In this document: in pieces, positions 1 through 64,000 of the stretch
Position numbering within the stretch: the stretch's first letter is position 1
Layout: each line of letters opens with the position of its first letter
Source: an uncultured Desulfosarcina sp.
GTDB lineage: Bacteria > Desulfobacterota > Desulfobacteria > Desulfobacterales > Desulfosarcinaceae
Length of the DNA stretch: 64,000 nt
Reading direction: 5' to 3'
Assembly (NCBI GenBank): GCA_963674945.2
Contig: CAXXWQ010000001.1
Span: forward strand, 96,001 to 160,000
Made by a program: the position numbers and the translations under genes
The notes under the pieces: generated by a model
Database searches by the model: none
What the model was told of the DNA's origin: nothing
Seen by the model: only the letters and a program-made list of their open reading frames with translations

Positions 1-3000
1 AAGACGACGCTGGTGAGCAGCTACCTGGAAACGAAAGGATCGCCTTGCCTGTGGTATCAGGCAGATGAAGGCGATGCCGACCCGGCAACTTTTTTTTACT
101 ATCTGGGACGCGCTGCAAAAAATGCCACCCCACGGAAACGAAAACCGCTGCCACTTCTAACACCGGAATACCTGTCCGGCTTGCCAACCTTCACCCTGCG
201 ATATTTTGAAAACCTTTTCCATCGTTTAGAGGCGCCCTCTTTTCTTGTTTTTGACAATTACCAGGATGTGCCGGTCGCGTCACCGTTTCACGAAGCGATT
301 CGCAACGGGCTTTCCAATATCCCTGCCGGTATCCATGTGATTCTGATCAGCAGGAGCGGGCCTCCCCCGGTTTTAATTCACATGCAGGCCAATAACCTGC
401 TGGAAATGATCGGATGGGAGGACCTTCGTTTGACCCTGGAAGAGTCGAGTGACATCGTCAAACTTCAGGCACGGCATGAAGTGTCGGCAAGAGATACAAA
501 GTATTTGCACACCATCACCGATGGATGGGTGGCCGGCCTGGTGCTGATGATAAAGACCGCAGAGGTGGAAAAGATTGACCCGCGCAAGTTCCATACGGTT
601 CCAACGGAACGGATTTTCGACTACTTTACCGGTGAGATTTTTGACAAGGCCGATGGGAAGATCCAGACATTTTTGCTCAAGACCGCCTTTTTGCCCAAAA
701 TGACAGCAAGCATGGCAGACAAACTAACGGGTATTGAATCTGCACATCGCATCCTCTCTCAATTGAATCGTAAGAACTACTTCACCGAAAGGCATTTTCA
801 CAGAAGCCCTGCCTTTGAATATCATCCTTTGTTCCGAGAGTTTCTCCTGTCCCGTGCAGAGCAGACATTTTCCCCGGAATATCTTTCGGATTTGCGCCGG
901 CGAGCAGCCGTCATCCTCGAGGGAGCCAGCCAGACAGAGGACGCCATCGATCTCCTGCGTGACGCCGGTGACTGGGAGAAGATGGTCGCATTGATCGTAA
1001 AACATGCACCGACAATGCTGGCGCAGGGCAGAAATCTTTTTCTGCAGCAACGGCTGTCCAAGATACCAAAAGATATTATCGAGAGTACTCCCTGGCTTCT
1101 TTATTGGATGGGTTGTTGCCGCCTTCCCTTTGATCCTTCGAAGAGTTTCCACTTTTTCGAGAGTGCTTTTAAATTGTTCAGAAAGCAAAAGGATGCAGCC
1201 GGAACCTTTCTGTCCTGGTCGTGGGGCGTCGATTCATTGTTTTTCTCCTGGAAATTCAGAGAGCTCGATAAATGGCTTCAAGTACTCGAAGAGATTTTGC
1301 AAACCTTCGAGAAGTATCCATCCAAAAAGATAGAAGGACGGGTGGCATCAAGTATGGTTCAGGCCCTGTGCATCAGACAGCCGCAGCGTCCCGATGTGGA
1401 TTTTTGGACGAAACGAGCGCTTTCATTGGGACGGGACAATAAGGACATAGAAGCCCGGGTGCGAACCTTAAGCGATGCTGCAATGTGTGCGTTTTTCAAA
1501 GGGGGGCTTCCGAAAGCAGTATCTTTTATTGCGTCCCTGAAGGAGCTGACAACGTCCTCGAATGTTTCTCATTTGGGTCAGATCGGCGCAAGGGTGGTAG
1601 AATCGAGCTGTTATCTGTTTACCAGTTCATTCAGAAATGGTAAGAAATCCGTATCCGAAGGCCTGAAATTATCCCAAACAACCGGCGTTCACATTATGGA
1701 TTTTATTTTGTTGGGAATTTCAGCCGAAATCGCCCTGGAAACAGATGACCTGAAGGCCGCCGGCAATGAACTTGAAAAAATGTCTTCTCTTTTGGACGAA
1801 GCCGCACCATTTCTGAAGTCCGGCTACCATTACGATAGAAGCAGGGAAGCCCTCATTCAGAACGATCTCACCCTTGCCGCGTATCATGCGAGGTTGGCCT
1901 CGGATCTGGCCGGAAAGACCGGACGCGGTGTTAACATGGGACTGTGCTGGCTAAGGGAAGCGACGATTCTGTACCGGTCGGGTAAGTATGAGCAAGGTAT
2001 CCGGCTTCAAAAAAATGCACTGGCGATTGCACGCCGCTCAAAAAGCAGAATTGTTGAAAGCAAGGCGTTGTTGACCGGAGCCTATTTCGTCCTGGACCGG
2101 GGAGATGAAACATCGGGTTTGGCGTTGCTTCGCGAGGCATTGGTCATGGCCAGAGAGCTGCGGTATTATTTCAGTCCCGATGATGACGCGGCCCTGACAG
2201 AACGACTCTGCACCATGGCCCTGGAAGCCGGCATCGAGGTTGACCATGTGCAAACGGTCATCCGAAAACGAAACCTTGTCCCGCATGATCCGCCCCTTCA
2301 TCTGGATAATTGGCCCTGGGCGATACAGATCTACACCCTGGGCCGGTTTGATATGGTGATCGATGGAAAAGCGTTTCCATTTCTCAGGAAAACCCAGAAG
2401 AAACCCCTTGAAATGCTCAAACTCATCGTCTCCTTTGGAGACGGACAGGAGGTCGGCAAGTCCCAATTGAGCGACATACTCTGGCCGAATGCGGATGGGG
2501 ACAACGCACAGCGATCCTTTGACACGACACTTTACCGTCTTCGCCAACTTTTGGGTCATGATACGGTGATTCATCTCCGGGAGGGCAGATTGTCCATCGA
2601 CCAGCGTTACTGCTGGGTGGACAGCATGGCTTTTGAACGCATCCTGAAACTGGCTGAAGCATACGCTGAAAAAGAAGACAGAAAAAACACCGTCCAATCA
2701 CTCGAGAAAGCCGTTTCACTTTACAGGGGCCCTTTTCTTGCCGGAGAAACGGATGCGCCATGGGCCATGTCCTATAACGATCGTTTGCGGAGTAAATTCT
2801 TGCGCTGCATCGAAAAGCTTGGAAATTACCTGGAAGAATCGGGTGCTTTGGATAGGGCGGTTGAATTTTTCCAGAAAGCCATTGAGGTAGACGATGTGGC
2901 CGAGATGTTTTACCGGCGTCTGATGATTTGCCTGAAGCAACTGGGACGCAAGACCGATGCGATGTCTGTCTATCAACGCTGCGAAAGAACACTTTCATCC

Positions 3001-3060
3001 AACCTTGAACTCGAACCTTCCCCTGAGACCATAGCAGTAAAGGAGTCTCTGTACGAATAA
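1..3060 (+). CDS. MalT-like STAND ATPase/TPR regulator with C-terminal OmpR-type HTH and BTAD (SARP-like); 5' end lies outside the window
   Basis: Frame is open from base 1 (KTTLVSSYL, the tail of a Walker A GKTTL). MalT-like motifs LVFDNYQD, GWVAGL and YHPLFREFL. C-terminus has IYTLGRF...LSDILWP...TLYRLRQLLG...WVD...LYRGPFL...E.FYRRLM, typical of wHTH+BTAD. Confidence 0.85.
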   Translation, partial: KTTLVSSYLETKGSPCLWYQADEGDADPATFFYYLGRAAKNATPRKRKPLPLLTPEYLSGLPTFTLRYFENLFHRLEAPSFLVFDNYQDVPVASPFHEAIRNGLSNIPAGIHVILISRSGPPPVLIHMQANNLLEMIGWEDLRLTLEESSDIVKLQARHEVSARDTKYLHTITDGWVAGLVLMIKTAEVEKIDPRKFHTVPTERIFDYFTGEIFDKADGKIQTFLLKTAFLPKMTASMADKLTGIESAHRILSQLNRKNYFTERHFHRSPAFEYHPLFREFLLSRAEQTFSPEYLSDLRRRAAVILEGASQTEDAIDLLRDAGDWEKMVALIVKHAPTMLAQGRNLFLQQRLSKIPKDIIESTPWLLYWMGCCRLPFDPSKSFHFFESAFKLFRKQKDAAGTFLSWSWGVDSLFFSWKFRELDKWLQVLEEILQTFEKYPSKKIEGRVASSMVQALCIRQPQRPDVDFWTKRALSLGRDNKDIEARVRTLSDAAMCAFFKGGLPKAVSFIASLKELTTSSNVSHLGQIGARVVESSCYLFTSSFRNGKKSVSEGLKLSQTTGVHIMDFILLGISAEIALETDDLKAAGNELEKMSSLLDEAAPFLKSGYHYDRSREALIQNDLTLAAYHARLASDLAGKTGRGVNMGLCWLREATILYRSGKYEQGIRLQKNALAIARRSKSRIVESKALLTGAYFVLDRGDETSGLALLREALVMARELRYYFSPDDDAALTERLCTMALEAGIEVDHVQTVIRKRNLVPHDPPLHLDNWPWAIQIYTLGRFDMVIDGKAFPFLRKTQKKPLEMLKLIVSFGDGQEVGKSQLSDILWPNADGDNAQRSFDTTLYRLRQLLGHDTVIHLREGRLSIDQRYCWVDSMAFERILKLAEAYAEKEDRKNTVQSLEKAVSLYRGPFLAGETDAPWAMSYNDRLRSKFLRCIEKLGNYLEESGALDRAVEFFQKAIEVDDVAEMFYRRLMICLKQLGRKTDAMSVYQRCERTLSSNLELEPSPETIAVKESLYE

Positions 3061-3099
3061 TCACATCGGCCCCATTTTTTTTCAATTTTTTTCCAATTC

Positions 3100-3117
3100 G
3101 TAAGTTATCTGTAAGTT
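3100..3117 (+). promoter_or_regulatory. GTAAGTT direct repeat at 11-bp period; candidate SARP/OmpR-type operator
   Basis: GTAAGTT at 3100-3106 and 3111-3117, immediately downstream of the SARP-like gene. Confidence 0.45.
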
Positions 3118-3587
3118 CCCATGTGTTATCTGCCGATAATATTCGTATCTTTTATTGTGACATGAATCACCTCTAATTTGTGGCGCAGATTACATCAGAC
3201 ATCTTTTGAACCGGATATGACAACAATACGGGTTCATCATTCAGGCACCGTCTGAAAACCCTGCACGCACAATAGACGATGAGCCGTGATTGTCGATCAT
3301 CAATTCACCTGCGGCGCCAATTTTCTTTCCTGCATGGACGGATAAAGCGAAAACCTGCAATCGAGCATATCCAGCGAATTTGAAAAACAATCAGTTGCGG
3401 TAAACGAAAGCCTCCTTCGTGCTCCCTGCCCGTAAACCGGGGGAGTGCCGCGCTTTGGGGGCGACCGGGTCGGAAGAAGCGGCATGTTCAGTATCTTTCG
3501 ACGATATCCATCGGTCATCCCGAATAAAAGGGCGATGATCGAAAGAATGGCGATGGATCAAACGTATTATGAAAAGGAGATTGCACC

Positions 3588-3896
3588 ATGAAAAAAAACC
3601 TTGACGTCATCGTTGCCATATTGACGCTGATATTCCTCGGTATGGCATTTTCGGCCTATGTGTTTGTCGAACCCGTAACGACGATTACACTTGTCGTTGG
3701 CGGTGTCTTATTGGCCATTGTGGCGCTGTACGGCGTTTTAATCAGCATTGCGGAACTGAAGCAAGGGCGTGAGGTGCAGCCGGTACAAACTGTGCGGATC
3801 CGGGATCAAAAAGAGACCCCGGCCAAAACGATGGTCTGGGAAGAGAAGGTTACGGCAGAGGAAACGCAGGAAGGTTTCGGCCTGTCGGCTTGCTGA
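3588..3896 (+). CDS. Small membrane protein (two TM helices), unknown function
   Basis: AAGGAG RBS before ATG; two hydrophobic segments followed by a polar tail. Confidence 0.7.
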   Translation: MKKNLDVIVAILTLIFLGMAFSAYVFVEPVTTITLVVGGVLLAIVALYGVLISIAELKQGREVQPVQTVRIRDQKETPAKTMVWEEKVTAEETQEGFGLSAC

Positions 3897-4052
3897 CAGT
3901 GCCATGGCATCGAATATCCATGGACAGGGGAAGTGCGGTCCGGTTTTAAGATTGTACTTCCAAGATGACGACGCATGAAAAAAGGCAAGGCCAGAAAATG
4001 ACCCTGCCTTGCTGTCGAATTATAGTTCCTGTTAGGAAGTTAATAGGGGCCT

Positions 4053-4208
4053 TTAATCACCACCGGCACGTTCTTGTGATGTCTGGCCGCCGCCATCGCT
4101 ACCTGTCGATCCCTGGCCTTTGTCTCCGCAGTTTTTATCTCCCCCTGCAAACGCCAGGGACGAAAACAGAAGCATAAAAGCCAATACAAACCCCATGACT
4201 CTCTTCAT
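4053..4208 (-). CDS. 51-aa secreted Gly-rich mini-protein (not in ORF track)
   Basis: MKRVMGFVLAFMLLFSSLAFA|GGDKNCGDKGQGSTGSDGGGQTSQERAGGD*; AAGGGG RBS; signal peptide with AFA cleavage site. Confidence 0.7.
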   Translation of the reverse strand: MKRVMGFVLAFMLLFSSLAFAGGDKNCGDKGQGSTGSDGGGQTSQERAGGD

Positions 4209-4571
4209 AGCAATCCCCTTTCTGGTTCATTGATCTTCGTCCATGAAAGACAGGAAAAATTGTAACCACTGCAATGAAATTGTCAAGATTCAACCGGCAG
4301 AGAACGAGACGAAAAACATGCTCATGCGTTGCCGTTCATCCCGTTTTTTGATCGTCCGGCGCGTTGGACGACGATGTGATTTAGAGCATGTGTTCCGTTT
4401 TGGTTAAAATCTCATCATAGAACTCAGCGGTCCCTGGGCGAACCCCATGCTCAGCAGCTGGGCGTTGAGATTCTGTGGGTCAAGCTTGGCTGCCGAATTC
4501 ATCGTCGCCGCCCTCCTGCCATTGGGCAGCCCGCCTTTGTGCATATCCTTCCCCTTGGGAATGCAATCTGC

Positions 4572-4862
4572 ATTCCCGGCTCTCTCGGATTCGACGTCGC
4601 GGCCAGAATCGGTTTCAACATTTTGCCCGGCAAAGTAGATGACGTCGCACGCAAACTCGCATCATTCAACATGTTGCATTTCCATGCCATAAGGGTGTGA
4701 CGGTATGATATCCTGGTCGGTGTACACTTACCGGATCTCCATGCACTTTCCGATTTCATCAGGGACATACTGGATAACATTCCGGAAATAACCAACAGCG
4801 AAAATATGATTTGCCTGGATATCGTAAAAAATCCCTTCGAGCTTGTCACAGCCGTTAATTGA
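4572..4862 (+). pseudogene. Lrp/AsnC-family ligand-binding (RAM) domain remnant, with no HTH and an in-frame TGA
   Basis: Translation IPGSLGFDVAARIGFNILPGKVDDVARKLASFNMLHFHAIRV*RYDILVGVHLPDLHALSDFIRDILDNIPEITNSENMICLDIVK. The TGA at 4698-4700 replaces the Gly of the G-x-YD motif. Confidence 0.6.
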
Positions 4863-5127
4863 TCAGAACGGATGTCGGCAGGCGAAAATCGGGACAGGCC
4901 CGCACCAACCGATCGACAGGTTCCGGATTACACACCCGGTTTCCTGTGATCGCACACAGGCTCTCCTATTATTCCGGCATGGTCGGTCCCGTTGGTGATA
5001 TTCATCACCTGGCGATTGGGGTTTCTTTTTTTTTATTGCTCTGATACCCACAGATATCTTCATAGATACGGAAATTTCGTTTGTAATTTTTGCAGCCAAA
5101 GACCAATGAAGAGGGAACAGACGATCG

Positions 5128-5994
5128 ATGAAAAAATTGCGTTATCACAATGTCATTTCATCCATTTTTTGGAATCTGTTGCTTTTGTCGGCCGGCTCCA
5201 TACTTTTCGGCTTCGGTCTCAAATCCATCGCGATTCCCCACGGCTTCATCACCGGCGGTATATCCGGGCTATCCCTGTTGATATTTTATGTCAGTGGAAT
5301 CCTATCGCCGGGAGTATGGTATCTGGTCGTCAACATTCCCATTTTTATCGTCGGGTGGGTTCATGTCAGCCGACGGTTTTTCTTTTACAGCCTGTTCGGC
5401 ATGGCAGCCATGTCATCGGCAATCGATCTTATCCAAATACGGTTTCCCGTTCATGAGCCGATGCTGGCCGTCCTTGCGGGCGGTGTTCTCATGGGGGCCG
5501 GATCAGGCATTATTCTTCACTCACTGGGATCGGCAGGAGGATTGGATATTATCGGCGTCGTACTCAATCAGAAGTACAGCGTCCGGCTGGGCACATTCTT
5601 TTTTACCTTCAATGTAGTACTCTTTCTGTCGAGCTTTGCCGCATTGGAGGCGGATCTCGTTCTTTACTCGTTGTTCATGAGCTTTATCTCATCTCAGACT
5701 CTTGACTACGTTCTCTCTTTTTCCAACCAGCGCAAACTGATATTTATCATATCCGACCACACCGACCGGATTGCCAAAACGATTCTTTCACGTCTCGGTC
5801 GCGGGGTTACCTTCTTAAACGGCGTCGGGGCCTATACCGGCACGGAGAAAAAAATCATTCTCACCGTCGTCCACAATTACCAGCTGAAACGACTGGAGGA
5901 GGCTGCGCTGGCAGTCGATCCGGAGGCGTTTGTTATCGTAGAAAACACGCTCAACGTTCTTGGAAAGGGGTTCGCCAAACGGAAAATCTATTAA
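5128..5994 (+). CDS. YitT family membrane protein
   Basis: GGISGLS, NIPIF and GSAGGLDII motifs; C-terminal RGVTFL.G.GAYTG...IL...DP.AF domain. Confidence 0.9.
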   Translation: MKKLRYHNVISSIFWNLLLLSAGSILFGFGLKSIAIPHGFITGGISGLSLLIFYVSGILSPGVWYLVVNIPIFIVGWVHVSRRFFFYSLFGMAAMSSAIDLIQIRFPVHEPMLAVLAGGVLMGAGSGIILHSLGSAGGLDIIGVVLNQKYSVRLGTFFFTFNVVLFLSSFAALEADLVLYSLFMSFISSQTLDYVLSFSNQRKLIFIISDHTDRIAKTILSRLGRGVTFLNGVGAYTGTEKKIILTVVHNYQLKRLEEAALAVDPEAFVIVENTLNVLGKGFAKRKIY

Positions 5995-6004
5995 GTCATC
6001 TCGT

Positions 6005-6637
6005 TCACTTTTCCGGTTGCAGAACCACCACTTCCATTTCCCCGGAAAGGGATTGCGCGAACAATGCTGCATCTTTTTCGCTGCCGACAATCGATCCGAA
6101 ATGCATGGGAATGACTGCGCGGGGCCTTATGGCACGGGCCGCCTGGATCGCTTCCTCGGCTGTCATGACATAGGTCCCGGACACCGGTAGCAGGGCGACA
6201 TCAACCTGGAAATCGTTCATCTCGGGAATAAAATCCGTGTCCCCCGCATGGTACACGCGCATTCCGTCGATTTCGACGATAAATCCCAGCCACCCTTTCG
6301 CCCTGGGATGAAATTTCTTATTGACATTATAGGCCGGCACGGCCGTGACCGTCACATCATCCATGGTCACGGCCTCACCAGGTGCGACGGTCCTCACGTC
6401 GCCCGAAAGTTTTTTCGCGGAATCCTTTTCCGTGATGATAATCGTGTCGTCGTTCTGAATGCGTGCGACGTCATCCGGTGAGCAATGATCATAGTGTTCG
6501 TGGCTGACCAGAATGATATCCGCTTTCCTGGTGGACGCGATCTGAAATGGATCAAAATAGATAGTTTTGGTGCCATCGATTCGAAATCCGTCATGTCCCA
6601 GCCACACGATGCTTTTTAAGAAATCATTTACTTCCAT
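6005..6637 (-). CDS. MBL-fold metallo-hydrolase
   Basis: WLGHDGF, SHEHYDHC, YHAGDTD and IPMHFG motifs; GGAGGAG RBS supports the ATG at 6637. Confidence 0.9.
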   Translation of the reverse strand: MEVNDFLKSIVWLGHDGFRIDGTKTIYFDPFQIASTRKADIILVSHEHYDHCSPDDVARIQNDDTIIITEKDSAKKLSGDVRTVAPGEAVTMDDVTVTAVPAYNVNKKFHPRAKGWLGFIVEIDGMRVYHAGDTDFIPEMNDFQVDVALLPVSGTYVMTAEEAIQAARAIRPRAVIPMHFGSIVGSEKDAALFAQSLSGEMEVVVLQPEK

Positions 6638-6707
6638 GTTTTCTCCTCCCGTTAAAAAGCGCTTTACAAAAATTTTCGAACGATGGAGCGAAGGGACATC
6701 AGATGCA

Positions 6708-6742
6708 TTCTGGCTTCTGAATTCTGTTTTCTGACTCCTGTG
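6708..6742 (+). repeat. Five degenerate tandem heptamers (TTCTGNN)
   Basis: ttctggc ttctgaa ttctgtt ttctgac tcctgtg, intergenic. Confidence 0.6.
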
Positions 6743-6812
6743 GCGCCTACGGTGATCGCAGTCCATTTTCCCCTTTTGCAAGGAGTCCAAAGCCGGTCCT
6801 CTGGATCCGGTC

Positions 6813-8372
6813 TTACTCCGGATACCCGGTAATTTCCCTGATCTTTTCGTAAAGCGGTTTCAGTCGTTTATACATCTTTTTGTAAACCTGGCGATAAAGG
6901 GTATCATACCGCCGGTGATTGGCCACATCGGGTTCGAACATATCGCCCAGACGGGTCATGGCACGGATGGCGCCGGGAAAATCGGGGTGAAGCCCCAATC
7001 CCACCGCGGCATCGATGGCGGCACCCAGGCCGGAGGTTTCGAAGACGCGGGGCCTTGCCGTGGGCAGACCGAAAATGTCTGCCGTCAGTTGCATGGCGCT
7101 GTTGCTCTGGGAGCCCCCTCCCGATACGCGCAATTGGGTGATGCGCACCTTGCTTTTTCTCTCGATCTTCTCTTTACCTTCTCTCAGGGCATAGGCGATG
7201 CCTTCCAGGATGGAACGATACATGTGGGCCCGGGTATGAACGTCCCCGAAGCCGATGATGGCGCCTTTGGCCTCGGGTCCGGGTGATTTGAGTCCCGGTG
7301 TCCAGTAGGGCTGAAGCACGAGACCCATGGCACCGGGCGGGATTTTTTCCACCAGGGGTTCGAAGAGTGCTTCGGGTTCGAGTCCCAGGTTGGCGGCCGC
7401 TTCCTTTTCCGGATGACCGAATTGTTCCTTGAACCAATTGACCATCCAAAAACCCCGGTAAACCTGTATTTCCACGCTATGGTACCCGGGAATGGCCGAC
7501 GGATAGGCGGGCAGAAGCGATACCGGTTCGAAATATTTCTCGCTGTTGATGTTGATGGTGGCCGTGGTTCCGTAACTCAAACAGCCGACGGAGGGCGAAA
7601 GACTGCCATTGCCGATTACCTCACAGGCCTTGTCGGCCGCCGTGGCGATCAGGGGCAACCCTTTGGGGATGCCGGTTGCCTCGGCCGCCCGGCCGGTGAT
7701 TTCCCCCAACACCTGTCCCGGGGAAACCAGTTCGGGCAGCATGGATCGGGATATGGGAAGACAACGCCATTTCCAGTCTCTCTTGCCGGCCCAGCGAAGC
7801 CGTTTGTAGTCAAAGGGCAGGTAGCCCACCTGTGTCCCCACCGAATCCACGAACCGACCGGTGAACTGGTAGGTCAGGTATCCGGACAGCAGGAGAAACC
7901 GGTATGTATCTCTCCACACTTCGGGCTGATAGGTGGCGATCCACGAGGCCTCCGCCTCACGGCGAAGGTAATCGATGGTATCGGAAAGCCCCAACACGTT
8001 GAAAAGAAACCCCCACCCGCCGCCCAACGGTCTCAGCCCATGGGTCTTGCGCTGGTCGGGCCATACGATGGCGGGCCGTAAGGGGCGGCCTTTTTCATCC
8101 ACATTGACCACCGTTCCCCGCTGGGTGGTCAGGGCCACACCGGCGATGCGTGATCGATCCACCTCTCCTCGTTGCCACAGCCCCCGGCAGGCGTCGCAAC
8201 AGGCCCGCCAGAAGACCTCGGGGTTCTGCTCCGCCCATCCCGGTTTCCTGGAAAAATAGGGCTCGATGGGAATCTGGACCTTGTCCAGCAATCGACCCGC
8301 CGGATCGAAAACCAGTGCCCGTACGCTCAGGGTCCCATTGTCGATGGCCAAGATCAGATCTGGCTGATGCAT
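6813..8372 (-). CDS. FGGY-family carbohydrate kinase
   Basis: [39 protein letters not shown] and GLGAA motifs. Confidence 0.9.
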
Positions 8373-8586
8373 ACCGCTTCCGTTTCCATTGGTTGAGAAT
8401 TCATCGGTTCATCTTACCGCCAATCGAACCCAATCTCAAGTTCGTCATTCGTCGCTGCCTTTCCATGCAAACCGGATCATTCAGCGGTGCGATGCCACTT
8501 CTGCTTCGGTCCCGGTTGGGCGAACAGCGACTTTTTGCGAAGCCGTCAAACGTGAATGATGACAAAAGAACATGGATCATCGGTCA

Positions 8587-8612
8587 TGTATTAAAATATA
8601 TTTTTAAATACA
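8587..8612. promoter_or_regulatory. AT-rich near-palindrome in a divergent promoter region
   Basis: TGTATTAAAATATATTTTTAAATACA between the FGGY kinase and sensor genes. Confidence 0.3.
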
Positions 8613-8783
8613 AATATTTATCTGTACAAATGAGGTCGCGGCGATTGACAAGACGCATCCTGCCACGTTATTCTTTACCATTCGTATATCTTCTTCCCGT
8701 ATGACGCTGAGGGGGCAGTCAAGACCAGAACCAGATCACCTGCTACCGGATGTGCTCTGCCGCTGCATGGAATCGAGGGCCAT

Positions 8784-10709
8784 ATGCCATTGACGCGTTT
8801 GAGGCATATCTTTTCAGTCGCAATGCTTGCGATAGCGATGTCGCCGGCGTTTTCTGTCAATGCCGGTGGAGATGCCGCAGCGCTTTCCCAACGGACGCCG
8901 AAGCACATACTCATCCTCAATTCCCATTCTCCGGACCTGCCCTGGCAGCAGATCGTCAACCGATCCATCGTCGCCACTTTGGAAAATTCCCCCGATCTTT
9001 CAACGAAAATTCACACCGAGTTCACCGGTCTCGCGCAATATGGCGACCGGGCCTATACGGAAAAACTGGCCGAACTGTACCGCCATAAATATGCCGGCCG
9101 AAAAATGGATCTGGTCATATCCGTGGATAATCCGGCCACCAATTTCATACTCGACCACGGAAAAGCACTGTTTCCGGACGTACCGGTAGTGCTGATTTCC
9201 GAAGAGGACAAGATCAAAGGGCTCGTCCTGCGGCCCAACATGACCGGGCTTCTCTCGGAAATCGACGTGAGGGGAACGCTCGACCTCATTCTTCATCTGC
9301 ATCCGAACACCAAACAGATCGCCGTTATATCCGGGAGTTCCGAGACGGACCGGTTCTATGAGGAAAAGGCCCGGCGTGTCTTTCAAACGTACGTGGATCG
9401 TGTGAAATTCATCGATCTGACCGATCTTTCCATGGCCCGACTCATGGATGCGGGGCGGCGGCTTCCCGCCGACACCATCGCTTTGTATATCGTGACGCTG
9501 GTGGATAAATCCAAAGAGGCGTTTATTCCCAAACGGATTTTACCCCGGCTTTCCCGGGCCATCAATGCTCCTTTATACGGTCTGTGGGATACCTTACTCG
9601 GCAGTGGGATCGTGGGGGGGAGCCTGTCCAGCGCCGAGTTTGCCGGAAGGCGGGTTGCCGGGATGGGAATCGACATCCTGAAAGGAAAATCTCCGGAACG
9701 TATTCCCATCGTTTCCGGCTCAAATGCGTTCATGTTCGACTGGCGGCAGCTTCGACGCTGGAATATCGACGAAAATGATTTGCCTCCGGGGAGCGTGGTC
9801 CGATTCAGGGAGCCGTCGCTCTTTGATCTTTACAAGTGGCATATCATCGGCATCACGGGCTTTGTTCTGATCGAGACGCTGCTCATTTTCATTCTCCTGC
9901 TCCATCGCGCCAGGCGCCGCCAGGCGGAGAAATCCCTTCAAACGGCCCACGACGAGCTGGAGCATCGGGTAACGGAACGCACCGCCGAACTGACGGTGAC
10001 CAATGAGCGGTTACGAAAAGAAGTTGCCGAACGTATGGAAGCCCAGAAGGCGCTGGCCGATTCAGAGCGCCGGCTTACCGATATCATCAACTTCTTGCCT
10101 GATCCGACCTGGGCGATCGACATAGACGGGCGGGTGATCGCCTGGAATCTTGCCATGGAACGGTTGACCGGGGTCGACAAAAAGGAGATGATCGGCAAGG
10201 GTGACTACGCCTATGCGTTTCCGTTTTACGACAAGCCACGACCCGTATTGATCGACTTTTTACTTCATCCGCAAGAAGATTACGAGAAAGAATATCTGTC
10301 CATAAACAGGGAAGAAGAAGCCCGGATTATTTCAGGTGTGGCCTTTAATCCCGAAAGGGGTAAACGTGGGCAGTATCTGGCCGCCACGGCAGCCAAACTC
10401 TTCGATGCAAACGGTGATGTGGTCGGTGCCATCGAATCCGTGAGGGATATCACGAAAGACAAGCTTGCCGAGCGGGAGCGTGAACGCCTCATCGAAGAAC
10501 TGAAAGATGCAATCGGCAAGGTGAAGACCCTGAGCGGAATGCTGCCCATCTGTTCTTCCTGCAAGAAGATTCGGGACGACAAGGGGTATTGGAACCAGAT
10601 TGAATCCTATCTGGCGCGACATTCCGAAATCGATTTCAGCCATGGTCTGTGTCCCGAGTGCATGGACAAATTGTACGGCAATCAACCGTGGTATAAAAAA
10701 CGCAAATGA
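8784..10709 (+). CDS. Membrane sensor: periplasmic substrate-binding domain, TM, coiled coil, PAS, C-terminal Cys/His motif; no kinase domain
   Basis: Signal peptide; ILILNS...GIVGG...MFDWRQLRRWNI; TM helix; PAS (LPDPTWAID...WN); terminal LPICSSCKKIRDDKGYW...FSHGLCPEC. Confidence 0.85.
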   Translation: MPLTRLRHIFSVAMLAIAMSPAFSVNAGGDAAALSQRTPKHILILNSHSPDLPWQQIVNRSIVATLENSPDLSTKIHTEFTGLAQYGDRAYTEKLAELYRHKYAGRKMDLVISVDNPATNFILDHGKALFPDVPVVLISEEDKIKGLVLRPNMTGLLSEIDVRGTLDLILHLHPNTKQIAVISGSSETDRFYEEKARRVFQTYVDRVKFIDLTDLSMARLMDAGRRLPADTIALYIVTLVDKSKEAFIPKRILPRLSRAINAPLYGLWDTLLGSGIVGGSLSSAEFAGRRVAGMGIDILKGKSPERIPIVSGSNAFMFDWRQLRRWNIDENDLPPGSVVRFREPSLFDLYKWHIIGITGFVLIETLLIFILLLHRARRRQAEKSLQTAHDELEHRVTERTAELTVTNERLRKEVAERMEAQKALADSERRLTDIINFLPDPTWAIDIDGRVIAWNLAMERLTGVDKKEMIGKGDYAYAFPFYDKPRPVLIDFLLHPQEDYEKEYLSINREEEARIISGVAFNPERGKRGQYLAATAAKLFDANGDVVGAIESVRDITKDKLAERERERLIEELKDAIGKVKTLSGMLPICSSCKKIRDDKGYWNQIESYLARHSEIDFSHGLCPECMDKLYGNQPWYKKRK

Positions 10710-12166
10710 AATCCCTGATCAACATATTGTGCCATTGGCGCAACGCGGCATCAATCCAGGAGGTGGAAATGACCTGCAGTGAAAGTGCTGTTTCTTACGG
10801 ATATCGAGTTCAATGTACCCCGATACATCGTCAGGTGAGTGTAAAAAAACAGGATCATCAAACATCGAAAAGAGAACTGAAAATTATGTGGATACTGATT
10901 GTAACCATGATCTGGATTATCTGCATGCCATTTCCGGCCACAGCCGGAGGGATATTTGTCAACAGTCAGCAGAGCGCCGAATACATAAGGCTCTTCAACC
11001 GCAACGCCGCAACGGACAATGCCGACATTGCCTATTATAACATGGCGGGACTGACCAGGATGGAAGACGGTCAGTACGTAAATGGCAGCAATATGTTCTT
11101 TTTTCAAAAAGCAACGGTTGAGACCCATAACAACGCAATCCTGGGTGACCGGGAATATGTGTCCGACAACCCGTTCCTTCTCTTTCCCAATTTCTACTAT
11201 GTCTATAAAAAGGCGGACTGGGCTGCATTTTGTGCATACCAGACCATCGGCGCAACAGCGGTCAGGGAATGGGAGGATGGTCTGCCCACCCTTGACCTTT
11301 TGGGGGCATTATTTTTGGGTGGCCAGGTCGAATCGTATCTGAAAGGCGAGTCAGCCTACTACTGTTTGCGGATCGGCGGGGCGAAGGAGATCAACAACAT
11401 CTTTTCAGTGGGTTTATCCGGAAGATATGTCTACACGACCCAGAAAGTGAAAGGAAGGGTAAGCAGCAGCGTTTCGGAGGACCTGGTCATTGATGCGGAG
11501 GATGAGGGAGACGGTCTGTCCTTCTCACTCAATGTCAATATCACTCCCAATCCGGAATGGAACATCGGTATCACCTATGAACACACAACCGAGATTGAGC
11601 TGGAAACATCCGTGAACAGCGAAGACAATGAAGAAGACATATTAAGACCATTGCTTGGCTTTGTCGTTTTTGAAGACGGGCGCAAGTCCAGACTAGACCT
11701 GCCCCAAATTCTGCGCACCGGCGTTTCCTACCATATCACGCCACGTTTGCGGACAGAAGTCTCCTTCAATATTTATTTTGAAGACCATGTCAACTTCAGT
11801 TATCTTGGGGATTCATACAAAGAAGATTATGGGAATACATACGAACTGGGGGGATGCATTGAATATACGGTTTCCGACAGACTGAAGATCAGTGCGGGAA
11901 CATTGTATAACTGGATCGGCCAGGATGAGAATTCCACCACCGACATCAGCGTACCCGGCGGACACTCGGATTACATTACCTTTGCCGGAGGATTCCAGTA
12001 TGGAATTACCGAGAACTTACTGCTTAACACCGGCGTCTGTTATACGGGATTTATAGACACCTATGAGGCCAAGGATGAATACGCAGATATGGTATCACCG
12101 GGTGCAACGCTGGAATACAATAAGCAGTATATCGTTATCGCACTGGGGGCGCAGTACAGGTTCTGA
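10706..12166 (+). CDS. FadL/OmpP1-type outer-membrane transporter (true start probably ATG 10886)
   Basis: Signal peptide; N.QQSAEYIR..NRNAATD.AD..YYN.AGL; alternating beta-strand pattern; C-terminal YRF. Confidence 0.75.
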   Translation: MKSLINILCHWRNAASIQEVEMTCSESAVSYGYRVQCTPIHRQVSVKKQDHQTSKRELKIMWILIVTMIWIICMPFPATAGGIFVNSQQSAEYIRLFNRNAATDNADIAYYNMAGLTRMEDGQYVNGSNMFFFQKATVETHNNAILGDREYVSDNPFLLFPNFYYVYKKADWAAFCAYQTIGATAVREWEDGLPTLDLLGALFLGGQVESYLKGESAYYCLRIGGAKEINNIFSVGLSGRYVYTTQKVKGRVSSSVSEDLVIDAEDEGDGLSFSLNVNITPNPEWNIGITYEHTTEIELETSVNSEDNEEDILRPLLGFVVFEDGRKSRLDLPQILRTGVSYHITPRLRTEVSFNIYFEDHVNFSYLGDSYKEDYGNTYELGGCIEYTVSDRLKISAGTLYNWIGQDENSTTDISVPGGHSDYITFAGGFQYGITENLLLNTGVCYTGFIDTYEAKDEYADMVSPGATLEYNKQYIVIALGAQYRF

Positions 12167-12205
12167 TTTTTATGGAAAAGTGCTTCAATCTTTCAAACCA
12201 TGGGA

Positions 12206-13981
12206 CTATGGGTAGGTCCTGGGTGGATCGTCGAAGAAAAGATTTTCCAGTTTTTCGCACCATTGACGGTATCGGCCGGCAAGGTCCTGCTTAACGTCAT
12301 CGGGGAAACGATTCAGTCGCCTGTGTATGCGGGTAAGGGCCCGTTCGCATTGACTGCCCATCTTTGCCAAATGCCGAAACGCCTCCTGGGGCGCCTTCGT
12401 TCCACCCTGCCGGCAAAAGGCCAACCCACGTGACAAATCGTCGTAGACCCGTTCCATTTCCATGGCCAGTCCCTCCGCCTTGAGCGTTTGCCGGGTTATG
12501 TTGCGAAAATGGTGTCCCTGGATGGCCATGCGAACGGCTTCGGCAAATACATGCCGGTTCTTGAAGAGGTTCCTGAACAAAAATCCGAGATAGCGGTGAC
12601 CGTAGCCACTGAAGGTTTGCCGGATCAATGAGCGAAACAGCATGACCGTTTCCGACCAGCCGATGGGCCGTTGAAATCCATCCGTCCGTTCCATTCGGTC
12701 CATGAGACGGTTGCAGCGGCCGAAATAGGCGATCATGCCATCGTCGTAGAGGGCGGTAAGAATCTTTCGATATCCCTTTTTGAGTTGGTCCTCGGGCATG
12801 CGTGTCTTGAAATTGGTGGTCATCTGGTGGGTGTTGTTACCGATGCTGTCCCCCACAAGGCGGCCTTCTTCTTTCAGCCGGTGATGCAAGGCCGTTCCCG
12901 GAAGGGCGCTCAAGACCCCCACCATGGCCTTGGGAATTCCGGCCTGTTGAATGAAGGCGATCTGCCGGTCGAAGATGTCCGCCGTGTCGCTGTCGAACCC
13001 CAGGATAAAGCCGGCGGTGACTTCCATGCCCTTTTTCTGGATGCGAAGAACGGATTCCTGAAGATCCATTTTCAGGTTCTGCAGCTTGCCGGTCTCTTTC
13101 AGCGAAGCGGCAGACGGGGTCTCGATGCCGACAAACACCTCATTGAAACCCGCATCGACCATGAGGTCGAGCAATTCATCGTCACCGGCCAGATCGACAC
13201 TGGCCTCGGTGAAGAACTGAAAGGGTCGATTCCGCCGGCGCTGCCAGTCGATCAATCGCGGCAGCAGTTCGCCCTTGACCCGTTTGCGGTTGCCGATGAA
13301 ATTGTCGTCCACTACGAAGACGGCGCCTTTCCACCCCAGACGATACAAACTGTCGAGTTCGCCAACGATTTGTTCTGCCGTCTTGACCCGCGGCCGATTG
13401 CCATACATCTGCCAGATGTCGCAAAATTCGCATCGAAACGGACACCCCCGGGAATATTGGATGGTCATGGAGGCATAGGCGGCAAGGTCCAGCAGTTCGA
13501 ACCGGGGCCGTGGCGACCGGGCCAGGTCCGGTAGACCCGCCGGGGACAAACGGGGTGGGGCGCATCCTTTTTCCAGGTTTCGGAAAAAGGTGCCGAACGT
13601 CTCCTCCACCTCTCCGGCGAGCACATGATCGACCCCCGCCATCTCTTGCGGACATGCGGTCGGGTAGGGGCCTCCCGCCACCACCGTTCGATTCAGCCGG
13701 TTGCAGGCCGACACCACCTCGTGAAATGAATCCTTCTGCACGATCATGGCCGTCACCATCACCGCGTCTGCCCATAGCAGATCCGCATCGGTCAGGGGAT
13801 TGATGTTCAGATCGACCAGTTTCAGGCGACAGCGGTCGGGAAACAGAGCGGCCAGGGTGATGAGTCCCAACGGCGGCATGGCACTTTTTTTTCCGATGAT
13901 TTTCAGGCTGTAATGAAAACTCCAGAAGGTATGTTTCGGGACTTTGGGATAAACCAGCAACACCTTGTTTATGGCAGGCAT
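12206..13981 (-). CDS. B12-binding radical SAM protein (HpnP-like architecture with DUF4070-type tail), putative methyltransferase
   Basis: LLVYP...TFWSF...PPLGL B12 domain; SRGCPFRCEFC; VDDNFIG; AAGGAGG RBS before ATG 13981. Confidence 0.85.
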   Translation of the reverse strand: MPAINKVLLVYPKVPKHTFWSFHYSLKIIGKKSAMPPLGLITLAALFPDRCRLKLVDLNINPLTDADLLWADAVMVTAMIVQKDSFHEVVSACNRLNRTVVAGGPYPTACPQEMAGVDHVLAGEVEETFGTFFRNLEKGCAPPRLSPAGLPDLARSPRPRFELLDLAAYASMTIQYSRGCPFRCEFCDIWQMYGNRPRVKTAEQIVGELDSLYRLGWKGAVFVVDDNFIGNRKRVKGELLPRLIDWQRRRNRPFQFFTEASVDLAGDDELLDLMVDAGFNEVFVGIETPSAASLKETGKLQNLKMDLQESVLRIQKKGMEVTAGFILGFDSDTADIFDRQIAFIQQAGIPKAMVGVLSALPGTALHHRLKEEGRLVGDSIGNNTHQMTTNFKTRMPEDQLKKGYRKILTALYDDGMIAYFGRCNRLMDRMERTDGFQRPIGWSETVMLFRSLIRQTFSGYGHRYLGFLFRNLFKNRHVFAEAVRMAIQGHHFRNITRQTLKAEGLAMEMERVYDDLSRGLAFCRQGGTKAPQEAFRHLAKMGSQCERALTRIHRRLNRFPDDVKQDLAGRYRQWCEKLENLFFDDPPRTYP

Positions 13982-14255
13982 GGACAGCCTCCTTGACGGA
14001 CATCCCATAAAGATTGGATTGGAAGTGATGTTTTCTATTCATGTGGGCCAAGCTGATTTACCATAGATCAACCCCATGACGGCATAAAGCGCTATCTTGG
14101 AATTGACAAAAGTTTTACATTGCCCATTTTGCGATTTCGTTTTCAACCGGTTCGGTTCCGGTGAGAATTAGATGAGCGCATTTTTACCATTAAGAAAATT
14201 TGAAACGCACAGTCACGGTTTGATATCCATCATCTTCCCATCAGGCAATCCAATC

Positions 14256-14283
14256 CTGACGGCCCGCTAGTGCCGGGCTAACA
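14256..14283 (+). promoter_or_regulatory. Degenerate CTAACA repeats at 11-bp period (Pho-box-like)
   Basis: ctgacg 14256, ctagtg 14267, ctaaca 14278. Confidence 0.3.
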
Positions 14284-14323
14284 AAACGGCGATAGGTTGC
14301 AATGGACAGGGAAAGGAGGTGCC

Positions 14324-14617
14324 TTGGGTTCGATGGTCACCGGCCTGCGTTGTCCGCGATGTTCTGCCGACGCGCTATACAGTTATGGGCGTATCAAAAA
14401 CGGAAAGCAGCGGTACCTCTGTCTGGTGTGCAACCGTCAATTCGTCCCCGATGCAACCTTTCGTGCGGTGATGAAAGACCGCCCCACGTGCCCCTTATGC
14501 GGGTCAAAGATGCATATCTACCGGCGTGAGGCCGAACAGATCCGGTTTCGATGCGCCAACTATCCGGATTGCAGGGGGTACGGGAAATGGAAAAAGCGAA
14601 ATCGTGATGGCAACTGA
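14324..14617 (+). CDS. Small double zinc-ribbon protein (IS1 InsA-like ribbon plus topoisomerase C4-like ribbon)
   Basis: CPRC...YGRIKNGKQRYLCLVCNRQF followed by CPLCGSKM...FRCANYPDC; AAGGAGG RBS before TTG 14324. Confidence 0.75.
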   Translation: MGSMVTGLRCPRCSADALYSYGRIKNGKQRYLCLVCNRQFVPDATFRAVMKDRPTCPLCGSKMHIYRREAEQIRFRCANYPDCRGYGKWKKRNRDGN

Positions 14618-14630
14618 GGCAAAGCATCCG

Positions 14631-17600
14631 TCAGTTTGCGAGCATGGCGGTCAGATTGGCCCACAGCACCCGAAGTTTCAGACCGATGGGGGGCTTTGGT
14701 CCTCTCTCCTCTTCCTGCCTGATGGCGAACTGAATTTCCGGCGCTTTCGTCGAAACCCGATTGCCGGCGAATACACTTACGATGGTGGCATAATACCGCC
14801 GCCCTTTAATGAACGGCAGATGGGGTGCGTATCGTTCGACGCGAAGCTGATTGCCCACCGCAGGATAAACGGCTTCGTAATCACCGGGACGGATACCGCA
14901 GAGAATGCGGTAATGGGCCTGCGGGTCGCGATTGTTGTCCCAGCTGAATTGCACCGAGCCGTCCTGGTAGGCGGCGACCAGACCACCGGGTGGCTGGAGG
15001 CGTTGAAACTGCTCTGGCCGGTGCGGATGATCGCTCGCGGAAATCACCAGGGGTGGATTGGAAAATGCCGCAAGATTCCGACGGATGGACGCGGGCATCT
15101 TTTTTCCCGGGAAGAAGGCCAGCATGAGGGAAAAGGTTTGTTGGACGCCGTTGTAGGTGGGGCCCGAACTGGCATACTGCTCACCTGTCATCGCGGTGAT
15201 CTCGAATCCGTTGCCGTTTCCATGGCCAGGATGGGCATATTGCCGACCGTGATAGGTCCCGAAGGGGTTGATGTGCACGGCAAAGGTCTGGTTCTCGTTG
15301 CGATACAGCAGTTTCAACGGTGCAAAGGCGAAGTTGGCCTGCAGGCTATTGTCCATGGCCACGGCCATGGCGCGGTTGCCTGCACAGACGCCCATATAGG
15401 ATGCGGTGATATGATTGTTGACATCGTCGAGATTCAAATTGCGGTCGCCGTGACGGAAGTAATCGAGAGCATAGGACGTAGCGACCCCCAGATAGTTTTC
15501 TTTCATGATTCGAACCGGATCGGTTCTCGTCGTTTCCGGTGCAAAGCGTATCTCCGCAGGCGCCACCCCCTGCCAGTTGAGATCGGCCCTTCGCTTGAGA
15601 CCGGCAGTGCCGACCTTGAGGAAATCGGCCGTTATCGTCGTCGGGTATCGCACGGTGCCCTGGAGGATGAGGCAGGGCAAATCATCCACCAGGGTCAACC
15701 GGTAATCGAACCAGCCGTTGCTTCGGGTCTGCCCGGCAGGGCCCGGAAAGGATCCGCTCATTCGAAGCGCGGTCGGAGAACTTTTGTCTTTTTTCATCAT
15801 CAGGCGGATCTCGGGCCGCGCCGGGTAGACTTTCCCCTTCCAACGGACATAGGGTACAAGGCTGCCTTCCAGGGTCTGCCGGATGCCGTCCAGATAGATG
15901 CCGTCGATGCGATCGTCGTCAAATCGGATGGAAAGGTGCCGGTTGGCCAATTCCTTTCGGACCACTTGGCCCGGATTGTGGTGGATTTTTGTATTGCGTG
16001 CACGATCCGGGATTTCGGCCTGATAGATACGATAAATACCATCGGTGAGTTCTTCCGGCCGATCCACGGACAAGAGCATCGGCGAATCCTCCCGACCATC
16101 CGCAGCATCGGCCAAATGGGTTGCGGTCAACAGATGCCCGTCGGCACCCGCCAGAACCAGCGGCCCTTTTTCTTCATAACCGGCCGGACGCGGAATCTTC
16201 AGGAAACGACTTGGTGGAGCGGTCTTTTTTGAATCACCGGACAACACCAGAACCGTATCCAGGGGTAATGGGGAGGGATCGCTTGCAGTTTTCAACGGCA
16301 TGTGCGGAAGATGCTGCCGGAGTCCATCGGACAGCAACTGCGCAAGGTTGTCCGAATAGGCGTCGAGGTCATTCATGAGCCGGGCCATGGCCTGCTCGCG
16401 CTGTCGGGCCACATAGGGCGTCGCCATGCCGAAATGGGTCGTGGACAGGGCGCGCAGACGCGTCAGTCTGGCGAAATGGATGAGATTGTCCAACTTCGTC
16501 ACATCCAGATTCTCTTTTACCATCTGTCTGGCCCGGACGGCCGCGTTGCACACCCGTCGGCTGCGGGCGATGACCGTCCAGTAGGACGAAGTTTCCGCTT
16601 TTTCCGCCCACGAGTTGTAGCCATCGTAACTGCCGTCGGCGGTATCCTGGCTGAAAGAGAAGGTCCCCACCGGCGGGTGTTGGTCCAGGTATGCACCAAG
16701 GGTGGTAAACTGAACGTGGTCGAGGTCTTTCACCTCGTCGATCAATGCGCCGAGGCCATTGGTACTCGGCAGCCATTCCAGCGGCCAGGGCAGGTCGATG
16801 CCGTTCCATAACTCCGAATCTGCGTCGAAATTGATAAAGATCAAGGCATCCGTCATAAGCCGGCCGGTGTTCTGCAGATGGCGCAGATCACAGACCCAAT
16901 TGGCCAGGCTGACATGCTCCACCAGGTCGCCAATATGGTAGGTGGGAATGACCACCATCTCCTCGCCGGTTTCCGGATGGCGGTAAAGGATGGGGTTGTG
17001 GGCCTCTTCCCTGGTCAATGGGCGGCAAAAGACGCTGAAGGCATCGAAGGGCGTCGCGCTATAGTAAAGGGACACCGCCTTGATCCCGTATTTTTTGTAT
17101 ACGGAAAAGCTGCCGGGGGTGGTCATCATCTCCTGGGGCCGAACGATGGGGGTATAGGTGCCGAAGAGATCCTTCACCCCGCTTTGCCAGGGATTGGTGA
17201 TGGACCAGCGAACGGCATCATCCAGTTCATCATGGGTCATGGCCGATACCAGACCGTTGTTGTATGACATCAGGATGACCTCGTCTCCCCATTGATGGAC
17301 GCGCCGCCGGATATCCGCGATGATATCCGGCGCATGGCGGGGCAAAATCTCCTGCAGCGAAAACAGATTGTCAAAATCCCATATCCCCCTGACGGGAATC
17401 CCGGCGGCATTGAACCGGTCCAGTGTCCGGATCGTATGGCGGATGATTCGAATATCCTTGCCGAATCCGCTCTCATCCATGGTGTCGTTGCGAAACGAGT
17501 GGTAGAGATTGACATGGAAGCCGAAGGCGATGAAAATCCGGTGTTTCGATGGGGACGGATGGTCACCGGTGCCGGCCAGGACCAATAGTATGGGAAAGGC

Positions 17601-17666
17601 CGTGGCGACAAGGAGTACGCATATAGCAAGCCGTCTGCGCCTGAATAATTGTAAAATCGCCATCAT
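14631..17666 (-). CDS. Large exported protein with GH57/GH38-like (NodB-like barrel) N-terminus and FnIII-like C-terminal domain
   Basis: N-terminal signal/TM segment; GFHVNLYHS, RPQEM, NFDADSE, FTTLGAYL and YNSWAE motifs; C-terminal PPGGL...FSW...YRI...YYATIVS. Confidence 0.6.
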   Translation of the reverse strand: MMAILQLFRRRRLAICVLLVATAFPILLVLAGTGDHPSPSKHRIFIAFGFHVNLYHSFRNDTMDESGFGKDIRIIRHTIRTLDRFNAAGIPVRGIWDFDNLFSLQEILPRHAPDIIADIRRRVHQWGDEVILMSYNNGLVSAMTHDELDDAVRWSITNPWQSGVKDLFGTYTPIVRPQEMMTTPGSFSVYKKYGIKAVSLYYSATPFDAFSVFCRPLTREEAHNPILYRHPETGEEMVVIPTYHIGDLVEHVSLANWVCDLRHLQNTGRLMTDALIFINFDADSELWNGIDLPWPLEWLPSTNGLGALIDEVKDLDHVQFTTLGAYLDQHPPVGTFSFSQDTADGSYDGYNSWAEKAETSSYWTVIARSRRVCNAAVRARQMVKENLDVTKLDNLIHFARLTRLRALSTTHFGMATPYVARQREQAMARLMNDLDAYSDNLAQLLSDGLRQHLPHMPLKTASDPSPLPLDTVLVLSGDSKKTAPPSRFLKIPRPAGYEEKGPLVLAGADGHLLTATHLADAADGREDSPMLLSVDRPEELTDGIYRIYQAEIPDRARNTKIHHNPGQVVRKELANRHLSIRFDDDRIDGIYLDGIRQTLEGSLVPYVRWKGKVYPARPEIRLMMKKDKSSPTALRMSGSFPGPAGQTRSNGWFDYRLTLVDDLPCLILQGTVRYPTTITADFLKVGTAGLKRRADLNWQGVAPAEIRFAPETTRTDPVRIMKENYLGVATSYALDYFRHGDRNLNLDDVNNHITASYMGVCAGNRAMAVAMDNSLQANFAFAPLKLLYRNENQTFAVHINPFGTYHGRQYAHPGHGNGNGFEITAMTGEQYASSGPTYNGVQQTFSLMLAFFPGKKMPASIRRNLAAFSNPPLVISASDHPHRPEQFQRLQPPGGLVAAYQDGSVQFSWDNNRDPQAHYRILCGIRPGDYEAVYPAVGNQLRVERYAPHLPFIKGRRYYATIVSVFAGNRVSTKAPEIQFAIRQEEERGPKPPIGLKLRVLWANLTAMLAN

Positions 17667-17768
17667 CGCTGATTTTGCCTCTTTCCGATGTTCCCTTCTT
17701 TTGTGCCAGTAAAATAGCAGCGATCAACAATTGTCTCCTGAGACCAGCGATACGACGCTAATTTTTAC

Positions 17769-17796
17769 CTAACAAACTTCTAACACAAACCTAACA
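17769..17796. promoter_or_regulatory. Three perfect CTAACA hexamers at 11-bp period (PhoB/PhoP-type box)
   Basis: CTAACA at 17769, 17780 and 17791. Confidence 0.6.
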
Positions 17797-17869
17797 CTCA
17801 TATGGGATGAAAACAACGAAAGCGTAAGAGGTTTCGCCATTACTTTCCCTACTTCTATCCCCTGTGCTG

Positions 17870-17908
17870 CTAACAGAAAACAAACATCGGTCTCATCCGC
17901 CCCTAATC
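17870..17908 (+). promoter_or_regulatory. Four degenerate CTAACA hexamers at 11-bp period
   Basis: ctaaca 17870, caaaca 17881, ctcatc 17892, ctaatc 17903. Confidence 0.5.
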
Positions 17909-17967
17909 TTCATTTTCTATATTTTGATTGTCTTTATGTTGATGAACTCGTAAAAAGTAGGATTTCG

Positions 17968-18091
17968 GGCGGTTTCGTAAAAAGTTCGAGATCAAGGCTT
18001 GCAAGTCCCGAGGAATGAGGCGTACATGTAGTACTCCGCAGTGACGAGGGGTGAAGCGTAACGCCGATATCGGACTTTTTACGAAATCGTC
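17968..18091. repeat. MITE/REP-like palindromic element, copy 1 (extra left end at 17939-17958)
   Basis: Ends GGCGGTTTCGTAAAAAGTTCGAGATC and GATATCGGACTTTTTACGAAATCGTC; interior is similar to 30367-30512. Confidence 0.85.
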
Positions 18092-18125
18092 AATAATTGA
18101 AAAGAAGAGAGACAGTCAATCCACT

Positions 18126-19472
18126 ATGATACGCTACGCCAAGCAATCCTCCATCGGCACCGCACTGCAGTCCATCAAGAAATTCGGCCGTAATCGCATT
18201 CCCGGCCAGGTGGTCATCCAGACCACCAACCGCTGCAACGCCCGATGCCCCCAGTGCGGCATGCGGAAAAGTGCCGACATCCCACGCACATCCCTTGGCG
18301 ACGAAACCGTGATCCGGATTCTGGATGCCTGTGTCGAGCGCGGCGTGCAGGCGGTTTCGTTTACCGGCGGCGAGCCTCTGCTGATGTTCGCGCGCCTCAT
18401 CGAATGGATCGACTATGCCGGCAAGGTCGGGATACAATTCATCCGAACCGGCACCAACGGCTTCGTTTTCTGTAATTCAGACCGTCCCGGTTTCACGGAT
18501 CGCATCAAACGGATGGCCGAGCGTCTGGCATCCACCCCGCTCAGAAATTTCTGGATCAGCCTGGATTCTCACATCCCCGAGGTCCATGAGCAGATGAGGG
18601 GACTTTCCGGCGTCGTCCGGGGGATTGAAAAGGCGCTGCCCATTTTTCATGCGGCAGGGCTTTATCCGTCGGCCAATCTGGGGATCAATCGGCTCGTCGG
18701 GGGGGAACGGACCAGAGAGCCTCTGGCACAGTACGGCTCGCAGCGCCAGTTGTATCTGGAAGCATTTCAAGCCCGATTCGCCGAAGCGCTGGACCAGTTT
18801 TTCCGGTTCGTGAACGACCTGGGTTTTACCATCGTCAACACATGCTATCCCATGAGCATTGGCGAAGAAGAGAAAAACACAGGACTGACCGCCGTCTACT
18901 CGGCCACTGCAACAGATGATATCGTCCGGTTTGCCGACGATGAGAAAGCCATACTTTTCAAGGCACTACTGGATACCGTCCCACGCCATCGCGACCGTTT
19001 ACGAATTTTCTCTCCGTTAAGCTCGGTATATATGCTCTACCGTACTTACAGCAAAGGGCAGAAATCCGTACCTGCCTCTGGATGCCGGGGCGGCGTGGAT
19101 TTCTTCTTCATCGATGCCAACGGTGGTGACACCTACCCATGCGGTTACCGGGGAGATGAAAATCTGGGAAAATTCTGGGATCTGGACTTGAACCAACGGC
19201 GTCCAGAACAGAATTGCCTTCGATGCGATTGGGAATGCTTTCGCGATCCCTCGGAGATGTGTGCGCCATTTCTGCAGGGACTGCATGAACCCGCCAAGAT
19301 GATCCGCAAGATGACAGGCGACCCCATTTACCGGCGGCTTTGGTTGAGCGATATACGATACTACCGTTTCTGCGACTTTTTCGATGGCCGCCGCCCTGCC
19401 GGCACCAGAGAACTGCATCGTTTTTCCACCCCATCTTCATCAAAAACTATTACTTCGCTAACACCCGCCTAA
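18126..19472 (+). CDS. Radical SAM protein with SPASM/twitch-like C-terminus
   Basis: CNARCPQC, FTGGEPL, GTNG; CRGG...YPCGYR...CLRCDWEC. The upstream extension in the ORF track derives from the repeat element. Confidence 0.85.
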   Translation: MIRYAKQSSIGTALQSIKKFGRNRIPGQVVIQTTNRCNARCPQCGMRKSADIPRTSLGDETVIRILDACVERGVQAVSFTGGEPLLMFARLIEWIDYAGKVGIQFIRTGTNGFVFCNSDRPGFTDRIKRMAERLASTPLRNFWISLDSHIPEVHEQMRGLSGVVRGIEKALPIFHAAGLYPSANLGINRLVGGERTREPLAQYGSQRQLYLEAFQARFAEALDQFFRFVNDLGFTIVNTCYPMSIGEEEKNTGLTAVYSATATDDIVRFADDEKAILFKALLDTVPRHRDRLRIFSPLSSVYMLYRTYSKGQKSVPASGCRGGVDFFFIDANGGDTYPCGYRGDENLGKFWDLDLNQRRPEQNCLRCDWECFRDPSEMCAPFLQGLHEPAKMIRKMTGDPIYRRLWLSDIRYYRFCDFFDGRRPAGTRELHRFSTPSSSKTITSLTPA

Positions 19473-19474
19473 TT
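19447..19474 (+). promoter_or_regulatory. Three degenerate CTAACA hexamers at 11-bp period
   Basis: ctatta 19447, ctaaca 19458, ctaatt 19469; upstream of the PHP-GT4 gene. Confidence 0.45.
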
Positions 19475-19602
19475 CTTCAATAGTTATAAGTAGACCAATT
19501 TATTTTGGCCTGAAATTAGGTTTAACGATGATGCTGATCATCGTTGAGATGGTTAACACAACTCAACAAATATTTCCCAAGTCCCAAGAAGAAAAGGGGG
19601 AT

Positions 19603-22050
19603 ATGCCCATGCGGATCGATGCTCATGTGCATTCAAAATTCTCAAAAAGACCGAGTCAGTGGATATTGCAGAAAATCGGATGTCCGGAAAGCTTTACCGA
19701 ACCCCTTACGCTCTATCAGATCGCCAAGAGCCGGGGGATGAGTCATGTGACCATTTCCGACCACAACACCATCGACGGTGCTCTTTCCATTGCTCACCTT
19801 CCAGATACCTTCATCAGCGAAGAGATTACCACCTACTTCCCGGAAAGCGGCTGCAAGGTGCATGTGCTGGCCCTGAACATTGATGAGTCCCATCACCGTG
19901 AGATCCAGAAGATTCGAAACAACATCTTCGACCTGGCGGTATACCTCAAAGAGCAGAACATCCTTTCCATCGTGGCCCATCCCCTCTATGCCATCAACGA
20001 TAAACTGACGCTGGATCATTTCGAGCAGATGCTGTTGCTGTTCGAGAACTTCGAACTCAATGGTGCCCGAAATGCACGCGAAAATGAAACGTTGCGCCAT
20101 CTGATGGGGGAGTTGCGGGAAAAGGACATGGCCGCGCTTTCCGACAAGCATGGTATCGACCCATTGTATCCCGCCTGCCGGGGAAAAAGGCTGTGGGGCG
20201 GTTCCGATGATCACAGCGCATTGAACATCGCCCGCACATATACCCGAATCAGGAATGTGCGTCATCCCCAACTTCTCAGGGGAGATGCTCCATTGACCGA
20301 TATAGAAGTGGTATGCCAACCGGCGACGCCGCTTACGATGGCCCATAATCTTTACGGCATCGCCTATCAATACTATTGCAGCAAATTCGGCCTGGGTCGC
20401 TATCGGGACAAGGATGAACTGATGCGCTTTCTCGATCGCAATCTGCGTGTGGATTACAACAGGCACACGGGGTTTTTGTCCAGACTCTATCTTTTTTGGA
20501 ATTATCGCAGGGAAAAAAGGATCAAAGAGCCGGTCTCCGATTCACTCATGTCCCTGCTGCGCCACGAGACGAGCAAATTGATTCATGACGATCCCCGGTT
20601 CTTCGAAGAGACCCGAAGACCCGTAGACGATGATCACCAGGAAAAGCGTTGGTATGCCTTCGTAAACCGGGCATCCAAGCGGGTGATGGTGCATTTCGGA
20701 GACCATCTCATGGGACATCTTTCGGGGGCCAATTTCTTCAACATCTTTTCCACCATCGGATCGGCAGGCGGCCTGTATACCTTGATGGCCCCATATTTCG
20801 TGGCCTACGCACAGTTCGCCAAAGACCGTGCCTTCAGCGAGCAGGTCAGGGTGCGATTCGATCGCTCTCATGAGAATTCGGGAAGCCGGCCTTTCCGGAT
20901 GGCCCATTTCACCGACACCTATTATGAGGTCAACGGCGTGGCCAAGACCCTGCAGCAACAGGTGTACTACGCGCTGAAAAACAACATGGCCTACTCTCTG
21001 GTCACCTGTTACACGGAGGTTGAGGCCACGGACCAGCCCGGCGTACGCAATTTCAAGCCCATCGGCACCTATGAACTCCCCGAGTACCCTGAGCTGAAAA
21101 TCCATTATCCGCCCTTTCTGGAGATGCTGGCCTATTGTTACGACGAGCGGATCGACCATATCCACTCGGCCACGCCGGGGCCTGTGGGCCTTGCGGCCCT
21201 GGCCATTTCCAAAATACTGAAGCTGCCCATCAGCGGCACGTATCATACCGCCATACCCCAATATGCGCAGATTCTAACCGGAGACGATGCCATCGAAGAG
21301 CTCACCTGGAAGTATGTCCTCTGGTACTACGATCAACTGGATGCCATTTATGCCCCGTCCCAAAGTGTCAAGGATGAACTGGTGGCCAAGGGTCTCAATT
21401 GCGAAAAGATCAGACTCTATCCCCGGGGGATTGACGTGGATCTGTTTCATCCGGCCAAACGTAACGGCATTTTCCAAAGACGCTACCCACTGGGTAAAGG
21501 CATCAAACTGCTCTATGTGGGCCGTGTTTCCAAAGAGAAAAATCTGGACCTGCTCGCCGATGCGTTCAGACAGCTGGTCAAAGACGTTGAACGGGTCCAG
21601 CTGGTCGTAGTCGGCGATGGTCCCTACCTGGACCAGATGCGTGCCGAGTTGGAAGGCCTGCCGTGCTGTTTCACCGGTTATCTGAGAAATGAGAATCTGG
21701 CATCGGTGTATGCTTCTTCCGACGTGTTTGTCTTTCCCAGCACAACAGACACATTCGGCAATGTGGTGCTCGAGGCCCAGGCGTCGGGTCTGCCGGTCAT
21801 CGTCAGTGACCAGGGCGGTCCCTGCGAGAATATGATTCAAGGACAAACCGGCCTCATTTGCAGGGCCGATGACACAAAAAGCCTGCTCGATGCCATCCGG
21901 TCGATATTGTCCGACCCCGACGGCCGCCGGGCCATGGGGCAGGCCGCCCGCCAGTATGTAGAAAAACGATCCTTCGAAAACGCCTTCCTGAAAATGTGGG
22001 AGCTCTATCGGGATCCGGATGGCGACCGGCTGGTAGTCGCCCACGCATAG
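19603..22050 (+). CDS. PHP-domain / GT4 glycosyltransferase fusion (putative glycolipid synthase)
   Basis: DAHVHS, ISDHN, AHP and GGSDDH (PHP). FTDTYYEVNGVA, YVGRVSKEKN and FPSTTDTFGNVVLEAQASGLPV (GT4). Confidence 0.9.
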   Translation: MPMRIDAHVHSKFSKRPSQWILQKIGCPESFTEPLTLYQIAKSRGMSHVTISDHNTIDGALSIAHLPDTFISEEITTYFPESGCKVHVLALNIDESHHREIQKIRNNIFDLAVYLKEQNILSIVAHPLYAINDKLTLDHFEQMLLLFENFELNGARNARENETLRHLMGELREKDMAALSDKHGIDPLYPACRGKRLWGGSDDHSALNIARTYTRIRNVRHPQLLRGDAPLTDIEVVCQPATPLTMAHNLYGIAYQYYCSKFGLGRYRDKDELMRFLDRNLRVDYNRHTGFLSRLYLFWNYRREKRIKEPVSDSLMSLLRHETSKLIHDDPRFFEETRRPVDDDHQEKRWYAFVNRASKRVMVHFGDHLMGHLSGANFFNIFSTIGSAGGLYTLMAPYFVAYAQFAKDRAFSEQVRVRFDRSHENSGSRPFRMAHFTDTYYEVNGVAKTLQQQVYYALKNNMAYSLVTCYTEVEATDQPGVRNFKPIGTYELPEYPELKIHYPPFLEMLAYCYDERIDHIHSATPGPVGLAALAISKILKLPISGTYHTAIPQYAQILTGDDAIEELTWKYVLWYYDQLDAIYAPSQSVKDELVAKGLNCEKIRLYPRGIDVDLFHPAKRNGIFQRRYPLGKGIKLLYVGRVSKEKNLDLLADAFRQLVKDVERVQLVVVGDGPYLDQMRAELEGLPCCFTGYLRNENLASVYASSDVFVFPSTTDTFGNVVLEAQASGLPVIVSDQGGPCENMIQGQTGLICRADDTKSLLDAIRSILSDPDGRRAMGQAARQYVEKRSFENAFLKMWELYRDPDGDRLVVAHA

Positions 22051-22117
22051 GAACGTCACATGAGACGATGGGTCGTTATCATGCCGTATAATCATTTATC
22101 ATCATGATGGAAATTCC

Positions 22118-23986
22118 ATGGAAAACAGATCTTCGCCGTCTACTCTCGCCAATGACAGATTAATCCAGCTGGACAGACAATTCCATCATCCGATTTCCCG
22201 CCACATGGCGGCCTGGGGGACTCGCCGTGTGGAACGATTGCTGTCTGTGGATAAGATAAATGAAATTTATGCAATGCTAATGCGCACGCCCGGGGCGGAA
22301 CGACCCTTCGGTGCCATCTTGCAGCTGCTGGAGATAATGTATGGTGTGACGGATTCGGAAATGGCGAGAATTCCGGTCCAGGGACCGCTGGTGGTGGTTG
22401 CCAATCATCCTTTCGGAGGAATCGAGGGAATCATTCTCGGAGATCTGTTGCGCCGGGTCCGGCCGGATGTCAAGATCATGGGAAACTACCTGCTGAAAAA
22501 AATTGCTCCCATCCGCGATGCCATCATTCCCGTCGATCCCTTCGGCCACAAGTCGTCGATTGCGGGAAATGCAAAGACATTCAGGCAATGCCTGCGATGG
22601 TTGAAAGAGGGACGGTGTTTGATCGTTTTTCCCGCCGGCGAGGTCGCCCATTACTGTTTCCGGCATCATGCGGTGACCGATCCTCCATGGAGTCGCCATG
22701 TGGGCGCATTGGTCCGCCTGAGCCGCGCCCAGGTGCTGCCCGTCTATTTCCCCGGAAGAAACAGCATACTGTTTACCCTCATGGGATTGATTCATTCCCG
22801 GTTGCGCACCGTCATGCTTGCGCGGGAATTGATATCAAAGAGAAAGACATCCATCCGTTTGTCTATCGGCCGTTGTATCACCAGCAGGCGGATGCAGACC
22901 GTTGATGATGATACGGAGTTGATTCATCGGCTCCGGCTCAAGACTTACCTGCTTTCCGATGCCGCAGATACAAAGGGTGTTTTTCCCGCAGCAAAAAAAA
23001 CGAGCGGGCGATACCAAAAAGACAAACGTCTCGCACAACAACCATTGGTTTTTTCGGTACCCACCGGCCGATTGGCGGAAGAGATCGATGCCCTGCCGGA
23101 AAACCAAATGCTCGTTGCCCACAAGAAATGGGCCGTGTATGTCGCAGACAGCCGTCAGATTCCCCATCTTTTGCGCGAGATCGGCAGGCTCCGGGAAAAA
23201 ACGTTCCGGGAAGTTGGCGAAGGAACCGGTAAATCCATGGACCTGGACCTGTTCGATCGCTTCTATCGGCAACTGATCTTGTGGAACCGGGAGACCCGTG
23301 AAGTAGTCGGTGGGTATCGAATGGGAGACACACGTGCCATTTTGCAGCGGTTCGGGCGAAAGGGACTGTATACCCACTCGCTGTTTCACCTCAAGACCGG
23401 TTTGTTGCGCCATCTGGGAGAAGCTTTGGAACTGGGCCGCTCCTACATCCGATCCGAATACCAGCGACAGCCCAATTGTCTTGCCCTGCTATGGAAAGGA
23501 ATCGGCGCTTACGTGGTACAAAATCCCCGATATCGCATCCTGTTCGGCCCGGTGAGCATCAGCAACAGCTACCACCGCGTTTCCAAGCAGATCATGGTGC
23601 AATTTTTAGAACGGCACTGTTCGACCAGGGAACTGGCCGCCTATGTGAGACCACGATGCCCGCTGGGTACGTGCTCCGATCCGCTGCTTCTGGAACTGGT
23701 CGACCGAATGTCCGAAGATTCCATCGACGATGTGTCCATGCTGGTTTCCGAGATCGAGGATGATGGAAAACGGGTGCCCGTGCTCATCAAGCACTACCTG
23801 AAGCTCAACGGCCGCTTTATCGCCTTCAATGTGGATCGAAACTTTTGTGACGCCATCGACGGGCTGGTCGTGGTGGACATGATGCAGACCGAGAAGAAAC
23901 TGCTCGAGCGGTTCATGGGAAAAGAGCAGTGCAGGCGTTACCGTGGGCAGTGGTCCTCAGAACGGATCGGAACCGGTTTGCGATAA
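22118..23986 (+). CDS. PlsC-type acyltransferase fused to GNAT (OlsB-like) domain; OlsF-like ornithine/amino-lipid synthase
   Basis: VANHPFGGIEG and FPAGEV; then EIGRLRE.TFR.VGEGTG..DLD.FD, LELGRS and LFGPVSIS. Confidence 0.8.
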   Translation: MENRSSPSTLANDRLIQLDRQFHHPISRHMAAWGTRRVERLLSVDKINEIYAMLMRTPGAERPFGAILQLLEIMYGVTDSEMARIPVQGPLVVVANHPFGGIEGIILGDLLRRVRPDVKIMGNYLLKKIAPIRDAIIPVDPFGHKSSIAGNAKTFRQCLRWLKEGRCLIVFPAGEVAHYCFRHHAVTDPPWSRHVGALVRLSRAQVLPVYFPGRNSILFTLMGLIHSRLRTVMLARELISKRKTSIRLSIGRCITSRRMQTVDDDTELIHRLRLKTYLLSDAADTKGVFPAAKKTSGRYQKDKRLAQQPLVFSVPTGRLAEEIDALPENQMLVAHKKWAVYVADSRQIPHLLREIGRLREKTFREVGEGTGKSMDLDLFDRFYRQLILWNRETREVVGGYRMGDTRAILQRFGRKGLYTHSLFHLKTGLLRHLGEALELGRSYIRSEYQRQPNCLALLWKGIGAYVVQNPRYRILFGPVSISNSYHRVSKQIMVQFLERHCSTRELAAYVRPRCPLGTCSDPLLLELVDRMSEDSIDDVSMLVSEIEDDGKRVPVLIKHYLKLNGRFIAFNVDRNFCDAIDGLVVVDMMQTEKKLLERFMGKEQCRRYRGQWSSERIGTGLR

Positions 23987-24345
23987 TCGCGGACTGTCCA
24001 TAAAACCGCAAAATATCCGGCAACGGCCAAAGGTATCCCCGGAACCAACGCGCCGATAAACGGATCCGCCAGGATGCGGGGCGATTGTTTTCTTGTCGCT
24101 GACATCGCCCATTGGTCGAAAATCCCAGACCAGCCAGCACCTAAAAAATTCCCACCGATTTTACTCCCACCCACGAATTGATCCGGTATATCAACTTTGC
24201 CGTTATCAATTGGAGATGTTGACCGTTGCGATGACCGCAATTTCCCCGGATCCCAAAAATCTCGCCGGTATCGCCCTGACGACTTCCCGGGTTGTATCTT
24301 CCCAAATCCGGAGCAACAGTAATCGAGTGAAAGGAGAAGGCATCT
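23960..24345 (-). pseudogene. Possible degraded DUF2062-like membrane protein
   Basis: Fragments in different frames: LLLRIWEDTTREVVRAI and FIGALVPGIPLAVAGYFAVLWTVRDYRK. Confidence 0.3.
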
Positions 24346-24672
24346 GAAGAAGTATTGTCCGAGAGGAAACGCTCCGGCGCCGCCAGGCTGGGACGGATTC
24401 GTGTCGTGTTATGCGTTGACGGGAAATTGGCAAAAAATGAACTTTCGGCTCAACTTATTGGATATTCAACCGATAATCGAATTCAAACAGTGTTTTTTCT
24501 GAACCAATGTATTCTACCGAAGGCACCGGAAAGGCCATTATTAAAGGATTTTTTATTATAGTCATGGATAACATCTTTTAATTATTGACAGAATTAATCG
24601 ATTAAGTTTATTCTTTCTTAAAATTACCGTCCTGACGACCCAATATACAAGATTACCGGGAGCGCCGAACAC

Positions 24673-24948
24673 ATGAACAAGCTCGAACTGATACAGGCAC
24701 TGAAAGAAACCAATGGCCTATCCAGATCAGAAGCGGAAGATGTCGTGAACCTGTTTTTCAATACAATATCAGATGCACTGGCCAAAGGAGATCGCGTCGA
24801 AATACGGGGCCTCTGTTCTATTTTCGTGAAGGAGTACGGGGCCTATACGGGACGCAATCCCAAAACGGGTGAGAAAGTGAAGATCAGACCGAAAAAACTT
24901 CCCTTTTTCAAGGCGGGCAAGGAACTGAAAGAAAGAGTCGACCGTTGA
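24673..24948 (+). CDS. ihfB: Integration host factor beta-like protein
   Basis: GDRVEIRGL...GRNPKTGE...PFFKAGKELKERV; TTGACA at 24585 upstream. Confidence 0.8.
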   Translation: MNKLELIQALKETNGLSRSEAEDVVNLFFNTISDALAKGDRVEIRGLCSIFVKEYGAYTGRNPKTGEKVKIRPKKLPFFKAGKELKERVDR

Positions 24949-25046
24949 AATTCGCCATGCTTTGTTTCGTACATCAGTGTTTCCGCCTCTGACAAGAGGC
25001 CATTCGAATAGTTGTCAACACCAACACAAATCAAGAAGGAGGCCAC

Positions 25047-25310
25047 ATGACCAAAGCTGAACTCATCGAGAAGATCGCAAAGGATGCCGACATCCCGAAA
25101 ACCACCGCAAAAGCAGCATTCGATTCTGCTCTCGATGGCATCAAGACAGGACTCAAGAAGAGGAATAGCAAGGTTACATTGGTCGGATTTGGAACCTTTC
25201 GAAACATTTATCGGAAAACCCGTATGGGCCACAATCCCCAGACTGGTGAGAAAATCAAAATCAAAGGTCGAAGCGTGGTGACGTTCAAGCCAAGCAAAAA
25301 CATTCCCTAG
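25047..25310 (+). CDS. hup: HU family DNA-binding protein
   Basis: MTKAELIEKIA...VTLVGFGTF...NPQTGE...FKPSK; AAGGAGG RBS. Confidence 0.85.
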   Translation: MTKAELIEKIAKDADIPKTTAKAAFDSALDGIKTGLKKRNSKVTLVGFGTFRNIYRKTRMGHNPQTGEKIKIKGRSVVTFKPSKNIP

Positions 25311-25320
25311 TTTTTGATAT

Positions 25321-25368
25321 TTTGCCATTCAGAGTGATCCATGATCGTGGACCACTCTGAATGGCAAA
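25321..25368. terminator. Long hairpin, probably a bidirectional terminator
   Basis: TTTGCCATTCAGAGTG...CACTCTGAATGGCAAA between convergent units. Confidence 0.75.
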
Positions 25369-25372
25369 CGCT

Positions 25373-25750
25373 TCAGGAATCTCGGAATCCGAAGCAGTCC
25401 CGTCGGTATTGATTTAAGAGATTGCTCTTCCCGCCTTCTTTTTTCATTTTGAGATAGCTTGCCCGGCTGTTTTCTTGCAGCTCCCCCGTCCGGTTACCGC
25501 CCGCAGCTCCCGGCTGGTCGTCATGTGCATTCCTTTCCCCATACTGCGATTGTAGGGCCTTGCCGCAAAGACGATTCACCAGGGTGGATTTGCCGGCATC
25601 GGAAGATCCGATCATGGTGATCGTCTCACCTGTTGACAGATATTCTTCCAGCGGGATCAACGTTATGGGATCCGGCCCAGAGACAAGGTGTACCGGGACG
25701 CCGAAGGCAACGGTTTCCAGCTGTGCCGAAAAATGGGATGTCCACCCCAT
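25373..25750 (-). pseudogene. rsgA: Degraded RsgA GTPase remnant
   Basis: GETITMIGSSDAGKSTLVNRL (altered P-loop); GKGMHMTTSREL in a shifted frame; GEL...SYLKMKKE; large deletions. Confidence 0.7.
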
Positions 25751-25804
25751 CTGAAAAAGGTGCTGGTTGTTGCCGGTATATATCCTGTCATTATCTTGTT
25801 TGCG

Positions 25805-26695
25805 CTAAACAGTGGGACTCTCATCGCTGAGTGCTTCGAAACCGGAAACAATATCCAAGAGCTCGGCGGTGATGGCGGCCTGGCGTTGTTCCCGGAATTG
25901 GCCCGTAAGTTCGTCGAGGGTTTCCAGGATGTTTTTCTCGGCGGCCTGCATGGCCATGAGACGGGCTGCGTTCTCGCTGGCCAGGGACTGGGTGAACGCC
26001 CGGTAAAGGGAGATAAACAGATATTGCCGGAAGAGATGGGCAAACATCGTTTCCCGTGAGGCGCTCAACATGGGAAGGCAGCGTCCCGGCCAGGTTGCGC
26101 GCCTGTGTGCATCGGCCCAGGCTTCATCGAGTGGCAGAACCCGCTGGAACACCGGCGCGTATCCTCCCTGTGTGCCCAGCAGGTGGTGGCAGATGAAGAA
26201 GGCACCCATCTGTCTGGCCGACCACCACTTCTCGATTGCCAGGACCAATTCGTGAATTTTCCCCTTGATTGCATTCAGGCTTCCCGGGGTCGCGAAGTGG
26301 GCGTCATGGGCAGCTCCCGCATCTTCCAATATGCCGCGCACTTTTTCCCCCACACTCCAGTATCGCCACTTCCGTCCCTCGGTCGACGTTGTCTTTGCCA
26401 TCTGTGCGAGAGCAAATGGCCAGAGGGATTCATTGAACTGGCCGCACATGCCTTGATCGGATCCCACCACCATACAGACGTTCACATCGTTTCGGGGCCG
26501 CTGAAGCATGGGGCCCCCCATCCTGAGAAATACGGTCCAGCCCATGTCCACCACACGGCGGTATTGTTCCAGAGACGCCACCGCCCGCTCGAACTGACGG
26601 ATATTGACGGCGGCCAGGCTCTTCATGGTCTTGACCACGCTGAGCAGGTCATGGGCGGTCCGGATCCTGCGGCTCAATGTCTCCAGCGTCGGCAT
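25805..26695 (-). CDS. atpG: N-ATPase gamma subunit
   Basis: [31 protein letters not shown] and RQAAITAEL. Confidence 0.95.
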
Positions 26696-28238
26696 GCGCC
26701 TCCTTGAACGGGCCGATGGCCGTTGTGATGAGTTGTGTCAACCGGTCCCACACCGGATCATCGTCGCCGGCTCCGGCCAGTGTGTTTTCGATGTCGGGGA
26801 TGTCGGTCGCCACCGCCTCGAGAATGGTCCGCTCGGCTTCTTCCATCCGTTCTTCGGGAAGGTCGTCCAGCAGCCCTCGCGAGACGGCGAACAGAATCGC
26901 GATCTGTTCACCGGCCGGCATGGTGAGCAGTTCCTGCTGCCTGAGCACCGCCCTTACCCGGCGGCCGTGCTCCAGGATTCGACGTGTGCGGTCATCCAGC
27001 CGGGTGCCGAAACGGGCAAAGGACTCCAACTCCTGAAACTGGGTGTAGGATAGGCGCAGGGCACCGGCAACCTGGCGATAGGCGGGCAACTGCGCCTTGC
27101 CGCCCACCCTGGAGACCGACTTGCCAACATCCACGGCCGGCAGGACCCCTTTCTGGAAGAGTTCCGGAGAGAGGTAGATCTGGCCGTCGGTAATGGAGAT
27201 CAGGTTGGTGGGAATGTAGGCGGAGATGTTCTGGGCTTCGGTTTCGGCAATGGGCAGCGCCGTGAGCGAGCCGCCGCCCAGTTCTTCCCGCAGATGGGTG
27301 GCGCGCTCCAGCAGCCGGGAGTGCACGTAGAAGATGTCGCCGGGAAAGGCCTCGCGTCCCGGAGGGCGCCGGAGCAGCAGGCTCAGCTGGCGGTAGGCCA
27401 CGGCGTGGCGGGTAAGATCGTCGTAAACGATGAGCACATCGCGTCCCGTTTCCATGAAATGCTCTCCGAGGGCGGTCGCCGCGTAGGGAGCGATATACTG
27501 AAGGCCGGGCGGGGCGTCGGCGTCCACCACGACCACGACGCTGTACTCCATGGCCCCGTTTCGCACCAGTGCATCCACGACTCTTGCCGTTCCCGCACTT
27601 CGCTGGCCGATGGCGCAGTAGATACACAGGACATCCTTGCCTTTCTGATTCACCATGGCATCCAGGGCCACCGCGGTCTTTCCCGTCTGTCGATCTCCCA
27701 GGATCAATTCCCGCTGGCCCCGGCCGATGGGGATCAGGGCGTCCACCACCTTGAGGCCGGTCTGGAGCGGACGCACCACCGGTGCCCGGTCCATGATTCG
27801 GGGGGCTTCGTGAAGCACGGTCCGATAGTCCTCCGCATCGAGACTGCCCCGTCCGTCGAGGGGGCGGCCCAAAGGGTCCACCATCCGACCGACCAGGCCG
27901 TCTCCCACGGGAATATCCAGCACGCGGCCGCTTCGGCGCACCTCGTCTCCGGCGCACACCGATTCGCTGGGACCGAAGAGGACGACCCCCACCCGGTCGG
28001 GCAGGATATCCAGCACCATTCCGGCGACATCGGTTCCCACCTTCACCTGCTCCTCGAACTGCACCTGCCCCAGGCCGTCGACCCAGGCGATTCCCTGACC
28101 CACCGACTGGACGTGGCCCACTTCCTGTGTCTTCAGTTTGGGTGAGAAGTGTTCCACCCCCTGTTCCACGGCACGGTCAACATCGGCCAGTACGTCGTTC
28201 AGCCCGCTCGCCTCCAGGTTGTGATGTTCCCGGTTCAT
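26649..28238 (-). CDS. atpA: N-ATPase alpha subunit
   Basis: [29 protein letters not shown]. Confidence 0.97.
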
Positions 28239-28990
28239 GAATTCACCCGCGCGTTGTCAAAGAGAGTTTCCATGATTTCGGCTTCCAGATCCTCAAGATA
28301 GTCGGCCAGGTGCCAGGCTGCCGTGCGGTCACCCACCACCAGTTGAATTCCTATCCCCAGTTCCGGGTGTGCTTCCAGCCGGATCGGGGCGGCCGTCGGG
28401 AACCATTTGGAAAGATGTTCCCGCAGCATGCGGTCATCCTCATCGTCCAGGGCAATTCCCGACTGAACGACGATCTCCCGGCTGGCGGCCTGGTGGCGCA
28501 GCGCATCTTTTTGGTCGGCCACTTTTTCCAGAAAGACACGGAGCACCTGCCGGTTCAGCCCCTGATCCGAAAGATCACGGAGGGTCTTCTCGCCGATGCG
28601 CATTACCTGTTGCGCCACCTGCCGCTTGAGCCGGTCGAGAAAAATCTGCCGGTCCCGGGACATGCTGGCCATCCAGGCTTTGCGAAGCGATTCCACCTCA
28701 TCCCGGGCCACTTCCATGGCGGTTTCACGCCATCGCGTCACCTCATCCCGGGCCTCGGCCATGAGTCCTTCCCGGGCCTGGGCAAGTGTGGCTTTTTCCC
28801 TTTCCAATGCGAGGGCACTGGTCTGCGCCTCCTGCTCGGCCTGCCGGGCCCGGCCCAGGGCTTCGGCCATTTTCTTCTCCCGCTTTTCCATGGCACCGCG
28901 GATCGGCTTGAAGAGAAAGCGGTTCAGCAGCCAGATCAGGATGAGAAAATTGATGATCTGCGCTACGACCGTGAACCAGTCGATCAGCAC
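28235..28990 (-). CDS. atpF: N-ATPase b subunit with delta-like C-terminal extension
   Basis: [20 protein letters not shown], coiled coil, 251 aa. Confidence 0.92.
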
Positions 28991-28993
28991 GGG

Positions 28994-29272
28994 TTATCCT
29001 CCGGTCGTCGAAAGAAAGTACTTCCAGAACGGATTGGCGAAAATCAGTATCATGGCCACCACGAAACAATAGATGGCCGTCGATTCCACCATGGCCATGC
29101 CCACGAACAGGGTTCGGGTGATGGTACTGGTCTCGTCCGGCTGCTGGGCGATTGATCCGAGTGCCTGGGCAAGGGCACGCCCCTCGCCAAGGGCCGGCCC
29201 GATGGCACCGATGGCCATGCAGACTCCCGCCGACAGAATTGATGCCAAAGCGACCCAACCGAGTGTGTCCAT
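28994..29272 (-). CDS. atpE: N-ATPase c subunit with Na+-binding signature
   Basis: GPALGEG (Glu in helix 1) and ESTAIY. Confidence 0.95.
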   Translation of the reverse strand: MDTLGWVALASILSAGVCMAIGAIGPALGEGRALAQALGSIAQQPDETSTITRTLFVGMAMVESTAIYCFVVAMILIFANPFWKYFLSTTGG

Positions 29273-29310
29273 AGGATTCCCCCCCATATAATTGGCGATT
29301 TCGCGACAGG

Positions 29311-30051
29311 TCAAATACCTGTGGCCGCGTTTTCCCGTGCCGATATCGCGCCCGTCGGCGCCGCCGGCACTTCTTCCCGGGCCGGCGCGGTCACCTCCAT
29401 GCCGGCACTGATATAGACCGCCGCCAGGATGGCGAAGATGTATGCCTGCACCATCCCCGTCAACAGCCCCAACAGTTGCATGAGGACGGGAACGATCAGC
29501 GGCGCGATGATCAGTAAAATGGCACCGATCATGGTGCCGCTCATGACATTGCCGAACAGGCGCACGCAAAGGGCCAGGGTGCGGCTGAACTCGCCCAGAA
29601 TGTTGAACGGCAGCATGAAGGGTGTCGGCCGAAGATAATTGCCCACGTAACGTTTCGCGCCGATGGACCCGATGCCGTAAACGGGGACAGCGAAAAAGAC
29701 GCAAACGGCCAGTCCCGTCGTGGTGGACAAGGAGCCCGTGGGCGGCGCGAACCCGGGAACCACGGCCAACAGGTTGCATACGGCGATAAAGAGAAACAAG
29801 GTTCCCAAAAACGGCAGCAGGCCTCTGGGCCGGCGCGGCGAGATTTCGTCCAATTGCTTCTCAATGACGTGGACCACCACCTCGAGAACATGCTGCATCC
29901 GTGATATCCGGGCACCGGTTGTAAGGCGCCGGCTGACCAGCCAGGAGCCGGTGGTAAGAAGTGCCATCACGAACCAGGTGAACAAAATGGTGCTGTTGAC
30001 CTTCAGCAGGCCGAACTGCCACCAGATTTGATCGTCAGGGGTGAGTTGCAT
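29311..30051 (-). CDS. atpB: N-ATPase a subunit
   Basis: PTGSLSTT; EFSRTLALCVRLFGN; QAYIFAIL. Confidence 0.95.
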   Translation of the reverse strand: MQLTPDDQIWWQFGLLKVNSTILFTWFVMALLTTGSWLVSRRLTTGARISRMQHVLEVVVHVIEKQLDEISPRRPRGLLPFLGTLFLFIAVCNLLAVVPGFAPPTGSLSTTTGLAVCVFFAVPVYGIGSIGAKRYVGNYLRPTPFMLPFNILGEFSRTLALCVRLFGNVMSGTMIGAILLIIAPLIVPVLMQLLGLLTGMVQAYIFAILAAVYISAGMEVTAPAREEVPAAPTGAISARENAATGI

Positions 30052-30337
30052 GAAGACAACCTTTGCTTTCGCGACCCAGTGTACGGGTCAGAACAATGCG
30101 GACCAGGAAGAATCCGGCCAGGGCAAAGAAAAACGTCGCCGGATCCTTTTGCAGTATGATCCAGAAGCCGGAAAGGACCGTCGTCAGGCGGGCGACGGCA
30201 CTGATCGCCAGCCGGCGCCCCGGCCGCCGTTTGCCGGGCACCGTCTTTACGGTCAGCCACAAACCGCCGAAATAGAACAGGCCTAAAAGAATGCCCCAGA
30301 AGAACGTCAGCATTATCAAAATGACATTCACATCCAT
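30035..30337 (-). CDS. atpR: N-ATPase AtpR subunit
   Basis: LGLFYFGGLWLTV; TM arginines; position in operon. Confidence 0.85.
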   Translation of the reverse strand: MDVNVILIMLTFFWGILLGLFYFGGLWLTVKTVPGKRRPGRRLAISAVARLTTVLSGFWIILQKDPATFFFALAGFFLVRIVLTRTLGRESKGCLHATHP

Positions 30338-30366
30338 TCGTCTAAGTTCCCCAAAAATGAATTACA

Positions 30367-30512
30367 GACGACTTCGTAAACCGTTCGAGATCAAGGCTTG
30401 CGAGTCCCGAGAATACCGCTATCGCGGGTGCCGTAGGCAGCGTACATAAAAGTACTCCGCAATGACGAGGGACGAAGCGTAACGCGGATATCGGACGGTT
30501 TACGAAGTCGTC
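30367..30512. repeat. MITE/REP-like palindromic element, copy 2, inside the N-ATPase operon
   Basis: 18-bp perfect inverted ends GACGACTTCGTAAACCGT / ACGGTTTACGAAGTCGTC; overlaps the atpQ stop codon. Confidence 0.85.
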
Positions 30513-30823
30513 ATGGTTCTTCCCTCTCCCGATCGATGGAGTGCTTCTCCCGCTTCACCCAGAAACCGGCATTGAGGCATCCCAGGGCCAGGCCGGCGAC
30601 CAGCAGCATGAGCGTCCAGCTGTGAGGACCGGGCCAGTGCAGATCGATCCACACCCCCAAAAAAATGCACAGCACCGTGGGAATCGTTACCGCCCACCCC
30701 ACCACACCGAACATTCCCAGACCGAACCAGATGGGATCCTTTTTTTTCTCCCGGGCCCGCAGTTTGCGTTTTTCCACGGTGTTCACCGCCTCCGGGAACG
30801 TTTTTCGGCGTTTCGGCAGGTCG

Positions 30824-30831
<8 letters not shown>
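30511..30831 (-). CDS. atpQ: N-ATPase AtpQ (AtpZ/AtpI-like)
   Basis: GLGMFGVVGWAV.IP..L..FLG.WID...WTL.LL..G...GC.NA. Confidence 0.85.
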
Positions 30832-32610
<1,779 letters not shown>

Positions 32611-34812
32611 TCATTTCTCGACCCGGCCGGCACAGATGTCGGCGATGTGACCCGTGGTGCGGTCATGGGGGGACTGTCCGGACCGGATCGCCGTTACGTA
32701 GAATCGATCGACGTACTCCCCGACCATCCGGCGGGCGGAAAAGCGGGCTGCGTTGCTGCGGATCGCCTCTTTCATGACCCGAACCCAGCCTTTCGGGCAT
32801 CCGTTATCATCGATATCGTAGTACAGCGGTATGATTTTCTCCTCCAGGAGTCGATAGATCGATTCGGCATCCACGGCCGATCGATCGGCTTCCTGAACGG
32901 CGTCATCTCCGAAGGCCCAACCGTTTTTACCGTTATACCCCTCCATCCACCATCCATCCAGGATGCTCAACTGGGGCACTCCGTTCAAAGCGGCTTTCAT
33001 GCCGCTGGTCCCGCAGGCCTCCATGGGAGGCAACGGATTGTTGAGCCAAAGGTCTACGCCGTGCAGCAGGTACTGGGCGATCTGCTCGCCGTAATCCTCA
33101 ACGAATGCGATACGGCCGGCCATTTGCGGGTCCCGACAGGCATTGAACACTTTTTGAAGGATATGTTTGCCGGGATTGTCGGCCGGGTGCGCCTTACCGG
33201 CAAAAATAATCTGTATGGGGCGCCAGCGGTCGTTGAGCAGTTGCCTGATGCGGTCCAGGTCGGAAAGAATAAGGTCGGCACGCTTGTAAGTCGCAAAACG
33301 GCGGGCAAAACCGATGGTCAGGATGGACGGATCCAGCATGGCCCCTCCGGAAAGCAAAATCGAGGGACTGGCGTTCTCGGTCACCCACCTTTTTCGGCAG
33401 CGTTCCCGGATGGCATCGATCAGCTTGATCTTCAGCCAGTAGTGTGTCTGCCAGAGTTCCTGGTCCGGTATTGTTTCCACCCGTTCCCAGACAGACGGGT
33501 TGTCATGGTCATCCCGCCAGGTGGCTCCCAGATAACGATCATAAAGCAGCTTGCATTTCGGGTCAACCCAAGTGGGGACGTGGACGCCGTTGGTGATCGC
33601 GATGATGGGAACATCTTCGACGGCCCGGTCCGGCCACAGGCAATGCCACATGTTGCGGCTGACCGAGGCATGGTTGCGGCTCACCGCGTTTCGACAGGCC
33701 GATGCCTTGAGTGCCAGCACGGTCATATTGAATCCGTCGTTGGGTTGTTGCGGATGGAGGCCCAGTTCCAAGAAGCGTTCACGATCAATACCCAGATCGG
33801 GCCAGTATGCGTGGAAGTACTTCTCCATCAAGTGAAAAGGGAAGATATCGTGCCCGGCCGGGACCGGCGTGTGTGTCGTAAAGATCGTCCGATTCCGGAC
33901 CATGGCGAAGGCGTCATCGAAGGCCATCCCTTTTCGTATGCAATCCCGAATGAGTTCCAATAAGGCAAAGGCGGCATGACCTTCATTGAGATGGATCAAC
34001 TGGTATCGCAAACCCAGTTTTTCGAGCATCTCGGCACCGCCGATGCCCAAAACGATCTCCTGGCGCAGGCGCTGTTCCAGGTCTCCGGAATAGAGGCGGG
34101 CCGAGATACTCCGGTTCCACGGATCGTTTTGGGGGATATCGGTGTCCATCAGGAAAATCGGGTTGGTGCCGACGGCGATTTTCCATACCGCCACATGAAT
34201 GGGTGGGTCGATCAGGGGAACCTCGACCACGAGCTGTCGCCCGTCGTCGGTGAACACACGCGAAATGGCGGCGGCCTCCCGGTCGAAGGGTTCGTTGATA
34301 TTTTCCTGCCAGCCGTCTTCGCGAATTTTTTGCAGCAGATAGCCCTCGGGATACATGAATCCCACACCCACGATCGGTATGTTCAGATCGCTGCACTCCT
34401 TGATGAAATCTCCGGCCAGAAAGCCCAGTCCGCCGGCATAGAAGGGCAGCGAACGATGCAGGCCGTATTCCGCCGAAAAGTAGGCGGCTGCCGTCGTTGC
34501 CGGAGCCAGGGTCAATTCACCGTTCAGCAGCGGCCGCTCCTTGCGGTTCATATACTCCTGAAAAAGGGACATCGACTCGTTGTAGTGCCGCAAATAGTCC
34601 GGGTTCCTGGCAGCCGCCAGGAGAATGTCCGGTGAAATCTCGCGAAGCATTTTATCCGGGTTGTGCCCGCTTTCCTTCCAGGCCTGCCGATTGAGCATCT
34701 TGAACAGCATGCGTGCCTGCGGTCGCCAGCTCCACCACAAGTTCTGGGACAGATCGGCGAGTCCGGCGATGGGTTCAGGCAGGTTTGGAAAGAGTGTACG
34801 ACCGGTAACCAT
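32611..34812 (-). CDS. glgP: Alpha-glucan (glycogen) phosphorylase
   Basis: YFSAEYG, GGLGFLAGD, HLNEGH, ARRFATYKR and EACGTSGMKAALNG. Confidence 0.95.
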   Translation of the reverse strand: MVTGRTLFPNLPEPIAGLADLSQNLWWSWRPQARMLFKMLNRQAWKESGHNPDKMLREISPDILLAAARNPDYLRHYNESMSLFQEYMNRKERPLLNGELTLAPATTAAAYFSAEYGLHRSLPFYAGGLGFLAGDFIKECSDLNIPIVGVGFMYPEGYLLQKIREDGWQENINEPFDREAAAISRVFTDDGRQLVVEVPLIDPPIHVAVWKIAVGTNPIFLMDTDIPQNDPWNRSISARLYSGDLEQRLRQEIVLGIGGAEMLEKLGLRYQLIHLNEGHAAFALLELIRDCIRKGMAFDDAFAMVRNRTIFTTHTPVPAGHDIFPFHLMEKYFHAYWPDLGIDRERFLELGLHPQQPNDGFNMTVLALKASACRNAVSRNHASVSRNMWHCLWPDRAVEDVPIIAITNGVHVPTWVDPKCKLLYDRYLGATWRDDHDNPSVWERVETIPDQELWQTHYWLKIKLIDAIRERCRKRWVTENASPSILLSGGAMLDPSILTIGFARRFATYKRADLILSDLDRIRQLLNDRWRPIQIIFAGKAHPADNPGKHILQKVFNACRDPQMAGRIAFVEDYGEQIAQYLLHGVDLWLNNPLPPMEACGTSGMKAALNGVPQLSILDGWWMEGYNGKNGWAFGDDAVQEADRSAVDAESIYRLLEEKIIPLYYDIDDNGCPKGWVRVMKEAIRSNAARFSARRMVGEYVDRFYVTAIRSGQSPHDRTTGHIADICAGRVEK

Positions 34813-34869
34813 AGGCTCCTTTGCGCAGCAATGGGGAAGCGGTTGGCATACCCGTTCCCATCGGTTGTT

Positions 34870-35178
34870 CTATAGACGGATGACAGAATTGTGGCCGTCG
34901 CCAAAGGGTGTCGGCAGGGCGCCATCGGCATCGGGCTCGTTGGTCCAATGGGACTGCCCCAACAGATAACGGAACTGGTAGGATTGTCCGACGGCAAGCT
35001 CCATGGTGGTGCTGAAACCACCACTCTTCAGGCGACGCATGGGGGTGGCCGAGGTCGACCAGTCGTTGAACTCACCCACGACATATGCGCTATCGGCCTG
35101 TTTCCCGACGTCTTCCGGCAATTTGAAAGTTACCTTGCACACGGGTCTTGTCTTTAAGAACTGTTTCCGAATGCTCAT
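34870..35178 (-). CDS. Stand-alone glycogen-binding (isoamylase early-set/CBM48) protein
   Basis: CKVTF...VGEFNDW...PM...YQFRYL...W.N. Confidence 0.85.
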   Translation of the reverse strand: MSIRKQFLKTRPVCKVTFKLPEDVGKQADSAYVVGEFNDWSTSATPMRRLKSGGFSTTMELAVGQSYQFRYLLGQSHWTNEPDADGALPTPFGDGHNSVIRL

Positions 35179-35334
35179 GGTTTTACTCCATATCCTGTTG
35201 AGGCAGTCACGTTGCAGTGAATGGCAAAACGGGCGGAATGTTCCTGCACGCCGGTTCAGTCATTCGCTACGCTACTATCGTCTCTTTTTCGTTGTTCCCG
35301 AAAAATCTTCCGGTTTCCTGGAGCCGGACAAGCA

Positions 35335-35796
35335 CTAGTTTGCCTTGATTTGGATCTTTTTCATTTCCGATTGTGCAATTTTGTTCAGGACTACCTTCAA
35401 TACCCCTTTTTTATATGAGGCATCCACAGTTTCCGGATCGACATCGGTGGGCATCTCGATGGTCCTGGAAAACTGCCCGTGGGCACGCTCGACCCTGACA
35501 TAGTTCTTCTCTTTTTCTTCCTTTTCTCGAATCTTCTCACCTTTTATGGTGAGTATTCTACCATCCAGAGAAACATCGATATCCTCCGCATCACACCCTG
35601 GGATCTCGGCCTGTACGGTAATCTGTTTTTCGCTATCGCTGACATCCACTCTCGGTGCCCATCGATCTCCCTTAAAAAAGTCACCGGGAAGAGGAGCGTC
35701 GATGTCAAAAAATCGGTTGAACAGGTTGTCCATTTCGTTTTTAAATCCCACCAGGTCACTTCCCATACGTTTTCTCCAAGGCATCAAATCAAACAT
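35335..35796 (-). CDS. Hsp20/alpha-crystallin small heat-shock protein
   Basis: PRVDV, AEIPG, LTIKGEK, ER..G.F.R and ASYKKGVL; AAAGGAGG RBS. Confidence 0.92.
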   Translation of the reverse strand: MFDLMPWRKRMGSDLVGFKNEMDNLFNRFFDIDAPLPGDFFKGDRWAPRVDVSDSEKQITVQAEIPGCDAEDIDVSLDGRILTIKGEKIREKEEKEKNYVRVERAHGQFSRTIEMPTDVDPETVDASYKKGVLKVVLNKIAQSEMKKIQIKAN

Positions 35797-35954
35797 CTCC
35801 CATCCTCCTTTTGTAAATGGTAATCCGATGTGTATTCTCCCGAACTTTTCCCTTTCACTCGATGAATGATGGACGATCAACGATTTTGCGAGTGAGGATC
35901 AAAATTCCGGTACTGGCAGTGAAAGGCGCGCGTCGGGACGTTACGATTTCTTAC

Positions 35955-35970
35955 AGCAAACCTTATGCCA
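35955..35970 (-). promoter_or_regulatory. Sigma54 (-24/-12) promoter
   Basis: Minus strand TGGCATAAGGTTTGCT (GG-N10-GC), about 160 bp upstream of hsp20. Confidence 0.65.
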
Positions 35971-36679
35971 TGCTTTTAGAGAAATAACCAACGACTCGGC
36001 AATGTCGGCAGGGGTATTGATTGTTACAATGATATCTAAAACTTATATGTTTCGGCAAAAGCAGTCTGGTTCGGTCCAAAGGGGAAGGGTTTCCTATGGG
36101 AATCAGGCCCAATGCGGGTGATGGAATGCCAAAATGGCATGGCCGGACTGATTCCTTGTATTCAGACCGGGGGCGCTGCAACCGGAAACAACACGAACGA
36201 TACGGCACTGACGTGCTTTTGCATATCCGGTCCACGGGCCGGATTTACTGCCCAACCGGTTTCCGGGCGTTCGCTGATTCAGGTGTAAAGACGTTTCCTG
36301 TACAACGATAAGCGGGTTCCATTGGAATTTTACAAAATGTAAAACTTTCTGACAGGCTATGATAGCGCTGCTGCTTTCCCTTTCTCGAACGCGTGGTTGT
36401 TTGCGTTCGGGACATATCCTCCCGGGTTGCAGACAGTCATCATCAAAAAATAACTCCCATCCAGCGTAAAAGATAGCCGATTACGATATTCTTGCCCACG
36501 GCAATGATAAAAGCAAGGTTTGACATTTTTTTGTACATTTTTTGATAATTTTTGATGTTGTCGTCACTGTATTCCACACGGCATAAAAACTTAAAATTCT
36601 GTAATTTCAGCATATATATCTTGGTTCGAACGGTTGGTGCCCTTATTGCTTGTATCTGCCTGCCAAACAGGAGGAACAA

Positions 36680-36994
36680 ATGCGAAAATTATCTGTTATT
36701 GCGATTGTCGGTCTTGCGACCCTATTCCTTTTCGTGTCCATCGCTTTTGCCGGCGCAGACAATCAACCGAAAACAGATCATTCGGACTATTGGCAGGGTG
36801 TCTGGCAAGAATTTAAAAACGACTGGAAGGCGATCGGTGCCGGTTTCAAGGAAACGGGAACCAATATGGGCCATGCTTTTAGAAATGAATTTAGAGAAAT
36901 GCCCGAAAATGTTCGCCAGGGCTGTAAAGAGACGAAAAGCGATTTTCAAACCTTTATCGGTTCCGGGCCCGTGAATTCAACTCCACCAAAGTAG
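36680..36994 (+). CDS. Small exported helical protein, unknown function
   Basis: AGGAGG RBS; signal peptide ending AFA; amphipathic repeats with F-K/R-x motifs. Confidence 0.7.
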   Translation: MRKLSVIAIVGLATLFLFVSIAFAGADNQPKTDHSDYWQGVWQEFKNDWKAIGAGFKETGTNMGHAFRNEFREMPENVRQGCKETKSDFQTFIGSGPVNSTPPK

Positions 36995-37374
36995 TTAATT
37001 CATTCCGTATATTTCACCTTCGGGGTTGCAGTTCGGTCATTTTTGATGGATGCGATGACAGCTCCGTAAGGGTGGCCTTTTTCATCAGACGGTTCGTTGT
37101 CGTGAAAACCACAAAGGGTGAAGAATACCGTCCATAGGATGAATCGTTTCATAGTAAATGACCTCAATGCTGCCGTGTTCCATTGGTTTACAAATAAATA
37201 GTAGTATGGCTTCAATATAAAATAAATGAAAAATATAATCCCAAATCGCGCTGCTTAAATTGACATTTCCATTGTGTTTATGTATTTTAGTAAATGGCAG
37301 AACAATGAATTGTTGCCGATATTCAACACCACTGCGAAGTTACATCAAGTAACGCAATTAGAGGGTGAGAGCAC

Positions 37375-37587
37375 GTGGATATTTGCCAAATAGCAATACC
37401 CGTTTTTTCATGCGGCTCAATATGGGCGTTTGCCGGTACCAGGTATAGACGGCTATGCTTTATTTTCGGTTTATGCGGGCAGCCATTTTGGTTCTACGCG
37501 ACATTTACCGCCAGTCAGTGGGGAATGTTCCTCGTCAGTCTATGGATCACCGGGAACCACATTCGAGGATTGTTAAATCATCGGTAG
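37375..37587 (+). CDS. Small membrane protein
   Basis: GTG start after a GA-rich RBS; hydrophobic; GLCGQPFW...QWGMF pattern. Confidence 0.55.
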   Translation: MDICQIAIPVFSCGSIWAFAGTRYRRLCFIFGLCGQPFWFYATFTASQWGMFLVSLWITGNHIRGLLNHR

Positions 37588-37722
37588 CCGCGAGGATTCC
37601 GTCGTTTGACGGCAGACCGGAAAGGAATGGACATTGCGCAAGTGCCGTTGCGCCGGTTTTTCTCCACGGTCGATGAAGCAGGTGCCTGTGGGATTCATCG
37701 CACCATGGTCTCATCCGGCATA

Positions 37723-38475
37723 TCATTGACGGTACGAAATGATACGGCCACACTTTTCACAAGGGCGAACACAGGAATCATCCCTTCCCAGGTGCGTCTG
37801 CAATTCCGGTCGGGACAACAGGTCATCCAGTTCTCCAGATGCAACCACATGCCCATTCTCCATGATGACCAGGTGATCGGCCAGATTCAGAATTTCATCC
37901 ATTATGTGGCTGACGTAAAGAATGGGAATGGCATACTCACGGGACAGCCGCATGATAAAGGGCAGCACTTCGGATTTGCGGGAAGCATCCAGAGAGGCGA
38001 GCGGTTCATCCATCAGCAGCATGGCGGGGCTGGTCAGCAGTGCCCGGCCGATGGCCACACGCTGTTTTTCACCTCCGGAGAGTCTGGCCGGCCGGCGGTC
38101 GAGCAGATGAGCGATGCCAAGCAGCGCAACCACTGCTTCAAGAGTGACGAAACGGCGCCGTGCCGGCGTCAGGTGCATGCCATAGGTCAGGTTGGCGCGC
38201 ACCGAAAGGTGCGGCAGCAGACGGCCGTCTTGAAAGACATAACCGATCCGGCGCTTTTCCGGCGGCAGGTCTATGCGCCGTTTCGAATCGAACAGGCAAA
38301 GGCCGTTGACGCTTATGCAGCCGGCATCGGGGCGCATCAAGCCGGCCACCATGTTGATGAGCGAAGTTTTTCCGGCACCGGACGGCCCGAACAATGCCGT
38401 AACGCCCGATTCCGGTCCCGTGAAGGCCGCATCAACCAAGAAGTCGCCTTGCCTGCGCGTAAGCTCTATTTCCAA
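37723..38475 (-). CDS. modC: Molybdate ABC transporter ATPase (short, no TOBE domain)
   Basis: GPSGAGKT, RRIGYVFQDGRL.PHL, LSGGEKQRVAIGRALL and DEPLASLD. Confidence 0.9.
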   Translation of the reverse strand: MEIELTRRQGDFLVDAAFTGPESGVTALFGPSGAGKTSLINMVAGLMRPDAGCISVNGLCLFDSKRRIDLPPEKRRIGYVFQDGRLLPHLSVRANLTYGMHLTPARRRFVTLEAVVALLGIAHLLDRRPARLSGGEKQRVAIGRALLTSPAMLLMDEPLASLDASRKSEVLPFIMRLSREYAIPILYVSHIMDEILNLADHLVIMENGHVVASGELDDLLSRPELQTHLGRDDSCVRPCEKCGRIISYRQ

Positions 38476-38481
38476 AACGAC

Positions 38482-39180
38482 TCAACCTTTCATGCGGGCG
38501 TCAAAACGTCGCGCCAGCATTTCCGAACAGACCAGTGCCGCCATGGCGATCAACACCGAGAGGATGCAAAGGCGCATGGCGCCGATTTCTCCGCCGGGCA
38601 CCTGTGTCAGGGTGTACAGGGCCAATGGCAGTGTCTGGGTTTGCCCCCGAATATTGGAAACGAAGGTGATCGTGGCCCCGAATTCGCCCAAACTTCGCGC
38701 AAAGGCGAGAATCAGGCCGGTGATGATGCCGGGTACCATCAACGGAAGGGTGACCGTGAAAAAAACCCGCAGCGGTCCGGCGCCCAAGGTGCGTGCGGCC
38801 GATTCCAGCCCCTGGTCCACACTCTCCAGGGAGAGTCTCACGGCCCGCACCAGCAGGGGAAATGACATCACCGCCGCCGCCAGAACAGCCCCCTTCCAGT
38901 TGAATGCCAATACAATGCCCAGATATTTGTAAAGTGCCGCCCCGATCAAACCATTGCGTCCCAGCAGCACCAGCAGCAGGTATCCGGTGACCACCGGCGG
39001 CAGTACCAGGGGCAGGTGCACCAATCCGTCCAGAATGTTTTTGCCCGGAAAACGCAGGCGCGCCAGAACCCACGCGACCAGGATGCCGATGGGCAGGCTG
39101 GCGGCCACGGCCCACCACGAAACCCACAGGCTCAGGCGCAGGGCTTCGACTTCGACGTCGGTCAGATTCCACAAATGCAT
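38482..39180 (-). CDS. modB: Molybdate ABC transporter permease
   Basis: HLPLVLPPVVTG; FARSLGEFGATITF. Confidence 0.95.
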   Translation of the reverse strand: MHLWNLTDVEVEALRLSLWVSWWAVAASLPIGILVAWVLARLRFPGKNILDGLVHLPLVLPPVVTGYLLLVLLGRNGLIGAALYKYLGIVLAFNWKGAVLAAAVMSFPLLVRAVRLSLESVDQGLESAARTLGAGPLRVFFTVTLPLMVPGIITGLILAFARSLGEFGATITFVSNIRGQTQTLPLALYTLTQVPGGEIGAMRLCILSVLIAMAALVCSEMLARRFDARMKG

Positions 39181-39974
39181 TACCTGACTTCAAACCCATA
39201 CTTCTCAAACACGGCCCGGGCTTCGGCTGTTTTTAGGAAATCCAGGAACTTATGGGCTCCATGGATTTTTTCGCCCGCCACGGCCGCCACCGGGTAGACA
39301 ATGGGCGGATGACTCTCCGTGGGAAACGTGCCGACCACGCGCACCTTTTTGGAGATGGCCGCATCGGTGGCATATACCTGCCCGAGAGGCGTCTCGGCAC
39401 GCTCCACCAGCACCAGGGCCGCGCGCACATCCTTCATGGGGGCCAGACGGCCCTTGACCTGATCCCACAATCCCAGGCGTTCCATGGCATTCTTGCCATA
39501 CATGCCGGCCGGTACGTGCTCGGGATCGCCCATGGAAAGACGGCCATCGCTGCCCAGCAACGCGGCCAGATCCAGTCCCTCCTTTACCTCTACGGTTTGA
39601 ATCGCGCTTTGCAACGGCGCGATCAGAACGATGCGGTTGCCCAGAAGATCAAACCGCGACGCCTTTTCGATGGCACCTTTTTCCGCGAGAAAATCCATCC
39701 ATTTTTTGTTGGCCGAAAGATAGACATCTGCAGGCGCGCCGCTGGCAATCTGCTTGGCCAGCGTCGACGAAGAGGCAAAAGATGTCGTGATATGTCCCCG
39801 TCCCTTGGCCGCAAAGAGATCGCCGATTTCCGTGATGGCGTTGGTGGTGGATGCGGCGGCAAAAACGACGACCTCATCTTCCGCGGCGATCCCGTTCTCT
39901 GCGGAAAGTCCCATTCCCATTGCGGTCAGCATCATCACCACAAACAAGAGAAATCGTCGTTCTCCAAATTTCAT
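39180..39974 (-). CDS. modA: Molybdate-binding periplasmic protein
   Basis: VFAAAS, FASSSTLAKQI, VPAG.Y, DVRAAL and VY.TDA; AAAGGAG RBS. Confidence 0.92.
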   Translation of the reverse strand: MKFGERRFLLFVVMMLTAMGMGLSAENGIAAEDEVVVFAAASTTNAITEIGDLFAAKGRGHITTSFASSSTLAKQIASGAPADVYLSANKKWMDFLAEKGAIEKASRFDLLGNRIVLIAPLQSAIQTVEVKEGLDLAALLGSDGRLSMGDPEHVPAGMYGKNAMERLGLWDQVKGRLAPMKDVRAALVLVERAETPLGQVYATDAAISKKVRVVGTFPTESHPPIVYPVAAVAGEKIHGAHKFLDFLKTAEARAVFEKYGFEVR

Positions 39975-40123
39975 TTCCATCTCCTTTGATTCGTTGAATT
40001 CAAACCGGGTGTTTTGACCCTGGAGCCAACCCGAACGGTACGGCACGAATGTGCTTTTGGATATCCGGTCTACGGCCGGACATCCATGCAACCGCTTTTC
40101 GGGTGGTCGTTGACGTAAGGGGT

Positions 40124-40837
40124 TCATCCAAAATTGCATTTCCCAAAGCACGATGGCGCCGGCTTGCAGTTTTCCGTTCTTGCATCCACGATTGCCGCAT
40201 CCGAATCGGGAAAATCGAATAGCCGGCCGGAACGAATAACGCCGATACGGTCCGCCAGGAGACGTGCTTCCTCCCAATTGTGAGTCACGAAAATCGTGGT
40301 GATTTTCAATTGCCTTTGATGGTTTTTCAACTCAATCCGAAGTCGCTTTGCATTTTCTGTATCCAGGCTGCTAAACGGTTCATCGAGAAGCAAAATTCGC
40401 GGATCGGTGGCGATGGCCCTTGCCAAGGCCGCCCTTTGTTTCTCACCTCCGCTCATCTGGCTCGGATGTCGATCCGCCAAAGCTGAGATGCTGAACCTCT
40501 GCAGCAGTGCATCCGTCTTTTCCAACACTGCCCGACGTTCCAATTTCAGGTGCGCCATGGCCAGCATCAAGTTTTTACGGACAGTCAGGTGAGGAAAAAG
40601 AAGCAGGTCTTGAAAAAGATAACCGACCCGCCGCCGATATGGCGGCAGGCCATCGACGCGGTCCCCATTGAAAAAGATCTGTCCGGTGCAGGGCAGCAGT
40701 CCCGCAATTACCTGCAACAATGTGCTTTTGCCACACCCCGAGGGACCCAGCAGCACAAAGAACTCGCCTTCAGCGACCTTCAGGTCAACCCCGGCAAGCA
40801 CACGTGCGGAAACCTTTTCCATTCGGATCGTCGTCAC
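40124..40837 (-). CDS. ABC ATPase of a second oxyanion-type transporter
   Basis: GPSGCGKS, MSGGEKQR, LLDEPFS and FVTH. Confidence 0.9.
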   Translation of the reverse strand: MTTIRMEKVSARVLAGVDLKVAEGEFFVLLGPSGCGKSTLLQVIAGLLPCTGQIFFNGDRVDGLPPYRRRVGYLFQDLLLFPHLTVRKNLMLAMAHLKLERRAVLEKTDALLQRFSISALADRHPSQMSGGEKQRAALARAIATDPRILLLDEPFSSLDTENAKRLRIELKNHQRQLKITTIFVTHNWEEARLLADRIGVIRSGRLFDFPDSDAAIVDARTENCKPAPSCFGKCNFG

Positions 40838-41631
40838 TGGCCAATTCCCAACATGGATGGATCATCTGAAAGCGGGGCACCGATCCAGCGCAGGACCAGC
40901 AGCAAAAAAAATCCGGTCATAATCAATAGCCAGGCGCACACAAGGGCGATTCCCAGCTCACCGCTGGAGATATTCAAAAATACGGCGATGGGCAGCGTTT
41001 CGGTTTTAAAACGGGTCGCCCCCGCCACCATCAGGGTCGCGCCGAATTCGCCTACCGCCCGCGCCCAGCAGAGCACCACACCACTGAGAAGAACCGGTCC
41101 GGCCATGGGCAGGGCCACCCGCAGAAAAACCTGGCTGGGTTTCAACCCCAGTGTCTGTGCAGCCTGTTCGAAGCGTGTGTCGATGGCCGCGAAAGCCGCT
41201 CGACTGGTTCGGGTCATGATGGGTGTGGCGATCAGGGTCTGGGCCAAAATAGCCCCCCACGGGGTGAACAGCAGTTCGATTCCCAACCGGTCCAGTACTT
41301 GGCGCACCCCGTCGCTACCCAGAAGAAAAAGAAGACCCACGCCGGCCACCAGCGGTGTCATGGTCATCGGCAGGTCGACCAGGGTATCGATCAAGATTTT
41401 ACCCCTGAAGACCTGGCGCGCCAGGAAATGACCGGCGGGCACACCCAGAAGTACCGCGATCATCGTTGCCGTGCCCGATGTCAGCAGCGTAAGGCATAGA
41501 GCAAAGCGAATTTCAGCAGATGCAAACGTCGCCAATGCCTGGGAAAGCGGTAGGTGAATAAAAAGTCCTGCCAACACCCCGGTAATGAGAAGAACGAGCA
41601 GACCGGTGGATACCAATGAGGCGCAACGCAT
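40834..41631 (-). CDS. ModB-like permease of the second transporter
   Basis: DLP...PLVAG; WARAVGEFGAT. Confidence 0.85.
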   Translation of the reverse strand: MRCASLVSTGLLVLLITGVLAGLFIHLPLSQALATFASAEIRFALCLTLLTSGTATMIAVLLGVPAGHFLARQVFRGKILIDTLVDLPMTMTPLVAGVGLLFLLGSDGVRQVLDRLGIELLFTPWGAILAQTLIATPIMTRTSRAAFAAIDTRFEQAAQTLGLKPSQVFLRVALPMAGPVLLSGVVLCWARAVGEFGATLMVAGATRFKTETLPIAVFLNISSGELGIALVCAWLLIMTGFFLLLVLRWIGAPLSDDPSMLGIGQ

Positions 41632-41641
41632 GTTAAGCGGA

Positions 41642-42439
41642 TCACTTTCCCAAGGGTACAAAGCCGTACCGCTCAAACACGGTGACGGCGTTCGGAGAAC
41701 TCAGGTAATCGCGCATTTGATCGGACAACTCGGGTTGCAATGTCGAATCGAGAACGGCCGCCGCGATGATTTCCGCCTGGAAGTACTCAGGAGGAATGGG
41801 CACGATGGCGATCCTGTCACGGTTCTGAAAGGCATCGGACCTTCCGATGATGGCCGCGTCCACGCTTCCCTGGCTGACGTACAGGGCAAGCTGCTTGACC
41901 GTAGCGCCATACACGGCGACATTGTTTACGATGGCGTCCTTCTGGCCCGATCTCTCGCAGATCGTCATGGCCGTTCGGCCAAAGGCCATGGCCTTGGGAT
42001 CGCCCATGGCCAGCTTGACGTCCGGTTTCGCTAGATCCTCGAAGGCTTTAATCCGTTCCACCCGGGTGATATTGACGCCGATGACCGGCGTATGCTGCGC
42101 AATCCGCCGATAGGAGCGGATCTTGCCTGATTTCTCGAGTTTTTCGATGTAAAAAAAGGCGCCGGGAATATACACATCCCCTTTGCCGGAAGCAATGATC
42201 CGGGCTAACAGTTGCCCACTGCCGCCATAATCGATAACCACCCGATGGCCGGTTTGGGTTTCGAAGTCTTTTGTCAGATGGTCCACGGGCGGGCGCAGTC
42301 CGGCCCCCACGAACAGATGCAGTTCTCCGGCGCCGGCCACTTGAAAAAGGCTCATGGCGAGAACAAAAGCAAACCCGCCAAAAAATGCAGTCAGCGTTGG
42401 GCTTTTCATCTTCTGTCTCTTTTCAGCTGCTGCTTTCAC
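41642..42439 (-). CDS. ModA-like periplasmic binding protein with divergent ligand loop
   Basis: FVGAGLRPP, YGGSGQLL, GDPKAMAFG and VDAAI. Confidence 0.8.
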   Translation of the reverse strand: MKAAAEKRQKMKSPTLTAFFGGFAFVLAMSLFQVAGAGELHLFVGAGLRPPVDHLTKDFETQTGHRVVIDYGGSGQLLARIIASGKGDVYIPGAFFYIEKLEKSGKIRSYRRIAQHTPVIGVNITRVERIKAFEDLAKPDVKLAMGDPKAMAFGRTAMTICERSGQKDAIVNNVAVYGATVKQLALYVSQGSVDAAIIGRSDAFQNRDRIAIVPIPPEYFQAEIIAAAVLDSTLQPELSDQMRDYLSSPNAVTVFERYGFVPLGK

Positions 42440-43148
42440 AAAAACGTGTCCATCCCATCAGATAAGCCGCTCCGGCGATCGTCGTGCCGTAAAAGATGAC
42501 CGGTTTGTTCACCAGAAAGTCCGGCAATGTGCCGTTGACCAGTGTCGTTCCCGTAACCAGCAGAAGATCGGCCCAGTTCTCGGCCGGTTGCGCAGCCACC
42601 GGGGCTTCGACGGTCACGCCGAATTTGTCTTTGCCGATGTTGTCCTCATCCATGTCCAAAACGCGAACGGGAAACTTGGCGGCCAGAGTTTCCACCATCC
42701 GTGGTTGAAAGCCGATGATGCTGATTTTGATGTTGCCGTAGCGGTTTTCAATGTGGTCGGCGAGGGCTTGCGCACATTGTTCGGGCCCCTTGTCACGGCA
42801 GTGCACCGTTTTCTGGATCAGACCCAGGCGCCGGAGTGCTGCATTCATGGAGGCCACGAAAATCGCCCGGCGAAAATTGTTGGTCAGCGGGGTTTTCAAA
42901 ATCGTCTCCAGGGTACCCTCGTAATCGCCGAAGCGGTCGGTAAACGCCTGGCCCAGAGCTCCGCCAATGTTTGCCTGCATCAGACGCTCTTTTCCCTTTT
43001 GGAGCGGAAAATCATTCGCCTCCGGATTGCCGATGGCCTCTTCGGTACTCAAGGCGCGGGCTCTGACCTGTACCGTTTCACCCATCAGCCCATGCCGGCA
43101 AAAAATTTCCGCGGCCTTATTCGTCAGTTCGCAATAAACGTTTTTCAT
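42423..43148 (-). CDS. DUF364-type Rossmann-like protein (putative metal chelation)
   Basis: EEAIGNP...FPL.KGKE, GQAFTD, RAIFVA..NA and TGTTLVNGT. Confidence 0.7.
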   Translation of the reverse strand: MKNVYCELTNKAAEIFCRHGLMGETVQVRARALSTEEAIGNPEANDFPLQKGKERLMQANIGGALGQAFTDRFGDYEGTLETILKTPLTNNFRRAIFVASMNAALRRLGLIQKTVHCRDKGPEQCAQALADHIENRYGNIKISIIGFQPRMVETLAAKFPVRVLDMDEDNIGKDKFGVTVEAPVAAQPAENWADLLLVTGTTLVNGTLPDFLVNKPVIFYGTTIAGAAYLMGWTRFCESSS

Positions 43149-43213
43149 AGGGGATGTGATCCGTTTCCGTGTCGGGCACAAATGCCAGACCCATTGTCAT
43201 AAAATCCGATTGA

Positions 43214-43423
43214 CGTTTATAGTTGCCAATCGTATTTTGCAAGTATATCTGTTGATAGAATATTTCAAGATGTTTTTTGATTTTCTCATATGAATGAAAT
43301 GTTTTCATAACCAGTTATAATTCTAAACGAAAGGTATTATTTAGAATTCAATCATTATGAGGCATCGTTGCGTTTGAGGTGTCGAGAAGACGTTTATAAT
43401 TCCCGGTTGACATGTTTACAATA
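43214..43423. promoter_or_regulatory. Divergent promoter with repeated YGTTTANAATT-like motifs and an inverted repeat
   Basis: CGTTTATAGTT at 43214; AATTCTAAA 43319-43327 inverted against TTTAGAATT 43340-43348; CGTTTATAATT at 43391; TGTTTACAATA at 43413. Confidence 0.4.
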
Positions 43424-43497
43424 TATACCCTATTGATTACAGGTAAGGTTGTTTTCGGTTATGCAATCAATAGGGTGAACTCCTTTCCGGAGGGGCC

Positions 43498-44649
43498 ATG
43501 GGACGGAAAAAGAGTCCGAAACGAGACGTCATCACCTGCAACGTCAAGGAGTTTCGGCTGAAAAAAGGCTGGTCGCAGGAGGAACTCGCCGAAAACCTGG
43601 GGCTCCGGCGTCAGGCCGTGTACGATATCGAATCCGGTCGGTACCTGCCCAACACGGCAATCGCCCTCCATCTGGCCCGACTGTTCGGCTGCCGGGTGGA
43701 GGATCTGTTTGTCGAGACCACACCGTCCGAATACACGCCGGTTCAGGTGATCGACCATGCGGTCGAACCATCCACCCGATTGGCTCTGGGGAGGGTGCGT
43801 AACCGGATGATCGGCTTTTCATTGAAAGGAAAAGAGTCAGCCCCTTTCGGCCTGCGGGCCGCCGACGGCCTGCTGGCACCGGACGGAAAAAGCGCTCAGA
43901 TTCTGATGCCGGCCGGCCACCTGGACAAGACGGTCATTTTGATGGGATGTGATCCGGCGTTTGATATTCTTGGTCAGCATGTGACCCGCCTTGCTCCTGA
44001 CGCCCGGGTTCACTGCCGTTTCGCCTCCAGCCACCGCGCCCTCGACAGCCTTTCCCAGGGGGTGGCCCATGTGGCCGGTACCCACCTTCACAACGCTGAC
44101 AAATCCGAGTCCAATGTGGAGGCGGCGCGTCAGCGAATGAAAATGTCCAGTCGGGTGTTCGGTTTTTCCATGATGGAGGAGGGGCTGATGGTGGGGCGGG
44201 GCAATCCCCTGGGGATCCGCGCCGTGACCGATCTGGCACAACCGATGGTACGTTTTGTCAATCGCGAGCCGGGCGCCGCACTGCGGGTGCTGCTGGACGA
44301 CCAATTGGAAAAAGCCGGCATAGGGCCCGATGAGATCAATGGGTTTGGGAACGAAGTGTTTTCCCACCGCGAAGGCGCCTTCCGCATTGCCTGCAACGTG
44401 GCCGACGCCGCTTTGGGGCTTCGTACCATCGCCGAGATGTTCGATCTGGACTTTGTGCCCATAACGGCTGTCCGTTGCGACCTGGTTATACCCGAAGACC
44501 TGCTCGACCACCCCACCATTCGCATCTTGCTCGACACCCTGCAATCCCATCGCCTGCACAGGGAGGTGGGCAGCCTGCCCGGCTACGACAGTTCCGTCAC
44601 CGGTCAGCTGATCGCCGAGTTGGTGTCCGCGGACGCCGCGCAAGTGTGA
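43498..44649 (+). CDS. XRE-HTH plus molybdate-binding PBP-like domain transcriptional regulator
   Basis: WSQEELA...RQAVYDIESGRYLP; GCDPA, AGTHL, GNPLGI, FVNREPG..R and ADAALG. Confidence 0.85.
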   Translation: MGRKKSPKRDVITCNVKEFRLKKGWSQEELAENLGLRRQAVYDIESGRYLPNTAIALHLARLFGCRVEDLFVETTPSEYTPVQVIDHAVEPSTRLALGRVRNRMIGFSLKGKESAPFGLRAADGLLAPDGKSAQILMPAGHLDKTVILMGCDPAFDILGQHVTRLAPDARVHCRFASSHRALDSLSQGVAHVAGTHLHNADKSESNVEAARQRMKMSSRVFGFSMMEEGLMVGRGNPLGIRAVTDLAQPMVRFVNREPGAALRVLLDDQLEKAGIGPDEINGFGNEVFSHREGAFRIACNVADAALGLRTIAEMFDLDFVPITAVRCDLVIPEDLLDHPTIRILLDTLQSHRLHREVGSLPGYDSSVTGQLIAELVSADAAQV

Positions 44650-44799
44650 ACAAACCGGATCGCTTTCCGGCAACGCTCTCATAAATGGGGCGTTCAGGCC
44701 AGAAGGGCGGCGGTGCCATGATCCGACCCGTGGGGGATTGCCGATGATCATTGCTGCCGATGCCTTGACCGAACTGTTGATTACTCTTGGAGATTGACA

Positions 44800-45564
44800 A
44801 TGCGATTGAACGAGAATCTGTACTCTTTTTTCTGTGAGCGGGCGGTCCATGTCCGGGTAACATCACTGACGGTCGGGTTGCGGTACACGGCAGTGACCAC
44901 GGACGATGGCGGCATCGGCATCGCCTATACGGACACCGGCCCCGGCCACTGCTGCGGTATGGGCAAGGACTATCGGGATTTCGAAGGCCTGCCGGCGGTG
45001 GAACTGCTGGCGTGTCTCAAAGAGGGCATGCCGCTGCAACGCAGCATGGCACTGGCGCTGGTCAACGCCTTGAATTACGACGGGGCCGGCGGTCTGCCGG
45101 AGGATACCACGGACAGTATTTGGATGGATGAACTGGAAATCCGTCGCGATACCCGCGTGGCCATGTTGGGTTATTTCCGGCCGCTCATGCATAAATTTGA
45201 GCAGCGCGGCGCCCGGGTCGAAGTGCTCGACGTCGGCCAGGGTATCGGCAACCGCGACGATTTTTACCGCAAACTGGACGGATGGGCCGAGGCGGTGCTG
45301 CTCACCGCCACCGCCATTATCAACAACACCGCCGAAGAGGTGCTCGGCCGCCTGTCCCAAGGCGCAAAAGTCGCCATACTGGGACCGAGTACGCCCCTGG
45401 TGCCGCAGGCATTCGCGCATCTTCCGGTTTGCCTGCTGGCCGGCACCGTGCCGGTGGATAAGGAGGGGGTTCTCAAGGCCGTGCGGCATGGCCAGGGCAC
45501 GCCGGTCATCCACCGCTTCAGCCGCAAGGCGGTAGTCATTGTTGAGAGACCTGTTTCCCGGTAA
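44800..45564 (+). CDS. DUF4213/DUF364 family protein
   Basis: GLRYTAV...G.G.A, ALA.VNAL, G.F.P, TATAIINNT and LGPSTP; GHCC motif. Confidence 0.75.
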   Translation: MRLNENLYSFFCERAVHVRVTSLTVGLRYTAVTTDDGGIGIAYTDTGPGHCCGMGKDYRDFEGLPAVELLACLKEGMPLQRSMALALVNALNYDGAGGLPEDTTDSIWMDELEIRRDTRVAMLGYFRPLMHKFEQRGARVEVLDVGQGIGNRDDFYRKLDGWAEAVLLTATAIINNTAEEVLGRLSQGAKVAILGPSTPLVPQAFAHLPVCLLAGTVPVDKEGVLKAVRHGQGTPVIHRFSRKAVVIVERPVSR

Positions 45565-46018
45565 ATTTGCGCGCGACACAATTTCACGCAAATCCGTACG
45601 GGCTTGCATCCCTGACACCTCTCCAGAAGAGGCTTTCAATCCGTTTCTGTGACGTTCCTGGTTGAGATCCCGGCGTCGATTTCCGATCAGTCTTCTTCCT
45701 GGTGACGTATAAAAATTATAAATGACAAGTAAAACATTGGGTGAAGTCTGCCCTGGGCGTTAGAAACACCATTCACGTACGATAATTGATCCAACCACCC
45801 AATCTCTAGATCACCGAACATCCCTGGGACCCTTCCGATCTCAACGACTCAACCAACAGGTCAGAGAGCAACGTGTAGAACGGCTCTATTTCGTGGTGTT
45901 CCGACAAAAGAACGCAAGGAACCAGGTTCGGACTTCCAATAAATGCCGAATTTACAAATAATGTCGTAAATACAAAGTCTTGTCACGGTCAGTGCATTGT
46001 GATATAGATTAAATCTAT

Positions 46019-47066
46019 CTGGGGTATGCACTTAAATCCAGCACATACTATATGTTGTGGCCCAGGTCATCGTCAATTGGATCGAGATTTAAATTTGCTG
46101 CCCCTTCCAAAAACGGTAACGATGCACCTTTAAGAGTACTAGCTGGGGCAGGGTCCACCATCACGGCCTGTTGGACCAGCCTGTAAAATAGTTTTCCGCG
46201 AGACACTGATGTTCTACGGTTGAACCTGAATGTGAATTCATCCAAATAGTACATCAAATGAGACGGTCTGACCGCCCCTTGATAAGTACCAAGTAACCAT
46301 CGTTTCATGAGCGACGCTACCAAATGTACAATCTTCAAGTCATGCGATGGAATCGCAATATGCTTAAATCCTTTATCGCCAAGGCTGCTATAGCCGGGCC
46401 AATCATCCGTCCTGATGGTGCTGCCTGGCTGGGCGATTTCTTGTACAAATTGAGTCAGACTATCTCCCGATGCGTCTTCGAGGTGCCAGAGTCTAATTCG
46501 CCCAATTCCTTTTCGGCCTTTATCCTCCACGGCAATACCGACCAAAGCTTTACCTTCAGCACCCCGACCGCGTTTTCCAGACTTTTTCCCACCGACATAG
46601 GTTTCATCAACTTCAACAATCCCGGACAATCGGTCACGTCCTGGACGAACCATTGCTCTTCGAAGTTTATGGAGCCATTGCCAGGCGGTATTATAACTCC
46701 CAAGGTTAAGTACTCTCTGAAGCCCAAGTGCATTAGCTCCGTACTTCTGACCTGTAATGTGCCACATAGCCCGAAACCAAAGAGACAAGGGCTTTCTGGT
46801 GCCGTGAAAAATTGTACCGGAAGTTATCGTAGATTGATTTCCACAATCAGTACAATGAAACTGGGATCGTTTAGTTCTCCACGAGGATGCAGAACCGCAA
46901 TGAGGGCAACGGAAGCCTTCGGGCCATCTAAGAGCCATCAAATAGTCAGTGCATCCAGCTTCAGAGCTAAATCGTTTTTCAAATTCTATCAACGTTCTGG
47001 GGTAATCTTCCTCCATAGACTGGTACACTATATGTTGTGGCCACTGGAGTCAAGTGCATACCCCAG
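46019..47066 (-). mobile_element. IS1595-family insertion sequence (ISSod11-like), apparently intact
   Basis: 23-bp TIRs CTGGGGTATGCACTTAAATCCAG / CTGGGGTATGCACTTGACTCCAG (2 mismatches); flanking direct repeat TTAAATCTAT at 46009-46018 and 47067-47076. Confidence 0.92.
46048..47028 (-). CDS. IS1595-family transposase
   Basis: Zinc ribbon CPHC...CTDC; VEVDETY, TDDW and VH..ASL.KRWLLGT; YLDEF.FRFNRR. Confidence 0.95.
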   Translation of the reverse strand: MYQSMEEDYPRTLIEFEKRFSSEAGCTDYLMALRWPEGFRCPHCGSASSWRTKRSQFHCTDCGNQSTITSGTIFHGTRKPLSLWFRAMWHITGQKYGANALGLQRVLNLGSYNTAWQWLHKLRRAMVRPGRDRLSGIVEVDETYVGGKKSGKRGRGAEGKALVGIAVEDKGRKGIGRIRLWHLEDASGDSLTQFVQEIAQPGSTIRTDDWPGYSSLGDKGFKHIAIPSHDLKIVHLVASLMKRWLLGTYQGAVRPSHLMYYLDEFTFRFNRRTSVSRGKLFYRLVQQAVMVDPAPASTLKGASLPFLEGAANLNLDPIDDDLGHNI

Positions 47067-47297
47067 TTAAATCTATTTCTTTAGGAATAATTATAGAAAA
47101 AATGAATCATGCTGCCCCAATTTCAAGGCCAGCAAAGAAAATGAATTTCTATCGGTTATCAATCAAACAATGGCAATTGCATGAATTAACCTTTCTGACA
47201 TTCTTGATTGTGGCAGTATTTGAACTTCGGCAATTTTTTCTGGTTTGCGCATTTGGCTCCAACCAGTTTCCATACCAAATAGTTAGGGAACGTTTCT

Positions 47298-47582
47298 ATG
47301 ACGCTGACGAAAAACGATATCGTCGAAGAGATCCAGAACCAGATTGTTATAACCAAGAATCAGGCGCAAGAAATCACAAAAGCCCTGCTCGAGATCATGA
47401 AGTCGACAATGGAGTCCGGTGAGGACGTCCTGGTTTCCGGTTTCGGGAAATTTTGCGTAAGGGATAAGGCCGAACGGAGAGGCCGTAATCCAGCTACCGG
47501 CAAAGATGCAATTTTGCCGGCACGAAGGGTTGTGACGTTCAAGTGTTCGGATAAGTTGAGAGAAAAGGTGAATGGATTGTGA
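47298..47582 (+). CDS. ihfA: Integration host factor alpha-like protein
   Basis: MTLTKNDI...SGFGKF.V..K..RRGRNP.TG...RRVVTF. Confidence 0.8.
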   Translation: MTLTKNDIVEEIQNQIVITKNQAQEITKALLEIMKSTMESGEDVLVSGFGKFCVRDKAERRGRNPATGKDAILPARRVVTFKCSDKLREKVNGL

Positions 47583-47665
47583 AGCAAGTGCCGGAGAGAC
47601 GCAAAAATCTTCTCATGCGTCAAATTGAACGAAAAACGCAGTTACTAAGAAAGAGATGCGGAAAA

Positions 47666-47896
47666 ATGAAAGATTTTTTAGGGGAGATTGCAAGGCAACT
47701 CGTGGATTTTCCAGATCAGGTAAAAGTAAATGAAATCGAAAGTGAACAAACGATTATAATTGAACTGTCGGTAGCCAAGGAAGACTTTGGAAAAATCATA
47801 GGGACAAAAGGCAAGAATATAAATGCCATTCGCACCATTATGACTGGAATATCAGGAAAGATTCACAAACGTGTGATTCTCGAATTAGTTGAATGA
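47666..47896 (+). CDS. khpA: KH-domain RNA-binding protein (KhpA/YlqC family)
   Basis: LVD.PDQV.V...ELSVAKED.GK.IGTKG...AIRT. Confidence 0.8.
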   Translation: MKDFLGEIARQLVDFPDQVKVNEIESEQTIIIELSVAKEDFGKIIGTKGKNINAIRTIMTGISGKIHKRVILELVE

Positions 47897-47961
47897 TCGT
47901 GTTCATCTTCCTCGACACGGAAACCACCGGGAAAAAGATAGGGACGTCTCTTGCTATCTGA
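47893..47961 (+). pseudogene. 5' stub of a DEDD 3'-5' exonuclease
   Basis: ATGA overlap with the khpA stop; MIVFIFLDTETTG (ExoI motif), then the frame terminates. Confidence 0.55.
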
Positions 47962-48132
47962 ATAACATATTCAATCAACGTGTCTCCTGAATCAATGGTT
48001 GGAGAAACCCCGCCTTGCCAGAAAAGTTCGTATCTTCCTTGGCTGGTAATTTGCATATATACCAGTTCGGGGGTCTCCTCGAAAAGCCCGATGTATATGG
48101 GCATCAGAATGTGGTCCGATGGCAAAGAAAAT

Positions 48133-48403
48133 ATGAGGGCACAACAATCGAGAATTCTAAAAGAAAGCCGTCACGCGGTTTGCCGAGAAGGATTACGGCA
48201 TCGCCATAGCATCCCGAAATCGTGCCGTCGAATACAGCGTCGTTTGCCGTTGGAAAACACGGTTTGCTGAAGATTATTAAAAAACGCCTTTGCCGGTAAA
48301 ACCAAACACCGTCCTGCCGATGAGGCGTTTCGTAAACTCCAAAAAGAACTTCAAAGCAAAGACCAACTACCGTCTCAACCTGTCGGTAGCGCAAAACCTT
48401 TTA
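48133..48403 (+). pseudogene. IS3-family transposase remnant
   Basis: OrfA-like EKDYGIAIASRN..VEYSVVCRWK and NAFAGK; OrfB-like KKNFKAKTNYRLNLSVAQNLL. Confidence 0.55.
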
Positions 48404-48420
48404 ATAAAGGAGATATTGAG

Positions 48421-48804
48421 ATGGGAAAAATTTTTAAAGCTTCAGTTCAATATAATGATTTGTTGGGTACAGTCGCTGCTGATATAAGTAACAAAAACAG
48501 CCCATTTAAATGGTTATCAGAAAAGAAATTGATCGACAACGGTGAACTCGTTATTGGAACCTCGATGTATTCCGGAAAGTCTCTTGGTTCGCATAAAGAT
48601 CCTGTATATGTCACTTTTTTGGTTACGGATCTAAAAAAAAACAAAAATGTACTCGAGAAGCTTGATTCCATTGACGGACCGATACAAATCAGAAAGATAG
48701 ACGTGGACATGAATCTTGCAGATTTTTTTTCATTATTTAAACGTTTTGAGGTAACACTATCAGCAAAAGGCATGATGGAAGGTCAACAGTATCGCGCCGA
48801 ATAA
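48421..48804 (+). CDS. Hypothetical protein (AT-rich, probably foreign)
   Basis: AAGGAG RBS; 127 aa; no family recognised. Confidence 0.65.
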   Translation: MGKIFKASVQYNDLLGTVAADISNKNSPFKWLSEKKLIDNGELVIGTSMYSGKSLGSHKDPVYVTFLVTDLKKNKNVLEKLDSIDGPIQIRKIDVDMNLADFFSLFKRFEVTLSAKGMMEGQQYRAE

Positions 48805-48904
48805 GTCGGTGAGCCACTAAAAATACGGTTGATACAGAAGAATCACTTGTTTAGGATCACCTAATTGCATTACACCACGTTCAACCGGCAACCGAGCGCT
48901 TTGG

Positions 48905-49340
48905 TTATCCAAACATTCCAAACGCTTTATCCTCAGAGGCGCTTTGATGCTTCGGATATGGAAAGCGCCTCGGATTAGACCCACCATGTACATTGATATG
49001 CTTGGAAGGACAAGCAATAAGGTGAAAGATTTCTATGATATTTTGTGAGTGCAGCCAGTTTGGGTTCGATGGGAAAACGTTATCAGAAGCCATCAGGTTG
49101 ACATTGGAGCAGCGTGGAACAGAACTTCCCGACGAAATTGTTTCCTTTTCACAGGAGTTTATCGCGGCAAAAAGAAGTCAATGGAATGCTTTTAGGAAAA
49201 AGCTCGGACAAGACCATGTTCCTGCTGAGTTCGAACATATTGTCATGACGATCAAAGAATTTATTGATCCGATAGCATCCGCCTTGGCTTCGAGGAAGCC
49301 TCCACCTTCGAGATGGTCTGCATCTGGTCCATGGGCATAG
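48905..49340 (+). pseudogene. AbiEii-family nucleotidyltransferase toxin remnant (internally deleted)
   Basis: RFILRGALMLRIW..RPTMYIDMLG fused directly to KDFYDI*, then QFGFDG..L.EAIR.T...RGT.LP in another frame. Confidence 0.75.
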
Positions 49341-49342
49341 TT

Positions 49343-52276
49343 ATGGATTATAAGGCATTACTCGGAAAATATACTGTTTTATTGGAAGAGGTAGAGCGAT
49401 TAAGAAAAGAAAATAGCCGTTTAAGAGCCCAACTTGAGATAGCGACGACCGAGCCTCCCGGAAATACTTCTGAAGATTTAAAAATCGTTGAAAAAACGCC
49501 TTGCGAGGAATCTATTACCTATAATTCCAAATCGGTTGTAGACAATACGTCGGATTCCTCCGATAAAATTCACCTTTTTATGTCGCTTTTTAAAGGCCGC
49601 AGTGATGTTTATGCAAAGCGATGGGAAAACAAAAACAGAGGCATATCCGGCTATTCACCTGTTTGCCTCAATCAATGGCAGGCAGGAGTGTGCAAAAAGC
49701 CCAAAATTTCCTGTTCGAAATGTGAAAACAAAGACTATGCTGCCCTGGATGAAAATGCCATTGAAAATCATCTGAGAGGGAATATCGTTGTTGGCGTTTA
49801 TCCAATGCTGCAGGATGAAACATGCCACCTCTTGGCAGTCGATTTTGACGAAGCAGACTGGCAAAGGGATATTTCCGTTTTCAGAGATGTTTGTACTGAT
49901 TTCTCTATTCCTGTCGCTGTTGAGCGGTCACGTTCAGGCAACGGTGGGCATGTATGGTTTTTCTTTGAAACACCTGTTCCCGCTGCTTTTGCACGTAAAT
50001 TTGGAACGATCCTGCTTACCACTGCCATGAACAAAAGGCATGAGATACAATTCAAGTCCTATGATCGACTGTTTCCCAGCCAGGACACCATGCCTAAAGG
50101 GGGCTTAGGTAATTTGATTGCATTGCCGTTACAAAAAGCGGCAAGAGAGACGTTCAATAGTGAATTTATCGATGAGCATTTCCAATCCTATGAGGACCAA
50201 TGGGCATTTTTATCCACAGTCCAAAAAATTTCTCACAACCGAATTGAAGAAGTTGTTTCCGAGCTTGGCGAGGGGAATGAACTGGGCGTATTGAAACAGG
50301 ATGAAGAAGAGGGTGCTGAAAAACCGTGGGAAACTTCGAAAACCAAAATCGAGTTACAGAGAGATGATTTCCCAAAGCGAATCGAAATCGTCAGAGCAAA
50401 TATGCTGTTCATCCCAAAGGAGGGGATCTCCCAAAAGGCGATGAATCGGCTAAAACGGTTCGCGTCCTTTAAAAACCCGATGTTTTACAGACAGCAAGCC
50501 ATGCGTTTGCCGACCTATGGACATCCACGGGTCATCTCCTGTGCAGATGAAACAGAAGCGTACCTGTGCTTGCCAAGAGGATGCGAATCCGAACTGGTTT
50601 CCGAACTGGAAAAACTGGGAATCGAAATCCAGCACATCGATAAAACACATCAAGGTAGAAGGATTGATGTGGAATTCAATGGCCAACTTAGAGATGAGCA
50701 ATCCTTGGCCCTCAGCCACCTGTTACAAAACGATACCGGAATTCTGTCAGGCACAACAGCATTTGGCAAAACAATTGTGGCGATTAAACTGATTGCCGAG
50801 AAAAAAGTGAATACGCTTATCTTGGTTGATAAAGTCAGCCTGCTGTCGCAGTGGAAAGAAAAACTATTGGAATTTCTGATGGTGAAGGAGCCGCTGCCGG
50901 AGCAGCCCGCCACCCCAGCAAAGAAAAGGGGGCGAAAAAAGAAAGTAAGTCTCATCGGCCAATTGGGTTCCGGAAAAAAGTCCTTGAGCGGCATTGTTGA
51001 TATTGCCGTGATGCAATCACTCAGCCGAAAAGGTGAGGTTAAGGAATGCGTGAAAAATTACGGGATGATCATTGCTGATGAGTGTCACCATGCATCGGCA
51101 TTCACCTATGAACAAATCCTAAAAACAACCAATGCCAAATACATCTACGGACTAACCGCAACGCCAACGCGAAAAGATGGGCATCATCCGATTTTGTTTA
51201 TGCATTGTGGCCCCATTCGTTATCGAGACAATCCTAAAAAGCAGGCAGAGAAAAGACCGTTTGACCATTACATCGTTCCCCGTTTCACGTCGTTGCGGGT
51301 CCCGCTGGATAAAGACGAGCAAGAAGTATCCATCCAGCAATTGTACACCGAGATCATGGAAAGCGATTTTCGGAATCAGCAGATTGTTGATGATGTGCTG
51401 AACAACTATCATCAGGGCAGGAACTGCATTGTATTAAGCCTCAGAACCACCCATGTTGAATCACTCGCCAAAAGACTGAAGGAAAAGGCTACGGACGTTT
51501 TTGCCCTGATGGGCGGAATGGGGAAAAAAGCCACTCGGGAACTCTTTCAACGCATCGCTGACATTCCTGCCGACAGAAATATCATCTTGGTGGCCACCGG
51601 TCATTTTATCGGAGAAGGCTTCGACGAACCACGTCTCGACACTCTCTTTTTGGCCATGCCGATATCATGGAAAGGTACTTTGCAGCAATATGCCGGAAGG
51701 CTCCACCGATTGTATGAGGCAAAAAAAGAGGTTAAAATTTACGATTATGTGGATATCCAGGTAAAGATGCTGGAAAAGATGTATCAAAAACGGCTCAATG
51801 GATACGCTTCCATGGGATACAAGGCCAAAGGCGAGGAAATAGATGACACACCTTTGGATATCATCTTTGATAAAGATAATTTTCTGCCTGTTTTCAATCA
51901 GGATATCAACACCGCAGAGAAAGAAATTTTAATTGTAAGTCCGTTCGTCAGAAAAATGCGCACGCTTCAAATGACGAAACACCTGAAAGTGGTATTGGAA
52001 AAGAATGTCCGTATATTAGTGGTTACCCGTCCTAAAGAAGATTTTAAACCGAAAGATCAGGCCACCATCCAACGGACATTGAACCTGTTAACAGATTGTG
52101 GAGCCAATGTCGTTTTCAAATCCAATATCCACCAAAAATTTGCGGTTATGGATCAAAAGGTCGTGTGGTACGGTAGCATCAATCTGTTGAGCTATGGGAG
52201 TGCCCAGGAAAGCATCATGCGAATAGAAAGTGCCCATATCGCGAACGAATTGGTGAAGAGCATAGAAAGGGCATAA
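49343..52276 (+). CDS. AEP primase-like (TOTE-type) / SF2 ResIII-like helicase / PLD fusion
   Basis: LAVDFD, ERSRSGNGGHVW and DRLFPSQD (AEP); AFGKT, DECHH, TAT, EGFD and QYAGRLHR (helicase); SPF...HQKFAVMD...GSIN (HKD). Confidence 0.88.
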   Translation: MDYKALLGKYTVLLEEVERLRKENSRLRAQLEIATTEPPGNTSEDLKIVEKTPCEESITYNSKSVVDNTSDSSDKIHLFMSLFKGRSDVYAKRWENKNRGISGYSPVCLNQWQAGVCKKPKISCSKCENKDYAALDENAIENHLRGNIVVGVYPMLQDETCHLLAVDFDEADWQRDISVFRDVCTDFSIPVAVERSRSGNGGHVWFFFETPVPAAFARKFGTILLTTAMNKRHEIQFKSYDRLFPSQDTMPKGGLGNLIALPLQKAARETFNSEFIDEHFQSYEDQWAFLSTVQKISHNRIEEVVSELGEGNELGVLKQDEEEGAEKPWETSKTKIELQRDDFPKRIEIVRANMLFIPKEGISQKAMNRLKRFASFKNPMFYRQQAMRLPTYGHPRVISCADETEAYLCLPRGCESELVSELEKLGIEIQHIDKTHQGRRIDVEFNGQLRDEQSLALSHLLQNDTGILSGTTAFGKTIVAIKLIAEKKVNTLILVDKVSLLSQWKEKLLEFLMVKEPLPEQPATPAKKRGRKKKVSLIGQLGSGKKSLSGIVDIAVMQSLSRKGEVKECVKNYGMIIADECHHASAFTYEQILKTTNAKYIYGLTATPTRKDGHHPILFMHCGPIRYRDNPKKQAEKRPFDHYIVPRFTSLRVPLDKDEQEVSIQQLYTEIMESDFRNQQIVDDVLNNYHQGRNCIVLSLRTTHVESLAKRLKEKATDVFALMGGMGKKATRELFQRIADIPADRNIILVATGHFIGEGFDEPRLDTLFLAMPISWKGTLQQYAGRLHRLYEAKKEVKIYDYVDIQVKMLEKMYQKRLNGYASMGYKAKGEEIDDTPLDIIFDKDNFLPVFNQDINTAEKEILIVSPFVRKMRTLQMTKHLKVVLEKNVRILVVTRPKEDFKPKDQATIQRTLNLLTDCGANVVFKSNIHQKFAVMDQKVVWYGSINLLSYGSAQESIMRIESAHIANELVKSIERA

Positions 52277-52354
52277 TCTGAATAGGTGGTTCGCTGAGTG
52301 GATGAAGTGGTAACTTTTGGGTATTGTCGATTATAGGTTGATAACTATTTGATA

Positions 52355-52390
52355 AAAAAATAAACCCGGCCAATTTTGACCGGGTATTTT
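52355..52390. terminator. Hairpin terminator downstream of tRNA-Asn
   Basis: AAAAAATAAACCCGGCCAATTTTGACCGGGTATTTT. Confidence 0.65.
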
Positions 52391-52394
52391 AGTT

Positions 52395-52470
52395 TGGCTC
52401 CCCAGCACGGACTCGAACCGCGGACCCAGTGGTTAACAGCCACTTGCTCTGCCGACTGAGCTACTGGGGA
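52395..52470 (-). tRNA. tRNA-Asn(GTT)
   Basis: TCCCCAGTAGCTCAGTCGGCAGAGCAAGTGGCTGTTAACCACTGGGTCCGCGGTTCGAGTCCGTGCTGGGGAGCCA; 76 nt with encoded CCA. Confidence 0.97.
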
Positions 52471-52717
52471 TTAGGTGCTCTTCCGACTTTACATCGCGCC
52501 CGAAGAAGCGTCATAAATATTAAAATGGGTTTTGAAAGTCAAGATTTTTTTATTCCAAAGCGCCTGCTTAGCAAAGGATACGAAGGTGGGCAATCCCGTG
52601 TCGGCACGTCAATCCATTCCATGAGATTGACCGGGTTCGTAAGTTCCTCTACAGTGGGACTGCGAAGCGGATCGTCGATGCGACCATCCACCATGTGATA
52701 AGGTGCAAGGAGGAAAC

Positions 52718-53632
52718 ATGGGCCGGGAACTGCCCAAATCAGTAACGCTGGTGGAGGTGGGGCCGCGGGACGGTTTCCAGTTCGAGGAGACCATCGTTCC
52801 CACCGACCGCAAAGTCGCCGTCATCCAAGGATTGGTGGCGGCGGGACTGAAGCAGATACAGGTGGCCTCCTTCGTCCATCCGGCCAAGGTTCCCCAGATG
52901 GCCGATGCCGACTCGCTGGTACGCCGGCTTCCTAAATACGATGACGTCGTGTACACGGCATTGGTGCTCAACCGGCAGGGGCTCGCGCGGGCCATGGCAT
53001 CGGGAATCGGGGCCGTGGAGATCTCCCTTTCCGCCAGCGACACCCACAGCCGGAAAAATGCCGGCATGTCCCATCCGGATGCACTCGCTCATTCCCTGGG
53101 GATGATCGACGAGGCGATCTCGGCGCGAATGATCGTTCGCGCCAGCCTCCAGTGCGCCTTCGGCTGCGTGTATGACGGTCCGACCGCTCTGTCCCGGGTC
53201 GAATCGGTGGTCCGCGAATTTGCGGACCATGGTGCCCACGTCCTGGCCCTGGCTGACACCACTGGCATGGGATCTCCCAATCAAATCAAGCGGGTACTGG
53301 ATACGGTCCTCCCCTCTACCGGACACCTGCCCATGGCCCTTCACCTTCATGACACCCGCGGTCTGGGGCTGGTGAACCTGATGGCGGCATTGACCCGGGG
53401 CATTTTCCTGTTCGACACGGCTCTTGCCGGCATGGGCGGCTGTCCCTTCGTGGCCGGTGCCGCCGGTAACATCGCCACCGAGGACACCGCCCATCTTCTG
53501 GAGACCCTGGGGATCGAAACCGGCGTGGACTATGACCGCGTAGGTCAAATTGCCCGGGAGATGGAAGCCTTTTTTCAGAAAACCTTTCCCGGCCGCATGC
53601 ATTGCCTGAAAACATTTTTCCCCCCGAAATAG
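52718..53632 (+). CDS. hmgL: Hydroxymethylglutaryl-CoA lyase
   Basis: EVGPRDG.Q, LADTTG, HLHDTRG and GGCPFVAGAAGNIATED. Confidence 0.9.
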   Translation: MGRELPKSVTLVEVGPRDGFQFEETIVPTDRKVAVIQGLVAAGLKQIQVASFVHPAKVPQMADADSLVRRLPKYDDVVYTALVLNRQGLARAMASGIGAVEISLSASDTHSRKNAGMSHPDALAHSLGMIDEAISARMIVRASLQCAFGCVYDGPTALSRVESVVREFADHGAHVLALADTTGMGSPNQIKRVLDTVLPSTGHLPMALHLHDTRGLGLVNLMAALTRGIFLFDTALAGMGGCPFVAGAAGNIATEDTAHLLETLGIETGVDYDRVGQIAREMEAFFQKTFPGRMHCLKTFFPPK

Positions 53633-53916
53633 CATCCCTTGCGCCGAATCTGATTCAATCCGGTTGTATTTCCGGTAGTTGGTCTTTTTTATCGGGTTTT
53701 CTTTAGTTTGGATGCGGTTTGCCGATATTTGTTTTAAGCCTTGGGGGGGTGTTTAAAAGGGGCGTTACCGGCTGTCGCGCTACTTTTGCAAAGTTCCCTC
53801 TTTTTTTAAACCCAATCACGAACACTTCCCCGGCATTTATGGAACAGGTCCGAAACACCTTCGACGGCGACGGCTGAAGCGGGCCAAATGCAAAGAAAAG
53901 ATCCATCAGAACGATT

Positions 53917-55485
53917 ATGACAGAAACGCCCAAAGAAACCCTTTTGTTTGTGGATGACGAAGAGAGCATTCTGGAGGTGGCCTCGGAATATTTCGAAGCC
54001 AAGGGATACGATATCCTTACCGCCCAAAATGGTCGTGAGGCCACCGAAATCCTCGCCGCGTCCAAGATCGACTGCTGTTTCACGGATATCAACATGCCGG
54101 AGATGGACGGCCTCGAACTGGCCGAACATATCCGTCAGGTGGACAACACCATTCCAGTCATTATCATGACCGGTTATCCTTCCCTGGATAACACCATCCG
54201 CACCCTGAAAAACGGGGTGGTGGATTTCTTGATCAAGCCGGTGAACCTGAACCAATTGGAGATTTGCGTCAAGCGCGTACTCAGAGAACGGCAGCTGTTC
54301 GTCAACAACCTCTTTTTGACCAAGGAAGTGGAGGGAAAGGAGCGGATCGAAGAACTTAATCGGGAACTGACGTACAAGGTAGAGGAACTCAACACCCTCA
54401 ACCGTATCATGACCGATTTTACCACCATCGGCTCCAGCTTCGATTTGTTTCGACGGGTCGTTGATCTATCCACCGAATTGACCCGCGCCGACGAGGCGAG
54501 TTTCTACGTCATCAACGAAACCTATCAGCATCCGGTTCAGGTGGCCCAGTCCGTGGCAAGGGGGGACAGCTCTCCGTTGATTACCTTTCCCGTTTGCGCT
54601 CCTTCCGGCGACGGGTCCACCAACGGTGATGATCTCAGCCAGCTGATCATGGAATACTGCGAGGAGGAAAATCCGCTGCTAATCCATGAAAACAGCAACG
54701 TGAGCGGTCTGCCCGAGGATATCCGCTCTTTGATGCTGGTTCCCTTGAACATTCGCAAGAAGGTGTTTGGGGTCCTGGCGGTGGCGGTGCGAAAAGGGTC
54801 GATTCGCTTTACGGAAAAGGACTTGTACTACATGTCCTTCATGACCAACAAGGCCGCCTACGCCATCGAAAATATCGCACTGTACGAAAATATTTATGAA
54901 AACCTGTTTGCCACGCTGTACGCTTTTGTCCGGGCCATCGAAGCCCGGGACCCGTATACCAAACAGCACTCCAACCGGGTGACCCGCATCGCCATCGAAC
55001 TGTGCCGGGCAATGGGCGGCACCCAGGAGGATTTGGATATCCTGGACGTGGCCGGCCAACTCCACGATATCGGAAAGATCGGTATACGGGACGACATTTT
55101 GCTCAAGCCCGATCGGCTGACCAAAGAAGAGTTCGACATCATCAAAGAGCATCCGGTGATCGGCGCCGATATCGTCGAACGATTGGGGCTGTGGGACAAG
55201 CAAAAGTACATCATCAAATATCATCATGAACGATTCGACGGCAAAGGATATCCCGAAGGGCTGGCCGGTGAACAGATTCCCATACTGGCCCGGATACTAA
55301 CCGTTGCCGACGTGTATGATGCCATCGCCTCCGATCGCGCCTACCGCAAACGCATGGAAGAGGAGAAGATTCTGGAAATCATGTATGGCGGGTCCGGCAC
55401 CCAGTTCGATCCTCAGGTCATTCAAACCTTCAAGATGCTTTACGAAAGAGGCGATCTGAAGGACATTGTCGATCCACCCAACTAA
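53917..55485 (+). CDS. Response regulator with REC, GAF and HD-GYP (cyclic-dinucleotide phosphodiesterase) domains
   Basis: FVDDE, D.NMP.MDG and KP (REC); GAF; LHDIGKIG and HHERFDGKGYP. Confidence 0.92.
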   Translation: MTETPKETLLFVDDEESILEVASEYFEAKGYDILTAQNGREATEILAASKIDCCFTDINMPEMDGLELAEHIRQVDNTIPVIIMTGYPSLDNTIRTLKNGVVDFLIKPVNLNQLEICVKRVLRERQLFVNNLFLTKEVEGKERIEELNRELTYKVEELNTLNRIMTDFTTIGSSFDLFRRVVDLSTELTRADEASFYVINETYQHPVQVAQSVARGDSSPLITFPVCAPSGDGSTNGDDLSQLIMEYCEEENPLLIHENSNVSGLPEDIRSLMLVPLNIRKKVFGVLAVAVRKGSIRFTEKDLYYMSFMTNKAAYAIENIALYENIYENLFATLYAFVRAIEARDPYTKQHSNRVTRIAIELCRAMGGTQEDLDILDVAGQLHDIGKIGIRDDILLKPDRLTKEEFDIIKEHPVIGADIVERLGLWDKQKYIIKYHHERFDGKGYPEGLAGEQIPILARILTVADVYDAIASDRAYRKRMEEEKILEIMYGGSGTQFDPQVIQTFKMLYERGDLKDIVDPPN

Positions 55486-55819
55486 GACACAAAAATATCC
55501 CACCATCTGCTTGCATCCTACCTTCGGGCTTTCAGGGGAACGACGTCCGGGACCCACTGGTCGTTCGGGACCAGTAAGGGACGAAGAGAGACGCTTTTGA
55601 CTCGTCCTTCGTATTTCATCCATCGTTTTTCAACTTCGCCTCCGAAGATTACGATTGTATCCCAACCAGAGGACAAAGAGGCTTGAATCCGTTCATCCTT
55701 CCAGAGCGTCAGCCCGGGACTTTATCATTTTTACGCAATGATGTATGAGACGGGCATCGTGAATCGTTTGCCTGTCCGCCTCCATTTCTGCGTTTTTTGC
55801 GGACGGCAAAAGGAGGGAT

Positions 55820-56362
55820 ATGCCGAGCTGGTCACAGCCCAGGGATGCAAAAGGATGGATCGTTCGCAAGGCGAGCTTTCGAGGAGCGGTTTTGATTCTG
55901 GCCGTCTTCACCGTCGGGATTCTCGAGTTTCGCTTCAGTTGGCTGGAGTATCTGGCCGGAAGGTATCTCATCGCAACCAATGTCCATCGGCCGGAGTCGG
56001 GCAACGTCTGGGACAGGGGGCGGATGCAGAAGGTGGCGACCCAAACCCTGGAGCAGATGGTAACCCACAAGATCGCCGTCCAGCGGGAGGCGCAGGAGGC
56101 AACCACCTTGCCCCAGTTGATCGCCGGCCTTTCCGACTCCCAGGGAACCATCATCTCCGCCGTGCAATTCAAGCGTCTCTATGCCAAAATCCCCCAAGCC
56201 GTTGCCGAGACCGTTTTCAGTCCCATTTTCATGCTGCGCATCAGCGCAGAAGGAAGCTGGGACCGTGTCTATCTGGAGCGGGAGGCGGAGCAGGTGGGCA
56301 TTTATCTGTTGGACCGCACAAACAACGTCCTTGGCCATACCACCGTTGGAGAACGGAAACTT
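55820..56362 (+). pseudogene. 5' part of an IS-interrupted membrane-anchored protein gene
   Basis: AAGGAGG RBS and TM helix; the frame continues at 58824 once the IS is removed. Confidence 0.75.
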
Positions 56363-58818
56363 CAGAACACTGCATCTCCGGGAAAACTATGTGACACCTC
56401 CGGCATGATTTGAGGTGCTGCAGCCATTTAGTTCGAATATCATTTGCAGCTCGGTACCGGGGTATTTTACCTGCGCACTGTTCAGATGCGCAAACAGTTG
56501 GCAAAGAGCCCGATTGGCCGCTGGGAACGAAGCGCCGTGCAATCGTATATTCAATTGCTGATTTTCAATATCGGGCAGTACATCGCCTTCGGTCTGGAAC
56601 AGTGTCTGGAGAAGACTCCGTGCATCCGACGAGTTTACCGTCGGACCCGTGAGCAACCCAACCATTGCCGTCTCTGCACGATATGCAATCATACGAACCG
56701 TGTCCATCAGGCGTTTTCTGCCCGGTTGTAAACGTAAAAATTTATCTTTTGCTTCAAGTTCTCCCCACGTGATGTGTTTACTTGTCTGTTTTCGTTTTTC
56801 TTTCAACTCGCTGAGTTGATACTCCATCTTTTCGATTTCTTCTAACAGCTCGGCCTTTTTCTCTATCCACTTCTTAAACTTTACCGGTTTGTCTTCATTT
56901 TCAGGGTGAATGGTCATCTCGGCAAAACAGGCACGACGATATCGTAGCTTGTTCTGCAACGAATTACGGGATTGATTCAATTGCCGCCAAACGGGGTTGA
57001 TTACCCGTTCGGTATCAGGAAATTCAACGACACCATAATCTAAAAGCACATCGATATCAAAATGTTGCATCATATAGTTGAAAAAGTTTTCCTGACACCA
57101 CCGGCTGAACATGCGTGCTGCCAATTGAGTATGCGGCAAATCGAAAGCGGTGCTGATTACGCTGGTCTGGTGTCCGGAATCGGTCAGTTTTCGCACTTGT
57201 CGCATCCATGTTGCACCCTTACCAGATCCCACCAAACTACCCATTTCGCAAAGCCGCATCTTCACCACCTCTTTGTTTGGCATCGCAACTTCATACTCGG
57301 TGAACCAATGCTCCGGCCATGATTCACCAGGATGCTTATGATACGTCATGCAGCCGATTCGATGGCGATCCCACATTTCCTTGAAGAATGTGGGACTATA
57401 TCCTTCCCTGTCGAAAACAAGAACGAACCGGCATAAACATGGGTTCTCTTGTAGTTGCTGCAAACCGGGTTGATTCGGAACGTCTTGCAACAACCGGGGA
57501 ACGATATCGTCTCTTAAAACCGCCAATAATCCAGGATCGATCTGCTTTTCGACGACAAAAAAAGGTCGGCCAATCGCATCGTTAACCCAATAGTCGGTAA
57601 TGCCCCTCATGCACAATCGTTCCCGGGACACGTAGCGGCGCGGTAGTCGGGTCAATTTTCCATGATAAACACGTACATGCCCGTCAACATAAAGCGCGCC
57701 AACCGATTCGGGCGCCTGTTCCATCCAGTATTTACCGAGGTATGCGGCCCACTTTTCCGCGCCGTGGTCTGCGCTCAACGCATCCATCTTGTAACGCAAA
57801 CAGCGAACCTCCGGTGCACGATCCAAGCCCAATAACTTACCAAATTCTCCCGGAGCATGGCCTCGTATTTTTTCTGTCGTCTTGATCCTGCATAAGGCCA
57901 TAAACGAAAGCAGCAACAAGACATGAAAGATCGTGTAATAGCCTTTGACTTGGCCGAGGAACTGTTTTGCGCCGGTAAACAACCCGTTTGCCACCAATGA
58001 CGGTATCGCACAAAGAACGCCTGCTTTGGGAACGTCCAGGCATCTGTCAAAACGAACCGGCGCACCAACCATTTTGCCCAATGATGCCAATATGCGTTCC
58101 CCGACTCGGTTGCAAGCCGTCCCCATACCATCGGCAGCAGCCATGTCGACCATGTCCCGATCTGATTTGGTTAGACACGGTTCACCAATCCTTGATTCGA
58201 TTAACCGACCATCATCTATAGCTTTGCGAAACGTATCGTATTTAATGCCAAGTTCCAGGGCGGCATCTTTTTTCGAGCACCCTTGATCCAGTAAACGTTG
58301 GGCTTGTTCAAGCACCTCAGGTTTGAAAACCTTGCCGCCGCGTCGTCCCCGCCGCTGAACGAAAAATGCCTCGGCGCCGCCGGACCTGAGTTTGTTCACG
58401 AATCGGATGACATTGCTCTTGGATACGCCGAATGTGTTTTGGATATCGATCTGGCGGCAAGCTCCGGATTCAACCAGTTGGGCTGTTATCATCCGAAACA
58501 TTCGTTGATCGCCTTGTCTGTGAGAATAAATCGGAACGGTCGATAGAAAATAGGTCCAGGTCGTATCGTCACGAAATACACTGACAAGCCCGTTGATTTG
58601 TCTTGCACCGCGAGGAATAAGTGGTAGTATCTGTTGAGGCATGGCATCCTTTTCCTTTCATTTATCCGCCAAGATAATAAGGTTAAAGGTGCCATGTTCA
58701 TTTTCCGGTTGCAATACCTTACCGGCCTGCTGGATTCAGACTCCTATCTTTCTGTTTTTCAACCACTTACATTATGTTTTGCTTGCCATATGCAACAATT
58801 AGGAAATCAAGTTTCCTG
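56363..58818 (-). mobile_element. 2456-bp insertion sequence of unclassified family; 5-bp TSD AACTT
   Basis: AACTT at 56358-56362 and 58819-58823; imperfect TIRs CAGAACACTGCATCTCC / CAGGAAACTTGATTTCC. Confidence 0.85.
56387..58642 (-). CDS. Large putative DDE transposase (751 aa)
   Basis: N-terminal HTH regions; LYVDGH, VFDREGYS and RWCQENFF (D-D-E-like). Confidence 0.8.
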   Translation of the reverse strand: MPQQILPLIPRGARQINGLVSVFRDDTTWTYFLSTVPIYSHRQGDQRMFRMITAQLVESGACRQIDIQNTFGVSKSNVIRFVNKLRSGGAEAFFVQRRGRRGGKVFKPEVLEQAQRLLDQGCSKKDAALELGIKYDTFRKAIDDGRLIESRIGEPCLTKSDRDMVDMAAADGMGTACNRVGERILASLGKMVGAPVRFDRCLDVPKAGVLCAIPSLVANGLFTGAKQFLGQVKGYYTIFHVLLLLSFMALCRIKTTEKIRGHAPGEFGKLLGLDRAPEVRCLRYKMDALSADHGAEKWAAYLGKYWMEQAPESVGALYVDGHVRVYHGKLTRLPRRYVSRERLCMRGITDYWVNDAIGRPFFVVEKQIDPGLLAVLRDDIVPRLLQDVPNQPGLQQLQENPCLCRFVLVFDREGYSPTFFKEMWDRHRIGCMTYHKHPGESWPEHWFTEYEVAMPNKEVVKMRLCEMGSLVGSGKGATWMRQVRKLTDSGHQTSVISTAFDLPHTQLAARMFSRWCQENFFNYMMQHFDIDVLLDYGVVEFPDTERVINPVWRQLNQSRNSLQNKLRYRRACFAEMTIHPENEDKPVKFKKWIEKKAELLEEIEKMEYQLSELKEKRKQTSKHITWGELEAKDKFLRLQPGRKRLMDTVRMIAYRAETAMVGLLTGPTVNSSDARSLLQTLFQTEGDVLPDIENQQLNIRLHGASFPAANRALCQLFAHLNSAQVKYPGTELQMIFELNGCSTSNHAGGVT

Positions 58819-58823
58819 AACTT

Positions 58824-59204
58824 ACCACCTCGGATCTCGAACATCCCATCGGGGCACAGACCCTGGACGATCTGCCTGAGTTTACGGGCAGAACGTATCT
58901 TGCAGATCGATTTTTCATGGTTTTGGACACTCTTCCCGAGGAGACCCAACGGGGGATACTGGCCCAACCCGAAAATCTGCTGGTCGTCGATGGCACACCC
59001 GTGCGCATCGGAATCGGCGATGAAGTACAATCCGGACTGATCCGCATCGGCGTTGAGATGGACACCCCCGGCGGCATCCGGATCTTCTCCACGATGGGGC
59101 AGGAGTGGGCCGTCTGGCAGATCCGTACGTTGCTGGAGCCCAGGCTGAACGCGCCACCGTCGACGAAAAATCCTTGGAAAACCAGCGGGGGAGGGGATCC
59201 ATGA
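58824..59204 (+). pseudogene. 3' part of the IS-interrupted gene
   Basis: TTSDLEHPIGAQTLDDLPEF... in frame with 55820; its stop overlaps the PBP1A ATG (ATGA). Confidence 0.75.
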
Positions 59205-61189
59205 CCATGGGCCTCCGCATTCTGCGGGCCGCTGCGGGATTTTTCTATCTCGTCATCGCTCTGGCAGGCTTCGGGGCAATTGGTCTTTTTTGCCTGTTTC
59301 TCGTGGCCGCCAAGGATCTGCCACGGGTCCCCGAACCCATCGCTCGTATCAACGACATGCCGGTTACCGAGATCTTCAGTGCCGATGGCCACCGCATCCT
59401 GACCATTGGCGGAAGGGAAACGGTTTCCATAGAGGATGTATCCCCTGTTTTTATCGAGGCGATCCTGGCCACCGAGGATCACCGGTTCTGGGAGCATCGG
59501 GGACTGAACAAACTTCGAACGGTCAAGGCCCTCTGGATCACCTTGTTCGAGCCGGGAAAGGTGCAGGGCGCGTCGACGATTACCCAACAGCTGGCGAAAA
59601 ATCTTTTCTTCGATTTCGAGCGTACATACATTCGAAAATTCCGGGAAATGTTGATCTCCTTTCAAATGGAGGCCCAGTTTTCCAAGCAAGAGATCCTGGA
59701 GACTTACATCAACCAGATCTTTTTCGGCGTCGGCGCTTACGGCGTCGGCGAGGCGGCGCGTACGTTTTTCGGGAAATCCGCCGGCGAACTGACGCTGTCC
59801 GAAGCCACTCTATTGGCCGGCCTTCCCAAGTCGCCCACGCGGTTGAATCCGTTTCGTTATCCGGAACAGGCCAGAAAACGGCAGAAGGTGGTGCTGCAGC
59901 GTATGGTGGCCACCGGTGTCATCGGTCCCGAGGCGGCTGCCGACGCGGCTGCCGCGCCGATCCATCTTCGGGATCGGGGGCGTTCGCTGCGGGTGGATTC
60001 CTATTTTCTCGATGCGGTCATGAAGCGGCTGGAAGAGACCTATGGACCGGAGGTCGTCTACCATGGGGGGCTGCGGGTCTATACCACCCTCGACGTCCAC
60101 ATGCAAAAACATGCCGAGGCGGCCCTGCAGGAGGGGCTGGCCCAATTGGACCGCCAGATGGACGCGGGCAAAACCTCCGATTCGTCATTGGCAGAGGATG
60201 ACAATGGCCTGCAAGGCGCCCTGGTGGCCATCGAGGTCCAGACCGGGGCGGTCAAGGCACTGGTGGGGGGGCGGGACTACTTTCAGACCCCCTACAACCG
60301 TGCACTTCAGAACAACCGCCAGCCGGGATCGGGTTTTAAGCCGTTTCTCTACTATGGTGCCATGGAACTTCTGGGCAAGTCGCCGGCGGACGTGATGGAG
60401 GATAAGCCGGTGGCCATCGCCGTGCCCGGAAAACCAAAGTGGAGACCCAGAAATTTCGAGCGAACCCACAAGGGTCCCATGGTCCTGAAAAGGGCTTTTA
60501 CCGAATCCGTGAACACCGTTGCGGCCCAGTTGGTGGAAATGGTCGGGCCTGAAGCGGTGATCGATACGGCCCGGCGCTGCGGGATCACAAGCCCACTGGC
60601 GCCGGTATACTCCGTGGCCCTGGGTACCTTCGGCACCAGCCCCCTGGAGATGGCCAGCGCATACGCCACATTCGCCGCCGGCGGTATCCACCATCGTCCC
60701 TACTGGATCCACCGGGTGGAGGACAAGAGTGGTCGGATATTAGAAGAGCACATCATCGGGGGCGAGCGGGTACTGGACGCGTCGACCACCTATCAACTGG
60801 TGGATATGATGGCCGGTGTCATCGACGAAGGTACGGGAAGGGTCATCCGGGAAAAGGGATTCTCCCATCCGGCGGCTGGAAAGACCGGTACCACCAACGA
60901 TTACAAGGACGCCTGGTTTACCGGTTTTACGCCGAATTTGAGCGCTTCGGTATGGGTTGGCTTCGATCGGGAGCAGGGGATGCGAGACCAAAACGGCGTC
61001 GGTATCACAGGCGGTCGCGGTGCGGCACCCGTCTGGGCAAACTTTATGGACGCGGCAACCCAGGGCGAGCCGCCCCGGGATTTCTCCGCGCCGGACGACA
61101 TCTATTTTCAGAAGGTGAACCCGGAAACCGGAAAATGGCCCGGTTTTTTTTCGAAGGATATCATTTCCGTGGCGCTGAAAAGGAGATAA
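59201..61189 (+). CDS. Class A penicillin-binding protein (PBP1A family)
   Basis: EDHRFWEH and GASTITQQLAKN (transglycosylase); SGFK, SVN and KTGT (transpeptidase). Confidence 0.93.
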   Translation: MTMGLRILRAAAGFFYLVIALAGFGAIGLFCLFLVAAKDLPRVPEPIARINDMPVTEIFSADGHRILTIGGRETVSIEDVSPVFIEAILATEDHRFWEHRGLNKLRTVKALWITLFEPGKVQGASTITQQLAKNLFFDFERTYIRKFREMLISFQMEAQFSKQEILETYINQIFFGVGAYGVGEAARTFFGKSAGELTLSEATLLAGLPKSPTRLNPFRYPEQARKRQKVVLQRMVATGVIGPEAAADAAAAPIHLRDRGRSLRVDSYFLDAVMKRLEETYGPEVVYHGGLRVYTTLDVHMQKHAEAALQEGLAQLDRQMDAGKTSDSSLAEDDNGLQGALVAIEVQTGAVKALVGGRDYFQTPYNRALQNNRQPGSGFKPFLYYGAMELLGKSPADVMEDKPVAIAVPGKPKWRPRNFERTHKGPMVLKRAFTESVNTVAAQLVEMVGPEAVIDTARRCGITSPLAPVYSVALGTFGTSPLEMASAYATFAAGGIHHRPYWIHRVEDKSGRILEEHIIGGERVLDASTTYQLVDMMAGVIDEGTGRVIREKGFSHPAAGKTGTTNDYKDAWFTGFTPNLSASVWVGFDREQGMRDQNGVGITGGRGAAPVWANFMDAATQGEPPRDFSAPDDIYFQKVNPETGKWPGFFSKDIISVALKRR

Positions 61190-62653
61190 GTGGTCCTATT
61201 CTTCAAGCACGTGGCCGTCCGGTTGTGGACGTCGCTTTTCTTTGGCAGCATTTGCACCCTTGTGGTACTGCCGCCTTTCGCAAGTCTGGTGGGGCCCGAA
61301 TGGATGATTGTTCCCGGTTTGACACTGTTCGTTTTCGCCTACTGGGTCACCGGGCTCGTGTTTCTTGCCATTGGACGCCGACAGGTTTCCCGGCTGCTGG
61401 AGGAGGCCACCATCTGGGAGCGGGCGGCCATGAACCGGGAGGCCCGCAAGGCCTTGGACCGTTCGGCGGCCACGGTGGACAGTTTTCTCTTTTCGCCACG
61501 CTCCCGCAAGGCTTCGGAGAGGCGGCTTTTGGCCCAGGCGGCACGGTTCCATATGGCAGACGCCGATTCTATGACCAACTTCGACGGGATCGTTCATGAT
61601 TACCTGGAGGGTAACCCGACGGATCGCGATGCCGCAGTCAAATGGCTGGAGCGAGTTTTGTCCCACGGACCCGCAGATCACCGAACCCATGATCTAACCG
61701 CCAAGATCGGAGCCGCCCATTTTGATGACCCCACCGTGATGAAGATGCTGTGCCGTTTCTACCTGTCCGAAAGAAGGTGTGATTTCACGGCACTTCAGGC
61801 ATACGGACATCTGATGGATGGCCACCCGTCCGCGGCCGGTTCCTTAGTGGATGACCTTGCCGATCTCTTTCTTTCCCATTCGCGCGTGGACCGACAGGCT
61901 CTTTCGGTATATCTGCACGTCCATGAAAAGGGCGGACGTCATGCCAGGCTCTTATCGGGGATCGCCGCCTGCAGCCGGAACATCGTGCCGGGACCCATGA
62001 CCCGTCCCCTTTTGGCACGGGCGGAAACGGTGTTCGTTGACATGGACCGCTCTCATCGCCTTGAACTGGCGGAGAATTTTCTGCCCGACGAACCAAAAGC
62101 GGCGGTGCTACCTTCACCAGGGCGGATACGGTCCCGTCGACCGGCATTGGGACCGGTTCTCCTTGCGATGGCAAGCAATACCAAAAAAAATCTTGCCAGG
62201 TGGGCCGTAAGAATCCCGGATACGTGCCGGGGTATCCGGAGTGGGCTGTGGTCCGAAAATAGCCGGCTGCTTTTCAAATGGACCGCCATGGGCGCGGCCG
62301 TCATCGGTGTGTGCTGGTTATTGTTCAATACACTCTCTCATCTGCGGCCCCCTGCTCCTCCGCCGGAACCATCACCAAACCCCGTGATGGTTCCCATAAC
62401 CGATCCGTTTACCATCCAGGTAGCGGCATTTCGGGATTCCGCGGAGGCAAAGCGCCATGTGGACCGGCTGAAGGCCCATGGCATCGACGCCTATTGGAAA
62501 CAGGCCACCGGAACCCAAAAGACCTGGTATCAGGTGCGCATATCTCATTTCCCTTCCAAGGAAGCCGCCCGGGCCGCCGGAGACGAAATGAAACAAAAAG
62601 GGCTCATCGCCGACTATTATGTGGCGAACTATAAACCGCCGGATCTGCCATGA
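61190..62653 (+). CDS. Membrane protein with helical-repeat region and C-terminal SPOR domain
   Basis: N-terminal TMs, a further TM, a Pro-rich linker, then FTIQVAAF...A...L...G...WYQVRI. Confidence 0.8.
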   Translation: MVLFFKHVAVRLWTSLFFGSICTLVVLPPFASLVGPEWMIVPGLTLFVFAYWVTGLVFLAIGRRQVSRLLEEATIWERAAMNREARKALDRSAATVDSFLFSPRSRKASERRLLAQAARFHMADADSMTNFDGIVHDYLEGNPTDRDAAVKWLERVLSHGPADHRTHDLTAKIGAAHFDDPTVMKMLCRFYLSERRCDFTALQAYGHLMDGHPSAAGSLVDDLADLFLSHSRVDRQALSVYLHVHEKGGRHARLLSGIAACSRNIVPGPMTRPLLARAETVFVDMDRSHRLELAENFLPDEPKAAVLPSPGRIRSRRPALGPVLLAMASNTKKNLARWAVRIPDTCRGIRSGLWSENSRLLFKWTAMGAAVIGVCWLLFNTLSHLRPPAPPPEPSPNPVMVPITDPFTIQVAAFRDSAEAKRHVDRLKAHGIDAYWKQATGTQKTWYQVRISHFPSKEAARAAGDEMKQKGLIADYYVANYKPPDLP

Positions 62654-62820
62654 CCCCAAAAATGGGTTGTATCAGTAAGGAAAAGTGTTTACAGTAAAAT
62701 TTCTTATTTACCCCAATCTTCAAAGGAACTCGTTCATTCAAAACCATTCATAACATATTTTTATAATAAGCTTTTTACGAGCAAGAACGGGTTTCACCAG
62801 TTCAAACGGAGGCGTCGATC

Positions 62821-63009
62821 ATGGAAAAACAAGATGTCATCAGGATCGCCGAGGGCCTGCGCCTGATCGAAGAGGGCGTGGAGAAAATACAAGGCGTGAT
62901 GAGGGAGAAAAATATCAAATCCATCAAGGAGATCGCCGCCGATCTAATCCCTTTCTTCAAGAAGGACGATGACTCGTTGACCGATTCCGTCATCAGCCAT
63001 TTGGAATAA
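62821..63009 (+). CDS. 62-aa helical protein upstream of hgcA
   Basis: GGAGG RBS; host-like codon usage. Confidence 0.6.
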   Translation: MEKQDVIRIAEGLRLIEEGVEKIQGVMREKNIKSIKEIAADLIPFFKKDDDSLTDSVISHLE

Positions 63010-63056
63010 TGCCGGATATTGCAGCGCCATAGCCACAGTTTCGGCCAGGATCGGAA

Positions 63057-64000
63057 ATGAGTTCCTGTTGCAGTGAAAAGAATGAGGATCATCATTCATC
63101 TGTTTGCCGTTGCAGCATGTCTTCAGACGAAGGACACCTGGACTCCGATTTTTCCATTTTCGTTGAAAAAAAAGGAGATCGGTCCTGCTGCACGGTCCAG
63201 GCAACGGAAACTTCCGCGCCCGTGGAGATACCGGGATATCGATTATGGAAATTCGTGGAAGAGTTTCTCGAGACACCGGTGGGAATGGTCCCCAAAGTCC
63301 GGACCCTTCTGACCTTCCAGGACCGATGGGGAACTGTTCGCGTGCGATCTGGTTTCGGACGGGACCGATACCGGATTGCTCCCGGGCTCTACGCGGTGGG
63401 AGCACCGGATGAAACGGCCCCGGTACTTGTTACGGCCAATTTCAAACTCTCCTTCGACCTGCTCCGTTCGCACCTGTCCGGTGTGAATATGTGGGTCCTC
63501 GTCGTGGATACCAAGGGAATCAATGTCTGGTGCGCTGCCGGCAAGGGGACATTTTCCTCGGAAGAGGTGGCCCGGCGCGTTACGGCGGCTCAACTGGATC
63601 GGGTCGTCACCCATCGACGTCTGATCCTTCCCCAGTTTGCCGCAACGGGCGTTGCCGCCCGAAAGGTAAAACGCCTGTGCGGGTTCGAGGTATGCTGGGG
63701 CCCCATCCATTGCCGGGACTTGAAACGATTTTTCGATGGCGGCATGAAAGCCACAAAGGCCATGCGGCAGGCCACTTTTTCCCTGGCGGAACGGGCGGTC
63801 CTGATACCGGTGGAGATCCGCCTCATGGCCAAGCCGACCCTGTACGTGTTGCCGGCGCTGTTTTTGCTGTCCGGCATCGGACCGGGGCTTTTCTCCTTAG
63901 GGACGGCCGTCTCCAGGGGTTCGGTGGCGTTTCTCGCCTATCTTTTCGCCGTGGTCGCCGGTACCGTGGCCACACCCATTTTCCTGCCTTGGCTGCCGGG
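63057..64000 (+). CDS. hgcA: Mercury methylation corrinoid protein HgcA (3' end beyond window)
   Basis: Open frame from ATG 63057: PGLYAVG.P, VLVTANFKLSFD, DTKGINVWCAAGKGTF (cap helix at 63522-63545), LILPQ, WGPI, then TM helices ending at LPWLP. Confidence 0.93.
   Translation, partial: MSSCCSEKNEDHHSSVCRCSMSSDEGHLDSDFSIFVEKKGDRSCCTVQATETSAPVEIPGYRLWKFVEEFLETPVGMVPKVRTLLTFQDRWGTVRVRSGFGRDRYRIAPGLYAVGAPDETAPVLVTANFKLSFDLLRSHLSGVNMWVLVVDTKGINVWCAAGKGTFSSEEVARRVTAAQLDRVVTHRRLILPQFAATGVAARKVKRLCGFEVCWGPIHCRDLKRFFDGGMKATKAMRQATFSLAERAVLIPVEIRLMAKPTLYVLPALFLLSGIGPGLFSLGTAVSRGSVAFLAYLFAVVAGTVATPIFLPWLP

Follow-up and report, generated by a model that had tools for sequence, protein, structure and literature searches.

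The window analysed was a stretch of 64,000 nucleotides from an uncultured Desulfosarcina sp. Six adjacent genes lie between positions 12206 and 23986 of this window, together with upstream repeats and a palindromic element, as follows:

12206..14008, minus strand, HpnP-like B12 radical SAM with DUF4070 (Pfam; likely start 13981)
14297..14617, plus strand, small double zinc-ribbon protein (likely start 14324 or 14333)
14631..17666, minus strand, predicted GH57-fold glycoside hydrolase/transglycosylase, membrane-anchored or exported (structure model)
17757..17800, plus strand, strong Pho-type box, four units at an 11-bp period (34.5 bits)
17869..17912, plus strand, weaker Pho-type box, four units (13.8 bits)
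17939..18093, no strand, ~155-bp palindromic element, between the weaker box and the radical SAM start
18126..19472, plus strand, SPASM/twitch-like radical SAM of an unnamed family (invariant motifs, linkage to PHP-GT4)
19435..19478, plus strand, weak Pho-type box upstream of PHP-GT4 (12.2 bits)
19609..22050, plus strand, PHP phosphoesterase fused to a GT4 glycosyltransferase (domain calls, metal motifs)
22118..23986, plus strand, OlsF-like O-acyltransferase and N-acyltransferase fusion (NCBIfam, motifs)

An earlier note on this DNA had treated the six genes as one system. All six open reading frames were present and the domain calls were upheld (B12-binding, radical SAM and DUF4070; zinc ribbon; radical SAM; PHP; GT4; acyltransferase and GNAT), the exception being SPASM, for which Pfam gave no match on the radical SAM at 18126..19472. 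The strand order is −, +, −, +, +, +, and this mixture of strands does not make a single operon. Nor are the six genes one conserved cluster, the outcome of the neighbourhood check that the same note had named; conservation of all six was ruled out by surveys of 18, 20, 80 and 80 loci. The block looks like five of the six genes, with the B12 radical SAM outside it. Its core is the PHP-GT4 fusion and the SPASM/twitch-like radical SAM; the genes for the OlsF-like, GH57-like and zinc-ribbon proteins belong to the regulon more loosely.

The upstream regions of 15 pstS genes served to derive a box motif de novo; five of eight Gibbs runs agreed, and the motif consisted of CTAACA units at an 11-bp period. 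A scan of the 7-Mb genome with this motif gave 40 sites, of which the one at 17768 scored second highest; the best 34 of these 40 also included sites of pstS, ppk, ppx and a phoB-like gene. The strong box at 17757..17800 compares with a maximum score of 22.4 bits in the shuffled genome. It runs opposite to the GH57-like gene and faces the radical SAM, and the same reversed box was detected upstream of the GH57-like gene in 10/10 relatives. As the strong box travels in this orientation with the GH57-like gene, its target may be other than the radical SAM, for which the box at 17869..17912 is the likely promoter. This weaker box was retained in a collinear related locus (L158) and reached at least 10 bits in 6 of 14 relatives. 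The box ahead of PHP-GT4 reached at least 10 bits in 13 of 18 close relatives, compared with 51 of the 4933 open reading frames of this genome, and was found in only 2 of 19 loci outside the close relatives. Each of these two boxes taken alone falls within chance range, with shuffles yielding 85 to 93 positions of at least 13 bits, and their support as regulatory sites comes from conservation. No above-background box was detected in this genome before the B12 radical SAM, zinc-ribbon or acyltransferase gene.

The palindromic element produced 163 blastn HSPs, with about 114 genome copies of at least 120 nt, was missing from the collinear locus and had no match in Rfam. This genome-wide dispersal ruled out the element as a cluster-specific signal. 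The earlier note did not specify which shared upstream repeats it meant; the 11-bp CTAACA repeats at the three boxes are real. Among the neighbours of PHP-GT4 in 80 GTDB loci were alkaline phosphatase (9), pstS (9), phoU (7) and phoB-like (5) genes. As the 11-bp promoter repeats are identical in type to those of pstS, the block is likely a phosphate-starvation module, and we infer a link to phosphate, with PhoB as the predicted regulator.

All of the metal motifs of the PHP domain (DxHxH, DH, E, H and DxH), which we take to be metal ligands, are intact, and residues D31, H33, H35, D78, H79, E99, H151, D227 and H229 were conserved in at least 92% of 36 homologues. The best NCBIfam matches of the GT4 domain were lipid glycosyltransferases, all of them below cut-off, and the fusion is likely, by analogy, to be a candidate glycosyl- or glucuronosyl-diacylglycerol synthase. 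In the phospholipid replacement by PlcP and Agt in Proteobacteria, which is under Pho control, diacylglycerol is released by an enzyme of the phospholipase C type and then glycosylated by a GT4. The putative esterase of the present locus is a fused PHP domain, and that of the clostridial operons described below a Zn-dependent phospholipase C, rather than a separate PlcP; a further difference is the addition of a radical SAM.

The PHP and GT4 architecture agrees with the annotation of Dde_3613, the Agt homologue of Desulfovibrio alaskensis G20, which carries both labels, glycosyltransferase group I and PHP domain, in the supplement of PMC5193443 (a source available in part); this is a match by annotation and not by sequence. 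According to the same partial source, Dde_3613 makes MGDG and GADG at low phosphate, when the gene is needed, and its mutant was without any glycolipids under phosphate limitation. In the literature searched, Dde_3613 turned up in this one paper only. Similarly, the glucuronosyl lipids of D. alkenivorans are made only at low phosphate (PMC11181052, in part). There are differences of arrangement: Dde_3613 and the OlsF homologue Dde_3661 are 48 locus numbers apart in D. alaskensis (PMC5193443, in part), whereas here PHP-GT4 adjoins the OlsF-like gene; and the term 'radical SAM' is absent from the available text of that paper, whereas here a radical SAM lies upstream, with Pho-type boxes ahead. 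Phosphate-starvation lipid remodelling, as proposed in the earlier note, therefore gained support from the Pho-type boxes, the Pho-gene neighbours and the published Desulfovibrio mutant.

The radical SAM exhibited invariant CxxxCxxC and GGEP motifs, C320, C338 and a CxxCxxxC motif among 23 homologues. With five invariant C-terminal cysteines, which may bind one or more auxiliary Fe-S clusters, yet no Pfam SPASM match, 'SPASM/twitch-like' is a fair label. Its linkage to PHP-GT4 recurred in every sample. Among 40 relatives, 13/13 carriers of the radical SAM also carried PHP-GT4, the two genes being adjacent in 12; adjacency was likewise observed in 4/4 carriers of a 180-genome phylum sample and in 25 of 28 loci, these being the best 28 of 75 carriers among 300 genomes of the order. 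In well-flanked metagenome loci, the two occurred together in 27/36, the other 9/36 having no PHP-GT4 inside 6 kb of the radical SAM. The family was found in 75 of the 300 sampled order genomes and also in clostridia.

A clostridial operon with the same radical SAM is new in this analysis. In L314/L315 (Tissierellales, by cluster names) and in L317, genes for a Zn-dependent phospholipase C, a GT4, a UDP-glucose dehydrogenase-family protein and the radical SAM lie on one strand, and when the operon GT4 was compared with this genome, the GT4 portion of PHP-GT4 matched best. The clue to the substrate comes from two lineages. The two dehydrogenases share only 33% identity and differ in position, suggesting separate recruitment. 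A search of plasmids with the clostridial radical SAM gave no match. This operon indicates that PHP likely supplies diacylglycerol and that the radical SAM likely modifies glucuronosyl-diacylglycerol. Replacement of PHP by a phospholipase C family in clostridia provides comparative support for the fused PHP domain acting as a phospholipase C; together with the Desulfovibrio mutant, the operon lends weight to the earlier suggestion that PHP feeds the fused GT4.

Among proteins of solved structure, BlsE, a glucuronide decarboxylase, matched the radical SAM profile best, with similarity restricted to the barrel (E = 4e-11); other matches were YydG (E = 2e-9) and MoaA (E = 7e-9). Against TIGR04466 (BlsE), the score was 35.9 bits, short of the cut-off of 400. 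BlsE (cytosylglucuronate decarboxylase, PDB 7VOB/7VOC) has CxxxCxxC, GGEP and a C-terminal cysteine domain, as does the radical SAM here, and its substrate is a glucuronide received from a partner glycosyltransferase (PMC3715490, in part). The substrate of BlsE is, however, a soluble nucleoside of an antibiotic pathway (same partial source) and the likeness is significant in the barrel only, such that the relation may be one of how the enzyme works. A second comparison, by description, is with the radical SAM enzymes Cds (calditol synthase) and HpnJ, which remodel the sugar head groups of glycosylated lipids through ring contraction, their substrates being glucose or glucosamine carried by archaeal tetraethers or hopanoids; the calditol route also requires a glycosyltransferase and an unknown phosphatase (review PMC13459092, available in part). 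A literature search, mostly of papers outside subscription, found no paper on bacterial Cds homologues among the matches listed, and no pentosyl lipid is reported for D. alkenivorans in the available part of PMC11181052.

The OlsF-like gene is located 67 bp 3′ of PHP-GT4 on the same strand, without a box of its own. Its protein scored 409 bits across its full length with the NCBIfam OlsF model, the cut-off of which is 620, and 4/4 of the deltaproteobacterial OlsF-like homologues tested scored 374 to 412 bits; the motifs were kept in 22 homologues. This fusion is likely a candidate synthase of ornithine lipid or another amino acid lipid. As the cut-off was missed and the deltaproteobacterial homologues behave alike, the amino-acid substrate could be other than ornithine. 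In D. alaskensis G20, the OlsF-type fusion Dde_3661 makes ornithine lipid and is needed at low phosphate (PMC5193443, in part).

Our preferred reading, which we regard as reasonably probable, is that five genes constitute a phosphate-starvation module. The PHP domain would cut phospholipid to diacylglycerol, the fused GT4 would add glucuronate or glucose to this product and the radical SAM would rework the sugar head of the resulting glycolipid, most likely by a BlsE-like decarboxylation of glucuronate. The OlsF-like gene would make an amino-acid lipid in parallel, the outcome being replacement of phospholipids by sugar and amino-acid lipids in a sulfate reducer. Within this reading, decarboxylation to a pentosyl lipid and another sugar reaction (oxidation, epimerisation or ring contraction) are about equally probable. 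A tentative extension, to which we give distinctly less credence, is that the radical SAM founds a widespread family of lipid head-group decarboxylases, fed by PHP-GT4, that would convert anionic glucuronosyl-diacylglycerol to neutral pentosyl-diacylglycerol.

An alternative that we consider unlikely is that the radical SAM belongs to the Pho regulon without acting on the glycolipid, serving another starvation process such as a ligase-PSD-Lgt (candidate BACys lipid) branch and adjoining PHP-GT4 merely since genes of the regulon cluster. A ligase-PSD-Lgt triad was indeed present inside 6 kb of the radical SAM in 8/36 well-flanked metagenome loci, and L346 has the triad without PHP-GT4; in 13 of 18 close relatives, the ligase was found in the vicinity of PHP-GT4. 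However, none of 18 ligase-PSD-Lgt neighbourhoods in the phylum sample contained the radical SAM, the clostridial operons combine it with phospholipase C, GT4 and dehydrogenase genes and have no such triad, and in this genome the triad sits on another contig. As to the triad itself, its genes are adjacent in relatives and lie elsewhere in this genome; for the ligase, the ESM Atlas gave only unnamed clusters and there was no significant PDB sequence match.

The exported GH57/38-like protein of the earlier note was borne out by a structural model and by a hydrophobic N-terminal segment, which predicts that the protein is either membrane-anchored or exported. The 1011-residue protein had no match in Pfam, and a PDB sequence search with its profile gave no significant match; GH38/GH57 leads in the ESM Atlas were under 0.9. 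The model (pLDDT 88) had a GH57 catalytic fold inside a GH38-like overall architecture, with a beta-sandwich and an FN3-like C terminus. When the best 1000 Foldseek matches were re-aligned, Z scores were 23 to 25 for GH57 and about 17 for GH38. The catalytic domain superposed on that of GH57 amylopullulanase/4-alpha-glucanotransferase (Z = 23.7, rmsd 3.2 Å, 325 residues), and the whole chain was similar to GH38 alpha-mannosidase; in contrast to these enzymes, to which it is about 10 to 13% identical, the protein has no Pfam match, an N-terminal membrane segment, an FN3-like tail and a reversed Pho-type box. Among 120 homologues, E179 was nearly invariant and D281/D283 invariant; judged by motif, these may be equivalent to the canonical GH57 Glu nucleophile and Asp acid/base. 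The zinc-ribbon gene, with an IS1/InsA-like N-terminal ribbon, is usually found at the 3′ end of the GH57-like gene, and its sense box reached at least 10 bits in 5/6 relatives and 4.5 bits here. Both genes are probably accessory members that share this regulation without belonging to the lipid pathway itself.

The presence of this exported GH57-fold enzyme beside the core, here and in several related loci, and the failure of GT4 to reach any curated lipid-glycosyltransferase cut-off would also suit a block that acts on a surface glycan or a small sugar conjugate and not on membrane lipid, with GT4 and the radical SAM building it and the GH57-like enzyme trimming or transferring it. We regard this as quite improbable, as the top curated matches of GT4 are lipid glycosyltransferases, the phenotype of the Desulfovibrio mutant is glycolipid loss (PMC5193443, in part) and the clostridial partner is a phospholipase C. 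Furthermore, 6/8 carrier genomes of the GH57-like gene in the phylum sample belong to a family in which PHP-GT4 was not found, which rules out an obligate partnership phylum-wide; in these six, the gene lies mostly near rnhA/rpoD with no strong box.

The B12 radical SAM looks like a bystander outside the system. Its B12-binding, radical SAM and DUF4070 domains were confirmed by Pfam, in agreement with the HpnP-type architecture assigned earlier, but this architecture is shared by HpnP and many uncharacterised HpnP-like clades (PMC10697835, in part) and no squalene-hopene cyclase (TIGR01507) was found in this genome (G000, 98.7% complete), indicating that there is no home-made hopanoid substrate; a role as HpnP was rejected. 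That all six genes form one pathway in which this enzyme methylates the new lipids, as the earlier note had it, fits their adjacency here and the three-domain architecture but is very improbable, and block membership was rejected, given that no orthologue was detected in the 18, 20, 80 or 80 neighbourhoods, a transposase-like stretch stands in its place in L158, loci of its relatives had no Pho-type box (0/17), there was no co-occurrence with PHP-GT4 among 40 relatives (9/15 carriers) and transcription runs away from the block. Of the two radical SAM enzymes put forward as tailoring the lipid, the clostridial operon favours the SPASM/twitch-like one, and the B12-dependent one drops out. The glycolipid and ornithine-lipid steps are already known in a sulfate reducer (PMC5193443, in part); what the literature searched does not describe is the action of PHP, that of the radical SAM and the GH57-like protein.

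Anoxic waters and sediments are rich in lipids that contain no phosphorus, for which, to our knowledge, few genes are known in sulfate reducers. The six-gene idea has been narrowed to a two-gene core in which glucuronosyl-diacylglycerol is the predicted substrate of the radical SAM, whose unnamed family occurs in one in four of the order genomes sampled. If the preferred reading is correct, one protein would both cut phospholipid, through PHP, and re-glycosylate the product, through GT4, and conversion of glucuronosyl- to pentosyl-diacylglycerol could allow anaerobes to tune membrane charge without phosphate. The new sugar-lipid product would then serve as a biomarker of phosphate stress, and the reaction yielding it would be a new one for radical SAM enzymes acting on membrane lipids.

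All six genes listed in the earlier note were present as open reading frames (ORFs), and their domain assignments stood. Close named matches indicate that the source is a Desulfosarcinaceae-type sulfate reducer. These genes are listed below with the three boxes of the window, a box being a Pho-type direct repeat of CTAACA units at an 11-bp period.

12206-14008, minus strand, B12 radical SAM (ORF)
14297-14617, plus strand, zinc ribbon (ORF)
14631-17666, minus strand, 1011-aa GH57-like protein (ORF; structure model)
17757-17800, strong box (matrix score >10 bits)
17869-17912, box (matrix score >10 bits)
18126-19472, plus strand, radical SAM (ORF)
19435-19478, box (matrix score >10 bits)
19609-22050, plus strand, PHP-GT4, a PHP phosphoesterase fused to a GT4 glycosyltransferase (ORF)
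22118-23986, plus strand, acyltransferase fusion, OlsF-like (ORF)

One shared transcript is possible only for the radical SAM, PHP-GT4 and acyltransferase fusion genes. The B12 radical SAM, previously counted as a pathway member, is a bystander; it is transcribed away from the block formed by the other five genes and has an upstream score of 4.7 bits. Neither a box nor a block gene was found in 17 relatives' loci of this gene with 1.5-kb flanks (0/17 for each). Its B12-binding, radical SAM and DUF4070 architecture is common to many uncharacterised HpnP-like clades (available portion of PMC10697835), and no squalene-hopene cyclase was found in the genome holding the window (G000). A PAS sensor-like gene and a FadL-type outer-membrane transporter (window 8784-12166, plus strand) converge on the B12 radical SAM; this stretch lacks a box, and G000 has at least nine FadL paralogues. 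Window 24673-25750 holds what we take to be two tandem IHF/HU-like genes (plus) and then a truncated RsgA-like fragment (minus), while 25805-32607 (minus; GC higher, ∼0.61 versus 0.54) is presumably an alternative F-type ATP synthase operon in the order beta, epsilon, a, c, b, alpha, gamma.

The box motif came from a Gibbs search of 15 pstS upstream regions of relatives, in which CTAACA at an 11-bp period was recovered in 5/8 runs; the matrix was built from 14 of these regions, the one without the repeat being excluded. A scan of G000 yielded 40 sites of ≥13 bits, with the site at window 17768 ranking second (34.5 bits) and with sites preceding pstS, ppk, ppx and a phoB-like gene among the matches listed. 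The real genome had 53 positions at ≥13 bits and 19 at ≥20, versus 85 to 93 and 2 to 3, respectively, in locally shuffled genomes (maximum, 22.4), indicating that the strong site exceeds chance but that 12- to 14-bit sites alone do not. No further site above 10 bits occurs anywhere in the 64-kb window, and the background frequency of upstream scores of ≥10 bits was 51/4,933 ORFs of G000. At this threshold, upstream boxes were detected for PHP-GT4 in 13/18 close loci versus 2/19 phylum-wide loci and, among relatives, for the radical SAM in 6/14, the zinc ribbon in 5/6 and the OlsF-like gene in 2/10, with operon-internal control genes giving 0/29, 1/29 and 0/12. A reversed box preceded the GH57-like gene in 10/10 relatives; seven of these sites also aim at a divergent YegS/DAG-kinase-like gene, and three lack such a gene. 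The motif having come from pstS promoters, the boxes are putative PhoB sites.

The GH57-like gene is usually paired divergently with this YegS/DAG-kinase-like gene (L065, L067, L068, L070-L073 and L158, all comparison loci), which had a strong box in 7/7 relatives; the G000 copy of the kinase-like gene lies elsewhere (G000:C2:307414-308364), with no upstream repeat seen. An IS66-like insertion lies between the top-scoring box of G000 (G000:C3:36096-39404; L063, L347) and two genes, one encoding an unknown 118-aa protein and the other a zinc-ribbon paralogue; both belong to small families that recur near Pho genes in relatives. Many high-scoring boxes crowd G000:C3:20000-120000, a 100-kb region with ppk, ppx, CHAD, phosphonate, arsenate reductase-like, exopolysaccharide and TonB-type genes and a phoB-like regulator, which reads as a large phosphate-starvation island. 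On another contig (L354:4106-4500; G000:C4), a reversed box lies just upstream of what we take to be a Pit-type transporter-like gene, a possible repression site.

Full-length PHP-GT4 was present in 18/40 relatives. The 18 neighbourhoods (up to 20 kb, four shorter) contained the radical SAM in 12 cases and an OlsF-like gene in five (three partial or frameshifted), while GH57-like, zinc-ribbon and B12 radical SAM genes were found in none. Genome-wide, PHP-GT4 accompanied 13/13 radical SAM, 11/11 GH57-like and 10/11 OlsF-like carriers versus 9/15 B12 radical SAM-like carriers, these being related genomes and hence not independent. Of 180 genomes sampled across the phylum, 20 had PHP-GT4, with neighbouring OlsF-like genes (6), radical SAM (4), a methyltransferase and PSD-like pair (6) or alkaline phosphatase (7); the radical SAM occurred in four genomes and adjoined PHP-GT4 in all four. 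The best 80 of 286 GTDB PHP-GT4 loci, which partly repeat genomes counted in other samples, contained the radical SAM in 19 (plus two partial), methyltransferase in 29, PSD-like in 28, OlsF-like, alkaline phosphatase and pstS in 9 each, phoU in 7, zinc ribbon in 5, GH57-like in 3 and B12 radical SAM in none. Conversely, the radical SAM was carried by 75/300 order genomes, with PHP-GT4 within 1.5 kb in 25 of the best-scoring 28 loci; among the best 80 of 407 metagenome loci, 36 had 3 kb on both sides, and PHP-GT4 was present in 27 of these. The window arrangement is found again in a single clade, where L158 is collinear for the zinc ribbon, GH57-like, radical SAM and PHP-GT4 genes (80 to 83% nucleotide identity), differing in an extra DAG-kinase-like gene and the absence of the B12 radical SAM, and L267/L268 and L271/L272 have four of the five block genes. 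A Methyltransf_24 gene and a short PSD-like gene lie directly upstream of PHP-GT4 in other loci (L164, L169, L172 and others; 28 to 29 of the best 80 of 286). As this pair co-occurs with the radical SAM in just 2/80 loci (L213, L226), it may be an alternative tailoring module.

A quick tree grouped the window PHP-GT4 with Desulfatitalea-type sequences (SH-aLRT, 97 to 100), separate from those of 14 congeners (SH-aLRT, 100). This placement, and identities of 89% to L158 versus 57 to 62% to congeners, suggested replacement by lateral transfer. Upstream of the radical SAM, positions 17939-18093 hold an inverted repeat, a dispersed palindromic element of ∼155 bp (163 blastn HSPs; ∼114 near-full copies in G000) that is missing from L158 and also occurs at window 30373-30513. 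It has a predicted long hairpin (−57 kcal/mol) and no Rfam match, and is possibly a MITE/REP-like mobile element.

For the lipid chemistry, a D. alaskensis mutant of Dde_3613, annotated as both glycosyltransferase group I and PHP domain, had no glycolipids at low phosphate, and a mutant of the OlsF homologue Dde_3661 lacked ornithine lipid (PMC5193443 and supplement, in part). At low phosphate, ∼90% of the phospholipid of D. alkenivorans gives way to glucuronosyl and BACys lipids, the available text naming no genes (PMC11181052). The PHP metal ligands were kept across 36 homologues, and the domain would supply diacylglycerol to GT4. Four genes share a strand on each of the Bacillota-like contigs L317 (2854-7194) and L314/L315 (L314:4241-8417; Tissierellales by cluster names): they encode a Zn-dependent phospholipase C (PF00882), a GT4 with no fused partner, a member of the UDP-glucose dehydrogenase family and a radical SAM ∼50% identical to that of the window. 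The best G000 match of the clostridial GT4 was the GT4 half of PHP-GT4 (32%, E 1e-60), and phospholipase C occupying the place of PHP supports the latter as a diacylglycerol source. The dehydrogenases of the two lineages share 33% identity and occupy different positions, suggesting two separate recruitments of UDP-glucuronate supply; on that basis the radical SAM is predicted to act on glucuronosyl-diacylglycerol as its likely substrate. By eye, unscored TTTACA/TTAACA-like 11-bp repeats were seen upstream of these operons.

The best PDB match of the radical SAM profile was BlsE (E 4e-11, barrel only; 36 bits against a family cut-off of 400), an enzyme that converts a glucuronide into an arabinoside by decarboxylation (PMC3715490, in part). 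Since this match is weak and the clostridial clue comes from two lineages, the reaction stays a prediction; radical-based remodelling of the sugar head of a lipid has precedents in Cds and HpnJ (PMC13459092, in part). A literature search, with most subscription journals outside it, yielded no publication about either the radical SAM or the PHP step.

The OlsF-like protein scored 409 bits against a cut-off of 620, as did four homologues at similar levels; its predicted product is likely an amino-acid lipid, with ornithine the best guess. The GH57-like protein had no Pfam match, and its model (pLDDT 88) bore out the earlier GH57/38-like label: aligned at full length it resembles GH38 mannosidases (E about 1e-19), and for the catalytic domain the best matches are GH57 enzymes (Z 23 to 25). 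It has a hydrophobic N-terminal segment and conserved acidic residues. In the phylum sample, 6/8 carriers belonged to a family without PHP-GT4 and two distant homologues lay in pho clusters; the gene is not tied to PHP-GT4 phylum-wide. In family f29 (L243-L249), homologues in 6/6 genomes lie mostly at a fixed site near rnhA/rpoD without a strong box, indicating that phosphate starvation is not the only setting in which the GH57-like family acts.

A ligase-PSD-Lgt cassette adjoined PHP-GT4 in 13/18 close relatives, and its genes remain together in 17/18 phylum loci. The G000 cassette is on another contig (G000:C3:8906-13439) with its own 17.8-bit box, in the operon order ligase-PSD-Lgt-DUF2062 (G000:C3:8906-14000; L062). 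The 804-aa ligase has a glutamate-cysteine ligase fold (model pLDDT 95; Z 16.9, rmsd 4.3 Å, 401 residues). The computed formula of gamma-Glu-Cys minus CO2, C7H14N2O3S, fits the BACys head-group ion, C7H13O3N2S+ (PMC11181052, in part), and the operon is a candidate BACys lipid pathway.

What is predicted here is of a known kind, the Pho-type replacement of phospholipids by means of Agt-like and OlsF-like enzymes; new relative to it are the PHP domain fused to GT4 and a single radical SAM of an unnamed family.
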